Shown piece after piece: positions 1 through 49,000 of a stretch of DNA of 49,000 nt. This DNA is from Tubulanus polymorphus. Taxonomy: Eukaryota; Animalia; Nemertea. The notes beneath the pieces were generated by a model. It was not told where the DNA came from. It did no database searches and saw only the letters and a list, made by a program, of their open reading frames with translations. A program made the translations under genes and the position numbers. The stretch is taken from the NCBI RefSeq assembly GCF_964204645.1, contig NW_027437483.1:1-49000 (forward strand), given 5' to 3'. Every line of letters begins with the position of its first letter. Positions within the stretch are counted from its first letter, which is position 1.

Positions 1-3000
1 ACCTCAGCCTGTGCCAGGAATGAAGGAATGCGAGGTCACAGGAAATGACAGTCGTCGGTCTGCCCAGGTAGCTCAACTGGTAGAGCAGTCGTCCGGCAAA
101 CGAAAGGTCCGTGGTTCGAGTCCCGGTCTAGGTGGTGGACTGTGCTTTTCCCGATGCCCCTAACTCTAATGCCTTCCGACAGGTGGGAGTTAGCCTGATT
201 TCCCGCTGCCCGTGCTCTAGTGGGGAACTGAAAAAGAAATTAATTAATACATCTCGATTAACAGTCTCGGGGGTTAATCTGAAGAACACACTTGTCATAT
301 AATTAATATTCAAATTCAAAAATTGGTTCCCCTAACCTCTATCTCTATACCTAACCTCAGCCTGTGCCAGGAATGAAGGAATGCGAGGTCACAGGAAATG
401 ACAGTCGTCGGTCTGCCCAGGTAGCTCAACTGGTAGAGCAGTCGTCCGGCAAACGAAAGGTCCGTGGTTCGAGTCCCGGTCTAGGTGGTGGACTGTGCTT
501 TTCCCGATGCCCCTAACTCTAATGCCTTCCGACAGGTGGGAGTTAGCCTGATTTCCCGCTGCCCGTGCTCTAGTGGGGAACTGAAAAAGAAATTAATTAA
601 TACATCTCGATTAACAGTCTCGGGGGTTAATCTGAAGAACACACTTGTCATATAATTAATATTCAAATTCAAAAATTGGTTCCCCTAACCTCTATCTCTA
701 TACCTAACCTCAGCCTGTGCCAGGAATGAAGGAATGCGAGGTCACAGGAAATGACAGTCGTCGGTCTGCCCAGGTAGCTCAACTGGTAGAGCAGTCGTCC
801 GGCAAACGAAAGGTCCGTGGTTCGAGTCCCGGTCTAGGTGGTGGACTGTGCTTTTCCCGATGCCCCTAACTCTAATGCCTTCCGACAGGTGGGAGTTAGC
901 CTGATTTCCCGCTGCCCGTGCTCTAGTGGGGAACTGAAAAAGAAATTAATTAATACATCTCGATTAACAGTCTCGGGGGTTAATCTGAAGAACACACTTG
1001 TCATATAATTAATATTCAAATTCAAAAATTGGTTCCCCTAACCTCTATCTCTATACCTAACCTCAGCCTGTGCCAGGAATGAAGGAATGCGAGGTCACAG
1101 GAAATGACAGTCGTCGGTCTGCCCAGGTAGCTCAACTGGTAGAGCAGTCGTCCGGCAAACGAAAGGTCCGTGGTTCGAGTCCCGGTCTAGGTGGTGGACT
1201 GTGCTTTTCCCGATGCCCCTAACTCTAATGCCTTCCGACAGGTGGGAGTTAGCCTGATTTCCCGCTGCCCGTGCTCTAGTGGGGAACTGAAAAAGAAATT
1301 AATTAATACATCTCGATTAACAGTCTCGGGGGTTAATCTGAAGAACACACTTGTCATATAATTAATATTCAAATTCAAAAATTGGTTCCCCTAACCTCTA
1401 TCTCTATACCTAACCTCAGCCTGTGCCAGGAATGAAGGAATGCGAGGTCACAGGAAATGACAGTCGTCGGTCTGCCCAGGTAGCTCAACTGGTAGAGCAG
1501 TCGTCCGGCAAACGAAAGGTCCGTGGTTCGAGTCCCGGTCTAGGTGGTGGACTGTGCTTTTCCCGATGCCCCTAACTCTAATGCCTTCCGACAGGTGGGA
1601 GTTAGCCTGATTTCCCGCTGCCCGTGCTCTAGTGGGGAACTGAAAAAGAAATTAATTAATACATCTCGATTAACAGTCTCGGGGGTTAATCTGAAGAACA
1701 CACTTGTCATATAATTAATATTCAAATTCAAAAATTGGTTCCCCTAACCTCTATCTCTATACCTAACCTCAGCCTGTGCCAGGAATGAAGGAATGCGAGG
1801 TCACAGGAAATGACAGTCGTCGGTCTGCCCAGGTAGCTCAACTGGTAGAGCAGTCGTCCGGCAAACGAAAGGTCCGTGGTTCGAGTCCCGGTCTAGGTGG
1901 TGGACTGTGCTTTTCCCGATGCCCCTAACTCTAATGCCTTCCGACAGGTGGGAGTTAGCCTGATTTCCCGCTGCCCGTGCTCTAGTGGGGAACTGAAAAA
2001 GAAATTAATTAATACATCTCGATTAACAGTCTCGGGGGTTAATCTGAAGAACACACTTGTCATATAATTAATATTCAAATTCAAAAATTGGTTCCCCTAA
2101 CCTCTATCTCTATACCTAACCTCAGCCTGTGCCAGGAATGAAGGAATGCGAGGTCACAGGAAATGACAGTCGTCGGTCTGCCCAGGTAGCTCAACTGGTA
2201 GAGCAGTCGTCCGGCAAACGAAAGGTCCGTGGTTCGAGTCCCGGTCTAGGTGGTGGACTGTGCTTTTCCCGATGCCCCTAACTCTAATGCCTTCCGACAG
2301 GTGGGAGTTAGCCTGATTTCCCGCTGCCCGTGCTCTAGTGGGGAACTGAAAAAGAAATTAATTAATACATCTCGATTAACAGTCTCGGGGGTTAATCTGA
2401 AGAACACACTTGTCATATAATTAATATTCAAATTCAAAAATTGGTTCCCCTAACCTCTATCTCTATACCTAACCTCAGCCTGTGCCAGGAATGAAGGAAT
2501 GCGAGGTCACAGGAAATGACAGTCGTCGGTCTGCCCAGGTAGCTCAACTGGTAGAGCAGTCGTCCGGCAAACGAAAGGTCCGTGGTTCGAGTCCCGGTCT
2601 AGGTGGTGGACTGTGCTTTTCCCGATGCCCCTAACTCTAATGCCTTCCGACAGGTGGGAGTTAGCCTGATTTCCCGCTGCCCGTGCTCTAGTGGGGAACT
2701 GAAAAAGAAATTAATTAATACATCTCGATTAACAGTCTCGGGGGTTAATCTGAAGAACACACTTGTCATATAATTAATATTCAAATTCAAAAATTGGTTC
2801 CCCTAACCTCTATCTCTATACCTAACCTCAGCCTGTGCCAGGAATGAAGGAATGCGAGGTCACAGGAAATGACAGTCGTCGGTCTGCCCAGGTAGCTCAA
2901 CTGGTAGAGCAGTCGTCCGGCAAACGAAAGGTCCGTGGTTCGAGTCCCGGTCTAGGTGGTGGACTGTGCTTTTCCCGATGCCCCTAACTCTAATGCCTTC

Positions 3001-5298
3001 CGACAGGTGGGAGTTAGCCTGATTTCCCGCTGCCCGTGCTCTAGTGGGGAACTGAAAAAGAAATTAATTAATACATCTCGATTAACAGTCTCGGGGGTTA
3101 ATCTGAAGAACACACTTGTCATATAATTAATATTCAAATTCAAAAATTGGTTCCCCTAACCTCTATCTCTATACCTAACCTCAGCCTGTGCCAGGAATGA
3201 AGGAATGCGAGGTCACAGGAAATGACAGTCGTCGGTCTGCCCAGGTAGCTCAACTGGTAGAGCAGTCGTCCGGCAAACGAAAGGTCCGTGGTTCGAGTCC
3301 CGGTCTAGGTGGTGGACTGTGCTTTTCCCGATGCCCCTAACTCTAATGCCTTCCGACAGGTGGGAGTTAGCCTGATTTCCCGCTGCCCGTGCTCTAGTGG
3401 GGAACTGAAAAAGGAATTAATTAATACATCTCGATTAACAGTCTCGGGGGTTAATCTGAAGAACACACTTGTCATATAATTAATATTCAAATTCAAAAAT
3501 TGGTTCCCCTAACCTCTATCTCTATACCTAACCTCAGCCTGTGCCAGGAATGAAGGAATGCGAGGTCACAGGAAATGACAGTCGTCGGTCTGCCCAGGTA
3601 GCTCAACTGGTAGAGCAGTCGTCCGGCAAACGAAAGGTCCGTGGTTCGAGTCCCGGTCTAGGTGGTGGACTGTGCTTTTCCCGATGCCCCTAACTCTAAT
3701 GCCTTCCGACAGGTGGGAGTTAGCCTGATTTCCCGCTGCCCGTGCTCTAGTGGGGAACTGAAAAAGAAATTAATTAATACATCTCGATTAACAGTCTCGG
3801 GGGTTAATCTGAAGAACACACTTGTCATATAATTAATATTCAAATTCAAAAATTGGTTCCCCTAACCTCTATCTCTATACCTAACCTCAGCCTGTGCCAG
3901 GAATGAAGGAATGCGAGGTCACAGGAAATGACAGTCGTCGGTCTGCCCAGGTAGCTCAACTGGTAGAGCAGTCGTCCGGCAAACGAAAGGTCCGTGGTTC
4001 GAGTCCCGGTCTAGGTGGTGGACTGTGCTTTTCCCGATGCCCCTAACTCTAATGCCTTCCGACAGGTGGGAGTTAGCCTGATTTCCCGCTGCCCGTGCTC
4101 TAGTGGGGAACTGAAAAAGAAATTAATTAATACATCTCGATTAACAGTCTCGGGGGTTAATCTGAAGAACACACTTGTCATATAATTAATATTCAAATTC
4201 AAAAATTGGTTCCCCTAACCTCTATCTCTATACCTAACCTCAGCCTGTGCCAGGAATGAAGGAATGCGAGGTCACAGGAAATGACAGTCGTCGGTCTGCC
4301 CAGGTAGCTCAACTGGTAGAGCAGTCGTCCGGCAAACGAAAGGTCCGTGGTTCGAGTCCCGGTCTAGGTGGTGGACTGTGCTTTTCCCGATGCCCCTAAC
4401 TCTAATGCCTTCCGACAGGTGGGAGTTAGCCTGATTTCCCGCTGCCCGTGCTCTAGTGGGGAACTGAAAAAGAAATTAATTAATACATCTCGATTAACAG
4501 TCTCGGGGGTTAATCTGAAGAACACACTTGTCATATAATTAATATTCAAATTCAAAAATTGGTTCCCCTAACCTCTATCTCTATACCTAACCTCAGCCTG
4601 TGCCAGGAATGAAGGAATGCGAGGTCACAGGAAATGACAGTCGTCGGTCTGCCCAGGTAGCTCAACTGGTAGAGCAGTCGTCCGGCAAACGAAAGGTCCG
4701 TGGTTCGAGTCCCGGTCTAGGTGGTGGACTGTGCTTTTCCCGATGCCCCTAACTCTAATGCCTTCCGACAGGTGGGAGTTAGCCTGATTTCCCGCTGCCC
4801 GTGCTCTAGTGGGGAACTGAAAAAGAAATTAATTAATACATCTCGATTAACAGTCTCGGGGGTTAATCTGAAGAACACACTTGTCATATAATTAATATTC
4901 AAATTCAAAAATTGGTTCCCCTAACCTCTATCTCTATACCTAACCTCAGCCTGTGCCAGGAATGAAGGAATGCGAGGTCACAGGAAATGACAGTCGTCGG
5001 TCTGCCCAGGTAGCTCAACTGGTAGAGCAGTCGTCCGGCAAACGAAAGGTCCGTGGTTCGAGTCCCGGTCTAGGTGGTGGACTGTGCTTTTCCCGATGCC
5101 CCTAACTCTAATGCCTTCCGACAGGTGGGAGTTAGCCTGATTTCCCGCTGCCCGTGCTCTAGTGGGGAACTGAAAAAGAAATTAATTAATACATCTCGAT
5201 TAACAGTCTCGGGGGTTAATCTGAAGAACACACTTGTCATATAATTAATATTCAAATTCAAAAATTGGTTCCCCTAACCTCTATCTCTATACCTAACC
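1..5298 (+). repeat. Tandem array of 15 copies of a 353-bp unit (tRNA-headed, PLE-tailed non-autonomous element); extends beyond the left window edge
   Basis: Exact 353-bp periodicity (units start at 1, 354, 707 ... 4943). I noticed only one variant (A>G at 3414, unit 10). The last unit runs into CCCTAA repeats at 5299. Confidence 0.98.
62..134 (+). ncRNA. tRNA-like/tRNA-derived Pol III element, repeated in each 353-bp unit (GGC at the anticodon position; probably not a functional tRNA)
   Basis: A-box TAGCTCAACTGG 69-80, D stem GCTC/GAGC, anticodon arm TCGT/ACGA with loop CCGGCAA, variable loop AGGTC, B-box GGTTCGAGTCC 113-123, imperfect acceptor GCCCAGG/TCTAGGT, TTTT at 146-149. C33 instead of U33, no G3:U70 Ala determinant, irregular T stem. 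Confidence 0.85.
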
Positions 5299-5325
5299 CT
5301 AACCCTAACCCTAACCCTAACCCTA
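5292..5325 (+). repeat. Short telomeric repeat tract (CCCTAA)5-6 joining the 353-bp array to the 5'-truncated PLE copy
   Basis: cctaa ccctaa ccctaa ccctaa ccctaa cccta read directly. Confidence 0.97.
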
Positions 5326-6415
5326 GCTTTTCAACATCGCGCTGGATTTGCGGTCGAAATTCCGCGGTCAGGCTCTGTCTGACAAACTCAGAAATGTCCT
5401 ATCTAACCCACCTTCTTCCCCTTCTCATTTCAGGTCACACCACCAGGAGGCACCACCGGAGCCGAAGATTCGTCCGCCGCCGAGACCGAGCCGGAAGATT
5501 CGAAAGCCCGCGACGCCGAGGACGCCTGCACCAACCGCAGCCGCGCCCGCCGCGCCCACAGCGCCTCCTTCTTTTTCTGATTCCAGGTCACCGAGAAGCT
5601 ACGCGGATGTCACCAGGACGCCACCAACCAGAATGGCGCCACCACCGAGAAGTCCGATGCCGACGCCGCCGCCAAGAAGTCCGACGCCACCGAGAAGTCC
5701 GACGCCGCCGCCTCGAAACCCGACGCCGCCGCCGCCGCCGCAGAGAACGCCGACCGCACCAACCAGCAGTCCGACGCCGTCTCTCTCTTCTTCTCTTTCC
5801 AGCTCTCCGTCTCATTACAGGTCACCAGGGCGCCTACTGCCAGCGCGAAGTCCGACGCCAACACCGAGACCGATGGCGCCCCAGGAAGTTCGCCGTCATC
5901 CGAATACGGGTCGGAAGAAACAGGATTGGAGTCTGCCACCAACCCGGCGACCCATTCTGGTGATTGGTGACTCAAATCTGAGTAACATCACATCAAGCCG
6001 CCGTCCGGATGACGTCCAGATCGAGAGCTTCCCCGGCTGCAAGATAGCTCATCTCGCCGACCTGATCGATGCTGTACCGGAGCGCCGAGATCGCCCGGAT
6101 ACGGTGATCATCAGCGTCGGAATCAACAACCGCGACAACAACTTCGAAGCGACCGCCAAGAAGACCACACAGCGCCTGATCAACGCCGCAGTCAAGAAGT
6201 ATCAGCACTCGTTCGTCCACTTCGTTCAACTCAACACGACCCGCGAACACCAGCAGTTCGCCCGGAAGTTCAACGAATTCCTCGAGATTCACGACGACGT
6301 CACCGCGATACCACCCATCGATGATCGACGCTTCAGAGTTGTTGGAGACGGGATCCACTGGAACCGTGGTACAGCTAACACCCTGCTGGACCACTGGCTC
6401 AGTGGTTTAAACTAA
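5326..6415 (+). CDS. PLE ORF1 (5'-truncated): Pro/Ser/Thr-rich linker + SGNH/GDSL esterase domain
   Basis: SGNH blocks: ILVIGDSN (block I), FPGCKI (II), ISVGINN (III), GDGIHWN (V, DxxH). Confidence 0.85.
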
Positions 6416-8871
6416 GTATTAGTGAGACCAACGGGTCCACTATTGGTGAGTTAAATCAACCGGAATTAACCAATGCTTCTCTGATTTCTTCCATTTCCAG
6501 GTCCGACGAACACGAAGAACCGGCACCAAACCAAGCGCGACGCGATCCGGTCACCGCTCTCGGGAGCCCGGTGGTCAACCTCACACGTTCACTCCGCCTA
6601 AGTCCGGCGCAACATCAGCTACTCCGAAAGGGCCTCACTTATTGCCCGACTCCAAAAATCGGTTCTGATGCCGCCGCGACCGAGCGCACCAAGGGAGTGT
6701 GCCGATTCAACCGGCTAGTGAAACTCGACCATCACTTCCGAGACAAACCGGACCGCGAGGCTCCGCGTTTCCGTCTGCCCAGCAGTTGGGCTCCGGATGA
6801 AATAGAACCAGTAATCGCCGGGTTCTGCAACGACGCGCACGAATTGGCTCAACAAACCAGGGATACGCGTCGCGTAAATGATAACCTCACTAAACAGGAA
6901 CGCGAAGCCCTCCAGCAGCTGCGTGACAACACTAATATTGTCATCAAAGCCGCCGATAAGGGTTCCGCTACGGTTATCATGGACCGCGACGACTACGTCC
7001 ACGAAGCCATGCGCCAACTAGCCGATCTCGAGTATTATCAGCCGCTGCAGCAACCGATCTTCGAACAGACCGGGGAAGAAATTCGCGAAATCATCGAAAA
7101 TATGGCTCGACGAAAAATCATCCCGCTAAAAACCGCCGAATATCTATTACCGCCCGACAATCCGAAACAGAGGCAGTTCTATCTGCTTCCCAAAATCCAT
7201 AAAGAACGCGAGAAGTGGACGGTACCCGATCGCGTACCGCCGGGGAGACCGATCGTCTCCGACTGCGGCTCCGAAACCTACGAAATTTCGGAATGGATCG
7301 ACTACTATTTGCAGCCGATCGCCCGCGGTCACCCGTCGTACGTCAAAGATACCAACCACTTTCTAGATATTTTGGCCGGTAAACAATTTAGCGCCGATGC
7401 GTTACTCGTCACCATGGACATCGATTCGCTCTACACCAACATCCCCCACGAAGAGGGTATCGCCAGCATCCGACAAGCTCTCCGAGATAACCCGAACCCG
7501 GGACGCCCGGATGCCGAGCTGCTGAAACTACTCGAAATCAGCCTGAAGAAAAATGACTTTAACTTTAACGAAAACACATATTTACAGGTAAAAGGTACCG
7601 CAATGGGTAAGCGTTTTGCTCCTTCTTATGCCAATATCTTTGTAGCCGAATGGGAAAAAGAAGGTCTGTCCAGAAGCGAACTCCAACCATCGCTATACGC
7701 TCGGTTCATCGACGACATCTACATAGTTTGGGAACACGGCCGCGAAACGTTGATGCAATTCATCGACGTCCTACAAACAGTGAGCCGATCCATCAAACTC
7801 AAGTTCGAAATCAGCGACACCAGCGTCAACTTTCTGGACGTAACCACTTTCAAAGGCCCGCGATTCGAGACAAGTGGCACAGTAGACACCAAAGTCTACT
7901 TCAAACCAACCGATTCGCATCAATTACTACATCGATCCTCGTTTCACCCTAAACACACATTTTCCGGTATAGTTAAAAGTCAAATTCTCCGGTTCCGGCG
8001 CATCTGCAATAACGATTCGGACTTACACGCAGCGTCCGGAACCGTCCTTAAAGTACTCAGAGGTCGTGGCTACAAAGACCGCGAACTGCGACACATCAAA
8101 AGCCAAGCTCTACGGCACCACGCCGAACGAGATCTACGAGAACAACAACGGGCCGACGAACCGCCGAAAAAGCGTTTACCGCTTATCTTACCTCACTCCG
8201 AAGCCAACCGAACCCTAGCCCGTAACATCCGAACCAGATTTACGGAACTGGCTACGGCCACCGGCCGGTCGGACGAGGTAACCACGGTCACCGCCTACAC
8301 CAAGCACAAGAGTCTCAAAGATCTCCTAACTTCGTCGCAGCTCAAACCCACGAAGCCACCCCCTCCCCGAGTCCCCTCTTCACCGCATCGTAACAGAAAT
8401 ACTTCCGTTGTTTCCAATTCTTCTATTTCCAGGTCTACTCAAAGAACTCCGTCAACCCGACGTCGAGGCACCGAGAAATGCAGAACACCGAGATGTCGTA
8501 CGTGTCCACTCGTCCGAGAAACAACCGTTTGCCGCAGCCACAACAAAATGCACGCGATCCGCAGCACAATTAATTGCGCGACCCGTGAAATTGTATACTG
8601 CATCGAATGCACCAAGTGCAACATGCTGTACGTCGGCCAAACCGGAATGTCTCTACGAGAACGCGTCACTCATCACGTCTCACGCATCAGAACGAAGAAT
8701 TCGACTCCAGTCTCGGACCACTTCAACCAAGTCGACCACACCCGCGAACACTTTCGGGTGTACGGTCTCCAACACCTACCAGGCTCCACGAGACCGATCC
8801 GCGAAGCAGCCGAACAAGACTGGATACGACGACTCGACACGAACACGCCCCGAGGCATGAACGTCCCGTAG
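6412..8871 (+). CDS. PLE ORF2: reverse transcriptase + Cys-rich linker + GIY-YIG endonuclease (no ATG start; probably entered by -1 frameshift)
   Basis: RT motifs YLLPKIHK, PGRPIVS, TMDIDSLYTNI, GTAMG..FAP.YANIF, RFIDD, NFLDV. Linker CRTPRCRTC. GIY-YIG IVYCIECTKC..LYVGQT, RER..H, E..WI..L.T..P.GMN. Frame is open from 6412 to the track start at 6571 (GTG). Confidence 0.95.
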   Translation, partial: LSISETNGSTIGELNQPELTNASLISSISRSDEHEEPAPNQARRDPVTALGSPVVNLTRSLRLSPAQHQLLRKGLTYCPTPKIGSDAAATERTKGVCRFNRLVKLDHHFRDKPDREAPRFRLPSSWAPDEIEPVIAGFCNDAHELAQQTRDTRRVNDNLTKQEREALQQLRDNTNIVIKAADKGSATVIMDRDDYVHEAMRQLADLEYYQPLQQPIFEQTGEEIREIIENMARRKIIPLKTAEYLLPPDNPKQRQFYLLPKIHKEREKWTVPDRVPPGRPIVSDCGSETYEISEWIDYYLQPIARGHPSYVKDTNHFLDILAGKQFSADALLVTMDIDSLYTNIPHEEGIASIRQALRDNPNPGRPDAELLKLLEISLKKNDFNFNENTYLQVKGTAMGKRFAPSYANIFVAEWEKEGLSRSELQPSLYARFIDDIYIVWEHGRETLMQFIDVLQTVSRSIKLKFEISDTSVNFLDVTTFKGPRFETSGTVDTKVYFKPTDSHQLLHRSSFHPKHTFSGIVKSQILRFRRICNNDSDLHAASGTVLKVLRGRGYKDRELRHIKSQALRHHAERDLREQQRADEPPKKRLPLILPHSEANRTLARNIRTRFTELATATGRSDEVTTVTAYTKHKSLKDLLTSSQLKPTKPPPPRVPSSPHRNRNTSVVSNSSISRSTQRTPSTRRRGTEKCRTPRCRTCPLVRETTVCRSHNKMHAIRSTINCATREIVYCIECTKCNMLYVGQTGMSLRERVTHHVSRIRTKNSTPVSDHFNQVDHTREHFRVYGLQHLPGSTRPIREAAEQDWIRRLDTNTPRGMNVP

Positions 8872-11168
8872 ACCGCCTCACTACAACAATTAACTCTCAC
8901 TACTTTTTTACAGGGATAACCCGCTGCCCGTGCACTAGTGGGGTCTCCAAACCTTCGGTTTGGTCCCCTAACCTCTATCTCTAAACCTAACCTTAGCCCG
9001 TGCCAGGTTTCCCTCGTAAATTATCTTAACTGATTAATTATTAATCATCAATCTATTTGCAGAATCATCCTCCGTCGCCTGAAGCAGAAACCCGCTCAGA
9101 GACAGAGTACAAAACAAACTCCAAGATCACAAGCTCCACAGGAATCATCAACCTTTTATCTTTTAATTAGTTCTCTCTGCTTTACTTTGAAAACTCAATC
9201 GAAATTCAGTAAGTAAGAAGACAGACCAAATATCAGAAACAGTTAGAAAAATAAACAAAAGCGCGATATCGGGAACCGAACCCTAACCGCTAGTACAGAC
9301 TGGTTGCCTGTCCCAGGACGATAGAAACCGGTAACCAGTCCACCGCTATTATCTATTTCGAAAATATGCGTCAGCACTGAGATTATATCATAGAAACACC
9401 CGAAAAGTATTTATTAATCTATTATAAATTTAGAAAGAAAGGGAATCTAGAATAGGTAAGAATATACTCAATTACTAAAACGGCGCGCCTGATCGGGACT
9501 CGAACCCGCGGCACCCGAATTAAGCTCCGGAGAATACTCGGGAACCGTACCCGCCGCTCCGAAATTAACCGCTAGTACTGACGGGTTGCCGGTGTCCCGC
9601 GTTAGATACCGGCAACCAGTCCACCGCTCTTATTTATTTTGAAAATATGCGTCGGCACTAAGATTATATCGTAGAAACATCTGAAAAGTACTATTGTATC
9701 CGTCAAAGATTCAGAATTAAAAGGAATCCAGAATAGGTAAAAAAACATTTAGAATAGAACTATTCAATTACTAAACGGCGCCTGGTCGGGACTCGAACCC
9801 GCGGCACCCTAATCAACCTCCGTTTAATCTATAACGTTCGGTCGGGGACCTAACCCGCTACGTCCTAATTAACTATTATCGTATCTACGCGCCAACTCTT
9901 GGAACATACTCTATATAGATCCGGGTGTCAAGTTTCAAATTTCTCTAAAACAGACAGTTTATTTTCGGATAACAATTCTAATGAGATCGCTCAAAAGTAT
10001 TAGTAGCTATATTCAAAAACCGCACTATAGGTTGTAGAAGTATAAGAAGTTTATAGGATAAATAATAGTCCACGGACATCAATCACTGTTTACGAGTCAC
10101 TCATAATTAGTGACCGATCGGCCACCTGCGCCTCTTGACTAATTATCCGACTCAATTCTATACAAAATCGCAGTTACGACGCCTTCAAACTCATCAGTTT
10201 TTTTCAAAGAACACAGCCCAATATTCCCGATTCAAAAAGAGTTTTAAAATCACGTATATATTTCAACCTTCGGATTAAAGAAGAGATCATAGTGTTTTTG
10301 AACCACTCAAACTACGCAAGCTTAAACCGATTTACTGAATACCCGCGCTCCGGTCTGAATATATTTGTCACATGTTCAAGTTCACATAGCTTTACTCGAT
10401 CCTAAAAACTCTAAATAAGCGTAGTTTATCTAATAGAATTATATTTAAGAACTTAGAATTAAAACAGACTTATTAGTAAGACATTTCTATCAAAACTCGT
10501 CACCCATAATTAGGGCTAATTAACCACCCGCGCTCACTCAGTAATTTAGATCTTACGGGTTATAACTTCCTACTAAATCGCCGACGCCGCGCTGTCTAAT
10601 TCATCCAATTTTCGGTAGAATACCGCGTAGATATTTCAAAATCCGCTCTTAAAAGCTTTAGAATACGGAGAAAACTTGATTAACTAAGAACCGGATTTCA
10701 CCATTTACGACTATTTAGTAAACACGCGTATATCGGAATACGCCTCGGCCGCGCACCGCTAATTAACGCATCTAAACTAATTAGGAATTAAGCAATTTTG
10801 AAACTGAACTCGGACATATTTCGAACATTCCGGTTCACGTATATTAATAATACATATTCTAGATTTCTCTTTATAGAAAACACTTTGAGTATTTATTAGG
10901 TTATATCGAAATAAACTTTTCAATTCTATATTAGACACGCCGTTCTTTAGATCTTTAGAACTATACATCAAAGCAAACTATTCAACAGCTAGATCAAGGG
11001 CCATAATTAGTGCTGTTTTCTAGTCACTCTGGATCAAAGGCATAATTAGTCAGACCCCTAGTTTGTCTATTAGCTTGATCACAGAAGTACAATTAGTCTA
11101 GATCACAAGGTCTCATATGGTCACTTAACTTCTAACTCAAATACTGTTCACTTGTTGCGCGCTGCGTG

Positions 11169-11200
11169 TATAAAAACCCGTGTCTAATCCTAGTTCAGCA
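11169..11200 (+). promoter_or_regulatory. Putative Pol II core promoter of the PLE (TATA box + Inr-like)
   Basis: TATAAAAA at 11169-11176 with TTCAGCA about 25 bp downstream, immediately before the hammerhead and ORF1. Confidence 0.6.
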
Positions 11201-12759
11201 TGATTCCTGCACTGACACTGACGAAGGCAACCTCGCCGAAATATCTGTCAATGGAGCGATCTACTCGAAAGAAGAAACGACCACCAGCTGAGAAGACCAG
11301 CAAGGGCGGAGGACGCCCTGAGCGACACCAGCAACCCGGGATGTCGCCGAAAAATTACTATAGAGCTCTTCAAGTGGCGCACCACCTTGCCCAGTTGAGC
11401 TCTGGTCCGAAAGCGATTCGGAGGAAGAAGGACCATCTGAAGATGTTCCTGCGGCCGGCGGCTTGCACCGAAGCAGTAACGGTGCGGCTGCACGCTGCCG
11501 CGGACGTCTGGATGGAGACAGTTTCGAAAGAGCTGACCATCCATTACGCTGCCACATTTGTTGAGCTAATGGGTGATCCTCTGCCGGACTGTCTATCAGC
11601 ACAGGATGTCGCCCTGACATGGGCCCGGAGGAATTTCGGCTCCCGTCTGAGCCCCGGAACGATCCGGCTTTTCAACATCGCGCTGGATTTGCGGTCGAAA
11701 TTCCGCGGTCAGGCTCTGTCTGACAAACTCAGAAATGTCCTATCTAACCCACCTTCTTCCCCTTCTCATTTCAGGTCACACCACCAGGAGGCACCCACGG
11801 AGCCGAAGATTCGTCCGCCGCCGAGACCGAGCCGGAAGATTCGAAAGCCCGCGACGCCGAGGACGCCTGCACCAACCGCAGCCGCGCCCGCCGCGCCCAC
11901 AGCGCCTCCTTCTTTTTCTGATTCCAGGTCACCGAGAAGCTACGCGGATGTCACCAGGACGCCACCAACCAGAATGGCGCCACCACCGAGAAGTCCGATG
12001 CCGACGCCGCCGCCGCCACCAAGAAGTCCGACGCCACCGAGAAGTCCGACGCCGCCGCCTCGAAACCCGACGCCGCCGCCGCCGCAGAGAACGCCGACCG
12101 CACCAACCAGCAGTCCGACGCCGTCTCTCTCTTCTTCTCTTTCCAGCTCTCCGTCTCATTACAGGTCACCAGGGCGCCTACTGCCAGCGCGAAGTCCGAC
12201 GCCAACACCGAGACCGATGGCGCCCCAGGAAGTTCGCCGTCATCCGAATACTGGTCGGAAGAAACAGGATTGGAGTCTGCCACCAACCCGGCGACCCATT
12301 CTGGTGATTGGTGACTCAAATCTGAGTAACATCACATCAAGCCGCCGTCCGGATGACGTCCAGATCGAGAGCTTCCCCGGCTGCAAGATAGCTCATCTCG
12401 CCGACCTGATCGATGCTGTACCGGAGCGCCGAGATCGCCCGGATACGGTGATCATCAGCGTCGGAATCAACAACCGCGACAACAACTTCGAAGCGACCGC
12501 CAAGAAGACCACACAGCGCCTGATCAACGCCGCAGTCAAGAAGTATCAGCACTCGTTCGTCCACTTCGTTCAACTCAACACGACCCGCGAACACCAGCAG
12601 TTCGCCCGGAAGTTCAACGAATTCCTCGAGATTCACGACGACGTCACCGCGATACCACCCATCGATGATCGACGCTTCAGAGTTGTTGGAGACGGGATCC
12701 ACTGGAACCGTGGTACAGCTAACACCCTGCTGGACCACTGGCTCAGTGGTTTAAACTAA
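11200..12759 (+). CDS. PLE ORF1 full length (basic N-terminus, probable helical domain, Pro-rich linker, SGNH esterase); real start may be ATG 11251
   Basis: 519-aa ORF with the SGNH motifs GDS, G, GxN, DxxH intact. Confidence 0.88.
   Translation: MIPALTLTKATSPKYLSMERSTRKKKRPPAEKTSKGGGRPERHQQPGMSPKNYYRALQVAHHLAQLSSGPKAIRRKKDHLKMFLRPAACTEAVTVRLHAAADVWMETVSKELTIHYAATFVELMGDPLPDCLSAQDVALTWARRNFGSRLSPGTIRLFNIALDLRSKFRGQALSDKLRNVLSNPPSSPSHFRSHHQEAPTEPKIRPPPRPSRKIRKPATPRTPAPTAAAPAAPTAPPSFSDSRSPRSYADVTRTPPTRMAPPPRSPMPTPPPPPRSPTPPRSPTPPPRNPTPPPPQRTPTAPTSSPTPSLSSSLSSSPSHYRSPGRLLPARSPTPTPRPMAPQEVRRHPNTGRKKQDWSLPPTRRPILVIGDSNLSNITSSRRPDDVQIESFPGCKIAHLADLIDAVPERRDRPDTVIISVGINNRDNNFEATAKKTTQRLINAAVKKYQHSFVHFVQLNTTREHQQFARKFNEFLEIHDDVTAIPPIDDRRFRVVGDGIHWNRGTANTLLDHWLSGLN
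11210..11253 (+). ncRNA. Minimal type I hammerhead ribozyme (PLE-type)
   Basis: Stem I CACTGACA/TGTCAATG, core CTGACGA(A), stem II GGC-AACCTC-GCC, GAAA, palindromic mini stem III ATAT, AUC cleavage after 11245. Minimal hammerheads with palindromic stem III are an established feature of PLEs. Confidence 0.8.
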
Positions 12760-15215
12760 GTATTAGTGAGACCAACGGGTCCACTATTGGTGAGTTAAAT
12801 CAACCGGAATTAACCAATGCTTCTCTGATTTCTTCCATTTCCAGGTCCGACGAACACGAAGAACCGGCACCAAACCAAGCGCGACGCGATCCGGTCACCG
12901 CTCTCGGGAGCCCGGTGGTCAACCTCACACGTTCACTCCGCCTAAGTCCGGCGCAACATCAGCTACTCCGAAAGGGCCTCACTTATTGCCCGACTCCAAA
13001 AATCGGTTCTGATGCCGCCGCGACCGAGCGCACCAAGGGAGTGTGCCGATTCAACCGGCTAGTGAAACTCGACCATCACTTCCGAGACAAACCGGACCGC
13101 GAGGCTCCGCGTTTCCGTCTGCCCAGCAGTTGGGCTCCGGATGAAATAGAACCAGTAATCGCCGGGTTCTGCAACGACGCGCACGAATTGGCTCAACAAA
13201 CCAGGGATACGCGTCGCGTAAATGATAACCTCACTAAACAGGAACGCGAAGCCCTCCAGCAGCTGCGTGACAACACTAATATTGTCATCAAAGCCGCCGA
13301 TAAGGGTTCCGCTACGGTTATCATGGACCGCGACGACTACGTCCACGAAGCCATGCGCCAACTAGCCGATCTCGAGTATTATCAGCCGCTGCAGCAACCG
13401 ATCTTCGAACAGACCGGGGAAGAAATTCGCGAAATCATCGAAAATATGGCTCGACGAAAAATCATCCCGCTAAAAACCGCCGAATATCTATTACCGCCCG
13501 ATAATCCGAAACAGAGGCAGTTCTATCTGCTTCCCAAAATCCATAAAGAACGCGAGAAGTGGACGGTACCCGATCGCGTACCGCCGGGGAGACCGATCGT
13601 CTCCGACTGCGGCTCCGAAACCTACGAAATTTCGGAATGGATCGACTACTATTTGCAGCCGATCGCCCGCGGTCACCCGTCGTACGTCAAAGATACCAAC
13701 CACTTTCTAGATATTTTGGCCGGTAAACAATTTAGCGCCGATGCGTTACTCGTCACCATGGACATCGATTCGCTCTACACCAACATCCCCCACGAAGAGG
13801 GTATCGCCAGCATCCGACAAGCTCTCCGAGATAACCCAAACCCGGGACGCCCGGATGCCGAGCTGCTGAAACTACTCGAAATCAGCCTGAAGAAAAATGA
13901 CTTTAACTTTAACGAAAACACATATTTACAGGTAAAAGGTACCGCAATGGGTAAGCGTTTTGCTCCTTCTTATGCCAATATCTTTGTAGCCGAATGGGAA
14001 AAAGAAGGTCTGTCCAGAAGCGAACTCCAACCATCGCTATACGCTCGGTTCATCGACGACATCTACATAGTTTGGGAACACGGCCGCGAAACGTTGATGC
14101 AATTCATCGACGTCCTACAAACAGTGAGCCGATCCATCAAACTCAAGTTCGAAATCAGCGACACCAGCGTCAACTTCCTGGACGTAACCACTTTCAAAGG
14201 CCCGCGATTCGAGACAAGTGGCACAGTAGACACCAAAGTCTACTTCAAACCAACCGATTCGCATCAATTACTACATCGATCCTCGTTTCACCCTAAACAC
14301 ACATTTTCCGGTATAGTTAAAAGTCAAATTCTCCGGTTCCGGCGCATCTGCAATAACGATTCGGACTTACACGCAGCGTCCGGAACCGTCCTTAAAGTAC
14401 TCAGAGGTCGTGGCTACAAAGACCGCGAACTGCGACACATCAAAAGCCAAGCTCTACGGCACCACGCCGAACGAGATCTACGAGAACAACAACGGGCCGA
14501 CGAACCGCCGAAAAAGCGTTTACCGCTTATCTTACCTCACTCCGAAGCCAACCGAACCCTAGCCCGTAACATCCGAACCAGATTTACGGAACTGGCTACG
14601 GCCACCGGCCGGTCTGACGAGGTAACCACGGTCACCGCCTACACCAAGCACAAGAGTCTCAAAGATCTCCTAACTTCGTCGCAGCTCAAACCCACGGAGC
14701 CACCCCCTCCCCGAGTCCCCTCTTCACCGCATCGTAACAGAAATACTTCCGTTGTTTCCAAATCTTCTATTTCCAGGTCTACTCAAAGAACTCCGTCAAC
14801 CCGACGTCGAGGCACCGAGAAATGCAGAACACCGAGATGTCGTACGTGTCCACTCGTCCGAGAAACAACCGTTTGCCGCAGCCACAACAAAATGCACGCG
14901 ATCCGCAGCACAATTAATTGCGCGACCCGTGAAATTGTATACTGCATCGAATGCACCAAGTGCAACATGCTGTACGTCGGCCAAACCGGAATGTCTCTAC
15001 GAGAACGCGTCACTCATCACGTCTCACGCATCAGAACGAAGAATTCGACTCCAGTCTCGGACCACTTCAACCAAGTCGACCACACCCGCGAACACTTTCG
15101 GGTGTACGGTCTCCAACACCTACCAGGCTCCACGAGACCGATCCGCGAAGCAGCCGAACAAGACTGGATACGACGACTCGACACGAACACGCCCCGAGGC
15201 ATGAACGTCCCGTAG
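12756..15215 (+). CDS. PLE ORF2 copy 2: RT + GIY-YIG endonuclease
   Basis: Same motifs as copy 1; 2 aa differences in the track ORF. Confidence 0.95.
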   Translation, partial: LSISETNGSTIGELNQPELTNASLISSISRSDEHEEPAPNQARRDPVTALGSPVVNLTRSLRLSPAQHQLLRKGLTYCPTPKIGSDAAATERTKGVCRFNRLVKLDHHFRDKPDREAPRFRLPSSWAPDEIEPVIAGFCNDAHELAQQTRDTRRVNDNLTKQEREALQQLRDNTNIVIKAADKGSATVIMDRDDYVHEAMRQLADLEYYQPLQQPIFEQTGEEIREIIENMARRKIIPLKTAEYLLPPDNPKQRQFYLLPKIHKEREKWTVPDRVPPGRPIVSDCGSETYEISEWIDYYLQPIARGHPSYVKDTNHFLDILAGKQFSADALLVTMDIDSLYTNIPHEEGIASIRQALRDNPNPGRPDAELLKLLEISLKKNDFNFNENTYLQVKGTAMGKRFAPSYANIFVAEWEKEGLSRSELQPSLYARFIDDIYIVWEHGRETLMQFIDVLQTVSRSIKLKFEISDTSVNFLDVTTFKGPRFETSGTVDTKVYFKPTDSHQLLHRSSFHPKHTFSGIVKSQILRFRRICNNDSDLHAASGTVLKVLRGRGYKDRELRHIKSQALRHHAERDLREQQRADEPPKKRLPLILPHSEANRTLARNIRTRFTELATATGRSDEVTTVTAYTKHKSLKDLLTSSQLKPTEPPPPRVPSSPHRNRNTSVVSKSSISRSTQRTPSTRRRGTEKCRTPRCRTCPLVRETTVCRSHNKMHAIRSTINCATREIVYCIECTKCNMLYVGQTGMSLRERVTHHVSRIRTKNSTPVSDHFNQVDHTREHFRVYGLQHLPGSTRPIREAAEQDWIRRLDTNTPRGMNVP

Positions 15216-15329
15216 ACCGCCTCACTACAACAATTAACTCTCACTACTTTTTTACAGGGATAACCCGCTGCCCGTGCACTAGTGGGGTCTCCAAACCTTC
15301 GGTTTGGTCCCCTAACCTCTATCTCTAAA

Positions 15330-15444
15330 CCTAACCCTAACCCTAACCCTAACCCCCTAACCCTAACCCCCTAACCCCCTAACCCCCTAACCCCCTAACC
15401 CCCTAACCCCCTAACCCCCTAACCCCCTAACCCCCTAACCCCTA
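15330..15444 (+). repeat. Telomeric tract: canonical CCCTAA grading into variant CCCCCTAA
   Basis: Read directly; variant units lie centromere-proximal. Confidence 0.96.
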
Positions 15445-17277
15445 GAATTACACATTGCAGGTGCAAGTTGTCAAAATCTTTTAAAAGGAAAAGTAGAAAT
15501 TACACATTGCAGATGCAAATTATCAAAATCTACTTAGAGGAGAAAGTAGAAATTACACATTGCAGATGCAAATTGTCGAAATCTACTTAGAAGGGAAAGT
15601 AGAAATTGCTTATTGCAGGTGCAAGTTGTCAAAATCTACTTAGAAGTGAAAGTAAAAATTACACATTGCAGATGCAAATTGTCGAAATCTACTTAGAAGG
15701 AAAGTAGAAATTGATTATTGCAGGTGCAAGTTGTCAAAATCTTTTAAAAGGGAAAGTAGAAATTACACATTGCAGATGCAAATTATCAAAATCTACTTAG
15801 AGGAGAAAGTAGAAATTACACATTGCAGATGCAAATTATCAAAATCTACTTAGAGGAGAAAGTAGAAATTACACATTGCAGACGCAAATTGTCGAAATCT
15901 ACTTAGAAGGGAAAGTAGAAATTGATTATTGCAGGTGCAAGTTGTCGAAATCTTTTAAAAGGTAAAAGTAGAAATTACACATTGCAGATGCAAATTATCA
16001 AAATCTACTTAGAGGAGAAAGTAGAAATTACACATTGCAGATGCAAATTGTCGAAATCTACTTAGAAGGGAAAGTAGAAATTGATTATTGCAGGTGCAAG
16101 TTGTCGAAATCTTTTAAAAGGTAAAAGTAGAAATTACACATTGCAGATGCAAATTATCAAAATCTACTTAGAAGGGAAAGTAGAAATTACACATTGCAGA
16201 CGCAAATTGTCGAAATCTACTTAGAAGGGAAAGTAGAAATTGCTTATTGCAGGTGAAGTTGTCAAAATCTTTTAAAAGGGAAAGTAGAAATTACACATTG
16301 CAGATGCAAATTATCAAAATCTACTTAGAGGAGAAAGTAGAAATTACACATTGCAGATGCAAGTCGTCGAAATCTACTTAGAGGAGAAAGTAGAAATTAC
16401 ACATTGCAGGTGCAAGTCGTCGAAATCTACTTAGAGGAGAAAGTAGAAATTACACATTGCAGATGCAAATTATCAAAATCTACTTAGATGGGAAAGATAG
16501 AAATTACACATTGCAGATGCAAGTCGTCGAAATCTACTTAGAGGAGAAAGTAGAAATTACACATTGCAGATGCAAATTATCAAAATCTACTTAGATGGGA
16601 AAGATAGAAATTACACATTGCAGGTGCAAGTCGTCGAAATCTACTTAGAGGAGAAAGTAGAAATTACACATTGCAGATGCAAGTCGTCGAAATCTACTTA
16701 GATGGGAAAGATAGAAATTACACATTGCAGATGCAAATTGTCGAAATCTACTTAGAAGGGAAAGTAGAAATTGCATATTGCAGGTGCAAGTTGTCGAAAT
16801 CTACTTAGAAGGGAAAGTAGAAATTGCATATTGTAGTTGCGAGCGGTTGTCAAATTGGTTTTTGTGAAATATCCCCTCACGAACTGAGATTTTTCAATGA
16901 CTTTGAATTACAAAAATGTAGCCCATGACAACCAGCGAGATAGATTGAAAGGAGATCATACTAAACTTTTTTTCTCCGACATCGGACCGTCGATCATGGT
17001 AAGCAGTCGCAACTTGGCAAAATCTCCTTAGAAGTGAAACGTAGAAATTGCATATTGTAGCAAAGAGTTGTCAAAATCTTCTTAGAAAGTAACGTAGAAA
17101 TTACACATTGCATTCGCAAGTTGTCTTAGAAGGGAAAGTAGAAAATGCACATTGCATTCGCGAGTTGTCAAATTAGTTTTTGTGAAATATCTCTTAACGA
17201 ACTGAGATTTTTCAATGACTTTCATTTACGAAATTGTAGCCCATGACAACCAGCGCGATAGATTGAACGGAGATCAT
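15445..17277. repeat. 53-bp subtelomeric satellite with variant monomers, degenerating into a duplicated ~130-bp segment
   Basis: Unit tagaaattacacattgcagatgcaaattatcaaaatctacttagaggagaaag with 53-bp spacing (15494, 15547). Segment ~16850-16960 recurs at ~17170-17277. Confidence 0.92.
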
Positions 17278-17766
17278 CGAGAGAGAGACGGGTTAGATTC
17301 AAATGTTTTTTCACACACATTGAACGACAAAAAGGGAATTTATTACAGGCATTGTGTTTTACAATTAGCCGTTTCGGTCAATTAAATCAAACACGTACAT
17401 CGAGTGAAACGTGAGTTTCGTCATAAAACGCAAAAGAATATAGTGGTACAAACTGTGTCGTTGTTAAAATAAATAGAATTAATTAAGAATGAATTGTATT
17501 TAATTTAAAAAATTTAAAGCAATAATTAGAGTCTTTTCACACTTTTTCACCCCGGGGAAAACTCGTGAAAAGAGTGAAAAAGTATGAAAAGTCTATATTC
17601 TAGTCGAATCACCAACCACTTGGACACAAGTCTGGCTTTTCACACTTTTTCACCCCGGGGAAAACTCGTGAAAAGAGTGAAAAAGTATGAAAAGTCTACA
17701 TTCTGGTGGGAATTCACACTTTTTCCGGGTGAATTCACACTTTTCTCTCCGGGAATACAGTACATA

Positions 17767-17940
17767 GTGTGAAATCACCCACGTATAAGAAACCGGCTTC
17801 CCATAGAGTGAAATCACCCACGTATAAGAAACCGGCTTCCCATAGAGTGAAATCACCCACGTATTATAAACTGGCTTCCCATAGAGTGATATCACCCTCG
17901 TATAAGAAAACGTCTTTCCAAAATATGATATCACCTACGT
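17767..17940. repeat. 39-bp minisatellite (with an adjacent ~60-bp direct duplication at 17534-17700)
   Basis: agtgaaatcacccacgtataagaaaccggcttcccatag about 4 times. Confidence 0.8.
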
Positions 17941-18599
17941 AGAAAAATACCACAAATGCCATATAAATAAGACCCTACCCATATCTAAAACCGACCTTTT
18001 TCTCGTTCAGGGCGTTAATAGCTACCCGCTCCCGAAATTTCGAGTCGATTGGAGCAATTCTAAATTTTGAAAATTTTAGGGCTATTTTTTCGAAATTTCG
18101 ATCGCTCATATCTCCGGAAGTATTTGAGCCAGGGGGCCAATTCTTTCAGAGGACATACCCTTACGGCCCTTTAGTACGGGCACCGGGCACCGGGGATGGG
18201 GCCAAGAAAAGCGAAATAAAGGCTCAAAGTTACTGATCGAATAAGTGTTCAAACTCAATCAAACATGTCAACTTGAACCCAGGTAGCGATTTATGTAGTC
18301 CGAGGTTTGACTTATACCACATGCGGATGCGCGTCTGGGGACGGAGGTGTTTGGGATGTGACAAATGATTATTCCAGTTTTCCTGCTGTGTGTCCGCTAT
18401 CCTAAACCAGGGAAAAGAAGTATCATCTACAGGGCCCCTTCTAATACCCAACAAGTTTCAGAGCCCTAGGGCCATTATTAAGCTCGTATGAGATGTTAGA
18501 AGGGGGGGTCGTTTTTCAGGTCTCAACTTAGTGTATATTTTCGCGGATATATTTTGACACTGATTTTCCGACGAGGAGAGGATATCAAGATTTCTAACG

Positions 18600-18836
18600 T
18601 TATCGCCATCTATTGGAATTTGGCTGAACTGACTAGATAGCTCTTACTTGTCTCACTGAGTCTTCTTTAATCCGTTAGATTCACACTCGCCATCTGGTGG
18701 ATATAACCATCATTAGACTATAGTAGCATAGAAATCCTCCAGATGGCGAGTGTGATTTCAACCCACTGAGGAAGAGTCAGTGAGACAAATAAGAGCTATC
18801 TAGTGGGTTCATCCAAAATCCAATAGATGGCGATAA
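18600..18836. repeat. ~100-bp-arm imperfect inverted repeat (foldback/MITE-like) carrying four CTCF-like motifs
   Basis: ttatcgccatctattgga...tccaatagatggcgataa; inner arms actagatagctctta/taagagctatctagt and cacactcgccatctgg/ccagatggcgagtgtg. Confidence 0.85.
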
Positions 18837-18932
18837 TAGCATCATTATTCTATGTAGCAAAGGTTTTGGTTAGATTATCGTATCTTAAAACAACCCTTGC
18901 AATCATTTTATCAACACCTCGCCGGCCCAAAA

Positions 18933-19005
18933 AGCTCTCAGAAGGATTCTATCCTGCGACCCGCACCGTGGCAGCCGTGATCGCTAACCACTAGGCTACT
19001 GAACT
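18933..19005 (-). pseudogene. Degenerate tRNA (Gly-GCC-like) / tRNA-derived SINE head
   Basis: Minus strand: TAGCCTAGTGG A-box, loop CTGCCAC, degenerate B-box GGATAGAATCC. Confidence 0.5.
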
Positions 19006-20734
19006 GTGCCGACTGATCGAGTTTGTAAATATGATTGATTTACTGCTCATCGTATGCCTTCTACTGATATATAAAGAGACTTTAATTTATGATTCGACTG
19101 TGATGTCTTAATCGAATTCTTGACGTGGCCCTATTCAGTTCTATGACCAATTTTTTCAAACAGTGTTTTTTAATCTGAAGTTACGACATATTCACTAGTG
19201 GTACAAAGAGAAGCGAATCGTTTTTTATGCGCAACTAGTGAGACAAAGTCTACGCGGCCGGCCGCATCAAGGGATAGAAGAGGGTGAAATATATCGAGAT
19301 CTCTTTAGGATATAAGATATAGGGTCTCCTTATAAAACATGTACCTTCAGCTATAATCATCAATTTTCTTTGATTCATCCTAAATATGATTTATCCTTTC
19401 GATTAACTGAACCGTCAATCTCGGCGTTGATTTGTAAATAACTATCAATAAAAAGAGGAATTCGAATTTTATCACAAAAAAATTGCTTGTTAAATTGTTT
19501 TCAATCATGACTCATCTCGAATAGAATCCGTAAAAGGTGATACACGTGATATGTTAATTCGTGTACTCTTGAGTCCTTGATATCGACTCTACGATTTATA
19601 GTCCATGTTTAATTCAATTCCTGACGAACTAAAGAATTCTAGTGGCTATATAAACAGTAATTCAAACTACCATTATTCAAGTTAAAAAAAATATATCTCA
19701 GTGAAACATAAGCATCAATTCAATTACAAATTTCAGATGAATGGCATCATTTTGGTGGCAATGTTTTATTCGCATGCCACAGTAGGAATATCGAGACGTG
19801 TGAAATCTCAACTAACTAGTGCTGCCCCTATAAATATCGTTGACGGTGAATGTGTGAACTAACTAATTACTCGCGCGCCGCAGGAGGAATATCGTTCAGA
19901 CTTGTTAGTTCATTTATTTAGCGTTAACGATAGATTTAGGGGCAGCACTTGCCGGTCCAGATTAGTCACACGGCTAAAATCTGCGATAATTATAAGTTAT
20001 CAATAAATCATTAATTACTGTACTATTTATTTGGTTTGGGTCAAGTAACGGGTAAACTGCATCATTCACCAATCAGAAATCGGTTGTCCGGTAAAATCTC
20101 ACAATACGAAAAGAAGAACGAATGAGTCCGAATTCATTGAGCTACTCTAGTTTATCGCGGCCGCAATTCCAAACCTTTGTCGAAGATCTCGCAAAGATGT
20201 ACCGATTTGCCGACATGGTTCTCATATAGGGTCAGTTTGGTAATATAATTTTGTACGTTGAAGCAAACATTTATGGGCGATTCTATTATTTCTTAATTAG
20301 ATCAAAAACACTAATCAATATCATCAATTGAATTTAACAGTAAAGCCGTGATTAGTTGATTGTTCAGAGGTTGCGCATTTTATGAAACACACTGTAGCCT
20401 ATTTAGGTTGTGGTTAGTGTGAAAACTCGAAAGTCAAAAAGTAGATTGTATTGAAACCTCCGCTGATTCCTCAAGAAGAGTGATTCCTCAAGGAGAGTGA
20501 TTCCTCAAGGAGAGTGATTCCTCAAGGAGAGTGATTCCTCAAGGAGAGTGATTCTTAAGTATTCAACAATTCACTGAAGTTTAAATAGTGTTTATTAATC
20601 TAAATCTTAATTGAATATTTGTCATGTTAATCGTTAAAATATTAAACATAAAATGTTAAAACAATATTAAACATTAAACATATTAAACATAATGAATAAA
20701 AATATCATTGAATAAAATGATCTCAATAACCGAA

Positions 20735-21312
20735 TATTTAGTTGATACCGCGATGACAGCCTCTATTTAATTGATACCGCGATGACAGCCTCTATTTAAT
20801 TGATACCGCGCGGACAGCCTCTATTTAATTGATACCGCGCGGACAGCCTCCCTTTCTAGGATCAGAATAAGCATCTAATAGATATGATATCAGTTTGTGG
20901 TGGCTGTGAAGGCCTCTATTTAATTGATACCGCGCGGACAGCTTCTATTTAATTGATACCGCGCGGACAGCCTCTATTTAATTGATACCGCGCGGACAGC
21001 CTCCCTTTCTAGGATCAGAATAAGCATCTAATAGATATGATATCAGTTTGTGGTGGCTGTGAAGGCCTCTATTTAATTGATACCGCGCGGACAGCCTCTA
21101 TTTAATTGATACCGCGCGGACAGCCTCCCTTTCTAGGATCAGAATAAGCATCTAATAGATATGATATCAGTTTGTGGTGGCTGTGAAGGCCTCTATTTAA
21201 TTGATACCGCGCGGACAGCCTCTATTTAATTGATACCGCGCGGACAGCCTCCCTTTCTAGGATCAGAATAAGCATCTAATAGATATGATTTCAGTTTGTG
21301 GTGGCTGTGAAG
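20735..21312. repeat. Compound tandem duplication of the GGT C-terminal coding segment and stop codon
   Basis: Block aggatcagaataagcatctaatagatatga...ggctgtgaagg occurs four times, interleaved with 29-bp ttgataccgcgcggacagcctctatttaa units. Confidence 0.9.
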
Positions 21313-24300
21313 GCGTCTATGTATTGCTTGTACTACAGCTCCTCTTCCTTTCAATTTCACAAACTCATGACCTAATTCTTTAAGTCTATCACGAATATTC
21401 TGAAATAAATCAATAACGAAAAGGTTACAATGAGAGATACTGATACTGGTTATCGGATAGATACAGCTCGCCAAGTCGTACAGTAGAGCGATATGATCGA
21501 CCTATACAAAGTAAGTTAAAATTAGAAATACAAGTTAGGACCAAAAATAGAGACAACTTGGGAAATGTGACGATCGACTTCATCGAAATTCATACCTCAT
21601 CAAATTTCTCCTCATAGGTGACATTGTTTGGAATCCATTGGTGGTGCAAACGGGGAGAATCAACGCTTTCTTTCACTGATTTACCGAGCCACAGAGTCTG
21701 CGCTAATGTCTGAAAAATCAGTTCAATCCGATCAAACCTTGTGTTGAGAAGAGAGGTGGTCCGGGCAGGTGGTCAGGTAGGTGGTCAGGCTGGTGGTCAG
21801 GCAGGTGGTCAGGTAGGTGGTCAGGCAGGTGGTCAGGCAGGTGGTCAGGTAGGTGGTCTGGTAGGTGGTCTGGCAGGTGGTCAGGCAGGTGGTCAGGTAG
21901 GTGGTCTGGTAGGTGGTCAGGCAGGTGGTCAGGCAGGTGGTCAGGCAGGTGGTCAGGCAGGTGGTCAGGTAGGTTGTCTGGTAGGTGGTCAGGCAGGTGG
22001 TCAGGCAGGTGGTCAGGCAGGTGGTCTGGTAGGTGGTCTGGTAGGTGGTCTGGTAGGTGGTCTGGTAGGTGGTCTGGTAGGTGGTCAGGCAGGTGGTCAG
22101 GCAGGTGGTCAGGCAGGTGGTCAGGCAGGTGGTCAGGTAGGTGGTCTGGCAGGTGGTCAGGCAGGTGGTCAGGCAGGTGGTCAGGTAGGTGGTCTGGTAG
22201 GTGGTCAGGCAGGTGGTCAGGTAGGTGGTCTGGTAGGTGGTCAGGCAGGTGGTCAGGTAGGTGGTCTGGTAGGTGGTCTGGTAGGTGGTCAGGTAGGTGG
22301 TCTGGTAGGTGGTCAGGTAGGTGGTCTGGTAGGTGGTCTGGTAGGTGGTCAGGCAGGTGGTCTGGTAGGTGGTCAGGCAGGTGGTCAGGTAGGTGGTCTG
22401 GTAGGTGGTCTGGTAGGTGGTCAGGTAGGTGGTCTGGTAGGTGGTCAGGTAGGTGGTCTGGTAGGTGGTCAGGCAGGTGGTCTGGTAGGTGGTCTGGTAG
22501 GTGGTCTGGTAGGTGGTCTGGTAGGTGGTCAGGCAGGTGGTCAGGCAGGTGGTCAGGTAGGTGGTCAGGTAGGTGGTCTGGTAGGTGGTCTGGTAGGTGG
22601 TCTGGTAGGTGGTCAGACAGGTGGTCAGGTAGGTGGTCTGGTAGGTGGTCTGGTAGGTGGTCTGGTAGGTGGTCAGGCAGGTGGTCAGGCAGGTGGTCAG
22701 GTAGGTGGTCAGGCAGGTGGTCAGGCAGGTGGTCAGGCAGGTGGTCAGGCAGGTGGTCTGGCAGGTGGTCAGGTAGGTGGTCAGGCAGGTGGTCAGGCAG
22801 GTGGTCAGGTAGGTGGTCTGGCAGGTGGTCAGGCAGGTGGTCTGGTAGGTGGTCAGGCAGGTGGTCAGGTAGGTGGTCTGGTAGGTGGTCTGGTAGGTGG
22901 TCTGGTAGGTGGTCAGGTAGGTGGTCTGGTAGGTGGTCTGGTAGGTGGTCTGGTAGGTGGTCTGGTAGGTGGTCAGGCAGGTGGTCAGGCAGGTGGTCAG
23001 GTAGGTGGTCAGGCAGGTGGTCAGGCAGGTGGTCAGGCAGGTGGTCAGGCAGGTGGTCTGGCAGGTGGTCAGGTAGGTGGTCAGGCAGGTGGTCAGGCAG
23101 GTGGTCAGGTAGGTGGTCTGGTAGGTGGTCTGGCAGGTGGTCAGGCTGGTGGTCAGGCAGGTGTTCAGGCAGGTGGTCAGGCAGGTGGTCAGGTAGGTGG
23201 TCTGGCAGGTGGTCAGGCAGGTGGTCTGGTAGGTGGTCTGGTAGGTGGTCTGGCAGGTGGTCAGGCTGGTGGTCAGGCAGGTGTTCAGGCAGGTGGTCAG
23301 GCAGGTGGTCTGGTAGGTGGTCAGGTAGGTGGTCAGGCAGGTGGTCAGGCAGGTGGTCAGGCAGGTGGTCAGGCAGGTGGTCAGGCAGGTGGTCTGGTAG
23401 GTGGTCAGGCAGGTGGTCAGGCAGGTGGTCAGGCAGGTGGTCAGGCAAATGGAGAAGTGGTTCTTACCTGAACTATTGAAGATATGATTTTACTTCCACC
23501 GGAAGCACCTAAAGTATCGACAACATCACCATTATAGTCTGTCACAATCGTAGGTGACATTGAAGACATCGGTCGTTTTCCAGGCTCGATATAATTAGAC
23601 TCGGACGGAGCGAATCCGAATCCATTAGTCTGATTCGGGGTCGAGAAATCATCCATTTCATTATTGAATATTATATTTGTTCGATTGCCCATCGTTTTAG
23701 ATCCAAAACTGAAATGAGAAAATTACAAATAAAATAACTCAATTGAGGGAATTAATATCAAAGATGTAGATCAGTGGAACTCAGATGTAGATCAGTAGAA
23801 CTCAGATGTAGATTAGTGGAACTCAGATGTAGGTCAGTGAAACTTAGATGTAGATTAGTAGAACTCCAATAATAAGAACTTAGATAATTATTACTTACTA
23901 GAAATTAATAGTTGAAGTCAAAGCGACCGCGTCTCCATTAGGGGCGACTATTGAGAAATGTGATGTACCGGTCTGATCCAGTTTAGATGTCTGATTTCCA
24001 TAAAATGAAGGTTCATGCGTTGTATTATCAGAAATCAGATTTCTATGAAATGTTGCGTAAGATTGAGACGTTAGATTGTTCACTAACTGAAATCAGATTT
24101 TAAAAAACAATACATAACAATACACACCGCACACGCGGGTATTTGACCAATACACACCGCACACGCGGGTATCCGACCAATGCACACCGCACACGCGGGT
24201 ATTTGACCAATACACGCCGCACACGCGGGTATCTGACCAATACACGCCGCACACGCGGGTATTAGACCAATACACACCGCACACGCGGGTATCCGACAGC

Positions 24301-24502
24301 ACATTACCTGTTTATTGGGAACGAAATCTTCATCACCAAGTTCTGACCTCGCTGCATATCCAAACTTCATCGCTTCAATAAATCTATGGTAGAATAAAGT
24401 CTGTCTCTCTGTTTGATTCAGTGTTACGCGTCTGGTTAAATATCCAGGTTTATATTGATAACCTATAGATAATATACTATAGATACAGTAAGTGTGAGCT
24501 GC

Positions 24503-24535
<33 letters not shown>

Positions 24536-24547
24536 CACAGACACACA

Positions 24548-24628
<81 letters not shown>

Positions 24629-27521
24629 AGACACACACACACACAGACAGACACAGACACACACACACACACACACACAGACACACACACACACACACAC
24701 ACAGACAGACACACAGACAGACACACACACAGACAGACACACAGACAGACAGACAGACAGACACACCCACAGACAGACAGACAGACACACAGACAGACAG
24801 ACACACACACACACACACAGACAGACAGACAGACACACACACAGACAGACACGCACACAGACACACACACAGACAGACAGACACACAGACAGACACACAC
24901 AGACAGACAGACACACAGACAGACAGACACACACACACACACAGACAGACACACACAGACACACACACAGACAGACACACACACACAGACAGACACAGAC
25001 AGACACACACAGACAGACAGACACACAGACAGACAGACAGACACACACACGCACACAGACAGACAGACACACACACAGACAGACACACACACAGACACAC
25101 ACAGACACACACAGACAGACACACACAGACACACAGACACACAGACAGACAGACACACACACACACACACACAGACAGACAGACGCACAGACAGACAGAC
25201 AGACAGACACACACAGACAGACAGACACACAGACAGACAGACACACAGACAGACAGACAGACAGACACACAGACAGACACACAGACAGACAGACACACAC
25301 AGACAGACAGACACACAGACAGACACACAGACAGACGCACAGACAGACAGACACACACACACAGACAGACAGACAGACACACAGACACACAGACACACAA
25401 ACAGACACACAGACACACAGACACACACACAGACACACAGACACACAAACAGACACACAGACACACAGACAGTGGTGTCATTACATACCATCTAATATAC
25501 TGAGTATATGACCAACAATAGCACCAGATGACGGAGGAGGTAGAGAATTAACTGTTAGACCATAATCGAGTTGAACAGATAGAGCAGTTCGCCACTTAGG
25601 GTAATAATCACTTAAATCATCTTTAGTTATAATTGATGCTAAAATATAAACATTAACAGTTATTGAACCGGGGTAAGGAGCAGGACGCGAGGATGGATCG
25701 AGCTCCTGAACCGGGTGAGGAGCAGGACGCGAGGATGGATCGAGCTCCTGAACCGGGTAAGGAGTAGGACGCGAGGATGGATCGAGCTCCTGAACCCGGG
25801 TAAGGAGCAGGACGCGAGGATGGATCGAGCTCCTGAACCCGGGTAAGGAGCAGGACGCGAAGATGAATCGAGCTCCTGAACCCGGGTATCTACTCACAAT
25901 ATTCGTTTAGATCTGCTATGACGTCATCAGCTAATGATCCGTTATAAAATGTTGCCGCTCCTTCTTTTGAAATTCGTTTCATCGTTTCTGCTAAAATTGG
26001 TCGTTTTATTTTTTCACCAATTTTGTAAAGTTGACCGGTTTTGGGGTTAATGAACGTCGCCCTTACAATCAGACAAATAATCAATTAATAAATCAATCAA
26101 GCAATCAATCAAGCAATCAATCAATCAATCGAAACGATGAATGTGAACACCTAGATTGAATACTTACTTCATATATGGATTACTGTTGATGTCGGTTAGT
26201 TTTAATTGCGCTGCTAAGAAAGTCGCTTCCGTCATCGGAATTCCTTCATTACAGAGTTTAATGATTGGTTGAAATAGATCTTCCCATTTCAACACTCCGA
26301 ATTTCTGATGAGCTGACCAATATCCGGAAACAACTCCCGGTACAGCGACTGACTTCCCACCTAACAACAAAAACCAAATACAAGGGGACCGGATCCACAT
26401 ATTGTGGAACTGGTCCCTAACTACCCGGGAGCTGCATTATTGTTTTACCTAAGGTTGAATCTTGAGGATTATCGACATACATGTCTTCAGTAGCCGCTTG
26501 TGGCGCCACCTCACGGGAATCAAGCGCATAGAACTTCTTGGAAGCCCTGAAAGAATTTCACGTTTTAGACTCAGGGGAGGGAAAGGGGGAGGGTAGGGGG
26601 TGGGGCGTTGAGTGGATCTTAAAAACTAACCTGTGATAATAAATCATGAAGAAACCTCCTCCTAAACCAGTACTGTGAGAATTAGCTAAACCTAAACATA
26701 AATCAGTAGTGATAGCAGAATCAACAGCTGAACCACCACGTTTTAGAATCTCACTGAAATGAAAACAGAAACAAGTGAACGCGATCTGTTCGAACCTACA
26801 TACAAACAATATTATAATACTTACACGCCGAGACTTGAACAAATATCAGCATCAGTTACAACTGTAGCTTTCGAATACGATTTCATCGATCCATCACATT
26901 TTACAGGTTGGGTGGTGGCGGGTTGGGTGGTGGCGGGTTGGGTGTGAAATTGGGGCATCAAACCGAAAACTAGTCCAAGGATTGCAGCTAATCCTACGCA
27001 TACACATAACCCGAAAAGTACACCTGACCCGCACTGAGATGTCGAATTACTGCAAGATTTAAAAACACGGAAAAAATATAACAAAACTTTCAAAAACAAT
27101 TAAAAAACCGTTAAATTGTTTTACCTTTTTTCGTTGTCATCATCAATAATAAGAACATCCTCGCTATATGATGTAGCAGCTAAAATGAATAAAACAGTTT
27201 TTAAATTTCGAAATATCAAAAGCACGAGGATCGGATCCATGGGCGATTCCATGCCCGACAGTCCGGACCCGCGCCTCAGTCGCGAATCCATGGGCGATTA
27301 CATGCCCGACAGTCCGGACCCGCGCCTCACTCGCGAATCCATGGGCGATTCCATGCCCGACAGTCCGGACCCGCGACTGACTGCGGCGCGAGGAGCCTTG
27401 CGCTGTATTATAAATGACCACATCATTATTTCGCAACCACCAGTTTTTAGCTGAGACAGTTTTAGTAAAGCTTAATGTTATTTTATAGCTGTAATATATA
27501 TATATAACTATTACCTTTCAT
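21226..27521 (-). CDS. Gamma-glutamyltranspeptidase / glutathione hydrolase (type II membrane, ~13 exons)
   Basis: Exons spell a TM anchor ([18 protein letters not shown]), [45 protein letters not shown], catalytic [53 protein letters not shown]. First exons 27515-27521 and 27125-27179 splice in phase with GT-AG. Confidence 0.92.
21755..23447. repeat. Intronic 12-bp minisatellite (GGTGGTCWGGYA)n
   Basis: About 140 units with two binary variable positions. Confidence 0.97.
24118..24298. repeat. Intronic 30-bp minisatellite
   Basis: caatacacaccgcacacgcgggtatttgac x6. Confidence 0.9.
24503..25470. repeat. Intronic compound (CA)/(GACA) microsatellite
   Basis: Read directly. Confidence 0.97.
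25666..25887. repeat. Intronic ~42-bp minisatellite
   Basis: gaaccgggtaaggagcaggacgcgaggatggatcgagctcct x5. Confidence 0.9.
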
Positions 27522-28047
27522 CTTACTGAAATATCTTGATCCTTCAAGTCAATTTCTCCTCTAAGACCTTCTACTCCTGGAGTAACTTTACAATCAAAGA
27601 GTTATTTGTATATATATAACCGGTTATTATGTGCCCGTTTTTCTCAAGTTTAGTGTTCTTGGTCACGTGCACACAATCACAAAAGCTAATTTAATTTTAC
27701 AGTCACTTTAGTGACAACATAAATAACCTTAAAAAGTGCTTTTCATGGAAATCAATTCAAATATTTTTAGCCATTTTGCACTAGAAATTACAAAATAACA
27801 CAGCGGTTGTGAACATACAGCACAGCCAGTTAAATAGATTCTCAACTCATATTGTATGTTAATAAACCTTGTTCTTTTATTCAGTTATTTGAAGATATTT
27901 GTCCTCAATGTGAAATTTGTCGACGTTCAGTAGGCTATATATACAGTGTCTATTGTTGCACTTTTTGATTTAGAGTTGACAATGTTTTAGCGTTGAGAAA
28001 ATTGCAAATATTTCACCGAGTTGAGACAGTTTTAGTAAAGATTTCTG

Positions 28048-28616
28048 TACCGTTGGGGCCGAGTTGAGAATCAGGGATCTCCGTAGCGTTAGGGCTGAGT
28101 TGAGAATCAGGGATCTCCGTACCGTTGGGGCTGAGTTGAGAATCAGGGATCTCCGTACCGTTGGGGCCGAGTTGAGAATCAGGGATCTCCGTAGCGTTGG
28201 GGCTGAGTTGAGAATCAGGGATCTCCGTAGCGTTGGGGCTGAGTTGAGAATCAGGGATCTCCGTAGCGTTGGGGCCGAGTTAAGAATCAGGGATCTCCGT
28301 AGCGTTGGGGCCGAGTTGAGAATCAGGGATCTCCGTAGCGTTAGGGCCGAGTTAAGAATCAGGGATCTCCGTAGAGTTGCGGCTGAGTTAAGAATCAGGG
28401 ATCTCCGTAGCGTTAGGGCTGAGTTGAGAATCAGGGATCTCCGTAGCGTTGGGGCTGAGTTAAGAATCAGGGATCTCCGTACCGTTGGGGCGGAGTTGAG
28501 AATCAGGGATCTCCGTACCGTTGGGGCTGAGTTAAGAATCAGGGATCTCCGTAGCGTTGGGCTCAGTTGAGAATCAAAAATCTCCGTACCGTTAGGGCTG
28601 AGTTGAGAATCAGGGA
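28048..28616. repeat. 39-bp minisatellite
   Basis: gagttgagaatcagggatctccgtagcgttggggct-type unit x~14. Confidence 0.93.
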
Positions 28617-28876
28617 CATTCCAAGATTTTCCAAATAAGTCTATCTGGTTTGGGCCACGTTTCATGTGAACATGAGGTAACGGAGACATCTTGCGATTCG
28701 TATCATCGGGTCCGACTGAACCTCGTTATAACGAGGTCCGTTGTTGTAATGAGGTTCCACTGTAACTCTTAGATATATGTAATACACAAACAATGTTCAT
28801 TGATTTTAAACAGTATATTAATAATATTTATTCATACTATTGTCATTATACTAGTGTCAAATACAAATACAACGTA

Positions 28877-30640
28877 TTATTTCATATTATTTCTATAATT
28901 GTGAAGTTGATGGTATTTATTGAAACATTCCCCGAGGTGAAGAGTTGGTTGATCGGAACATGTTGCGCAATAATAAGTGGAATCACGTCTGTTACCGTTA
29001 CTACGATCACTACAAACACGACATTGTCTGCTGCGTCTGGGCCGGTGACCGATAGCGTGGAAACAATCATTTAAACGTTCTAACGCCCCCGCATCCCCTG
29101 ACAACGCTTTCCTTTTTACTGCAGGAGCAGGGTTTCCGTTTTTGACCAGATCTACGACTAATTCTTCGCGGAATTTTAACAATGTGAAACATCTTTGGTC
29201 GTCTCCAAATTTCAACTTGCGTAAAACGAAAGCATTAGTTACAGACGCCTCGAGTAGCCAGAAAAACACTTTCTTCCACCATTTAATATTCTTTGTGGAA
29301 GGGTTGTAAAATTTATTGTAATGATCGAATAATTCGAGAGAAGAAGTGTTTCTATCGTAGTCTATGATAGTAGTCGGTCTAGTGATACCTTTAGCCGGAG
29401 TACGTCCACCTTTAACTCTATCCTTCATCGTTTCATCTCCTTTATTCCTAGTACTGATCATTGTATATAAATGTTTATCCATCCAGTTTAATATGAGAAT
29501 GTTTCCTCTACGAAACGCTGTGATATTCCCGCGTTTCATGTTTCTCGTATCTCGAGCCTGTTTCGGGATTCCCCGCGAGTTTAAGTTTATCGCTCCCGTT
29601 AAATGGTAACCTTTCGCGTATAAGTTTTCAGCTAATGCGATACTACTATTCATCCGATCGCAGTATATGTGCTGCCCTCTATTGGAATACGCGCTCACTA
29701 TATCGATGACTGTTTGCGCTGATTTCGTTAGTCCCGGTTCGACGAGTCGATCATCGTCATGACTACCACAATCTAGGATAGCGTTCAGCAGGTAGCCCGT
29801 ATGGGGACACGCCAGTGTTTTCAGCGATAAACCCCATTTATTCGGTTTACGGGATCTCGAAACCTTGAATGCAACGCGACCTTTAAATCCGATTAGAGAG
29901 TCCTGAACCGCGATTTCCTCGTATGGCGTGTAATATTTCTGAAAGTTCGCGACTAGTTTCGAAATTAACGACGTTATTTTATTATTATCAGATAACGCGG
30001 GGTCCGAGTGACACACATGCAGCGTTGTGTGATACAGTAAATAAAACCGACTCGCCGAAATCACATCTCCAAAAAACGGAACTTTCTGCGACCATTTCTG
30101 CGACCAGTAAGAATCGATTCCAGGCGGCAGACGGATTATACCCATATTCAATACAACGCCTAGAAACCGATAAAACTCTGCTGTATCTGTCGGTTTCCAT
30201 TGTTTAAACCGTGAATATGCGCTCAGATTAACAGTATTGATTTTCTCATCCGCGTAACGGTTTATTTCTGAAACAATTTCACTCACTATTTCAACCGTGA
30301 AAAGCAATTTAAAGTAATCGATACTGGAGGATTGATGGTTAAACTGTGAGAGATTGCGAGGTCCGCTCTGATTGGGTGGATTAAACCAGAGAATATCAGG
30401 ACCTGGATCGTCATACTTCACATCACTCCATCCGGCTTCATCATCCGGTGACTCGGATTCAGACATTCCTTCTCCCGCCGTGGCCGCATTATCAGCCGGC
30501 TCCTCTATATCTTCACTTGCCATAGTCTCCTCTTCACTCTCCTCGTCATCTGTATCTGTATCATCGTCATCATCTGAATTTAACGCGTCTAAAATCAGAT
30601 GATTAGCTTCAGTAGACGATAATGTTCGATGAGCCGCCAT
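28877..30640 (-). CDS. piggyBac transposase-derived protein (PGBD4-like), intronless, probably domesticated and catalytically altered
   Basis: Acidic N-terminus, YFKLLFT, W...EFYRFLG, FKGR..KPNKWG, IYCDR, W.DK, KWWKKVFFWLLE....NAF, C-terminal Cys-rich domain CRVC..YYCATC..LHLGECF..YH. Confidence 0.9.
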   Translation of the reverse strand: MAAHRTLSSTEANHLILDALNSDDDDDTDTDDEESEEETMASEDIEEPADNAATAGEGMSESESPDDEAGWSDVKYDDPGPDILWFNPPNQSGPRNLSQFNHQSSSIDYFKLLFTVEIVSEIVSEINRYADEKINTVNLSAYSRFKQWKPTDTAEFYRFLGVVLNMGIIRLPPGIDSYWSQKWSQKVPFFGDVISASRFYLLYHTTLHVCHSDPALSDNNKITSLISKLVANFQKYYTPYEEIAVQDSLIGFKGRVAFKVSRSRKPNKWGLSLKTLACPHTGYLLNAILDCGSHDDDRLVEPGLTKSAQTVIDIVSAYSNRGQHIYCDRMNSSIALAENLYAKGYHLTGAINLNSRGIPKQARDTRNMKRGNITAFRRGNILILNWMDKHLYTMISTRNKGDETMKDRVKGGRTPAKGITRPTTIIDYDRNTSSLELFDHYNKFYNPSTKNIKWWKKVFFWLLEASVTNAFVLRKLKFGDDQRCFTLLKFREELVVDLVKNGNPAPAVKRKALSGDAGALERLNDCFHAIGHRPRRSRQCRVCSDRSNGNRRDSTYYCATCSDQPTLHLGECFNKYHQLHNYRNNMK

Positions 30641-30795
30641 TGCTCATGTCCGGAAGTAGGTTAACAGTGCGAACTTAAAGCCAACCGTCAAAGTCTGATT
30701 TCAAAATCAAATTAAACTTTATTCAACAAGTAGTCGACCGGCGCCGGCGTTTAGTGATAACCATTAAATGGCGGTCATTTGAATTTGATTGAAAG

Positions 30796-31081
30796 ATGAA
30801 TTCCAGAGCGGCAAAAACTCCTAATTATAAATCAGCGCAACAAGTTAAAGCTGGAACTCGCAGGTAAAATTACTGGTTTTACTAAAGAGACTGAGGGGAG
30901 GGGGGTGAACTCGTGTAGGGAGTGACTCTCATCTCTCGGGGGATCACGACTTGTTCAAGTGGAGGTGACTGACACTCCCACTATCGATCATTGTATCTTT
31001 TATTATAGCACTAAGAATAGTACTTAGTTAGAACAAGTTGTTTTGAGTTCATTGAGTGACTCAGCAGCAGCAACAGCACCA

Positions 31082-31119
<38 letters not shown>

Positions 31120-34100
31120 CAGCTCCAACTTCGCAGAGAACTTTAGTGCAAACACTATATCGCGATCCCTGATTCCACACGAGCTCTCTACAATAATCTA
31201 CAATAATATGCCAGAACCTGGTGACCGTCAAACGCATTTCCCACTTAGTGTGCCATAAAAATGTAATATGCCCAGTCTATCCAGCTCCTACTCCCCCCTA
31301 CTCCCCCTACTCCCTCTTCTGTCTCAGTAACCTATCCAGCTCCTACTCCCCCCTACTCCCTCTTCTGTCTCAGTAACCTATCCAGCTCCTACTCCCCCTA
31401 CTCCACCCTACTCCCTCTCCTGTCTCAGTAACCTATCCAGCTCCTACTCCCCCCTACTCCCTCTCCTGTCTCAGTAACCTATCCAGCTCCTACTCCCCCC
31501 TACTCCCTCTCCTGTCTCAGTAACCTATCCAGCTCCTACTCCCCCCTACTCCCTCTCCTGTCTCAGTAACCTATCCAGCTCCTACTCCCCCTACTCCCCC
31601 CTACTCCCTCTCCTGTCTCAGTAACCTATCCAGCTCCTACTCCCCCTACTCCCCCCTACTCCCTCTCCTGTCTCAGTAACCTATCCAGCTCCTACTCCCC
31701 CCTACTCCCCCCTACTCCCTCTCCTGTCTCAGTAACCTATCCAGCTCCTACTCCCCCCTACTCCCTCTCCTGTCTCAGTAACCTATCCAGCTCCTACTCC
31801 CCCCTACTCCCTCTCCTGTCTCAGTAACCTATCCAGCTCCTACTCCCCCCTACTCCCTCTCCTGTCTCAGTAACCTATCCAGCTCCTACTCCCCCCTACT
31901 CCCTCTCCTGTCTCAGTAACCTATCCAGCTCCTACTCCCCCCTACTCCCCCCTACTCCACCCTACTCCACCCTACTCCCTCTCCTGTCTCAGTAACCTAT
32001 CCAGCTCCTACTCCCCCTACTCCCCCCTACTCCCTCTCCTGTCTCAGTAACCTATCCAGCTCCTACTCCCCCTACTCCCCCCTACTCCCTCTCCTGTCTC
32101 AGTAACCTATCCAGCTCCTACTCCCCCCTACTCCCTCTTCTGTCTCAGTAACCTATCCAGCTCCTACTCCCCCTACTCCCCCCTACTCCCTCTCCTGTCT
32201 CAGTAACCTATCCAGCTCCTACTCCCCCCTACTCCCTCTCCTGTCTCAGTAACCTATCCAGCTCCTACTCCCCCCTACTCCCTCTCCTGTCTCAGTAACC
32301 TATCCAGCTCCTACTCCACCCTACTCCCCCCTACTCCCTCTCCTGTCTCAGTAACCTATCCAGCTCCTACTCCCCCCTACTCCCTCTCCTGTCTCAGTAA
32401 CCTATCCAGCTCCTACTCCCCCTACTCCCTCTCCTGTCTCAGTAACCTATCCAGCTCCTACTCCCCCTACTCCCTCTCCTGTCTCAGTAACCTATCCAGC
32501 TCCTACTCCCCCCTACTCCCTCTCCTGTCTCAGTAACCTATCCAGCTCCTACTCCACCCTACTCCCCCCTACTCCCTCTCCTGTCTCAGTAACCTATCCA
32601 GCTCCTACTCCCCCCTACTCCCTCTCCTGTCTCAGTAACCTATCCAGCTCCTACTCCCCCTACTCCCTCTCCTGTCTCAGTAACCTATCCAGCTCCTACT
32701 CCCCCCTACTCCCCCTACTCCCTCTCCTGTCTCAGTAACCTATCCAGCTCCTACTCCACCCTACTCCCCCTACTCCCTCTCCTGTCTCAGTAACCTATCC
32801 AGCTCCTACTCCCCCTACTCCCCCCTACTCCCTCTCCTGTCTCAGTAACCTATCCAGCTCCTACTCCCCCCTACTCCCTCTCCTGTCTCAGTAACCTATC
32901 CAGCTCCTACTCCCCCCTACTCCCCCCTACTCCCTCTCCTGTCTCAGTAACCTATCCAGCTCCTACTCCCCCCTACTCCCTCTCCTGTCTCAGTAACCTA
33001 TCCAGCTCCTACTCCCCCTACTCCCTCTCCTGTCTCAGTAACCTATCCAGCTCCTACTCCCCCCTACTCCCTCTCCTGTCTCAGTAACCTATCCAGCTCC
33101 TACTCCCCCCTACTCCCCCTACTCCCTCTTCTGTCTCAGTAACCTATCCAGCTCCTACTCCCCCCTACTCCCTCTCCTGTCTCAGTAACCTATCCAGCTC
33201 CTACTCCCCCTACTCCCCCTACTCCCTCTTCTGTCTCAGTAACCTATCCAGCTCCTACTCCCCCTACTCCCTCTCCTGTCTCAGTAACCTATCCAGCTCC
33301 TACTCCCCCTACTCCCTCTCCTGTCTCAGTAACCTATCCAGCTCCTACTCCCCCTACTCCCCCTACTCCCTCTTCTGTCTCAGTAACCTATCCAGCTCCT
33401 ACTCCCCCCTACTCCCTCTCCTGTCTCAGTAACCTATCCAGCTCCTACTCCCCCTACTCCCCCCTACTCCCTCTCCTGTCTCAGTAACCTATCCAGCTCC
33501 TACTCCCCCTACTGGTTGTTTCGTTTTGTCTCACCGTCTGTTTGTTTATTTATACAGGAAGACCGCAATAAAACAAGGACATGTTTTGATAACTTCACCA
33601 GATAAAAGTTTTATGTCAAACAGTTTCGAACGAGGTAAAAACAACATCCATATTCAATCCATGTTTTGATCGACCTGTGATCGACCTGTGATCGAGTTGT
33701 AATCGACCTGTGATCGAGTTGTGATCGACCTATGATCGACCTGTGATCGAGTTGTAATCGACCTGTGATCGAGTTGTGATCGACCTGTGATCGAGTTGTG
33801 ATCGACCTGTGATCGTGCTGTGATCGAGCTGGCGGTGATTGAGCTGTGATTGTTGATCTATTTTTAGCTGGTGATATGACAGGAACCGATGATATGGAAC
33901 AGAGTTTACCTCGTAAACAAACTCCGCGTAAAACGAAACTGACAACGTCATTACCACGGCAACAACAGTCTGAAATTACACCACTAGATGTCTCTGACGA
34001 CTCGACGGGTGATGTCTCATTTTTACCACAGGTTTGTATTGGTTAATTAATGCGAGTGGGTGTCGCCTTATTTAATACGATTGATGTGTATATATTGATT

Positions 34101-35488
34101 GATTGTCAGCTGTCACATCGTGAATCGGAGTTAATTAAACACAGTTCACCGTCGACTGCCGCAGCGTGCTCCTCAATCGCCGCAGCCTGCTCGGTGACCG
34201 GTTCTACTCTCGTCATAGACGCTTCACGTCAAACTATTCACAACAATCAAACAGAAGTAGATGTCGTCATCGGTTACAGCAATTCACCGGTGAAAATAAT
34301 CAACCATTCACCGAGCGTAGTAACGCGTAATCTTAAACAACAGTCACAGCAGTAAGTATACCACCGTATTAATCCAGGATTAACCATGCTGGTAGATGTA
34401 TATTAATCCAGGATTAACCGGTATTGTGTATTGGTATTGTAGGTATATGACTGGTAATACAGCTGAAGCGACTCATATTTCTGTAGATGAAGTTCCTAAA
34501 GTTTTAATCTCTGATCAATCGACTTTATTTAAATCTCCTGTAGTCGTTCGTCAAGATCAAATAGCTGGTTAGTTCATCTATCTCACTATAGAGGGCGAGC
34601 GCGTGTTAGTTCATCTATCTGACTATAGAGGGCGAGCGCGTGTTAGTTCATCTATCTGACTATAGAGGGCGAGCGCGTGTTAGTTCATCTATCTGACTAT
34701 AGAGGGCGAGCGCGTGTTAGATCATCTATCTGACTATAGAGGGCGAGCGCGTGTTAGATCATCTATCTGACTATAGAGGGCGAGCGCGTGTTAGATCATC
34801 TATCTGACTATAGAGGGCGAGCGCGTGTTAGTTCATCTATCTGACTATAGAGGGCGAGCGCGTGTTAGATCATCTATCTGACTATAGAGGGCGAGCGCGT
34901 GTTAGATCATCTATCTGACTATAGAGGGCGAGCGCGTGTTAGATCATCTATCTGACTATAGAGGGCGAGCGCGTGTTAGATCATCTATCTGACTATAGAG
35001 GGCGAGCGCGTGTTAGATCATCTATCTGACTATAGAGGGCGAGCGCGTGTTAGTTCATCTATCTAACTATAGAGGGCGAGCGCGTGTTAGTTCATCTATC
35101 TGACTATAGAGGGCATGTGTTAGTTCATGCGTTAATAAGTTCTATTTTTCATCACCAGGTGGACCGAAAGACTTGAATTCAAGCGCTCGATTGGTGGATG
35201 TAGAAGCTATTAGTCCTATTGTTGCGTCGTCGTCGTCACGGGAACCATCAGGAGGAGCGGTTGGTGTATTTACGGATAGTGATGCAGATTCTCAGAAAGC
35301 TGGATCGGACGACATCAGTGAAATTAACTCTCAAATATCTGATTCAATTATTAGAAAGAAGAAAAAAAAGAAACGTAAGAATTGAAATCTGAGATTTGAT
35401 GATTGATTACAACATCGTAATCTATTCATCATTATTGATCATTTCAGAATTTAAAGTTGTACAATCGAGATATTTATCAGCTAAACCC

Positions 35489-35532
<44 letters not shown>

Positions 35533-37793
35533 TGCAACTGATTCTAGTTTCGCATCAAAATCGATATTATCGAATAAATCACATTTAAAACCGAGACGAA
35601 ATACTAGAATATCGTCGACGCCATCTATTGGTAGTTTATCATCGACGACTCATCGCATCGATTTATCAGAATCGAGTGTTTTATCGAGATCAGGTGCAGC
35701 AGCAGCAGTAGCAGGTGCGTGTACAGGTACAGCAGGTGCAGCAGCAGTAGCAGGTGCGTGTACAGGTACAGCAGGTTTTACCAGTGTCAGCTACACGCAT
35801 TAATTATACATATTCCTGTTTATTTTAGGTATTACATCATTAAAACAATCGTCGAAACAATCGTCTCTTCCTAAAACCAAGGTAAAACCATTGTCGGATG
35901 GAGCATTGTCATTGTTGCGTAACCGTGGATACTTAATGTTATACGGTAATTTTGTTTCAGGTTAAAAAAGATGAGAAATATAACGGGAAACAATTGGATA
36001 ATATTTACAGTCGTTACGTACAGTGGAGATATATGAGATTAAACTTAGATAAATCAGTGAAATTACGTGAGAAACACGCCATGGTTCGTACTACCTCTCT
36101 ACCTCAACACCCCTCCCTCCCCCCACCCCTCAACCTCCCTCACACCCCCTCTACCTCCCTTAACACCCTCTACCTCAACACCCCTCCCTCCCCCCACCCC
36201 TCTACCTCCCTCACACCCCCTCTACCTTCCCCCACCTCTCTACCTCAACACCCCTCCCTCCCCCCCCACCCCTCTACCTCCCTCACACCCCCTCTACCTC
36301 CCTCCGAATACTCCTCTCTACTCCCCTCTACCTCCCTCCGAATACTCCCCTTAACTCCCCACTACCTCCCTCCAATACTCCTCTCGGCCTCCCACACACT
36401 CCCTCTAAATACCTGCTGTTTTTATTTATAGTCATTACTGTACAGTGTTTGGGAACAAGTAGAACAGAGTATAACAGACGCTGATAGGCGGGATTTAAAC
36501 AATGAAACTGTCAATCAAACTGTGAAACTGTTAAACGATTTACTGATATTAGTAAGTATTACTCACACGCCACAGCCTGCTGCTATCCTCACTTGCCAGC
36601 GGGTTATCATCGGTTAGTGTATATTGTAGGATGAAGGGTTTGAACCAGTGATTCATCGTTTGGATACATTTAAACAACAGCATCAGATTTTAGCGAATTC
36701 ATTAGACGCAATTCGGCACCAGATAAATACTGATCAGATATACATACCAGCTGCGGCACCAGCTACATCAGCAGCTTCTCAACAGCAATACATTGAATAT
36801 GAAGGTTAGTCTCATCTCCCCTCACCCGTTACAGACAGCCTCCCCCGTTACAGACAGCCTCCCCCTCCCCCTTTACAGACAGCCTCCCCCGTTACAGACA
36901 GCCTCCCCCTCCCCCGTTACAGACAGCCTCCCCCTCCCCCGTTACAGACAGCCTCCCCCTCCCCCTTTACAGACAGCCTCCCCCGTTACAGACAGCCTCC
37001 CCCTCCCCCTTTACAGACAGCCTCCCCCGTTACAGACAGCCTCCCCCGTTACAGACAGCCTCCCCCTCCCCCGTTACAGACATCCTCCCCCGTTACAGAC
37101 AGTCTCCCCCGTTACAGACATCCTCCCCAGTTACAGACAGCCTCCCCCTCCCCCTTTACAGACAGCCTCCCCCGTTACAGACATCCTCCCCCGTTACCCT
37201 CCCCCTCCCCCTTTACAGACAGCCTCCCCCGTTACAGACATCCTCCCCCGTTACAGACAGCCTCCCCCTCCCCCGTTACAGACAGCCTCCCCCTCCCCCT
37301 TTACAGACAGCCTCCCCCGTTACAGACATCCTCCCCCGTTACAGACAGCCTCCCCCTCCCCCGTTACAGACAGCCTCTCTCCCCCTGTCACAGTCCACCT
37401 TCCCCCTCAGTCTCAAACATCGCCTGTGTTTATTTTCAGATCAGTTGCTGGAATCATTGTTTGAAAGTGAGGAATTGTTGTCTGAATGGAGTCAGTTGCT
37501 TAGTAACGAGAGGCAGATGGACGTACAGAAAGCGTGTGATTCGATGTTAAGATTGGACGACGTCACAGAGAAACAAATACAGCGTTTAAAACTGTAAATA
37601 TTACCGTATATTACACTGTATTACATTCAGTATTACACTGTATTTCTATAATACAATGTATTTGATTTTTAGATGTAAAGAGCTTTTGGCCGATGGAAAA
37701 TCAGAACTTATACAAGAATTATCACTGAATATTCAGCAGATAGAAGATAAACAACTACCATCATCAGCAGCCCTGGAATCAGCAGCACTGTGA
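30796..37793 (+). CDS. HAUS8: HAUS augmin-like complex subunit 8-like (multi-exon, long low-complexity N-terminus)
   Basis: Exons contain KVVQSRYLS, YSRYVQWRY (QWRF-like), FKQQHQILANSLDAIRHQI and ELIQELSL. First exon 30796-30863 splices in phase to 33558; stop TGA 37791-37793. Confidence 0.7.
31275..33512. repeat. Intronic C-rich minisatellite (~45-55 bp variable unit)
   Basis: ctatccagctcctact(c)n(tact(c)n)tactccctctcctgtctcagtaac repeated about 45 times. Confidence 0.96.
34568..35130. repeat. Intronic 37-bp minisatellite beginning at the splice donor
   Basis: gttagttcatctatctgactatagagggcgagcgcgt x~15. Confidence 0.95.
36825..37395. repeat. Intronic minisatellite (ccccgttacagacagcctccc variants)
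   Basis: Read directly. Confidence 0.9.
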
Positions 37794-38155
37794 GAGCTGA
37801 GAACCGGGATCAGCAGCGCTGTGACAGCTGAGAACCGGGATCAGCAGCGCTGTGAGAGCTGAGAACCGGGATCAGCAGCGCTGTGAGAGCTGAGAACCGG
37901 GATCAGCAGCGCTGTGACAGCTGAGAACTGGGATCAGCAGCGCTGTGAGAGCTGAGAACCGGGATCAGCAGCGCTGTGAGAGCTGAGAACCGGGATCAGC
38001 AGCGCTGTGAGAGCTGAGAACCGGGATCAGCAGCGCTGTGAGAGCTGTGAACCGGGATCAGCAGTGCTGTGACAGCTGAGAACCGGGATCAGCAGCGCTG
38101 TGACAGCTGAGAACCGGGATCAGCAGCGCTGTGACAGCTGAGAACCGGGATCAGC
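37778..38155. repeat. 31-bp minisatellite overlapping the HAUS8-like stop codon
   Basis: gaaccgggatcagcagcgctgtgasagctga x~12. Confidence 0.92.
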
Positions 38156-38642
38156 CTCATGTTTTGAACCAATTAGTTTGAGGATAGTTATAGTTACTGT
38201 AGTAATAATTAATGAAATCAACTGGATTGATTTTAGTTTAGTTAGTGTTTAATTTCTGCTGTTGAACAGTAAAATTGATTCATATTGAAATAAACGTCTT
38301 TTCTATCAGTTTTAATCAGTTTGTTTTTTATTCATTTATAAAAATCTCATTGAAAATTCTATGGAGGAATGGATTCAGTGGTTCTGATGCTGTATAGGGA
38401 GGATAATAGCAGACGATGTAGAAGGCAGCTCTAAAGTTATGATAGGGGCCGAATAGAAGGGATTAAAGGCTTGACTTGGGCTGAATTCTGCAAATTTATT
38501 CAGATTCAAACTATTGATTGTTGGGGATGGAAAGCAGCTCAGGAGAAGCGCAGAAAGAATCTTGCCACTGTCAGGATATTCTGTTGATAGTTGGGGGTGG
38601 AGAGCTCAGAGAAAAGAGAACTTCAATATTACAATAAATAGA

Positions 38643-40400
38643 TTACAAATTTATTTTCTGAATTTGTTTTGCAGTAAAAGACAAATTACATAAATGACAT
38701 GTTTTTGATTGAATAACACAATTTCTACAGATAAAATGTTTACAAGGAAATTCATACACATTTGATGCCGTCTCAATATTTTCATCACAAATAACGCATG
38801 ATTTTCTAGTTTTATTACACACAGCCAGGGGGCGTTGTTTAGTTAAATATGAAGGTAAACCTGATAAAACTGATAAATCTATGCTACAATCAAATTTCCT
38901 TTTATTACTGATTTCAGACTGACTTTTACAACTTTCATCATCTATCTTACACTCAGCAGAGCTTGCACTTCTCTCATTGGAACTCTTAGAACTCGAGGGG
39001 CAGCTTGGTGGACAACTCCTAGCATAACTTACAGTTCTCTGAGTTGAGATTGGAGTTCTATGAGTTGAGATTGGAGTTCTATGAGTTGAGATTGGAGTTC
39101 TATGAGTTGAGCTTGGAGTACTATGAGTTGAGCTTGGAGTTCTATGAGTTGAGATTGGAGTTCTATGAGTTGAGATTGGAGTTCTATGAGTTGAGATTGG
39201 AGTTCTATGAGTTGAGATTGGAGTACTATGAGTTGAGATTGGAGTTCTATGAGTTGAGATTGGAGTTCTCAAAGTCTGATTTTCAGATAGTTTATTCAAG
39301 TAATTTAAGTTATGAACATCATAAATTGATCCTACAGTTCTACAACTCGTAAATATACCAGATTTCAATAGAAATTGATCGATTCTAGATTTCAATTTTC
39401 CATTAGGGATACATTTATTGATTTCTGTAAGAGTGACCCCTGTGAAAGGGTCGCTCGGTACACGACCTTTGACCTTGTCATCGTTTATAATGCGTTCTAA
39501 AGTAGTTTGATCTATATTATGACCGCTGGGAAGTAACATAGGAATAGTCATCAGGTCACAAGTGATTTCATCGAGAAAGTCTATAGGAATTTCATCATCG
39601 TTTATTTTAGAGCGAGTTGTTTTCGAATTTGTACAACTCTCTTCAGTAACCGTCACTGACCGAGGAGCGGCGAGTTGAGGAGCAGCGAGTTGTAAACTCT
39701 GCAATAATTGATTATGAATATCGACGATAGTTTGAATCAATGTTCGATGATTTGAAATTGAAGGTTCACCTAAAACGGCCAATCGTTTTAAAGCAGGAAT
39801 TGAACCGTTTGAAGTTTGAACGACGCGTATTGTTAAAGCGTTTATTTCACGACTGTTTCTACTGTTTATATCCGTATCTATAATCGGTAACCGTAGCGAC
39901 CACCAGCTCGAATACGATCGTAGATTTAATCTCGGTGTAAATCGGTCATTCTCGAAATTAATCACAGTTTTTTCTGATGTGTTACGAAATCTTGCGACAA
40001 TCCGGAATAATCCTGAGGTAGATGGCGCTGCAGTCTGTTTGCGGGTAGGGGGCGTTGCAGTCTGTTTGCGGGTAGGGGGCGCCGCAGTCTGTTCCGATAT
40101 AATCCATGGATTTGATATTTTACCGGATCTCGTTGAGATTTCAAATCCAGTCGATTTTTGAGATCCGACGCAACAATCAATAATAACCCGGTGAATATCG
40201 ATAGTACAAGGAAATTCAATCGTCACGGAAACGGGACATTTAATAAATCTCTCGACCATGAAACCGTTTTGATGGTGGCTGTTTGTCGCTGCTGCTGCTG
40301 CTGATGATGAAATTAAATTCTTTAATTCATAATTATCAGCACTAATTTTATCGCAGTGAATTCTAGGCTGAAACAACGCATCACAAAAATTAATAGACAT
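38643..40400 (-). CDS. UBOX5: U-box + RING E3 ligase, UBOX5/RNF37-like, single coding exon
   Basis: N-terminal NFC...I.CDK.S.D.YE..NLIS and GF.VE.FIK.PV..TIEFP..I; U-box IP.DFLD.IT..LM.IPMLLPSG..ID..TLE...PSDPFTG; C-terminal RING CVIC..PCKH.IC..C..C..C. Confidence 0.88.
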   Translation of the reverse strand: MSINFCDALFQPRIHCDKISADNYELKNLISSSAAAAATNSHHQNGFMVERFIKCPVSVTIEFPCTIDIHRVIIDCCVGSQKSTGFEISTRSGKISNPWIISEQTAAPPTRKQTATPPTRKQTAAPSTSGLFRIVARFRNTSEKTVINFENDRFTPRLNLRSYSSWWSLRLPIIDTDINSRNSREINALTIRVVQTSNGSIPALKRLAVLGEPSISNHRTLIQTIVDIHNQLLQSLQLAAPQLAAPRSVTVTEESCTNSKTTRSKINDDEIPIDFLDEITCDLMTIPMLLPSGHNIDQTTLERIINDDKVKGRVPSDPFTGVTLTEINKCIPNGKLKSRIDQFLLKSGIFTSCRTVGSIYDVHNLNYLNKLSENQTLRTPISTHRTPISTHSTPISTHRTPISTHRTPISTHRTPISTHRTPSSTHSTPSSTHRTPISTHRTPISTHRTPISTQRTVSYARSCPPSCPSSSKSSNERSASSAECKIDDESCKSQSEISNKRKFDCSIDLSVLSGLPSYLTKQRPLAVCNKTRKSCVICDENIETASNVYEFPCKHFICRNCVIQSKTCHLCNLSFTAKQIQKINL

Positions 40401-40423
40401 TGCTCAACTTTGCCTTACACTAA

Positions 40424-40816
40424 AACAGTTCCACACGCGCAGCGGGGCTATCCACTAACAGTTCCACACGCGCAACGGGGCTATCCACTAACAGTTCCAC
40501 ACGCGCAGCGGGGCTATCCACTAACAGTTCCACACGCGCAGCGGGGCTATCCACTAACAGTTCCACACGCGCAGCGGGGCTATCCACTAACAGTTCCACA
40601 CACACGTGGCAGGGCTATCCACTAACAGTTCCACACACACGTGGCAGGGCTATCCACTAACAGTTCCACACACACGCGCGGCTATCCACTAACAGTTCCA
40701 CACGCGCAGCGGGGCTATCCACTAACAGTTCCACGCCCACGTGGCAGGGCTATCCACTAACAGTTCCACACACACAACTATCCACTAAAAGTTCCACATA
40801 CACAGGGCTATCCACT
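40424..40816. repeat. ~33-bp minisatellite upstream of the UBOX5-like ATG
   Basis: aacagttccacacgcgcagcggggctatccact x~12. Confidence 0.92.
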
Positions 40817-41529
40817 CCAGGCCCTGCACTTCTGTCGTGTGCGTCTTTGTCTTTTAGCTGAAAAATCAGATTAAGAATATCAAGCTAAGGAAGTGAAGAA
40901 AAGAAAGATTGCCTTTCAATTCCGGGCCCGACAGCTGTGTTGGCCTAGCCATTGACTGAACCGTAACAATGTCTGGTATCCAGGACTAGCCCAACCTGTA
41001 GTAGGCCTAGCCTGTAGTAGGCCCAACCTGTAGTAGGCCTAGCCTGTAGTAGGCCTAGCGTAGGAAGAAGAATTTGTATCTAAAAATAAAGAATGTGAGC
41101 CATGATGCGGTACAGTGCAGTGGAAGGGCCTATAACTCTCCATCCCCGCATCATCTGCTTGTTGTAATTAGTCAGTAACCTGTCTGTGGTTTAGTTTCAC
41201 GATCGGATATTTTCACAAACGCCCATCCGATTATAAAAGGCTTACCACCAATGATTAGGTAACTAACTACTGGTTGGTTGTTGCTGAAGAAGAAAAGTTT
41301 ATGTGAAACACAATCACACTTGGTGGTGGTGGACCTTTCTTTTCAACCAACTATTTATTAATATATTAAAAGTTGCCGAGCGCCTTTTTCAGGATTACAA
41401 CTATCGACAGATACAGAAAACACTATGAACTACTATAAAATAGTGTAAAATACTCGTAGCAGCAATAACCGTGTTCAATAAAATATGAATTGAATTTGAA
41501 TTTGTGTCCGGTGGCGCCGCCTGGTGTGA

Positions 41530-41543
41530 ATTGCCATGGTAAC
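41530..41543 (+). promoter_or_regulatory. RFX X-box upstream of SPEF2
   Basis: ATTGCCATGGTAAC matches GTTNCCATGGNAAC except at position 1, about 75 bp before the ATG of a ciliary gene. Confidence 0.7.
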
Positions 41544-41614
41544 GGTTTGTTGCCGGATATATTAACAGCGCGGTTTTGGTTTAGGCGGCTGTTCAGCTGC
41601 TCGAAGGTGTAAAA

Positions 41615-44600
41615 ATGTCTGATATATTGTGTGACTGGTTGAATAATGAGTTAGATTTGTCTCAAAAAGTTGGTAAGCAACAATAACACCCCCTTCTTCC
41701 AACCCCCTCTTAAACCCCCCTCCCCCACTGGACTGCAGACCCCTCACCCATCTCTCTAAAATATCAATACTAATTCAATATAAAAACCTTTATTGAAACC
41801 ACAAAAGTCTCTCATTTATTTACGATCTGTGTCCGTGGCGTAGGAACCCGCGGGCCCTGCCTGTCTGCATCACAAGAGCCTGCACAATGCCCCGCCCAGC
41901 GCCGGACTGAGTGCACAAGGCCCAAAGTTGGGTTCGGCTGAAAATTAGTAGTACTCATTTTTTCTGGGATCAAGTTTTTGGGCCATTTCTATTGATGTTT
42001 TGAATACATACCTCAAATTGGTCGCGTGTTATAAAACTACGCAGTCTAAAATACAAGGATGTTCCAAGTGAAGTACACGACCAGTGAACAGAAACCAGGA
42101 AACTGTCTTCCATCCGAGAGTGGACCAAACTCCCCTCAGATCTGGTGTCAATTGATCAGCTGCCCTCCCTAGCCAATAGTTATTCAAAAAAAGAAAAAAT
42201 TTCATCTCTTATCTCTCTGATACTCAGTTATTCTGACAGAAAATAAACAATTGTTTTTTATATCTAGTTAACTCTGAACTCTGCACTTTGTTGAAAGTGA
42301 TTTTATTTTATTTTTTTTTCAGATCAAAACTCATTTGCTAAAGATTTCTCAAATGGATATTTGATAGGAGAAGTGTTGAATAAGTATCAACTACAGCATG
42401 ATTTCGATCAATTTTCACAGAGTTAGTAAGTATTCTCCCTCCCCACTCCCCTCCACTCCCCCCACTCTCCTCCCCACTCCCTTCCACTCCCTTCCCTCTA
42501 CTGTGTAATTATTGTGATTTCTATGTTTTTTCAGTTCTGCTGATTCTAAATTGAATAATTTCACCCGAATTGAGCCGACATTAAATTTGTTAATGATTCC
42601 GTTCGATACAAATTTAGCTCGTGAGATTATGACTCAAACTCACGGAGTCGTTACTCGTTTAATGTATCAACTATTCATCGCTCTCAACAATAAAAAGAAG
42701 TCAAATTTAACGGGGATTGCCATGGAAACGATGAGGGCTGCGGCACCGGTGAAATTAGAGGCAGTCGAGAGTATCATGTATCAAGATGTAAGTATCGAAG
42801 TTCAGGATGAATAAAATGAGTTGAAGCCTTGACGACCTGATTGAACTGATTTCATTGTTTTAAACAGCGTTTAAAACAGAAAACACCTCGTCAAACGGAC
42901 CTGAATTTAGACGCATTGGTCGCGAAATTCCACGAGAAACAAGTAACCTTAGAAACGAACGCTTTTAAACAGCGATTCCTCGAACAAGAACGACTTCGCG
43001 ATAAACATCAATCGGAAAGACAAGCTTTAATCGAACGCGCTAAATATCTCAAACAAAAACAGAAAGATTTACTCGCTAAGATTGAGTAAGTTTACTCCCT
43101 GAATTACTCAGTTTACCCCCAGATTTACTCAGTTTACTCGCTGATTTACTCAGTTTACTCCCAGATTTACTCAATTTTCTCAAGAGTAAGTTTCTATTTT
43201 TAGTGGTGAATTTATGCCGGAGTAAGTTTTAATCGTCCTCTAAATTTCTTTGCTTTAATTCACTTGATTTTTTAGCAGTTCATTTGTTTTTTACTCTTGT
43301 TTTAAATTCAGGAATGTTTTCAATATTTCTCTTTCATTAGCTTGAATTTTTTGTAAATATTTTGAGTAAATTTTACTGATGTTTTTTAGTGCGGCGACAG
43401 TTGATATTCCAAAAACTCCACCTCATCGAGGACGACAAGCTTTACTCCGCCAAAAACAACTTCATACTAAGAAAGTCACAGAGGTAGAAATAAATTCAGT
43501 TTGTGTTGAAATATTTTTCTTCTCAGTTTGTCGTATTAAGAATAATATGATGAATGTTTAGGAGACGATGCGGAGTATCTGGGAATTTGAAGAAAAGATG
43601 AAAAGTGTGATTGAACCTTCGAAACCGTTGGGACCTGAAGATTTTCACAGGTAGAATTTCATGATCTAAACCGGTTTTATAGATTTATTGAGATATATTT
43701 GATTTGTCATGTATGAAATGTGTTATATTTGAATAGAGAAGTAACTGAAACAGAATTAACAGCAGCAGCAGCAGCAGCAGGTGCTGCATCCCCGACTAAG
43801 AGTCAAAAATCAGAATTAGATTTAATAAAACCAGCATCAAACGATGAATACATCGGAAAAATCCGTAAACGTTTACAAGAAGATTCAGCAGCACGAGAGG
43901 AACGTGAAAAACGCAGGAGGAAAGTGTTAGTCGATCAGTTAAAGGCTCATGAATATCAGGAGGTTAGTGATTCTCCCTCTAACTCCCCCTCTCACTCCCC
44001 TCTCACTCCCCCTCTAACTCCCCACTCACTCCCCTCTCACTCCCCCTCTCACTCCCCACTCAATCCCCCTCACTCCCCTTCAGACAGTAATTGATGTTAT
44101 GTATCGATAGGAAGCGCGTAGGGAGGAGATGTTAGTGAATCCCCCTCTCACTCCTCCTCTAACCCACTAACCCCTCTAACCCCCCTCTCACTCCCCTCTA
44201 ACCCCCTCTCACTCCCCTTCAGACAGTAATTGATGTAATATATTGATAGGAAGCTCGTAGGGAGGAGATGTTAGTGAATCATTCCTCCCCCTCTCACTCC
44301 CCTCTAACCCCTCTCTCACTCCCCTTCAGGAAGCTCGTAGGGAGGAGATGTTAGTGAATCGTTTAATGCGACAATCTCAACAAGAACGACGAATAGCTGT
44401 TCAATTACTACAGGCACGACACGAGAAAGAGGCTATACGTAACAACCGTATCTATAGAGAACAACAATACGAGCAGAGAAGAGCGCGAGACTTTAACGAT
44501 GCGTTAGATAAAGAGGCGGTTAGTTCAATATTTACCTCTCTTATTTACCTCTCTATAACCTCCTGGAAGATATATTACTCCGCTCCGTGAGATATTAAAC

Positions 44601-45582
44601 TTATAGTTATAAATTGATGATGATTTATTATTTGTAGCAAATGGCAAAAATTGCAAAGTTGGAATATGAGGAACAAACGAAGAAAGATAAAATATTACAC
44701 GATAAAATCAGTGAGGACCGACAAATAGCGAAATATAATAAACACTATAATCAGTGTCGACAAGTGTTGAATCAGATTGTTGATTTAACGTGTAAAACTG
44801 TCGAATATAGACAACTTACTGACAAGTAAGTTTTGATCCCCCTTCTATACTCCCCTTTTACCCCTCTATACTCTCCCTCTACTCCCCTCTCCCTTCTTAC
44901 TCCCCCTCTATACTCTCCCTCTATACTGCCTCCCGCTGGTATAGGAATGTGTGTTATTATATGATTCAGTTTGATACCTGAGAAACTGTGGCGCGATTGG
45001 ACGACGTTATTTCTAGAAGGGAAATCACTTTATGAAAACGAAGCCGAAATCAAAGGATTGGAAGATTTTACTCCGCAGGAAATTTTAGAGGAAGAAAGAC
45101 AACAATTACTGGATGAAACTGATTTCAAAGAATACAAGGTTTGTATCCCCTCATTGAGTGAGTACCCCCTCACTCCTCGCTGAGTACCCCTCATTCCTCA
45201 ATGAGTACCCCTCATTCCTCAATGAGTACCCCTCATTCCTCAATTAATTGTATATTTATACAGGAAATGGTCGGTGAGTGGAGTGCACCAGAATCTAGTG
45301 AAATTTCGGGACCTCCTCGCGATAATCCTATTGTAGGTTATGTGGTCAAACGGTTATACGAGATGGTTCATCCAGCATCGGTATGTATCACTCACTCGCT
45401 GTCTATCTGTCTACATGCTGTCTATTTGTCTACATGCTGTCTATATATTTAACAGCCTCCAGCTGCTGCTCCACAGTTCCCGGAGTTTCCAATTAAAGCG
45501 TGTATTCTCGGTAAAGCATTCAGTGGTAAAACTTCATGTATTCGAGCATTAATGAACAGTAAGTACCTCACAGCTGTGTGTG

Positions 45583-45621
<39 letters not shown>

Positions 45622-48278
45622 TGTGACCTCTCTCTCTCTGTGACCTCCCTCCCTCTGTGACCTCTCTCTCTCTGTGACCTCCCTCCCTCTGTGACCTCCC
45701 TCCCTCTGTAACCTCCCTCCCTCTGTGACCTCCCTCCCTCTGTGACCTCCCTCCCTCTGTGACCTCCCTCCCTCTGTGACCTCCCTCCCTCTGTGACCTC
45801 CCTCCCTCTGTGACCTCCCTCCCTCTGTGACCTCTCTCTCTCTGTGACCTCCCTCCCTCTGTGACCTCCCTCCCTCTGTGACCTCCCTCCCTCTGTAACC
45901 TCCCTCCCTCTGTGACCTCCCTCCCTCTGTGACCTCCCTCCCTCTGTGACCTCCCTCCCTCTGTGACCTCCCTCCCTCTGTGACCTCCCTCCCTCTGTGA
46001 CCTCCCTCCCTCTGTGACCTCCCTCCCTCTGTAACCTCCCTCCCTCTGTGACCTCCCTCCCTCTGTGACCTCCCTCCCTCTGTGACCTCCCTCCCTCTGT
46101 AACCTCCCTCCCTCTGTAACCTCCCTCCCTCTGTGACCTCCCTCCCTCTGTGACCTCCCTCCCTCTGTGATGCCTCTTTTACCTCTCTATCTGTTTTAAA
46201 TAGTTTGTTTATCATTTGAATTTTTCAGATAAACGAGTCCAATTGTTGAATGCGGATGATTTAGTTGTCATGGCGATAAATGCGCACAGAAATGATGAGG
46301 TTGAGGAAATACCAGTTCCGGTAAGTGTCTTCTCTCCTCCTCACCTCTCTCCTCCTCACCTCTCTCCTCCTCACCTCTGACTTTACTGCTAGTATCTACA
46401 TAGAATGAGGTCTTTATTGATAGGAATTTGAAGAAGAGAATTTGCCAGTTACTGCCGGATCAACTACTCCTGGAGCAACTACTACTCCAGCTCCAACTTC
46501 TCCAGGAGCTAATACTCCAGCTCCAGGTAAATCCATTTATAGTACCTGAATAACATGCTCCAAATAACCGTTACTAAACTGAAATTGGTAAACTACTCCA
46601 GGTGTAAATGCTCCAACTGCTGCAGTAGAACTAACAGATGCTCCAGTGGAGGATGTCGCTGCTGCTGCTCCAACAGATAGCAACAAAATAACAGAAGAAC
46701 AATCAGAGATTGGAGCAGAAAAATCTGATCCGGAGAAACCAGTTGTAGAGGACGAAAGTCAATCAGAGTTGAGTTCATCATATTTGAGCAAATCTGAATC
46801 ACCAGTTAAAACTCAGGTAAACTCCTCGTGTTAACTCATTAAAACTCAGGTAAACTCCTGCTCATTGAGACTGTGAGTTTAAACTCGTTAATTGATTTTT
46901 GTAGCCAACAGAACGAGCGAAATTGGGTTTAAAAGCATCAAAATGTTTGAAGAAAGGGAAACCAGTAGATGATGAGATTGTAGTTGATATACTGGTTGAA
47001 GCTATCAGGTCTGTCAGTCTTCTACTAATTATCTAAATTACTTCATTAATTAATAATTAATTGATAACTGATATTTGTATGATTAGGAGAATACCAGAAG
47101 GTACAGGATGGATATTAGACGGTTATCCTACAACTTACTCTCAAGCTAAACTCGTTGAGAAAGCTTTGAGTGGATTTGATACAGGTGTATCTAATGAGAT
47201 ATTGACCGGAGCTGGAGTTGGAGGGCGGAGAGTTAGTCGCATCGGTAAAAAATCAATCATCGCACCAGATCCACGACCAGCGCCACCTATACCCGACCCT
47301 GTTAGTGGATTGAATGTTGTTATATTGTTGAACGTTGAAGATGAAATCTGTTTAAAAAGATCGGCAGGAAGAATGTGTGAGTAGTACCTCGTTTGAACAC
47401 CAGGGGGAGTAGACTGTTGTGCGGTACATTGTATGAACACTAGGGGGAGTAGTGTAAAGGTTTGTTTTCACTTACAGATGCGACTCAATCAGAAGAAGTT
47501 TATCAACAAGAATTCAAACCGCCACCAGAGGGCAGCATGACAGGAATCAATAAACAAGAGAAAGTAAAACCAGTTTCGGACGAGGCTCATGATCAGGAGC
47601 AATTACAACATCGGTACGTACCACTAGGGGGCGCTGCGTCGCAGTATCGTACCACCAGGGGGCACTTTATGATATGTATGTATATTTTATAGAATGACTT
47701 CGTTCGCTGATAATTGGCCGAAATTAGAAAAATGGTTTAATAAATTTGGTACATTGAGAATCGTAGAGGGAACATTGAATGAGGAAGCAGTTTATTTAGA
47801 GACAGAGAAAATACTAGAGGATACACTAGCTCAGGTAATACCTCTCTTATACCTCTCTCTCACCTCTCTTATACCTCTTTATCAACCTCTATCTCTGTTA
47901 CAGTTGGAAGGAGGTAAAACTGAAGAAGAATCAAATCCAGTTGAACAATCGGAAATAACAATAGAGGAACAGAAACCGGTGGAGACAGTGGAAAAACCGG
48001 TAAATATCTCACCGTTTTACCCTCCCCTCATCCTCGTTTCAGCTCCCCTCACCGTGTTACCCTCGTCCCGACTGTGCTCCCCTCACCGTGTTACCCTCAT
48101 CCGGACTGTGCTCCCCTCACCAAATGTTCCCCTCACCATGCTCCCCTCTCATGTGTTAGTGTTTTACAGGTAGAGATTGCTGAGGTGCCGTCTGCTGCAG
48201 CTGCTGATCAACCTCAAACATCAAGACCTGCATCGAAAAAATCTAGAACAGGTAAAATACATGTATAACACTGAAACA

Positions 48279-48371
<93 letters not shown>

Positions 48372-48980
48372 GCTGGTAAATATAGTATATATTTATTTGT
48401 AGGCTCTCGAAGTGGTTCCGCTAAAGGTTCACCGTCACGTAATAAATCTCCTAATAAATCTAAAAGTAGAGAGAGCAGTGGTAAACGTAGTGGTGGATCG
48501 GGGAAAGAGAAATCATCTCCTAAAGGTTCAGCAAAAAGAGGAAGATCGGGTAAAAAGAGTAAAACACCAGAACCGATAGAACCGATAGAACCATTAGAAC
48601 CATTAGAACCAGCTGGACCTCCTCCTCCTCAACCCGGATCACAACAATGGACATTCGTAGATTTACCTATTGAACCGGTATGTATACTATCATCATTTCT
48701 AGGGTCTGACTGCTACAATATAATGAATATTTTTAGGATCTCACTAATATGATGAATATTTCTAGGATCTGACTGTAATAATGAATATTTCTAGGATCTC
48801 ACTAATATGATGAATATTTCTAGGATCTCACTAATATGATGAATATTTCTAGGAACTGGCTAGTGTGCTCGCTACTAACTGGGATGCTATTGAAACGACG
48901 TATCTAAGTAACAGTAAAGTTGTGTTCAGAAATGTGAGAGAAGAAAGAGAAAATGTGATCAGATATTTCTATCAAATCAA
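41615..48980 (+). CDS. SPEF2: Sperm flagellar protein 2 (KPL2), 5' part, multi-exon, continues past the window
   Basis: MSDILCDWLNNEL..SFAKDFSNGYLIGEVL..KLNNFTRIEPTLNLL (CH domain), AREEREKRRRK, RLMRQSQQERRIAVQL, P-loop GKAFSGKT, GWILDGYP.TYSQAK, with GT-AG introns. Confidence 0.93.
45577..46170. repeat. Intronic 17-bp minisatellite (ctgtgacctccctccct)n
   Basis: Read directly. Confidence 0.93.
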
Positions 48981-49000
48981 GTAAGTCTCTCTGAATGGAG

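Follow-up and report, generated by a model that had tools for sequence, protein, structure and literature searches.

The window, meaning the whole stretch of DNA analyzed here, is an entire unplaced 49-kb contig (C66) of Tubulanus polymorphus, and its first base lies within a repeat array. From the outside inward, it carried 15 units of 353 bp (SINE-A), a brief run of CCCTAA repeats, a Penelope-like element (PLE) truncated at its 5' end, a full PLE, a second telomeric tract and a satellite. The features were as follows.

1–3: last bases of an additional SINE-A unit truncated by the contig start
4–5298, + strand: SINE-A array, in which 15 complete non-autonomous units of 353 bp follow one another head-to-tail (ACCTAACC to TCAGCCTGTGCCAGG); TRF, period 353, 15.0 copies, 99% matches over 1–5298
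5004–5076, + strand: tRNA-like module of the last SINE-A unit (Rfam RF00005, 47.3 bits versus a gathering score of 29)
5299–5325, + strand: short (CCCTAA)n tract between the SINE-A 3' end and the truncated PLE, about 4.5 CCCTAA repeats after SINE-A's own ACCTAACC
5326–8992, + strand: PLE copy 1, 5'-truncated, with the break at element position ~2675, within ORF1
8993–15336, + strand: full-length PLE of 6,344 bp (copy 2), whose head TTAGCCCGTGCCAGG adjoins the copy 1 tail
8993–11199, + strand: AT-rich 5' untranslated region of copy 2, in which 281 bp are duplicated internally and tRNA-like fragments lie in antisense
11200–12759, + strand: ORF1, 519 aa (unmatched N-terminal domain, proline-rich linker, C-terminal SGNH/GDSL esterase)
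~12295–12756, + strand: SGNH/GDSL esterase of ORF1 (GDSN, G, GINN and D..H blocks)
12750–12756, + strand: in-frame slippery heptamer U_UUA_AAC directly before the ORF1 stop; predicted -1 ribosomal frameshift into ORF2
12756–15215, + strand: ORF2, -1 frame (RT, CX4CX2C zinc-finger linker, GIY-YIG endonuclease)
~13740–14150, + strand: RT of ORF2 (Pfam RVT_1, 32.2 bits, over the cut-off)
~14934–15179, + strand: GIY-YIG endonuclease of ORF2, with internal CC, R, H, E and N residues present
15216–15336, + strand: PLE 3' tail (box CCCGCTGCCCGTGCACTAGTGGGG, hairpin closed by GGGG/CCCC, terminal segment of ~24 nt)
15337–15444, + strand: proximal telomeric tract, (CCCTAA)~3 and then (CCCCCTAA)~11
15446–16840, unstranded: 53-bp subtelomeric satellite, 26 copies, the inner boundary of the chain

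The original prediction had described this element order and a terminal motif shared by the two elements, and every one of these features was found in place. The PLE and SINE-A termini both read CCTCTATCTCTA, then T or A, then ACCTAACC, and were fused to CTAACCC...; a search for the (CCCTAA)3 pattern gave 6 matches versus 0 expected. PLE copy 1, which retained the frameshift site (6406–6412), the whole of ORF2 (to 8871) and the tail, was 99.5% identical to 11667–15336 of copy 2, and the two copies were joined head-to-tail (ACCTAACC to TTAGCCCGTGCC) without an intervening telomere repeat. The 8-mer run of the proximal tract was found nowhere else in the assembly.

Analysis of the full-length copy revealed a TATAAAA motif at ~11170, within the 5' untranslated region. 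The esterase of the window's own ORF1 gave a weak Pfam match (E 0.013), and those of two relatives from other organisms (L058 and L059) scored above the Lipase_GDSL_2 cut-off. Beyond the heptamer the -1 frame was open over 819 codons, and an in-frame U_UUA_AAC was also present in L058, L059 and L063; translation would be of the gag-pol style, giving ORF1 (esterase) and, by a -1 frameshift at this site, ORF2 (RT and endonuclease). The GIY-YIG domain scored 21.3 bits, slightly short of the 22.6 cut-off, and its GIY, CC, YIG, R, H, E and N positions were conserved among the relatives. The 830-aa ORF2 frame was uninterrupted in at least 48 genomic copies and the PLE copies were 99.3–100% identical to each other, indicating that the family is young. 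In the PLE tail, the terminal segment contained CCTAACC twice, 19 nt apart. The layout of box, hairpin and terminal segment was common to the PLE, SINE-A, SINE-B, PLE-2 and L058, with weak fold z-scores for the tail (-1.4 to -2.0), and a search for a hammerhead or other ribozyme able to define the RNA 3' end found none.

Two short families, SINE-A (353 bp) and SINE-B (337 bp), consisted of a PLE head (~15 nt) and a PLE tail around a tRNA-like module, which was almost invariant between the two families, while the flanking parts diverged. The SINE-A units of the window began at 4, 357 and so on to 4946; 14 of the 15 were identical and one had a single substitution. Units 100% identical to them formed arrays at C10:10402-15973, C8:2943-5309 and C34:12166-12841, and the opening unit of each array was 5'-truncated at a point that differed by array (31, 77, 105 and 119). 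The module repeated every 353 bp upstream of the last unit (e.g. 4651–4723) and received no tRNA call from ARAGORN. A TTTT run followed it directly, which speaks against a Pol III transcript covering the whole unit. The partner had been predicted to be tRNA-headed; instead, the tRNA-like part was internal (unit positions ~59–131) and each unit opened with ~15 nt that were PLE-like. The predicted pairing of a PLE with a short partner held, but the system had at least four components rather than two (PLE-1, PLE-2, SINE-A and SINE-B), and Illumina reads (run X5) added mini head+tail derivatives. A heterologous joint, a tail followed by a SINE-A head, was present at C5:16624918.

The assembly contained 156 exact 3' termini. 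Telomere sequence (CTAA) followed 47 of them and another copy's head 64; 111/156 exact termini were thus telomeric or head-joined, a result that speaks against mostly interstitial copies with random 3' junctions. The remaining 45 were neither, and many of these were old interstitial fragments transported within other repeats. All 19 junctions that were read individually were telomeric or head-joined, and every 5'-truncated copy read had telomere repeats in front, with many distinct truncation points. In one contig (C10) the first 1.3 kb were pure CCCTAA repeats and a chain followed; another (C8) started with telomere repeats, followed by SINE-A and PLE. As predicted, the elements had one polarity, with + strand copies where contigs start and - strand copies where they end, and with chains behind the terminal (CCCTAA)n on C10 and C8. 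The proposed chromosome-end location was borne out by these chains directly behind terminal telomere tracts; the window itself is unplaced, starts within an array and has no terminal telomere tract, so its own position is deduced from C10 and C8. Tracts proximal to elements were mostly short (8–110 bp), whereas terminal tracts reached at least 1.3 kb.

Full-length PLE copies recurred on C4, C54 and C63 with a spacing of 6.34–6.35 kb. Tandem identical units of a telomere tract plus a truncated PLE were found on C34 (spacing 5,093), C65 (4,150) and C30 (4,592), showing that chain growth is partly recombinational rather than retrotranspositional. PLE tail fragments were multiplied within larger repeats on C11 and C9. 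Short copies in unique DNA at C3:16.02 Mb and C6:22.37 Mb had short telomere-like tracts on either side, and copies at C3:16.17 Mb and C2:16.50 Mb adjoined degenerate telomere-like satellite. Telomerase_RBD matches on C5 indicated that the host has telomerase.

The junction classes of the assembly were reproduced in Illumina reads of an independent individual (run X5). PLE depth climbed smoothly from ~230–280 over the 5' untranslated region to ~1,150 at the 3' end, corresponding to roughly 33 PLE 5' ends versus ~160 3' ends. Telomere-to-internal-PLE joints were numerous in these reads, and one joint (10 reads) had no match in the assembly. The RNA data sets searched contained none of the elements, and no retrotransposition event was seen under way. 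In other organisms, L058 shared 61% amino acid identity with the PLE, matched its two-ORF layout and had a tail that ran into (CCCTAA)n; the Tubulanus genome contained no closer family. L063 (39%) likewise ended in CCCTAA repeats, and the tails of L110/L111 and L106/L107 were CCCTAA-like.

As a whole, these results are best explained by a young, probably still active PLE family that is specialised for telomeric repeats and has short partners copied in trans (probability of about 0.8). We infer that the PLE RNA would end in a single-stranded ...CCUAACC-N12-CCUAACC right behind the hairpin, that this segment would pair with the telomere's G-rich (TTAGGG)n strand, and that the 3'-OH of that strand would then prime reverse transcription. 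The copy at C10:10393, which begins at an internal GCCTAA fused to telomere repeats (5-nt match, 10-bp tract), counts for priming by pairing. At chromosome ends the primer would most likely be a natural or eroded G-strand terminus, and at internal telomere-like tracts a nick made by the PLE's own GIY-YIG endonuclease. Frequent early stops of cDNA synthesis would give 5'-truncated copies, and host telomerase would re-cap the new end with CCCTAA repeats ahead of the following round, resulting in co-oriented chains. At the RNA 5' end the RT may jump to another template RNA, which would join copies head-to-tail in arrays that have no telomere repeats inside them. The 353- and 337-bp families would be copied in trans by the PLE RT onto the PLE's targets, arriving as multimers through multimeric or circular templates or repeated template switching. 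The original prediction is confirmed in what it observed and supported in its interpretation, in which the elements may extend or invade the telomere and telomerase may heal truncated ends.

A pure site-specific integrator of the TRAS1/SART1 kind is a possible but rather unlikely alternative. Its GIY-YIG endonuclease would nick the G-strand within existing tracts, and all copies, even those at the termini, would arise by endonuclease-driven target-primed reverse transcription, with no extension of free ends and no part for telomerase in the 5' junctions. The intact and conserved endonuclease, the interstitial copies with repeats on both sides and the long pure telomere tracts that lie outside the elements on C10 and C8 fit this explanation. 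However, random nicking in long tracts would leave longer remainders than the short proximal tracts observed, which count against it; the internal priming at C10:10393, with its 5-nt match beside a 10-bp tract, is a better fit to a short free end, and the chain anatomy is the same as that of the endonuclease-lacking Athena/Terminons (PMC6431247).

We regard it as improbable that the elements are mere subtelomeric repeats, in which unequal exchange or break-induced replication amplified an old insertion and homogenised it among chromosome ends, with retrotransposition now absent and the 353-bp unit no more than a common satellite. The tandem compound units on C34, C65 and C30, the 100% identity of the 353-bp units over C66, C10, C8 and C34 and the amplified tail fragments on C11 and C9 agree with such a process, but the numerous distinct telomere-capped truncation points, the smooth 5'-to-3' depth increase, the 48 or more open ORF2 copies, the differently truncated opening units, the junction of another individual missing from the assembly and the tail-telomere fusion of L058 in another organism at 61% identity do not. 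The chance that the window is an assembly chimera of misjoined, highly similar repeats, and not a real contiguous locus, is slimmer still. It is a 49-kb unplaced contig opening within a repeat array, reads were cut at 5276–5333 (its SINE-telomere-PLE junction) and no single piece ran across the entire stretch; nevertheless, the same kinds of junction in the same order occurred independently on C10, C8, C34 and C4, the junction classes were present in the independent Illumina run, and the general conclusion holds without C66.

Compared by features rather than by phylogeny, the Tubulanus PLE resembles Athena/Terminons (bdelloid rotifer PLEs that lack an endonuclease) and Coprina in its co-oriented chains at chromosome ends, its 5'-truncated copies with short telomere-tract caps, its head-to-tail arrays, the reverse-complement telomeric sequence at the 3' end directly behind a 3'-terminal fold, and its two ORFs with a GDSL esterase among the accessory functions (PMC6431247, PMC5408684, PMC8557442). 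It differs from them in having a conserved GIY-YIG endonuclease fused to the RT, no detected hammerhead ribozyme, only ~1.2 built-in telomere repeats, a length of 6.3 kb that is not giant, a nemertean host with TTAGGG telomeres, and short partners bearing tRNA-like modules. With Neptune-type canonical endonuclease-bearing PLEs it shares the C-terminal GIY-YIG with an internal CC...H...H motif, a linker of the CX2-5CxxC type (here CX4CX2C), and tandem or partial-tandem (pseudo-LTR) insertions, which in Tubulanus include an inverted PLE fragment at C10:1329-1420 (PMC8557442). Canonical elements of this class have been described with a single ORF, at intrachromosomal positions, with hammerhead motifs and with targets that are (TA)n or AT-rich, whereas the Tubulanus PLE has a two-ORF layout that includes an esterase and a frameshift, targets telomere repeats and has no detected hammerhead.

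Telomere confinement and fixed polarity are shared with the telomere-repeat-specific LINEs TRAS1/SART1 of Bombyx and with HeT-A/TART/TAHRE of Drosophila; TRAS/SART also coexist with telomerase repeats and have an endonuclease acting on telomere repeats, and HeT-A, like the short partners, is non-autonomous and relies on the RT of another element (PMC5537684). In contrast, those elements belong to the LINE RT class, with an APE endonuclease and poly(A) tails or none, and have neither a telomere-complementary 3' end nor a tRNA-like partner. Non-LTR retrozymes derive from PLE pseudo-LTRs as short, tandem, non-autonomous elements; they likewise form arrays of few-hundred-bp units from PLE terminal sequences and are presumed to be copied by PLE RT, possibly by rolling-circle reverse transcription (bioRxiv 10.64898/2026.07.22.740005; PMC7761336). 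They are defined by a hammerhead ribozyme and are dispersed in intergenic DNA, whereas the Tubulanus units are telomeric and carry a tRNA-like module, with no hammerhead found.

tRNA-derived SINEs pair with LINEs through a common 3' tail. The Tubulanus partners likewise are short, contain a tRNA-like part (which in SINEs has A and B boxes) and have a 3' tail motif identical to that of the autonomous element, but this element is a PLE and not a LINE, the 5' head is shared as well, the tRNA-like part is internal with TTTT after it, and the copies are multimeric arrays on telomere repeats rather than dispersed monomers. Our literature search found no paper describing such an endonuclease-bearing telomeric PLE with tRNA-like partners. 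By the textbook rule, the Penelope elements that dwell at telomeres are only those lacking an endonuclease. The endonuclease-bearing PLE chains on the telomere repeats of Tubulanus break this rule.

The 49,000-bp contig is unplaced in the 268-Mb assembly. The original prediction gave an order of 353-bp units, telomere tract, truncated Penelope-like element (PLE), full PLE, second tract and satellite, and all of these were found, from position 4 to past 15444.

Features of the window (forward-strand positions)
4-5298: array of the short unit SINE-A; 15 complete 353-bp units, 14 identical and one with a single substitution
5299-5325: short CCCTAA tract
5326-8992: PLE copy 1, truncated at its 5' side
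8993-15336: full PLE of 6,344 bp, directly joined to copy 1 (ACCTAACC followed by TTAGCCCGTGCC)
11200-12759: ORF1 of the full PLE, 519 aa, with a C-terminal SGNH/GDSL-type esterase
15337-15444: second telomeric tract, CCCTAA and then about 11 CCCCCTAA repeats
next inward of the second tract: 53-bp satellite

The two PLE copies are 99.5% identical. Both the PLE and SINE-A terminate in CCTCTATCTCTA[T/A]ACCTAACC and continue in register as telomere repeat, indicating that both element types are fused to telomeric repeats at a homologous motif, as had been proposed. In the second tract, about eleven 8-nt CCCCCTAA repeats (15353-15442) follow three canonical CCCTAA repeats, and a run of three of these 8-mers had no second site in the 268-Mb assembly. 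The inner part of the window (16841-49000) consists of dense, unrelated mini- and microsatellites with the texture typical of subtelomeres, including a 12-bp unit repeated 141 times (21754-23447), CAGA repeated 250 times (24502-25472) and a 46-bp unit repeated 45 times (31297-33513).

The genome-wide census was made by exact-pattern counts in the assembly, and the junctions were sampled as small pieces. The exact 21-nt terminus occurred 156 times (control pattern, 0); 47 of the 156 termini continued with CTAA and 64 with an element head, in agreement with the telomere-targeted 3' junctions that had been anticipated. The 64 head-to-tail junctions represent the tandem or partial-tandem (pseudo-LTR) arrangement of PLEs. 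Among the remaining 45 termini, 20 were read. Several groups had common flanks and therefore each represent one old insertion carried inside a larger repeat, others ran into degenerate telomere-like sequence, and a few were tiny fragments beside CCCTAA runs. Slightly diverged PLE 3' ends with an identical non-telomeric flank (CCGCCCCGATTCCCGG...) were observed at C11:350082, 424158, 504104, 1970533, 2050411 and 2135824 and at C9:990942 and 1547965 (pieces L086, L088, L089, L095, L097 and L098); they recur at a spacing of about 75-85 kb, which looks like one old insertion amplified within a very large repeat. Two interstitial copies, both short, were found at C3:16.02 Mb and C6:22.37 Mb, each flanked on either side by a short telomere-like tract within unique DNA.

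Chains of these elements were located at chromosome ends in one polarity, as predicted. Contig C8 starts with telomere repeats, then SINE-A, then the PLE, and contig C10 opens with a chain that also contains the second short unit, SINE-B.

Order of elements at the start of contig C10
1: pure CCCTAA, 1,323 bp
2: inverted PLE fragment, 92 bp (C10:1329-1420, piece L035; element positions about 5843-5934)
3: tail of 64 bp
4: full PLE
5: telomere repeat, 17 bp
6: PLE beginning at an internal GCCTAA
7: SINE-A array, 16.8 units
8: telomere repeat, 110 bp
9: two SINE-B units
10: telomere repeat, then truncated PLE

The inverted fragment, placed between the terminal tract and the outermost PLE, corresponds to the complex inverted/tandem 5' structures known from other PLEs. 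Contigs C4, C9, C34 and C65 start inside such chains, and those near the ends of C54, C63, C32 and C7 have the opposite orientation. A truncated copy immediately upstream of a full copy was present in the window, C10 and C4. As in Athena/Terminons, the endonuclease-lacking telomeric PLEs, the element is attached to telomeric repeats by a 3' end that carries their reverse complement, and 5' truncations are capped by repeats. The sense strand of the element is always continuous with the C-rich strand, and the first-strand cDNA is therefore attached to the 3' end of the G-strand. Identical compound units, consisting of a short telomere tract and a PLE with the same truncation point, are repeated in tandem on three contigs, indicating that recombination or read-through templates also enlarge the chains. 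The PLE/SINE chains explain why several chromosome ends in the assembly are unresolved. Telomerase_RBD matches above the cut-off on C5 indicate that the host has a telomerase gene.

Tandem compound units in the assembly
C34:1965/7058/12151: spacing 5,093 bp
C65:19042-31551: spacing 4,150 bp
C30:1021-10229: spacing 4,592 bp

Reads of an independent 2026 Illumina run from another sample (about 1.93 Gb read, corresponding to about 7x coverage) were mapped on window 4590-10589 and cut at 5276-5333, where the window's own SINE-telomere-PLE junction lies. Over the 5' leader the summed depth was about 230-280, and it increased smoothly towards the 3' end, where it reached about 1,150. These depths are equivalent to about 33 full 5' ends versus about 160 3' ends, a gradient that is the signature of reverse transcription with 5' truncation. 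The PLE terminus was linked to telomere repeats in about 150 reads and to the common CCGCCCCGATTCCCGG... flank of the interstitial copies on C11 and C9 in about 155. Many joints connected the terminus, via 6-22 nt of telomere repeat, to differing sites inside the PLE. Among them, the joint at window position 6257 (10 reads, 8 starts) had no match in the assembly, even with one mismatch allowed; individuals therefore probably differ by this insertion, though the ends of the assembly are incomplete.

The PLE has an AT-rich 5' leader of 2.2 kb preceding ORF1. The leader contains a 281-bp internal duplication (9319-9743), each duplicate of which includes a minus-strand fragment resembling a tRNA 3' half (GGTTCGAGTCCC...; 9485-9529 and 9778-9822); these antisense fragments may derive from an old antisense SINE insertion. 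The esterase blocks of ORF1 (GDSN, G, GINN and D..H) align with relatives that score above the Pfam Lipase_GDSL_2 cut-off, the match of the window ORF1 itself being weak (E 0.013). The final sense codons of ORF1, UUA AAC after U, form a classical, in-frame slippery heptamer, U_UUA_AAC (12750-12756), from which the -1 frame stays open over 819 codons. The relatives L058, L059 and L063 carry an identical heptamer in the corresponding frame, likewise with an open -1 frame, and the relative L062 carries U_UUU_UUA. Because the in-frame heptamer and the open -1 frame are conserved, we read ORF2 as an ORF1-ORF2 fusion produced by a predicted -1 frameshift; fusion frameshifts of the -1 type have been mentioned for some PLEs (PMC8557442, figure 1 legend). 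An intron between the two ORFs was also considered and dropped, as there is no GT donor in the right phase, and the conserved frameshift site was preferred.

ORF2 scored 32.2 bits for RVT_1 (cut-off 29.6) and 21.3 bits for GIY-YIG, which is below the cut-off of 22.6. Its homologues have the domain set DUF8422, RVT_1, HTH_animal and GIY-YIG, and the GIY, internal CC, YIG, R, H, E and N positions of the endonuclease are kept in an alignment of nine relatives (pattern VY-C..C-YVG, R, H, H, E and N). The combination of a PLE-type reverse transcriptase with a GIY-YIG domain containing the internal CCHH motif identifies the family as Penelope-like. Upstream of GIY-YIG lies a zinc-finger-like linker, CX4CX2C (CRTPRCRTC in the window ORF2, CDTPRCKTC and CGQRRCGAC in the protein homologues P0002 and P0019), which fits the CX2-5CxxC pattern of the Neptune clade; linkers of this type define the Neptune and Nematis endonucleases (PMC8557442). 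An uninterrupted 830-aa frame with GIY-YIG fused to the reverse transcriptase was found in at least 48 genomic copies. The top protein match was P0001 (97% identical), an NCBI entry of the nemertean Tubulanus polymorphus.

The relative L058, from another sequencing run, is 61% identical in ORF2, and its closest counterpart in the genome of the window is the PLE. L058 has the esterase ORF1, the frameshift site, the CX4CX2C-GIY-YIG region and the box in common with the PLE, its hairpin differs in sequence (GGGGAACC/GGUUCCCC), and its tail continues into CCCTAA repeats. CCCTAA repeats also end L063 (39%), and L110/L111 and L106/L107 (about 40%) have C-rich, CCCTAA-like tails. The plankton-derived L059-61 keep the esterase and the frameshift, and no telomere repeat was present in their assembled part. 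The C4 chain also contains a second, related family, PLE-2 (C4:49586-57354; L100, L101), which has its own version of head, box and tail (head CAGCCTGAGCCGG, tail ...CCCCCAACCTCTATCCCTAAAACCTAACC). PLE-2 has two ORFs, is arranged in tandem at 5,513-bp spacing and shows 53% identity to P0002.

The short units SINE-A (353 bp) and SINE-B (337 bp) are about 80% identical, with a nearly invariant tRNA-like part and differing flanks. Their layout is as follows.

Parts of the short unit, 5' to 3'
1: PLE-like head of about 15 nt, T[C/T]AGCC.GTGCCAGG or CCGACCAGTGCCAGG
2: tRNA-like module (Rfam 47.3 bits; ARAGORN negative), then TTTT
3: conserved hairpin
4: 3' box as in the PLE
5: long arm with GGGG/CCCC closing
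6: terminal segment as in the PLE

The units thus have their 3' tail in common with an autonomous partner, as SINEs do: the box CCCGCTGCC.GTG...GTGGGG and the terminal segment GGT.CCCCTAACCT.TA.CTCTA.ACCTAACC occur in the short units and the PLE alike. The partner had been described as tRNA-headed. A tRNA-like module was confirmed by the Rfam model alone, ARAGORN calling no tRNA in the unit, but the module is internal, starting at about nt 59, so that "tRNA-headed" is not exact and the units lack the tRNA-derived 5' head that serves SINEs as a Pol III promoter. The TTTT run about 13 nt beyond the module end also speaks against transcription of the complete unit by Pol III. In all readable arrays the first unit is 5'-truncated (truncation points at unit positions 31, 77, 105, 119 and, in SINE-B, about 24), and full units and a telomere tract follow; this form fits either a single reverse-transcription run along a template that is multimeric or circular, or template switching that occurred repeatedly. 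A heterologous junction of a PLE-type tail with a SINE-A head was found at C5:16624918. Mini-derivatives in the Illumina reads, consisting of 29-47 nt of head and 92-302 nt of tail in tandem, narrow the cis-requirements to the two ends. A short element at C2:3727925-3728345 (L081) has a variant box, CGCGCTGCCCGTGCGGCGGGTGG, but shares its terminal 40 nt with the PLE, and may represent a further non-autonomous family.

The short units have their nearest analogue in retrozymes and, like them, form tandems derived from PLE terminal sequence (the 353- and 337-bp arrays and the mini tandems). However, retrozymes are defined by a self-cleaving hammerhead in each unit, and none was found here: no Rfam ribozyme family matched the junction and unit at E<=10, although minimal PLE hammerheads might escape Rfam models. 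Likewise, no hammerhead, as known from PLE terminal repeats, or other Rfam ribozyme was detected at E<=1 over window 4500-16000, and manual reading for CUGA.GA/GAAA motifs revealed nothing convincing. For four tails, no meaningful consensus fold was obtained with RNAalifold, because MAFFT left the hairpins out of register, and the folds of single tails had weak z-scores; therefore, only a recurrent layout is claimed for the PLE and SINE tails.

In every family, a motif of the 3' box recurs in the head of that family, as a direct repeat and not as a complement.

Head and 3' box motifs
PLE-1 (the PLE of the window): head GCCCGTGCC, 3' box GCCCGTGCA
SINE-B: head ACCAGTGCC, 3' box GCCAGTGTC
PLE-2: head GCCTGAGCC, 3' box GCCTGAGCA

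The PLE tail contains CCTAACC twice, 19 nt apart, directly after the hairpin. Interstitial (CCTAACCTCTATCTCTAAA)n arrays, whose unit equals the final 19 nt of the tail, were found at C2:8928444-8928582 (L099/L104) and C9:256990-257735 (L103), partly interleaved with CCCTAA-type hexamers. Either slippage or repeated copying of the 3' end of the RNA could have given rise to these arrays. The two-site layout of the tail would allow telomerase-like realignment, with plain slippage as the alternative.

Telomere-repeat-primed reverse transcription is the best reading of these structures. The terminal CCUAACC would pair with the G-strand, the 3'-OH of which would act as primer, and the copy beginning at an internal GCCTAA on C10 shows that a match of 5-6 nt may suffice for priming. 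In terminal chains, the primers would be free or eroded ends. We favour such ends because the element-proximal tracts measure 8-110 bp versus at least 1.3 kb for terminal tracts, and because the chain anatomy equals that of the endonuclease-lacking Athena/Terminons (PMC6431247), although sequence alone does not separate end-addition from endonuclease-driven insertion. Interstitial copies would require an internal 3'-OH, of which the conserved endonuclease would be the obvious source; double-strand break repair could likewise supply it. Part of the chain growth is recombinational, identical units of tract and truncated PLE recurring on C34, C65 and C30.

In the published scheme, PLEs with one ORF and an endonuclease are intrachromosomal, and those with two ORFs and no endonuclease are telomeric (PMC8557442, PMC6431247). 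The window PLE resembles Athena/Terminons in chain anatomy, telomere-complementary 3' end, two ORFs and esterase, whereas their reverse transcriptase lacks the endonuclease that is fused to it here. It resembles Neptune-type PLEs in the fused endonuclease and linker, but departs from their published description (a single ORF, intrachromosomal) in its two ORFs and telomeric targets. The telomere-specific, endonuclease-bearing LINEs TRAS and SART are functional analogues of another class. A full-text literature search, with few subscription journals in its coverage, revealed no account of an endonuclease-bearing telomeric PLE or of a PLE with SINE-like partners. The family thus crosses the published divide, combining two ORFs, an esterase and a fused endonuclease with strict attachment to telomere repeats.

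The lineage could stand, as a living intermediate, between PLEs that use an endonuclease within chromosomes and reverse transcriptases that extend ends in the manner of telomerase, a reading that we consider unlikely as a whole, at roughly one chance in six. A single protein may nick telomere-like DNA and extend free G-strand ends, and the RNA 3' end may act as a telomerase-like template with two CCUAACC alignment sites, 19 nt apart and bounded by a hairpin. Reiterative copying of this tail may yield the 19-nt variant arrays of C2 and C9, which are interspersed with CCCTAA. In the tRNA-like partners, host tRNA-processing signals may have replaced the retrozyme hammerhead, and these signals may give unit-length or circular templates.

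This telomere-repeat-attached family occurs in an animal that also has telomerase, and its telomeric tail is common to relatives in other organisms. Because a two-ORF, endonuclease-bearing family is found strictly on telomere repeats, a PLE need not lose its endonuclease before it can specialise on telomeres. The family supplies a clean, conserved, predicted -1 frameshift signal, may have the first SINE-like partners of any PLE, bearing a tRNA-like module, and is a tractable system for how a telomerase-related reverse transcriptase selects telomeric 3' ends.
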